NCBI GenBank assembly: GCA_027623195.1
Contig: JAQBUT010000040.1
Span: 1 to 18,169 of the forward strand
DNA from: Chloroflexota bacterium
GTDB taxonomy: Bacteria; Chloroflexota; Dehalococcoidia; Lucifugimonadales; JADFKI01
Reading direction: 5' to 3'
Length of the DNA: 18,169 bases
The position numbers and the translations under genes were made by a program. The notes beneath the pieces were generated by a model. That model worked only from the letters and a program-made list of their open reading frames with translations. It was not told the DNA's origin and did not search any database. This document shows positions 1 to 18,169 of this stretch, piece by piece (the stretch's first letter is position 1; the number at the start of each line of letters is the position of its first letter).

Positions 1-56
1 ACAGGCGCGGGGCCCCACTTTTGGATTGTCTTGGAAGAGCTTAGTCTTCTACACGG

Positions 57-1460
57 CTAGGCGAACTGAAATTCCCTCGAAGCCGATATGAGTTGCAGCA
101 CGCGCCCAATACGTACGCCACTTCTTTCGCGGTCTGACTCGCTTTGGAAAGTAACTTCCCCTTCCGATTCGGCGTATCGCATCAACCCCTCTCGCGTAGC
201 TTCGCATACCTCAATGGGGCCAACCAGGTCCAGGCATCTGTCGACGAGCTCCTCGGGCGATAATGACGTGCCGGCGGGACTCACCCTGGATATCACGTCC
301 TGGATGCCCGGCTTCGACAGATCGCTGAGCTGGCTGACGGCGAAATTGATCCGTTCATTCAAGGTACCGCCATCAATCCACTCGTGGCCGGTGTGCCAGC
401 CTTCTACGGTGGCAGGGTTCATGAGGTCCTGCCCCATCACGCCGGTGGCATTGCTGAGGGACATGAGACCCTCCTCTGGGAACCGGTATGTTCCCACAAG
501 CTTTATCGTTCCCGCCACCAACTCTGCAGGGCTTTTTACTTTCTTGAATCGGGCTTCCTTGAAGAAATCCGAATTGAAAAGCACGCGAAGGATAGAACGC
601 AAATCGCCGTTGGATTCGAAATACGTGGTCACCAACGTTTCGATAGCCTCAGGGGCCTGGGGCGGCTCCAACTCCCACGACGGCACTTGGGGCTCGTCCG
701 CGACAAAGAAGTTGTACAGATGCCTGGCAAGGAATCGTGCAGTGGCTGACTGCTTCACTATGATCTTTACGATATCTTCGCCATTGAAATTGCCCGTCTC
801 ACCCAGGAACGTCTTACTGCCATCATCATGGTCCCCTGAATTAAACGCGAACTCAGATTCGTAATAGCCGTAGGGGTACAGCGGTATAGGCTGGGTAAAA
901 GTCCAACCCGTGAAAGCGCGGGCGGCATCCTTGACGTCTGTTTCGGTGTAATTGCCGACGCCCATGGAGAAGAGCTCAAGAAGCTCACGTCCCCAGTTTT
1001 CGTTGGGTTCGCTGCGGTGATTCTCGCAATTGTCCAGCCAGTAATTCATAGCGGGATCCTTGGCGAGCGCCATAAGAATGGTTTCCATGTCGGACATGCC
1101 GATATTCCGGAACATCTCGATTTGATTGATCGACGAGGGGGAATGTTCGCTCTTGTACCAGGCCGTCGCGAATACGTGATGCCAGAAAAGGGACATCTTC
1201 TCCTCTAGAGGGCGCTCGGTATTTACCATTCGATAGATCCAGCGAGCCTTCCATAGGAAAACGGAGTCCTTATAAGACAACTCCATGTAATACCGCTTCA
1301 GGATATCCTCTTGAACCTCCGGGAAACCCTCCGGGTGCAGCAGATCCTCCACAATCCCCTCATAGCTATTTAGAGCCATCTTCTCGAGTTCGGCCCTGGT
1401 GGTTCCGAATCCGGCACGACGCATAAGATGAGCGATAAGTGCAATGTCTGTCTGTGGCAT
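57..1460 (-). CDS. DUF1800 family protein
   Basis: 467-aa ORF with family-typical motifs AHLMRRAGFG, LEEKMSLFWHHVFAT, PNENWGRELLELFSMG, DVKDAARAFTGW, KVKSPAEL; GGAGGGG SD upstream on the minus strand. Confidence 0.9.
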   Translation of the reverse strand: MPQTDIALIAHLMRRAGFGTTRAELEKMALNSYEGIVEDLLHPEGFPEVQEDILKRYYMELSYKDSVFLWKARWIYRMVNTERPLEEKMSLFWHHVFATAWYKSEHSPSSINQIEMFRNIGMSDMETILMALAKDPAMNYWLDNCENHRSEPNENWGRELLELFSMGVGNYTETDVKDAARAFTGWTFTQPIPLYPYGYYESEFAFNSGDHDDGSKTFLGETGNFNGEDIVKIIVKQSATARFLARHLYNFFVADEPQVPSWELEPPQAPEAIETLVTTYFESNGDLRSILRVLFNSDFFKEARFKKVKSPAELVAGTIKLVGTYRFPEEGLMSLSNATGVMGQDLMNPATVEGWHTGHEWIDGGTLNERINFAVSQLSDLSKPGIQDVISRVSPAGTSLSPEELVDRCLDLVGPIEVCEATREGLMRYAESEGEVTFQSESDRERSGVRIGRVLQLISASREFQFA

Positions 1461-1600
1461 ATTCCCCTCCGTACAGCGTGATCAATAAAGTTCTAAATAG
1501 TCCGGAAAACCTACTATTGTCTGTTGAAGTCCTAAGGAAGACATGGTTTGCTGCCATTCTAGCCACATCAGTCAGCAAGGTGCAAACTAGACAATCATTT

Positions 1601-1622
1601 CGAGGTTTTAGATAAGACCTCG
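1601..1622. promoter_or_regulatory. 22-bp near-perfect palindrome, candidate operator
   Basis: CGAGGTTTTA-GA-TAAGACCTCG, 9 of 10 arm positions complementary, in the divergent intergenic region. Confidence 0.45.
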
Positions 1623-1671
1623 CGTAGTAGTCGGTCTGTTCCAATACGTAGTGGCAGCTATAACATCTTAC

Positions 1672-1700
1672 TTGACATTCAAACGGTCGTAAACTAGCAT
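1672..1700 (+). promoter_or_regulatory. sigma70-type promoter of the ABC operon
   Basis: TTGACA (1672-1677), 17-nt spacer, TAGCAT (1695-1700). Confidence 0.7.
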
Positions 1701-1832
1701 TGCTGCCAAATCAATATAAGGGGTATCGGTTTGAATTGACCAGTAGTCGAATTTACTGCCTCACGGCTTAGTGAGGCCTTCTAACGGAGATAGCCCGCCA
1801 ATGTTAGGCGGCAATTAAAGTAGAGGCGGAAC

Positions 1833-4010
1833 ATGAAAATTACCAAATCCATAGGAATCGTTGCCATTGGCATTGTGGCTATGTTTGTATTCGCGGCCTG
1901 CGGCTCTGCGGACGAGCCAGCACCGGCTGCGCCCGCGCCCGCGGCGCCTGCAGCGGCACCGGCGGCACCACCTGCCGCGCCAGCCGCACCGGTTCCCGCA
2001 GCTCCCGCGCCGGCGTCGCCATCAAGCGGAACAGATCTAGTGGGTAAGCTTGAAGGTCCTGAAACCATTACCAACGTGAGCGATTACCCATCATCGTTTG
2101 GTGAGGCGCCACAGCTAGCGGCTATGGTCTCCGCGGGCAAGTTGCCCCCGGTCGCCGACCGCATACCGGTCCGCGAGGACCTCATGGTAATTGAGCCTGT
2201 AGAAATGACTGGCGAGTACGGCGGTATATGGCGGCGCGGCTTTACCGGCCCGGCCGACAAGTGGAATGGTTATCGATGTTGTTCCGGTCCCGACCACGTG
2301 CTCTTCTGGGACGTGACGGGCAGCGAACCTCGGCCAAATGTCGCCAAAGACTGGGAATTCAGCGCGGACGGCAGGGAAATAACTCTGTCCCTTCGCGAAG
2401 GCATGCGGTGGTCCGATGGAGCGCCCTTCACGGCCGACGACTTCATGTTCTGGTATGAAGACTTGTATCAGAACGACGAGCTCGTCCCCAATCAGGCTCC
2501 TTGGTTTGCCATTAATGGTAAGCAGGGCGTCATGTCGAAGGTCGACGATTACACACTGAAAATTGTATTCGAAGATCCATACTTCTTCTTCGCAGATGTG
2601 CTGGCCGGCTCAACCCCATTGGGTGGGCATGCCTACCAGGGCTTGAACGGTATGGGCATGTTCGCGCCGAAGCATTACCTATCCCAGTTTGTCCCCACAA
2701 TCGCCGGTGAGGCAGCCGTTGACGAGTTAGCCTCCGACGCGGGATACGACAACTGGGTGAATCTGATCAAGTTCAAGAACGACTGGTCGCTCAATCCGGA
2801 ACTGCCTGTGGTAACGCCGTGGCAGACCGTGACGCCAATCAACTCATCCACCTGGAAGTTGGAACGCAACCCGTACTACTGGGCCGTTGATACGGATGGA
2901 AACCAACTTCCGTACATCGACAGTGTCATCTTGACTCTGGCAGAGGACCTGGAAGTTATCAACCTGCGGGCCATAGCCGGCGAATACGACTGGCAGGCCA
3001 GGCATCTGAACATGGCGAAGGTTCCGGTCTTCCTCGAGAACCAGGAAAAAGGCGACTACAAGCTCTACTTCGACACGCAAGAGGTAGGAAGCGACGTCAT
3101 ACTGTCGTTCAACATGAGCTACACCGACGACCCGGAAATAGGTAAGTGGCTTGCTGACACGGAATTCCGTCGTGCATTAAGCCTGGGTATCGAGCGGGAT
3201 CAGCTTAATGAGGTGTTCTGGCTTGGCCTGGGTGTGCCGGGCTCCCATGCGCCGTCCACTACCAATCTGTTTAGCCCAGGGCCGGACTCTGAATGGAGAG
3301 ATAAGTGGTCGACGTTCCAGCCTGATGTCGCCAACAAGATGCTGGACGACCTCGGTTTGGATAAGAGAGACTCCGAAGGCTTTAGACTACGCTCCGACAA
3401 TGGAGAAAGGCTGGTTATAGAAATCAGTGGTCGTACTGCACAGTTCATGGAATTCGTGCAGATAGCGGAGATGGTTGCACTGCAGTGGTCCGATAATTTG
3501 AGTGTAAAGACCAATGTCTTGGCCGTGGAGCGAAGCCTTGAGGCCCAACGCGAAGCCGCGGACGAACATCAGATACAGTCTCGCTGGGGAGACGGTAGTG
3601 ACCACCTGTACACCTTCCCTGGTCACGTATTCCCCTCGTTCACCAGCAGCGGATTTGGATCAAAACTCGGCTTGTGGTTCGTCTCCAACGGCGAAAAGGG
3701 CCAGGAGCCGCAGCCAGAATTGAAAGAGGTAATGGCCAAATATAAGAAGGCCTTTGGTGTGCCGTTGGACGAGCGCATTCAACTCGGCCAGGAAATCTGG
3801 CAGACGGTGGTCGACCAGGCATGGGCGGTTGGTCTCGTCGGTCAGTCGCCTGCATCGCTGGGTGTGCGCATCGTGAAAAACGACCTGGGTAACGTGCCGG
3901 CCAGGCAGTTCAACAACCCGGATACCAAGACGCCAAGCATTTCCCGGCCAATTACGCTGTTCTGGAAGAGCGAGGAGAATCGTCAGCCGCAAGCCCTTAG
4001 CTACGAATAG
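1833..4010 (+). CDS. ABC transporter substrate-binding lipoprotein, family 5 (OppA/DppA-like)
   Basis: Lipoprotein signal ending FAAC, Pro/Ala-rich linker, GKLPPVADRIP, LREGMRWSDGAPFTADD, ERNPYYWAVD..GNQLPYID; GAGG SD. Confidence 0.93.
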   Translation: MKITKSIGIVAIGIVAMFVFAACGSADEPAPAAPAPAAPAAAPAAPPAAPAAPVPAAPAPASPSSGTDLVGKLEGPETITNVSDYPSSFGEAPQLAAMVSAGKLPPVADRIPVREDLMVIEPVEMTGEYGGIWRRGFTGPADKWNGYRCCSGPDHVLFWDVTGSEPRPNVAKDWEFSADGREITLSLREGMRWSDGAPFTADDFMFWYEDLYQNDELVPNQAPWFAINGKQGVMSKVDDYTLKIVFEDPYFFFADVLAGSTPLGGHAYQGLNGMGMFAPKHYLSQFVPTIAGEAAVDELASDAGYDNWVNLIKFKNDWSLNPELPVVTPWQTVTPINSSTWKLERNPYYWAVDTDGNQLPYIDSVILTLAEDLEVINLRAIAGEYDWQARHLNMAKVPVFLENQEKGDYKLYFDTQEVGSDVILSFNMSYTDDPEIGKWLADTEFRRALSLGIERDQLNEVFWLGLGVPGSHAPSTTNLFSPGPDSEWRDKWSTFQPDVANKMLDDLGLDKRDSEGFRLRSDNGERLVIEISGRTAQFMEFVQIAEMVALQWSDNLSVKTNVLAVERSLEAQREAADEHQIQSRWGDGSDHLYTFPGHVFPSFTSSGFGSKLGLWFVSNGEKGQEPQPELKEVMAKYKKAFGVPLDERIQLGQEIWQTVVDQAWAVGLVGQSPASLGVRIVKNDLGNVPARQFNNPDTKTPSISRPITLFWKSEENRQPQALSYE

Positions 4011-4031
4011 CAGCTGTTCTAGATAAAACGT

Positions 4032-4096
4032 GGGCTACTCCAAGCAGGCTCAGTTTACATGCCACGGGAGGTGTGTGAATCTCCATGGGGTAGCCC
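4032..4096 (+). other. Long intergenic stem-loop after the SBP gene (mRNA stabiliser or partial terminator)
   Basis: GGGCTACTCCA (4032-4042) pairs with TGGGGTAGCCC (4086-4096); inner stem TTTACATGCC/GGTGTGTGAA with G-U pairs. Confidence 0.55.
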
Positions 4097-4194
4097 CATT
4101 AATTTTACACTTAGGACGATAATTTTATTGTGGATGCACGTGCGGAGGGTTCAATGGCCCGTATTCACGTCCCTGTGAAGGCGGTGGATTTGAA

Positions 4195-5184
4195 GTGATA
4201 GGATTTATTGTCCGACGCTTTTTCCTTGCCTTGTTGACCATATGGGCAGTATCAGTCTTGTCCTTTGCAATCATACAGTTGCCGCCTGGCGACTACGTTA
4301 CGTCGTATGTGGCGCAGCTATTGTCGACTGGTACGCAGGTGTCAGAAGAAGAGGCAGACAACCTGCGTCAGCAGTACGGGCTAGGTAGCCCATTTCCCGT
4401 GCAGTATTACAAATGGGTGAGTCAGGCGGCTGGCGGAAACTTCGGCCTTTCCATGGAATATCAACGACCGGTCACGGAAGTCATCGGAGACCGCTTGATG
4501 CTAACTGCGGCTCTGGCATTCGTATCCATCGTATTTACCTGGATTTTGGCCATCCCTATTGGCGTATATTCGGCGGTGAAGCAGTATTCGATAGGCGATT
4601 ACGTATTCACGTTTATAGGTTTTCTGGGCCTAGCTGTGCCTAACTTTCTGCTGGCGCTCGTGCTGCTCTACCTAGGGTTTGTATACTTCGATTCCAACAT
4701 TGGTGGGCTGTTTTCGCCTGAAATGGCGGACGCTCCGTACAGCTTTGCCAAGATCATGGACCTGCTAAGCCACTTGTGGCTCCCGTCTATAATTCTTGCA
4801 GTAGCCGGCACGGCTCAGCTGATTCGCGTTTTGCGGGCCAACATGCTTGATGAGCTGCGAAAACCGTACGTGGTTACTGCCAGAGCCAAGGGGTTGAAGG
4901 AATGGCGAGTGGTGACAAAGTACCCCTTGCGCGTCGCTATGAATCCCCTGATCAGCACCGTCGGCTACCTGCTGCCGTTGCTGGTGTCGGGAAGCATCAT
5001 TATATCAATTGTAATGAGCTTACCCACGGTCGGTCCGATGCTGCTGAGAGCACTGTTGGCACAGGATATGTTCTTGGCAGGCACGATCATTCTCCTGATA
5101 GGGGTCATGACAGTCGCTGGCACATTCATATCCGATCTCATGCTGGCTTGGATCGATCCTCGAATCAGGGTGGAGGGCTCATAG
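4195..5184 (+). CDS. ABC transporter permease (OppB/DppB-like)
   Basis: Multiple TM segments; IQLPPGD; EAA-like loop LRANMLDELRKPYVVTARAKGL; C-terminal IDPRIR; GTG start. Confidence 0.93.
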   Translation: MIGFIVRRFFLALLTIWAVSVLSFAIIQLPPGDYVTSYVAQLLSTGTQVSEEEADNLRQQYGLGSPFPVQYYKWVSQAAGGNFGLSMEYQRPVTEVIGDRLMLTAALAFVSIVFTWILAIPIGVYSAVKQYSIGDYVFTFIGFLGLAVPNFLLALVLLYLGFVYFDSNIGGLFSPEMADAPYSFAKIMDLLSHLWLPSIILAVAGTAQLIRVLRANMLDELRKPYVVTARAKGLKEWRVVTKYPLRVAMNPLISTVGYLLPLLVSGSIIISIVMSLPTVGPMLLRALLAQDMFLAGTIILLIGVMTVAGTFISDLMLAWIDPRIRVEGS

Positions 5185-6330
5185 ATGGCCGGGGATAGTG
5201 TTGCTTTAGGAAGAGTAATAGAGGACGCCGCCGAAGATTCGACGGAACGTATTTACATTGCTACCCAGTGGCAGTTGATGTGGTGGAGACTCCGTAAACA
5301 TCGACTCGCAATGATAGCGGCTACCGTGTTGGCAATATTCTATCTCGCTGTTATTGGCGCAAATTTCCTGGCCACGTCAGACCCTCATTTAAGCGAAGCC
5401 AAACGGGGTGAAATGCCGCCTCAAGGCCTCCATTTTTTTGATGGATTCAAGCCGGGCCTTTATGTATACGGCGTCGCTGGCGCGCGCGATCCCAAGACTT
5501 TCAGGAAAATATTCGTGACAGACAAGGACACCAAAATACCGGTGAGGTTGTTTGCACGAGGTTTCGAGTACAAGTTCCTGGGCTTTCTTCCGACTGACAG
5601 GCATCTGCTGGGGGTCGCTAGCCCCCTAGTGGCAGAAGAATCCATATTCATTTTGGGAACGGACGTCCAGGGAAGAGATGTCTGGTCTCGATTAATGCTG
5701 GCTACCAGAATATCGATGAGCATAGGCCTCGTAAGCGTGACAGTCAGCCTCTTTTTGGGAGTGGTGCTAGGCGGGATATCCGGCTATTACGGTGGCTGGT
5801 CGGATATCATTATCCAGCGCGTAATCGAGATTCTGCGTTCCATACCCACCATTCCTCTGTGGATGGGCATCGCCGCCGCCGTGCCCCGCGACTGGTCGAT
5901 CATTAAGGTCTACTTTGCCATTACAATCATAATCTCCCTGATAGGGTGGACGACTCTGGCGCGGGAGGTCCGCGGTCGGTTCCTCTCTCTCAGAGATGAT
6001 GACTTTGTTACTGCGGCGGAGTTGGCGGGCGCGAGCAGAATGCGAATAATCTTCCGCCATATGGCCCCCTCTTTCATGAGCCACATAATTGCCGCAACAA
6101 CGTTAGCGCTGCCGGCAATCATCATAAGCGAGACCTCTTTGAGCTTTCTCGGATTGGGTCTTCGGCCGCCGGCGATTAGCTGGGGCGTCATGCTTCAGGC
6201 GGCGCAGAACGTACAAACTATTGCTTTGACACCGTGGCTCATGATTCCAGCTATACCTGTGGTCGCAGCCGTTCTGGCCTTCAATTTCCTGGGTGACGGC
6301 CTGAGAGATGCGGCAGACCCTTATGGATAG
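5185..6330 (+). CDS. ABC transporter permease (OppC/DppC-like)
   Basis: LGTDVQGRDVWSRL, FVTAAELAGAS, ETSLSFLGLG, FNFLGDGLRDAADP. Confidence 0.93.
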   Translation: MAGDSVALGRVIEDAAEDSTERIYIATQWQLMWWRLRKHRLAMIAATVLAIFYLAVIGANFLATSDPHLSEAKRGEMPPQGLHFFDGFKPGLYVYGVAGARDPKTFRKIFVTDKDTKIPVRLFARGFEYKFLGFLPTDRHLLGVASPLVAEESIFILGTDVQGRDVWSRLMLATRISMSIGLVSVTVSLFLGVVLGGISGYYGGWSDIIIQRVIEILRSIPTIPLWMGIAAAVPRDWSIIKVYFAITIIISLIGWTTLAREVRGRFLSLRDDDFVTAAELAGASRMRIIFRHMAPSFMSHIIAATTLALPAIIISETSLSFLGLGLRPPAISWGVMLQAAQNVQTIALTPWLMIPAIPVVAAVLAFNFLGDGLRDAADPYG

Positions 6331-6345
6331 GCGCTTTTATTTGAT

Positions 6346-7368
6346 ATGACTAGTCAAAGTGATTTATACCTTTCGGTTAGAAATCTAAAAACGCATTTCC
6401 CGCTGGACGAAGGAACTGTTGTCGCCGTCGACGGCGCCAGCTTTGACGTTCATCTAGGCAAAACCCTCGGTATCGTTGGGGAGAGCGGCTGCGGAAAGAG
6501 CGTTGCCGCGAGATCCATACTTGGTATTTTGGACAAGCCTGGCGAGATAGTGGACGGGGAGGTCCTTCTCCGTCGCACCAAGGGGGACAGTGGACAGGTC
6601 GATATGATAGACCTGACCACCCTCGACCCGAACGGGGAGGAGATGCGTTCCATCCGGGGGGCTGAAATAGCCTATGTCTTCCAGGAGCCGATGACGTCTT
6701 TCAGCCCAGTTCACACAATCGGCAACCAGCTAATCGAAGCCATAATGCTGCATCGTCCCGTCAAGAAGAAAGAGGCGCGGGAGTTGGCCGTGGACATGCT
6801 CCAGTTGGTGGGCATTCCATCGCCGGAAACGCGTGTCGACGAGTACGCTTTTCAACTAAGCGGGGGCTTGCGCCAGCGGGCAATGATCGCGATGGCCTTG
6901 TCCTGCAACCCTACCCTGCTCATCGCCGACGAGCCCTCTACGGCGTTGGATGTGACGACTCAGGCGCAGATTCTGGACCTGATGCGCAGGCTGCAATATG
7001 AGTACAACATGGCAATCATAATGATCACGCACGACCTCGGTGTAATAGCCGAAATGGCTGATCACGTGGTAGTCATGTATCTTGGGCGCGTTGTTGAGAG
7101 TGCGTCGGTCGACGACATATTCCATAACCCTAAACACCCATATACGAAGGCACTGCTGCAATCGATACCTCGAATGGGCGGTAGGGCGCGCGAGAAGCTG
7201 GCTTCTATTGCCGGAACAGTGCCGCACCCTTACGACCGACCTGTGGGATGTCCATTTAATCCCCGCTGCGAGTCCTTTATCAAAGGGACTTGCGATGCCA
7301 AGGAGCCTGAGCTTACAGCGATAGGCCCGAATCATCTGGTCAGTTGTTTTCTCTATGACGGAGGATAA
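6346..7368 (+). CDS. ABC transporter ATP-binding protein (OppD/DppD-like)
   Basis: Walker A GESGCGKS, signature LSGGLRQR, Walker B LLIADEP, C-terminal GCPFNPRC. Confidence 0.95.
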
Positions 7369-7371
7369 TCC

Positions 7372-8424
7372 TTGGTACAAACTGAAAAGCCAAGCGAAAA
7401 CAGACTTCTAGAGGTCAAGAATCTCAGCAAGTTCTTTCCCATAAAGAAGGGACTGCTTAGAAAAGAGGTCGGGGCTGTTCGCGCTGTGGACGACGTTTCG
7501 TTTTTCATCAACGAGGGAGAGACTCTCGGGCTGGTTGGCGAAAGCGGATGCGGCAAGACGACGACCTCGAGATGCATTCTTAGGGCGGTTAATCCGTCAA
7601 GTGGCGAGATAATATATCGCACGGAGGACGGCGAAACTGTCGACGTGGCAACAATGCCCCGTTCCCAGCTTCGAACCCTGCGGCGCGATATGCAAATGAT
7701 CTTCCAGGACCCGTTTTCATCGCTGAACCCACGTATGACGCTCATGGATATAGTAGGCGAGCCTCTGCTGGTACATGGCATGGGCAATAAGAAGCAGCGA
7801 GAGGAACGCGTGGCGGAGCTGCTGTCGCTGGTTGGGTTGCGCCCTGAGTATATGAGGCGTTTCCCGCATGCGTTCAGTGGGGGGCAGCGCCAGCGTATCG
7901 GCATTGCGAGAGCGTTGGCAACTCACCCGCGCCTGATTGTGGCCGACGAGCCAGTATCCGCGCTGGATGTGTCGGTACAGGCTCAAGTGCTCAATCTCCT
8001 GTTGGATTTGCAGGCCGAGCTTGGGCTAACCTACCTCTTCGTGGCCCACGACCTCAGCGTAGTGAAGCACATTAGCGACCGAGTCGCAGTGATGTACGTT
8101 GGCAAGATGGTAGAACTGGCGCCCACGGACATGCTGTTCACCAGACCTAAGCACCCTTACACGGCTGCGCTACTTTCGGCAGTCCCGGAACCGGATCCCC
8201 GCAGGCGGGCCACTCGTACAATTCTGCAGGGCGAAGTAGCTAATCCGGCCGACCCTCCTAAGGGCTGTTACTTCCACCCGCGATGTGAATACGCCACTGA
8301 CGTATGCAAAACTGAAACTCCACTTCTTCAGGAGACCGAGCCTGGCCATTTTGTTAGCTGCCACCGCGCCAAAGAACTTAGCCTGGCGGGCGTCGCAATC
8401 AATCCAGGCGAACAGGGCGCATAG
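7372..8424 (+). CDS. ABC transporter ATP-binding protein (OppF/DppF-like)
   Basis: Walker [42 protein letters not shown] start after GGAGG. Confidence 0.95.
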
Positions 8425-8433
8425 CTCGATATT

Positions 8434-9105
8434 GTGACACCGGCGAAGACCATGAGGTCACCAATAACGTTATCCATCCTTCGTCAGGACGGTCGTGCGG
8501 GCGCAGCAAAGGTCCGCCTGACCATCTGTTTGGCCCTTTTTGGGGCGAGTTTGGGTGCCTCCGGAATGCTTATCTCCTTCCTCGCGCGCACAAGGTTCCC
8601 GCTGGACCCAACTCATCTCGATTTTCAAGCGACTATTTTGCTGACGCCGTCTGGAGCGATTGCCGGAGCGGTGTTGGGCTCACTCCTAACGTGGCCGACG
8701 ACTAATAATGACGGCCGTTCGCATGGTCTCGTCTTGTGGCTCATTATGGGGTTCATGTTCGGCGTGCTGCTTTCCTTCGTTACAGGTCTGTTCATGCCAT
8801 ACTCGACTGCCGTACTAAACACAGCAAAGGGCGTGTCCGAGGCCTCGGATTTTATGCGCGACCTGGTTGACGCTGCATTCCGCATGCCCTCGGTCGCAGT
8901 GATTCAAGGTGTGTTCGGTCTGTTCACAGGTATGCTCATGGGTGCGTTCTTCATGTTAGGCGGCATGCTGATAGAGCGGTTCAACACCTCCCCTAACCCG
9001 CGCATATCGCGATACGCGCCTTACGTCATCGCCGTGGGACTAGCGGTCTTTTTTGTAGCTTTGGGCGCTTACGGCCCTGCCGACTTGCTAGCCAAGCTGG
9101 GGTAG
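8434..9105 (+). CDS. Hypothetical integral membrane protein
   Basis: 223-aa ORF with about 5 hydrophobic Gly-rich segments, 9 nt after the ATPase stop; start codon uncertain. Confidence 0.7.
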   Translation: MTPAKTMRSPITLSILRQDGRAGAAKVRLTICLALFGASLGASGMLISFLARTRFPLDPTHLDFQATILLTPSGAIAGAVLGSLLTWPTTNNDGRSHGLVLWLIMGFMFGVLLSFVTGLFMPYSTAVLNTAKGVSEASDFMRDLVDAAFRMPSVAVIQGVFGLFTGMLMGAFFMLGGMLIERFNTSPNPRISRYAPYVIAVGLAVFFVALGAYGPADLLAKLG

Positions 9106-9180
9106 ATATGGCTTTCTCTGGCGGGTGAATAGGTACGGCAATAGTCAGCAACCTTCGGGGCAAATACGAAAAGCCACAGG

Positions 9181-9621
9181 CTAGCTGAGCTCGATTAGCG
9201 CCTCACCACCACGGACCTGCTGCCCTGGCTGTATCAGTATGCGGGCCACGGTGCCTGCTCCATCCGAGCGAATGCTCTGCTGCATTTTCATGGCTTCCAG
9301 AACGCAGGCCTCGTCGCCTACCGCAATGTGATCGCCGATGATGTGCCCCACCGATATGATGACGCCTGGCATGGGCGCTCGTATCGTGTGGCTGACTTCG
9401 CCCGTGACTGACTTGGCCTGGGAGAGGTGCGCTGGCGTTGGGTCCATTTGAGGCGAGTCTGTGGTCTGGACTTCGAGTTGTTCAGAGGTTCCCGCCATAC
9501 CATCAATGTCTACTTCCACGGGTTCCCCGTCTACAAGTACCCTTATCGGCACCGTCGTCAGGTCTTCCACCTCAACGGTGTACCATTTGGAGCCGACCTT
9601 TACCTTCAATACTCTCGTCAT
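9181..9621 (-). CDS. Biotin carboxyl carrier protein (stand-alone, MmdC/GcdC-like)
   Basis: IRAPMPGVI and the EAMKM biotinylation motif; N-terminal beta-hairpin-like region VLKVKVGSKWYTVEVE followed by a linker. Confidence 0.9.
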   Translation of the reverse strand: MTRVLKVKVGSKWYTVEVEDLTTVPIRVLVDGEPVEVDIDGMAGTSEQLEVQTTDSPQMDPTPAHLSQAKSVTGEVSHTIRAPMPGVIISVGHIIGDHIAVGDEACVLEAMKMQQSIRSDGAGTVARILIQPGQQVRGGEALIELS

Positions 9622-9628
9622 GGAAGAC

Positions 9629-10801
9629 CTACAACGCCGGCAACAGCGAAATAAAGATGCCGGCCACCACGGCCGAGCCTATGACGCCCGCGACGTTGGG
9701 GCCTATGGCGTGCGGCAACAGATACGTCCTGGGGTTGGCCTCCTGGCCTACGTGATGGGATATGCGCGCTGCCATTGGCACCGCCGACACTCCGGCCGAG
9801 CCGATGAGAGGGTTAATCTTCTGTCGCAGGAAGAGGTTCATTATCTTGGCGAAGATGAGTCCGCCCATGGTACCAGCGGAGAAGGCAACCAACCCTAATA
9901 TCAGGATGGCGATGGTTTGCAGCGAGAACACTCGCTCTGCGGATAGCTGGGTGCCCACCGTTATCATCAGGAAAATTGTTGCGATGTTTAATAACTCGTT
10001 AGATGCCGCGTTGGTAAGACGAGGCACCACGCCGCTTTCCCTGAAAATGTTGCCGATCATGAACATGGCTATTAGAGGGGCGGAACGCGGCACCACCAGG
10101 ATGATGAGGATCAAGGCAATGGTCGGGAACAGGAGCTTTTCTTTTTGTGACACCTCTCGAAGGGGAGGCATCTCGATGGACCTCTCGCTTTTAGTTGTAA
10201 GGAGCTTCATCAGTGGCGGCTGTATGAAGGCCACGGCGGCCATGTACGAGTAGGCGATAATCGCTGTGATTCCAAGCAATTCGGGGGCCAGCCTGGCCGA
10301 AAGGAATATTGTCGTCGGGCCGTCAGCGCCGCCTATGATGCCGATGGCAGCTGCCTGCTGTAAGGTAAAATCTACGCCCAGCCAGGGCAAGAAATTCAGG
10401 GCCAGCGCTCCCCAAAATGCCACGAATATGCCAACCTGAGCTGCTGCGCCCAAAAGCAAAGTCTTGGGATTAGCGATAATCGGCCCAAAGTCTGTCATGG
10501 CCCCAAGCCCAAGGAAAATGATCGGCGGCAACAGGTTCCAAAATGACAGGCCGAAGTGGAAGATTATGCCGAATATCCCCGACTCTTGAAATATGCTGGA
10601 CTCGGAGTCGAAAGTGGTCAGGCCAGTCAGCGGAAGGTTCGCGATCATGATGCCAAGGCCAATGGGAAGAAGCTCGTACGGTTCTAGTCCTCGACTAATG
10701 GCCAGGTATATGAAACCTAGGGCGACAACCAGCATAACGCCGTTGCGCCAGTCAATATTCATGAACCCGGTAGAGTTAAGGAAGTCGAAAAATTCAGTCA
10801 A
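9629..10801 (-). CDS. oadB: Na+-translocating decarboxylase beta subunit
   Basis: IFLGLGAMTDFGP, LLLGAAAQVGIF, IGIIGGADGPT, AYSYMA, INPLIGSAGVSAVPMAAR, GPNVAGVIGSA; TTG start, exact start uncertain. Confidence 0.95.
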   Translation of the reverse strand: MTEFFDFLNSTGFMNIDWRNGVMLVVALGFIYLAISRGLEPYELLPIGLGIMIANLPLTGLTTFDSESSIFQESGIFGIIFHFGLSFWNLLPPIIFLGLGAMTDFGPIIANPKTLLLGAAAQVGIFVAFWGALALNFLPWLGVDFTLQQAAAIGIIGGADGPTTIFLSARLAPELLGITAIIAYSYMAAVAFIQPPLMKLLTTKSERSIEMPPLREVSQKEKLLFPTIALILIILVVPRSAPLIAMFMIGNIFRESGVVPRLTNAASNELLNIATIFLMITVGTQLSAERVFSLQTIAILILGLVAFSAGTMGGLIFAKIMNLFLRQKINPLIGSAGVSAVPMAARISHHVGQEANPRTYLLPHAIGPNVAGVIGSAVVAGIFISLLPAL

Positions 10802-10893
10802 TAGGGGTCTCGTCTAAGAAGGACAACGCCGTTAATATCTTGGATTTCTTGGAACACATGAACACTTCAGAAAGTAACGATAGCATATGTGGT

Positions 10894-11160
10894 TTACGGC
10901 TTAGCGCCGGCGCCCTTACTTGATAGCAAGACCGTAACGGCGGCGATTGCTGCCAATGCCCTATCTGAAAGCTCCTGTTGGGTTGGCGGCGCGGGATCTT
11001 TAAGTCGCCACCACGGCCGACCGGAGGGCCTCTCCAGAACCTGCTTCACCAGCAGATGTATACCGCCGACAATGAACATCATCAGTAATAAAAGCCCGAA
11101 GGCCGTGCCTATTCCTATTACCGTAAGTGTCAGGGCCTTTTCAAAAATCGCCGGATCGAT
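10894..11160 (-). CDS. oadG: OadG-family (gamma/delta) membrane anchor subunit, probable non-canonical ATC start
   Basis: The frame of the listed 62-aa ORF stays open upstream as IDPAIFEKALTLTVIGIGTAFGLLLLMMF (a single N-terminal TM helix), followed by a Pro-rich linker and ALAAIAAV; GAGGGG SD 6 nt before ATC at 11160; directly upstream of oadB. Confidence 0.75.
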   Translation of the reverse strand: MDPAIFEKALTLTVIGIGTAFGLLLLMMFIVGGIHLLVKQVLERPSGRPWWRLKDPAPPTQQELSDRALAAIAAVTVLLSSKGAGAKP

Positions 11161-11325
11161 GTGTTACCCCTCTTTAATTCAATTCATGCTTCGATTTTTG
11201 ACGCTTTCCCTCGCTGCGCCGGTGGGAATTTTACATGAACATGCTAAATCAAACTAGACGATTATAACTGGATTACCTGCAGGGAATGAGTTTCGACGCC
11301 TAAATGACGTTACTCAGTCTCGTAC

Positions 11326-11354
11326 TGGAAAGCCAACTGTCTACTCTATATAAT
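11326..11354 (+). promoter_or_regulatory. Candidate sigma70 promoter for the pxpABC-like operon
   Basis: TGGAAA (11326-11331), 17 nt, TATAAT (11349-11354); a minus-strand TATAAT at 11261-11266 could serve oadG. Confidence 0.45.
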
Positions 11355-11404
11355 TGTGGCACCACTTACACCCAAGGCAATTGAACACATCAGGAGGCCT
11401 GCGC

Positions 11405-12169
11405 ATGGCCAGCAAGATCGACTTTAACTGCGATATGGGCGAAAGCTTCGGCATGTACAAGATGGGTTTCGACGAAGAGGTCATCAAACACATTACGTCG
11501 GCCAACATAGCTTGTGGCTTCCACGCCGGTGACCCCCAGTGGATGAGGTACACAGTAAGGCTGGCCGAGGAGCATGGCGTAGCCGTTGGGGCCCACCCTA
11601 GCTTTCCGGACTTGAATGGATTTGGTCGTCGTAACATGAACGCCACCCCTGAAGAGGTCAAAAACGACGTAACGTACCAGGTCGGCGCGTTGCAGGCGTT
11701 CACGTCGGGCAGGAGGCTTCAGCACGTCAAGCCCCACGGCGCTATGTACAACATGGCGGTGAACGATGAATCATTGGGCCAGGCTATCTGCGAGGCAATC
11801 CTTGAGATTGATCCGGAGATGATCCTTGTTGCCCTGGCCGAGTCCCGCTGGGTTAAGCTTGCTGAGGACATGGGTCTTCGTGTTGCCCGCGAGATATTCG
11901 CTGACCGTGCGCTTAACGCGGATGGCACATTGGTATCGCGATCCAAGACCGGCTCAGTTATTCATGACGTCAACGAGGTGGTGGAGCGCAGCGTTCGCAT
12001 GGTGACAGAGGGCAAAGCCGTTGCCATAGATGGCGAGGTCATCGATGTGCAAGCAGATAGCCTGTGCCTGCATGGCGACACTCCGGGAGCTGTAGAGATG
12101 GCAAAGGCAGTTCGAGAAGGATTGGAAAACGCGGGAGTTAAAATCGTCTCGCTGGGTCAGTTAGTCTGA
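11405..12169 (+). CDS. pxpA: LamB/YcsF family protein (5-oxoprolinase subunit A-like)
   Basis: IDFNCDMGESFG, SANIACGFHAGDP, GAHPSFPD..GFGRR, HVKPHGAMYN, LCLHGDTPGA; ATG at 11405 after AGGAGG (the ORF-track start at 11354 is too far upstream). Confidence 0.92.
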   Translation: MASKIDFNCDMGESFGMYKMGFDEEVIKHITSANIACGFHAGDPQWMRYTVRLAEEHGVAVGAHPSFPDLNGFGRRNMNATPEEVKNDVTYQVGALQAFTSGRRLQHVKPHGAMYNMAVNDESLGQAICEAILEIDPEMILVALAESRWVKLAEDMGLRVAREIFADRALNADGTLVSRSKTGSVIHDVNEVVERSVRMVTEGKAVAIDGEVIDVQADSLCLHGDTPGAVEMAKAVREGLENAGVKIVSLGQLV

Positions 12170-12900
12170 TGCTGGACAGGCCAAAGTTCCTACTATCCGG
12201 AGACACAGCGCTGGTGGTTGAGTTGGGCGATGAGATCAGCCCTGAGATCAACCGTCGGGTGCGCGACCTCAGCGTGGCGATAGAGAAAGCCAATATACCC
12301 GGAGTCTTTGATTACCTACCGACTTACCGCTCCGTTCTGGTCTATTACGACCCTTTGGCCACATCTCTGGAAAAGCTCAAATCGGAGATTGAGAGGCTTA
12401 ACAACGGCGCGGGAAGTCAGGAAGTCGGCGAACCTATGGTCGTTCACCTGCCAACGCTTTACGGCGGTGACCATGGTCCTGATATCGAGTTCGTCGCGGA
12501 GAACGCAGGCATCAGCGTGGAAGAGGTCATTGCGACCCACTCCGGCACCGACTACCTGGTCTACATGATGGGATTCAGCCCAGGCTTCGCATACCTCGGA
12601 GGGCTTTCTGAGAAGCTGGTCACGCCCAGGCTGTCCAGCCCGCGCATTGAAATACCGGCCGGGTCTGTCGGCATCGCCGAGACCCAAACGGGTGTCTACC
12701 CTATCGCTAGCCCGGGAGGTTGGCGGCTTATCGGCAGAACTCCGGTAAAGCTCTTCGATTCCCTACGGGTACCGCCTGTGTTTTTGAACGCTGGCGATTA
12801 CGTAAGGTTTACGCCAGTCCAAAGTCTTGAGGAGTACGCCGACCTGGAACGTCAGGCTAACTCCGGCGAACTGAAAGTCGTTACGGAGGCCGTGAAATGA
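12169..12900 (+). CDS. pxpB: PxpB/KipI family protein (homologous to urea carboxylase CT subdomains C/D)
   Basis: GDTALVVELG, PTYRSVLVYYDP, YMMGFSPGFAYLGGL, IPAGSVGIA..QTGVYP..SPGGWRLIGRTP; TGATG overlap with pxpA. Confidence 0.92.
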   Translation: MLDRPKFLLSGDTALVVELGDEISPEINRRVRDLSVAIEKANIPGVFDYLPTYRSVLVYYDPLATSLEKLKSEIERLNNGAGSQEVGEPMVVHLPTLYGGDHGPDIEFVAENAGISVEEVIATHSGTDYLVYMMGFSPGFAYLGGLSEKLVTPRLSSPRIEIPAGSVGIAETQTGVYPIASPGGWRLIGRTPVKLFDSLRVPPVFLNAGDYVRFTPVQSLEEYADLERQANSGELKVVTEAVK

Positions 12901-14045
12901 GCAAACCGGCATTCGAAGTACTTGAGGCAGGCCTGCTGACAACGGTGCAGGACAGAGGGCGTTACGGCTATCAGCGTTTCGGAATGCCGGTGGCAGGCGC
13001 GATGGACGTCTTTGCTTTGCGCGTTGGCAATGCGTTGGTAGGCAACGACGATAGTGCAGCCGGCCTGGAAATGACAGTCCTGGGACCCAAGATACGTTTT
13101 CATGCTGATACCTGGATCGCGGTAACTGGGGCGGACTTGGGCGCCAAGCTAAATAGCGAATCCCTGGCAACTTGGCAGTCGATTCAGGTCGCGAAGGACG
13201 ACGTGCTTAGTTTTCAGGGGCCTCAGGATGGTATGCGGGCCTACCTGGCCATCGCGGGCGGTATTGACGTACCGGTGGTTATGGGCAGCCGCTCGACTTA
13301 CGTTAAAGCGGCCATCGGTGGACTTGCAGGCAGAGGCCTGAAGCCCGGCGACGTTTTGGACACGGAGGAATCACGTACTGCCTTCATTGCGCGGCGAGCC
13401 CCTGAGAGACTCAGCCAAGGCTATGGCAGTGAGCACGACGTAAGGGTGGTCCTGGGGCCGCAGGACGACAGGTTTACGAAGGCAGGTCTTGAGACCTTTC
13501 TCGGTTCTCAATACACAGTAGCCATTCAGTCTGATCGCATGGGATATCGCCTGGAAGGCCCGAGCATTGAGCACGCGGATGGTCCTGATGTAATATCTGA
13601 CGGCACAGCCTATGGGGCTGTCCAGGTGCCAGGCGACGGCCAACCCATCGTCCTACTGGCTGATCGCGGAACCACTGGCGGTTACACTAAGGTCGCCACG
13701 GTGATAAGCTCGGACCTGCAAAAGTTTGCGCAGGCGATGCCAGGGCACACCGTGTCGTTCCGGGCAGTGTCTGTTGAAGAGGCCCACGAGCTTTATCGCA
13801 GTCGTGAGGCGCTGCTTATGGGCATTCGAAACGACGCAGGAGCGGACGTGCTGTCCTCCTTGGAGGAGGCGCGGTCGCGTATAAGCGTTAGCGTCGGTGA
13901 TCAGCAAATCGAAATCATGGACGAGGGCGGTGATGATCTGCCGGTTCCAGCCTGGGTGCTAGAGTCCGGCGCTGCACGCCAATTCAAAGGCAGGGCCGGT
14001 ATTCAAGGCGAGACCTTCGAGTTCAATGTCACTGTGCAAAATTAG
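12897..14045 (+). CDS. pxpC: PxpC/KipA family biotin-dependent carboxyltransferase-like protein with C-terminal extension
   Basis: GLLTTVQDRGR, GAMD, GNALVGN, MGSRSTY, SDRMGYRL, GAVQVPGDGQPIVLLADRGTTGGY; ATGA overlap with pxpB; about 70 extra C-terminal residues. Confidence 0.9.
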   Translation: MSKPAFEVLEAGLLTTVQDRGRYGYQRFGMPVAGAMDVFALRVGNALVGNDDSAAGLEMTVLGPKIRFHADTWIAVTGADLGAKLNSESLATWQSIQVAKDDVLSFQGPQDGMRAYLAIAGGIDVPVVMGSRSTYVKAAIGGLAGRGLKPGDVLDTEESRTAFIARRAPERLSQGYGSEHDVRVVLGPQDDRFTKAGLETFLGSQYTVAIQSDRMGYRLEGPSIEHADGPDVISDGTAYGAVQVPGDGQPIVLLADRGTTGGYTKVATVISSDLQKFAQAMPGHTVSFRAVSVEEAHELYRSREALLMGIRNDAGADVLSSLEEARSRISVSVGDQQIEIMDEGGDDLPVPAWVLESGAARQFKGRAGIQGETFEFNVTVQN

Positions 14046-14108
14046 ACTGACCACGCGGGTTCAAACGAGTCATGACGGCAAGATGAAAAAGCGACAAGGA
14101 GTAAATGA

Positions 14109-15158
14109 ATGGGTAAGCGAATAGCAGTTTTTGGCGCAGGGGCAGCAGGCAGCTACATAGGCGCCTTCCTGACTCGAGAAGGGCATGACATCACGCTGAT
14201 CGATATGTGGGGTCAGCATGTTGATGCCATGAACGAGAAGGGTTTGAGCGTCCAAGGCTCACAAGGGCCATTCACGGTACCGGTAAAAGCGGTGCATGTG
14301 ACCGACGCCATCAACATCACGGAACCTTTCGATATTATATTCCTGGCGGTGAAGTCCTACGACACCGAGTGGTCCAGCCACTTCATCAAGAGATTCCTTT
14401 CCCCGACAGGCGTCGTGGTTAACAGCCAGAACTGCATGAACGACGCGCTGACCGCTTCCATCGTTGGTTATGAGCGGCAGGTCGGCTGCATTATGTCCAG
14501 CATCACCGTGGCGCTTTGGGAGCCAGCCGTTGTAATTCGTGGCGGCCAGCCAGGTAGGGACCGTGGGCATGATGTCTACCGCGTTGGTGAGCTACACGGG
14601 CAGATAACACCGCGAGTGGAGGAGATCGCCGAGATGCTTAGCTGCATTGACGGCTCTCACGCCACATCCAACATATGGGGCGAACGATGGTCCAAGCTCA
14701 CCACAAACTCCGTCGGAAATCCCGTTGGAGCTATGACTGGACAAGGCTCACAGACCTTCGCTTTGGACCCAAGGGCCCGTCTGATACAGGTTCAGATAGC
14801 CAAAGAGACCTGCCAGGTAGGGTTGGCTCTGAACGTTAATATAGCCCCCGTCAGTGGCGTCGAAGCATCCACATGGGCCAAGGCAGACGATGGGGAGGTT
14901 TTCGAGGAGCTTGATGCCAAGTTCCAGCCCAAGGTCGACGCTGCGGACTGGCGCTCTTCCATGGCCCAGGACGTGGTAAAGGGACGGCACACGGAGATCG
15001 AGTACATGAACGGCTACACCGTGAAGCGCGGTCTTGAGCTGGGCATAGCAACACCCGTGAGCGCGGCCATTGTCGACGTCGTGAAGCAGATCGACGCCGG
15101 TACGTTGAAGCCTGATCCCTCCCACGTGGAGCGCGTTCTTAGCATGGCAGGCCTATAA
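14109..15158 (+). CDS. Ketopantoate reductase (PanE/ApbA) family oxidoreductase
   Basis: Rossmann motif GAGAAGS, FLAVKSYD, WSKLTTN, SSMAQDVVKGRHTEIEYMNG; AAGGAG SD; substrate not established. Confidence 0.88.
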   Translation: MGKRIAVFGAGAAGSYIGAFLTREGHDITLIDMWGQHVDAMNEKGLSVQGSQGPFTVPVKAVHVTDAINITEPFDIIFLAVKSYDTEWSSHFIKRFLSPTGVVVNSQNCMNDALTASIVGYERQVGCIMSSITVALWEPAVVIRGGQPGRDRGHDVYRVGELHGQITPRVEEIAEMLSCIDGSHATSNIWGERWSKLTTNSVGNPVGAMTGQGSQTFALDPRARLIQVQIAKETCQVGLALNVNIAPVSGVEASTWAKADDGEVFEELDAKFQPKVDAADWRSSMAQDVVKGRHTEIEYMNGYTVKRGLELGIATPVSAAIVDVVKQIDAGTLKPDPSHVERVLSMAGL

Positions 15159-15226
15159 CCTGCTGGTTATTCTAGTGAAATAACGGTTATGGGAGTCGGC
15201 GGACCGGGTTATAATTAAGTTAGTAT

Positions 15227-15841
15227 ATGTTGGAATTATTTCACCAGCTTTCTGACTGGTTGCTCGCATTCGCCGACAGCCCCTGGGCAATAGGCATACT
15301 GATGGCTACCTCCTTTTCGGAGTCCATCTTCTTCCCGATTCCGCCCGATCCTCTTCTAATTGGCATCGCGATACCGCAACAAGGCTCCGCGTTGTGGTTG
15401 GCCGCGCTGGTCACGCTATTCTCCGTAGCCGGGGCATTAGTTGGGCATTGGTTGGGTATGAAGTTCGGCAGCCCGATCCTCCACCGGTTCGTTTCCGATA
15501 GAAAAGTTGCCACCGTGGAGAATATGTTCCGCAAGTACGGTATGTGGGCCGTCCTCCTGGCCGCCTTCACGCCTATACCTTACAAGGTCTTCGCCGTCAC
15601 CGCAGGCGTGCTGAAATTGGAACGCCGACCCTTCATCATCGCCTCCTTAATCGGCAGGGGTGCCCGTTTCATGATTATTGGCGGCCTCATCTTCTTCTTC
15701 GGTGAGTCGATTCAGGTCTTCATATCGGACCAGTTCGAGCTTCTTACGCTAATCACAGCAGTTGCCCTTGTGCTTTTGCTGATAGGCGTATTCGTGTTCG
15801 CCAAAGTACGCAAGTCCAGGAAGCTGGCCAGCGAGGTCTGA
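15227..15841 (+). CDS. YqaA/DedA family (VTT domain) membrane protein
   Basis: SFSESIFFPIPPDPLLI, AAFTPIPYKVF, SLIGRGARF. Confidence 0.9.
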   Translation: MLELFHQLSDWLLAFADSPWAIGILMATSFSESIFFPIPPDPLLIGIAIPQQGSALWLAALVTLFSVAGALVGHWLGMKFGSPILHRFVSDRKVATVENMFRKYGMWAVLLAAFTPIPYKVFAVTAGVLKLERRPFIIASLIGRGARFMIIGGLIFFFGESIQVFISDQFELLTLITAVALVLLLIGVFVFAKVRKSRKLASEV

Positions 15842-16674
15842 TGTCTGCTTCAGAAGGCGACGTTCGCTCCGAATGCCTTGTTGAGCCCGCCTGGGTCGAG
15901 TCCCACCTGAGCGACGTGAACCTCGTTATCGTAGACATCGACGCTGAGGCCGGTTATCGACGTGGCCATGTGCCGAGCGCTGTGACCTTGCACCCCGATT
16001 ACGAGCGCGATACCGAGACCGGCTGGGTAAGCACCATGCCCCCTGATAGGTTCGCCGAGGTTTGCCGCAGCCTGGGAATTGGCGATGACACGCTGGTTGT
16101 GGTCTACGACAACAACATGAGCCTTCCCGCGTCACGTCTGTGGTGGGTTCTGAGGCTACACGGTCACGCCAACGTCAGGGTGATGGACGGCGGATGGAGA
16201 ACGTGGCTTCAGGAGAGGCGCGCCGTCAGCTTCGAATCCCCTACACCGAAAGCTGACGTTACTTTTACCCCCAGACGCGACGATACCATGCTGGGCGCAC
16301 TGGACGACGTGAAAGCGGCATGCGGCCTGGATAGCGCCGTGATATGGGACGTGCGCACCGAGGGCGAGTACGACGGCAGCGTGAACCGGGGCAATAACAA
16401 CAGGGCTGGCCACATAGCCGGAGCTGTGCATGTGGAGTGGTCGGACCTCATGCACGCGAACACCCACCGCTTTAAGCCTGACGAAGAGATGCGGACGATC
16501 CTGAACGCCAAAGGCATCACCCCCGACAGGACGGCCTACGCCTACTGACAGGCCGGACTCCGCGCGGCGCACGGAGTGTTCGTACTAAAGATACTGGGCT
16601 ACGACGACGCCAGGAACTACGACGGCTCCATGTACGAATGGGCCAACCGCGACGACACGCCCATGGAGATGTAG
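15841..16674 (+). CDS. Tandem-domain rhodanese/sulfurtransferase, probable selenoprotein (Sec236 at TGA 16546-16548), 277 aa
   Basis: GHVPSA, ASRLWWVL, MDGGW, DVR...EY, GHIAGA; the frame continues past TGA as AYAY-U-QAGLRAAHGVFVLKILGYDDARNYDGSMYEW to TAG 16672-16674, restoring the active-site loop and the YDGS..EW signature. Confidence 0.88.
16557..16577 (+). promoter_or_regulatory. Candidate bacterial SECIS element
   Basis: ACTCCG-C-GC-(GGC loop)-GC-A-CGGAGT; G-initiated apical loop with 17 nt between it and the UGA. Confidence 0.65.
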
Positions 16675-16704
16675 GGGCCGACTGAGGCAAAGATAGCCCC
16701 ACCC

Positions 16705-17178
16705 TTACAAGCTCTCCCCCGTTGGCCGGTACTGCAGTGCTTCGGCAAGGTGGGCTATGCCTATGATAGGCTCCCCGGCCAGGTCTGCGATGGTGCGGGA
16801 GACTTTTAGGATGCGGTGAAAGCCCCGCGCCGAGAGTTGCATCTGCTTCATGGCTGAATTCAGAAGAGCTTTTGCAGTGTCGTCCATCTGGCAGAGGTTC
16901 CAGACTTCTGTGGGACCCATCTCCGCGTTCGTGAGTATCGACGTGTCCTTGAAGCGCGAGTACTGTCGCTGACGGGCCTCCTCTACTCGCTCTCGTACTT
17001 GGCTGGAAGACTCTGAGTCAGATGGTTGTGTCAGCTTCTCGTAATCGACCCTTGGGACCTCAACGAACATGTCGATCCTGTCCAAAAGCGGGCCGCTGAT
17101 ACGCCGCTTGTACCTGGCCACCTCGTTTGAAGAGCAGGTGCACTCCCGAATTGGGTCGCTGTAATAACCGCACGGGCA
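16705..17178 (-). pseudogene. comM: 3' portion of comM/yifB (Mg-chelatase-like AAA+ ATPase), interrupted
   Basis: CPCGYY..C.C, RISGPLLDRID, ESSSQVRERVEEAR, LSARGFHRILKVSRTIADL, EALQYR; the expected preceding AAMNP and the whole N-terminal part are missing. Confidence 0.9.
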
Positions 17179-17185
17179 TTCGTGC
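17170..17185. mobile_element. Candidate attachment-site junction in comM
   Basis: GCACG-GGCATT-CGTGC inverted repeat centred on 17177-17178, exactly where comM similarity stops. Confidence 0.55.
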
Positions 17186-17430
17186 AAATAACTGCGCTAC
17201 AATTACGAAGCCCGTGGCGTTACGATAGCCTCGTAATGCTGTATAAGTCCACGCCGGTAAGAAAGCAGCCTTGAGGGCGTTGGGTCCGCTGGTCGTTCTT
17301 GAGCATAGAGCGGCCATCGCCAGCATCACATCCCTCAATTGGTGGACAATCATGGAAGTACTCGTAATCACTGATGATGTTCTGGTAGATTGGGAAGCAA
17401 ACACTATTCGACTTTCGAGCGGTCGTCGAG

Positions 17431-17772
17431 ATGTATCAGGATTATGAAGGCTTCCCCAGTGCCTTCTACGGTGAATCTTATTTAGACCCTGCACTATGGG
17501 AATACATCGACATGGACGAAGACGATAACGAGATGCTTGAGGTCCATACCGAATACGTGGGACCCAGCAATATTGACGATGCCCGCGATGCCTGCTACGG
17601 GACTTGCGATAACCCGGAAGATTGGGCTTTTGAATATCTGAATGAAACGGGCATGCTCAATGATGTCCCAGACGATATTAAGGCTTACATCGATTACGAG
17701 TCCTACGCTCGTGATTCGGGTATGATTTTTGCCCGGCGCAATGGGAAGATATGGGTATTCAATAACATCTAG
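17431..17772 (+). CDS. ardA: ArdA-like antirestriction protein, N-terminally truncated (possible pseudogene)
   Basis: Highly acidic; MYQDYEGFP...GES, YG, DVPDDIKAYIDYESYARD, C-terminal WVF; in-frame TAG at 17386-17388 excludes the usual N-terminal domain. Confidence 0.75.
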   Translation: MYQDYEGFPSAFYGESYLDPALWEYIDMDEDDNEMLEVHTEYVGPSNIDDARDACYGTCDNPEDWAFEYLNETGMLNDVPDDIKAYIDYESYARDSGMIFARRNGKIWVFNNI

Positions 17773-17832
17773 TATCTAAGCCCACATCAGGCCGGTGCGT
17801 CTCTGTACCGGCCTGTGAACGGCCTTAGATGC
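17772..17832 (+). other. Long imperfect hairpin between ardA and the tRNA-like element
   Basis: Outer stem GTATCTAAG/CTTAGATGC, inner stem CAGGCCGGTGC/GTACCGGCCTG. Confidence 0.65.
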
Positions 17833-17838
17833 CGAATA

Positions 17839-17908
17839 ACGGATGTAGCTCAGTGGCAGAGCAGCGGCGCTTGCCTGTTAGTCGCCGGTTCAATTCCGGC
17901 CACCCGTT
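17839..17908 (+). ncRNA. tRNA-like sequence with canonical D and T arms but aberrant anticodon arm
   Basis: Acceptor ACGGATG/CACCCGT (one A-C mismatch), TA-GCTC-AGTGGCA-GAGC D arm, GCCGG-TTCAATT-CCGGC T arm; no encoded CCA. Confidence 0.7.
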
Positions 17909-17945
17909 AAACCTAATTTGAACACGCACGAAGGATGGGAAAACA

Positions 17946-18107
17946 ATGACCCAGGACTATAAAATTCCACAGTCAATCTATATATCCGTAAGCCTGCTGG
18001 GCCGCCTAAAGGCCCTCACTAAAGCCGAGGGGCGCACAGTATCACAGGTTGCCGTGGAGCTACTGGAGGCATGGGCCAAGAAAGAGGAAAAAAAGCAATT
18101 AAAATAG
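17946..18107 (+). CDS. Small ribbon-helix-helix (CopG/Arc-like) DNA-binding protein, 53 aa
   Basis: MTQDYKIPQSIYISVSLLGRLKALTKAEGRTVSQVAVELLEAWAKKEEKKQLK: beta strand, helix, GRTVSQ turn, helix; purine-rich SD-like leader; below the ORF-track cutoff. Confidence 0.7.
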   Translation: MTQDYKIPQSIYISVSLLGRLKALTKAEGRTVSQVAVELLEAWAKKEEKKQLK

Positions 18108-18169
18108 AGATTAGCCTTCCCTACGATCACGCAGATGATATCTGGGCAGACGCGGATCACGAAACGTCC

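Follow-up and report, generated by a model that had tools for sequence, protein, structure and literature searches.

The Na+-translocating decarboxylases (OadABG, PDB 6IVA/6IWW; MmdABCD; GcdABCD; malonate decarboxylase) serve energy conservation in anaerobes, with four known substrates, and they share the beta subunit residues, the gamma/delta anchor and the biotin carrier with the locus described here. They differ from it in several respects: the operon studied here lacks an OadA- or MmdA-type carboxyltransferase, has pxpABC as a conserved neighbour and encodes an anchor without the epsilon-type tail, its host has haem-copper oxidases, and the direction that we propose for it is carboxylation. 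In-vitro reversal of a Na+-pumping decarboxylase was reportedly described by Dimroth and Hilpert in 1984, to judge by their title.

The PxpABC 5-oxoprolinases of B. subtilis, E. coli (YbgL/J/K) and C. glutamicum, as well as the P. putida butyrolactam hydrolase PP_2920-2, have all three Pxp subunits in common with this locus. The available portions of PMC13274462 and PMC8453981 call the characterised PxpABC ATP-dependent and give it no biotin role. The P. putida paralogues act on either 5-oxoproline or butyrolactam (bioRxiv 10.1101/2021.12.09.472016), so the substrate of PxpABC is not fixed by family. In M. smegmatis, the PxpC/PxpB homologues MSMEG_0435-0436 sit on the long-chain acyl-CoA carboxylase and bind BCCP-biotin (PDB 9YX5; PMC13012033, 2026); the complex was read as inhibitory and without urea carboxylase activity, and its authors propose regulation (PMC13012033). 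Its epsilon helix is enclosed by four hairpins in an eight-stranded barrel, to which we liken the module described below. However, the mycobacterial carrier is loaded by an ATP-dependent biotin carboxylase and the docking is on AccD5, whereas here no biotin carboxylase was found in the assembly and the helix is membrane-anchored.

The locus lies in a window of 18,169 nucleotides, the whole stretch of Chloroflexota DNA that was analysed, from a SAR202-type marine bacterium (Table 1). The preliminary description was accurate on its six genes and their arrangement, including the exact length of the divergent gap. It was also right that the window has no OadA/MmdA/GcdA-type carboxyltransferase and no biotin carboxylase: none was found among the 14 main ORFs scanned, and genome-wide searches placed none on the window's contig. 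The intergenic region contains three sigma-70-like sites where chance alone would give 3.7, and so does not demonstrate a promoter; a single site (11326-11354) is directed toward pxpA, and no signal in the promoter and terminator scan exceeded chance. Among 15 pxp loci of relatives, a DedA/VTT gene is found 3' of pxpC in 14 and a PanE/ApbA-family gene in 5.

Table 1. Features of the oadG-oadB-BCCP/pxpABC locus (positions in the window)
Feature	Positions	Strand	Description
BCCP gene	9181-9621	-	PF00364; biotinyl domain, K112 in EAMKMQQ
oadB	9629-10801	-	PF03977, E 3.6e-140; TIGR01109, 470.6 bits (cut-off 190.6)
oadG	10894-11160	-	88 aa; OadG/MmdD-type anchor; ATC start inferred
oadG/pxpA divergent intergenic region	11161-11404		244 bp
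pxpA	11405-12169	+	LamB/YcsF; NF003814, 377.5 bits (cut-off 226)
pxpB	12169-12900	+	KipI-like, carboxyltransferase subdomains C/D; TIGR00370, 204.8 (cut-off 145.55)
pxpC	12897-14045	+	KipA-like, carboxyltransferase subdomains A/B; TIGR00724, 326.9 (cut-off 230.2)
Oxidoreductase gene	14109-15158	+	ketopantoate-reductase (PanE/ApbA) family
DedA/VTT gene	15227-15841	+	membrane protein

OadB was found in 99 of the 151 genomes of this SAR202-type order, and PxpC accompanied it in 81 of these 99, versus 11 of the 52 OadB-negative genomes. The co-localisation of oadG-oadB-BCCP with pxpABC proved to be conserved beyond close kin and in two separate OadB lineages: oadB and pxpC lie within 10 kb in 57 of the 81 genomes having both, from 29 families, in divergent (53) or co-directional (4) orientation. 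The remaining 24 genomes have the two genes on the same contig (11, one at 13.6 kb) or on separate contigs (13). In one family, f37, pxpA-B-C-oadG-BCCP-oadB run on one strand (16 of 17 Chloroflexota loci). The OadB of this family falls outside the clade of the window OadB (AU p=0.001; 29 rows, LG+G4; the larger 86-row analysis was a quick tree only). The divergent layout may represent a single ancestral event. In genome G046 no oadB was found and the BCCP gene stays beside pxpA. Of the 57 linked genomes, 14 lack an OadA domain and 14 possess a biotin carboxylase. Linkage was found in none of the 15 Chloroflexota genomes outside the order with both genes, nor at the non-Chloroflexota oadB loci fetched (sets of 19 and 63), nor at 37 non-Chloroflexota loci carrying the BCCP motif, some of them with short flanking sequence. 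We found no description of the oadB-pxpABC pairing in the literature searched (mostly non-subscription papers).

The OadB protein is a membrane carboxybiotin decarboxylase (beta subunit) of the OadB/MmdB type, with one copy in this genome. It retains the equivalents of Salmonella OadB E40, D203, Y229, R304, N373, S382 and N412, among which E40, D203, S382, N412, Y229 and N373 mark it as the membrane beta subunit of a Na+-translocating decarboxylase; the Na+-site and proton-relay roles of such residues are described in the available part of PMC7274780. The ATC start of oadG was placed after AAAGAGGGG, as read from the sequence. OadG consists of a membrane helix followed by a cytosolic Ala-rich helix; its match to OAD_gamma is just under the cut-off (E 5e-5, 24.3 bits against 27), and its conserved position and pattern are those of a gamma/delta anchor. 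It has no W-x3-GR-like tail. This tail, by which MmdA-type subunits are anchored, is absent in 46 of 46 main-clade genomes with pxp and present in 3 of 3 without, and a tail-like motif was found in 3 of 3 OadG proteins from f37. The BCCP, the sole free-standing biotin carrier detected in the assembly, is composed of two N-terminal beta-hairpins, a linker and a biotinyl domain whose biotinylation lysine is conserved in at least 90% of 41 sequences.

PxpA, presumed to be the metal-dependent lactam hydrolase subunit, PxpB and PxpC each exceed an NCBIfam family cut-off. Compared with known PxpABC, the PxpC of this locus has a hairpin tail and genetic linkage to a membrane biotin module, and reaches 274.9 bits against the equivalog NF045499, short of the 500-bit cut-off. 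In PxpB, an invariant R154 aligns with the urea-carboxylase base K1605 (alignment via a bacterial urea carboxylase), and Asp is not conserved at the position of D1584. Urea/guanidine carboxylase (K. lactis, 3VA7/5I8I) has the same carboxyltransferase fold as PxpC plus PxpB, but the subunits are split here, K1605 is replaced by Arg and no biotin carboxylase domain was found in the 87% complete assembly. Urea/allophanate chemistry was rejected on these residues.

The C-terminal extension of PxpC comprises ∼70 residues with a beta-hairpin at about residues 325-382. A profile built from 41 sequences of the order detected it in 62 of 71 PxpC proteins of the order versus 0 of 29 from other Chloroflexota. 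The tail resembles the hairpins of BCCP (hhalign 62%) and OadA (66%), compared with 0.2% for the control. It is kept in 8 of 11 OadB-negative genomes, all eight with OadA, and is thus not OadG-specific; a search with it returned just four close proteins among 188 candidates. With the full PxpC model, Foldseek matched the carboxyltransferase fold only (5DUD and 3MML) and was uninformative on the tail. The tail and its structural similarity hint at docking on the biotin module. A three-chain model of PxpC, BCCP and OadG, which weakly supports this docking, scored 0.48 versus 0.02 for the best control, with runs agreeing in at least 88% of contacts and partner pLDDT of at least 61. In the benchmark, 116 of 157 solved pairs and 2 of 215 mismatched ones attained this mark; those that did so with a score of 0.60 or less were only 18 of the 157 solved pairs, together with both mismatched ones. 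The score of the complex is in the range that the tool rates as wrong more often than right, and a similar barrel has been solved in AccE-AccA3.

The claim that a carboxyltransferase is missing did not survive at the genome level. MmdA/PccB, OadA and AccDA are all encoded in trans: mmdA, an epsilon-like ORF and a biotin-domain-bearing oadA lie with mdh on one other contig, and accDA on a third. The MmdA query was matched in 149 of the 151 order genomes at E<=1e-20, mostly strongly, and the epsilon-like ORF is beside mmdA in 17 of 20 mmdA loci as well as here. Transcarboxylase-type systems comprise 12S, 5S and 1.3S components, and the mmdA-epsilon-oadA-mdh cluster encodes what would make up a soluble oxaloacetate:acyl-CoA transcarboxylase, although on a contig other than that of the oadB-pxp locus. 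Methylmalonyl-CoA mutase, present in 109 of the 151 order genomes, was found in none of five from this family (this genome and four others, three single-contig), so acetyl-CoA/malonyl-CoA would be the likelier transcarboxylase pair; a succinate-fed methylmalonyl-CoA pump in this family was rejected on the same count. No biotin carboxylase was found in this assembly. An OadA domain is present in 66 of the 78 order genomes lacking the enzyme, and just 5 of 151 have neither biotin carboxylase nor OadB. Transcarboxylation by OadA alone could explain most of this absence; the Thermotoga maritima control rows contain OadB, OadA and a CoA-type carboxyltransferase with neither biotin carboxylase nor PxpC. 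The genome encodes two COX1 genes, and its ATP synthase c subunit presumably is of the H+ type by its motif, which tells against the explanation favoured below.

We tentatively favour, at somewhat less than even probability, a membrane biotin module formed by OadG, OadB and BCCP to which PxpABC is coupled, OadB forming carboxybiotin from Na+ influx and PxpBC spending it. The cytosolic helix of OadG would be wrapped by the N-terminal hairpins of BCCP and the PxpC tail, with weak support from the model. Na+ inflow through OadB would load CO2/HCO3- onto biotin, the usual pump being reversed in place of biotin carboxylase, and PxpBC would transfer the carboxyl to a lactam (probably 5-oxoproline) at its ring nitrogen. 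PxpA would then hydrolyse the activated ring, and the resulting carbamate would release CO2 to give the amino acid, so that CO2 would be catalytic and the energy would come from the ion gradient and not from ATP. Where a genome has no biotin carboxylase, this module may in addition replenish the carboxybiotin used by AccDA and MmdA. Hydrolysis of 5-oxoproline is uphill (Keq about 0.035, in the available part of PMC13274462), requiring by our estimate about +8 kJ/mol versus about 17-29 kJ/mol supplied on assumed gradients. This favours Na+-driven carboxylation, a secondary idea of the preliminary description, which also fits better because this genome has no detected biotin carboxylase and 73 of the 78 order genomes lacking it carry OadB.

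The main direction proposed in that description was a new Na+-pumping decarboxylase: an N-carboxy substrate, either resembling allophanate or formed by ring opening, would donate its carboxyl group to biotin through PxpBC, and OadB would export Na+. Such export draws on the same linkage and docking evidence as Na+-driven carboxylation, the Na+ sites of OadB are intact, and decarboxylation is the physiological direction in all four characterised family members (PMC8085960). Nevertheless, the uphill hydrolysis and the replacement of K1605 by R154, with loss of the urea-carboxylase residues, make it the weaker reading, and the locus suggests no abundant N-carboxy substrate. A simple carbamate has a carboxyl-transfer potential below that of carboxybiotin. 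In other pxp clusters with a partner for biotin loading, this partner is biotin carboxylase, which points to consumption of carboxybiotin; a Natrononativus plasmid has the order pxpB-pxpC-accC-pxpA. We consider Pxp-fed export very unlikely. Mere neighbourhood also seems unlikely; here oadA/mmdA would complete an ordinary OAD/MMD-type pump with split genes, PxpABC would be an ordinary ATP-dependent 5-oxoprolinase and the adjacency would be inherited gene order. This reading would agree with the trans partners encoded in nearly all genomes, with the 24 of 81 unlinked within 10 kb and with the confinement of linkage to the order among the loci covered, but would leave unexplained why a second OadB lineage shares an operon with pxpABC, why the hairpin of PxpC is specific to the order, why the OadG tail tracks pxp loss and why the BCCP is retained at pxpA in G046.

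Trans-encoded conventional carboxyltransferases could also use OadB in its normal direction. One possibility, on balance doubtful, is a shared carboxybiotin hub: OadA (from oxaloacetate) or MmdA (from malonyl-/methylmalonyl-CoA) would load biotin, OadB would decarboxylate it and export Na+, and PxpBC would dock on the same BCCP, to borrow carboxyls for lactam activation or to sequester biotin as a regulator, the reading given for M. smegmatis. The mmdA-epsilon-oadA-mdh cluster, the same docking hairpin on OadA (hhalign) and the PxpC tail of the eight OadB-negative, OadA-positive genomes are in line with it; so are the binding of alpha by the cytosolic helix of Salmonella-type gamma, as given in the available part of PMC7274780, and the binding of AccD5 and BCCP by MSMEG_0435-0436, which halves propionyl-CoA carboxylase activity (PMC13012033). 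Against it stand the 14 linked genomes without an OadA domain, the lack of the MmdA-anchoring tail in OadG of main-clade pxp genomes and the failure to find the mutase in the family. Moreover, OadA has its own biotin domain and so needs no free BCCP, and a respiring cell with two COX1 genes would gain little by decarboxylating oxaloacetate.

In papers on PxpABC, the coupling of energy to lactam opening, by PxpBC phosphorylation, is merely assumed, and the subunits have a biotin carboxyltransferase fold. The wide occurrence of OadB in the order, largely in genomes without biotin carboxylase, suggests either a new class of partner for the Na+ pump or its routine reverse operation, for which a rough estimate gives a cost below one ATP for each carboxylation. 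Since AccDA occurs with no detected biotin carboxylase in 72 genomes, fatty-acid synthesis there would need a non-ATP source of carboxybiotin, whatever the direction. That SAR202 bacteria physiologically run a decarboxylase Na+ pump in reverse as an ATP-free, Na+-driven biotin carboxylase, which powers PxpABC as a lactamase docked at the membrane and also supplies carboxybiotin for malonyl-CoA where a lineage lacks biotin carboxylase, is a joint claim that we regard as plausible but rather improbable as a whole. If this joint claim is true, PxpABC enzymes would generally act through carboxybiotin. A single locus makes both questions testable, how PxpABC is coupled to energy and with which partner and in which direction the Na+ pump works.

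The pairing of oadG-oadB-BCCP with pxpABC is real, conserved and uncharacterised; a literature search for an OadB module paired with PxpABC found no description. All six genes were confirmed at the positions of the preliminary description, and the divergent gap is, as it had put it, exactly 244 bp, from the oadG start at 11160 (apparently an ATC) to the pxpA ATG at 11405. Promoter signals in this region did not exceed chance expectation. Many OadG sequences of relatives also begin near an Ile codon without a Met, and because of this apparent ATC/Ile start gene callers may miss or shorten oadG. Relatives of the window OadB carry Dehalococcoidia/SAR202 titles, and it retains the essential residues of Salmonella OadB named in the accessible text of PMC7274780. 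At three fetched loci (L068, L072, L325) the BCCP has two biotin-domain matches, suggesting a tandem two-biotin carrier.

A survey of 151 order genomes detected OadB in 99, PxpC in 92, biotin carboxylase (BC) in 73, an MmdA match in 149, AccDA in 113 and methylmalonyl-CoA mutase in 109; the OadA domain occurs in at most 89, an upper bound because short non-OadA proteins are included. Three genomes (G012, G069, G105) each encode 10–13 PYC_OADA-domain proteins of ~500 aa. OadB and PxpC are both present in 81 genomes, and the co-localisation seen in the window recurs: the genes lie ≤10 kb apart in 57 of the 81 (53 divergent, 4 same-strand; 29 family codes), although kin among these genomes do not count as independent cases. 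The 24 unlinked pairs lie farther apart on the same contig (11) or on different contigs (13). Outside the order, both genes occur in 15 of 199 Chloroflexota genomes, linked in none. Among the best 80 OadB loci from GTDB, pxp genes were found at 15, all within the 61 with Chloroflexota titles. The family f37 has the single-strand order pxpA-pxpB-pxpC-oadG-BCCP-oadB (16 of 17 Chloroflexota loci); its OadB is ~47% identical to that of the window, a clade uniting the two was rejected (AU p=0.001, 29 chosen rows), and a quick 86-row tree gave the same placement. In one genome (G046), searched for oadB without a match, the BCCP gene and pxpA diverge from each other.

OadB and BC are largely complementary in the order: 26 genomes have both, 73 OadB only, 47 BC only and 5 neither, three of these last being 68–77% complete. 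A reading of the tables gave 35 single-contig genomes: in 15 of them BC is missing, and every one of these has OadB. The 72 AccDA-positive, BC-negative genomes include 68 with OadB and 60 with an OadA domain. OadA shows a similar but looser complementarity to BC (12 genomes with neither), and transcarboxylation is therefore an alternative cause of BC absence. Among the controls, Thermotoga maritima combines OadB and OadA with a CoA-type carboxyltransferase and lacks both BC and PxpC.

The carboxyltransferase that the preliminary description took to be missing is absent from the locus but not from the cell, since mmdA/pccB and oadA lie on contig C32 and accD-accA on contig C11 of the same genome. 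This assembly (87% complete) has one oadB, one pxpABC and two biotin carriers, the window BCCP and the domain on OadA, with three further PF00364 matches in unannotated frames of 451–491 aa. BC was not found in it by two Pfam models or tblastn, and methylmalonyl-CoA mutase was found neither there nor in the four further genomes of its family that were searched. The C32 cluster is a candidate soluble transcarboxylase; its unannotated epsilon-like ORF (65 aa) matches ACC_epsilon weakly (E 0.018), and by pattern such an ORF lies 3' of mmdA in 17/20 loci. The genome has two COX1 genes, an ATP synthase c subunit that is presumably H+-type and a pyrophosphatase that we take to be K+-dependent, both from sequence motifs.

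Features of the window and of contigs C32 (locus L009) and C11 (locus L010) of the same genome
Feature	Location	Strand	Remark
DUF1800 gene	window 57-1460	-	
Peptide/nickel-type ABC transporter operon	window 1833-8424	+	
223-aa hydrophobic protein	window 8434-9105	+	converges on BCCP gene
Rhodanese/sulfurtransferase	window 15841-16674	+	in-frame TGA at catalytic cysteine position
YifB/ComM-type ATPase, C-terminal part	window 16705-17772		adjoins ArdA antirestriction fragment
mmdA/pccB, epsilon-like ORF, oadA with own biotin domain, gene read as mdh	C32, L009:9318-13948		adjoins sdhAB
accD-accA fusion	C11, L010:6920-8725		

The rhodanese is probably a selenocysteine enzyme, shortened by callers at 16548. 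Its TGA (AYAY-TGA-QAGLRAA) is followed by 41 residues in frame and by a 3' hairpin of -17 kcal/mol (no shuffle control); another locus (L044) shares both this TGA and the continuation. For the 223-aa protein, neither Pfam nor NCBIfam gave a match, nor did tblastn against the 80 oadB loci. GC falls at the contig end near the YifB/ComM and ArdA pieces, where a mobile-element insertion into comM is possible.

PxpC extends ~70 residues beyond solved homologues, and its AlphaFold2 model (mean pLDDT 86.8) predicts a terminal hairpin at 360–381 (pLDDT ~71–84) and a weaker one near 330–338. The tail aligned with the BCCP N-terminal hairpin at 62% probability (only 16 columns) and with the OadA hairpin at 66% (only 27 columns), the biotinyl-domain control giving 0.2%. 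A tail profile built from 41 sequences of the order matched 62/71 PxpC within it and 0/29 from other Chloroflexota; the two short PxpC of the order (G028, G034) belong to genomes without OadB and OadA, and eight OadB-negative, OadA-positive genomes retain the tail. OadG was recovered at 59 of 64 oadB loci surveyed (5 dropped). A W-x3-GR-like OadG tail is absent from 46/46 pxp-containing genomes of the main clade, that of the window OadB, and present in 3/3 main-clade genomes without pxp, 7/7 of a third clade and 3/3 of f37; from AccE, in the accessible part of PMC13012033, we infer that this motif anchors CoA-type carboxyltransferases. A three-chain model (OadG 50–88, BCCP 1–46, PxpC 322–382 as partner) scored 0.48, against 0.02 for the best of three controls, lending weak support to the predicted contact, although the score may be memory because similar barrels are already solved. 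Contact agreement was at least 88% and partner pLDDT at least 61, and swapping out BCCP abolished the score. In calibration the mark was reached by 116/157 solved and 2/215 mismatched pairs; scores ≤0.60 comprised only 18 of the 157 solved pairs, but both mismatches.

Three of four readings couple PxpABC functionally to the biotin module, and jointly we consider them probable. That the two gene sets are unrelated neighbours is unlikely. Available text of PMC10949508 does not place biotin genes alongside butyrolactam catabolism, PMC8453981, in the part available, attributes ATP hydrolysis to PxpBC, and an excerpt of PMC13274462 treats phosphorylation by PxpBC as an assumption. No annotated BC was found in three other pxp regions inspected; a Natrononativus plasmid has the order pxpB-pxpC-accC-pxpA. 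Less probable again is the Na+ export fed by Pxp that the preliminary description favoured. In the portion of PMC13012033 available, PxpC/PxpB homologues of M. smegmatis hold BCCP-biotin positioned for carboxyl transfer, lack urea carboxylase activity and halve propionyl-CoA carboxylase activity; urea carboxylase has K1605 as its proposed base (PMC5770610, in extract), and this residue aligns with an invariant R154 in PxpB. A hub shared with a normal pump is a serious possibility and the second likeliest of the four readings.

The single likeliest reading, which we hold tentatively, is Na+-driven: Na+ inflow (2 Na+ in, 1 H+ out) would drive the module, with carboxybiotin consumed in lactam opening. 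In-vitro reversal of a Na+-translocating decarboxylase has reportedly been achieved. Lactam opening would require an estimated ~+8 kJ/mol (Keq ~0.035 for 5-oxoproline, from an excerpt of PMC13274462), and the inflow, at the stoichiometry in the available text of PMC7274780, would yield ~17–29 kJ/mol under assumed gradients. Oxaloacetate decarboxylation is given as -34 kJ/mol (PMC8085960, in part), so the reverse step would be near or below equilibrium and need downstream pull. Substrates of the P. putida paralogues are 5-oxoproline or butyrolactam in the accessible part of bioRxiv 10.1101/2021.12.09.472016. As predicted from its genes, the locus would work like a Na+-translocating decarboxylase module together with a PxpABC lactamase.
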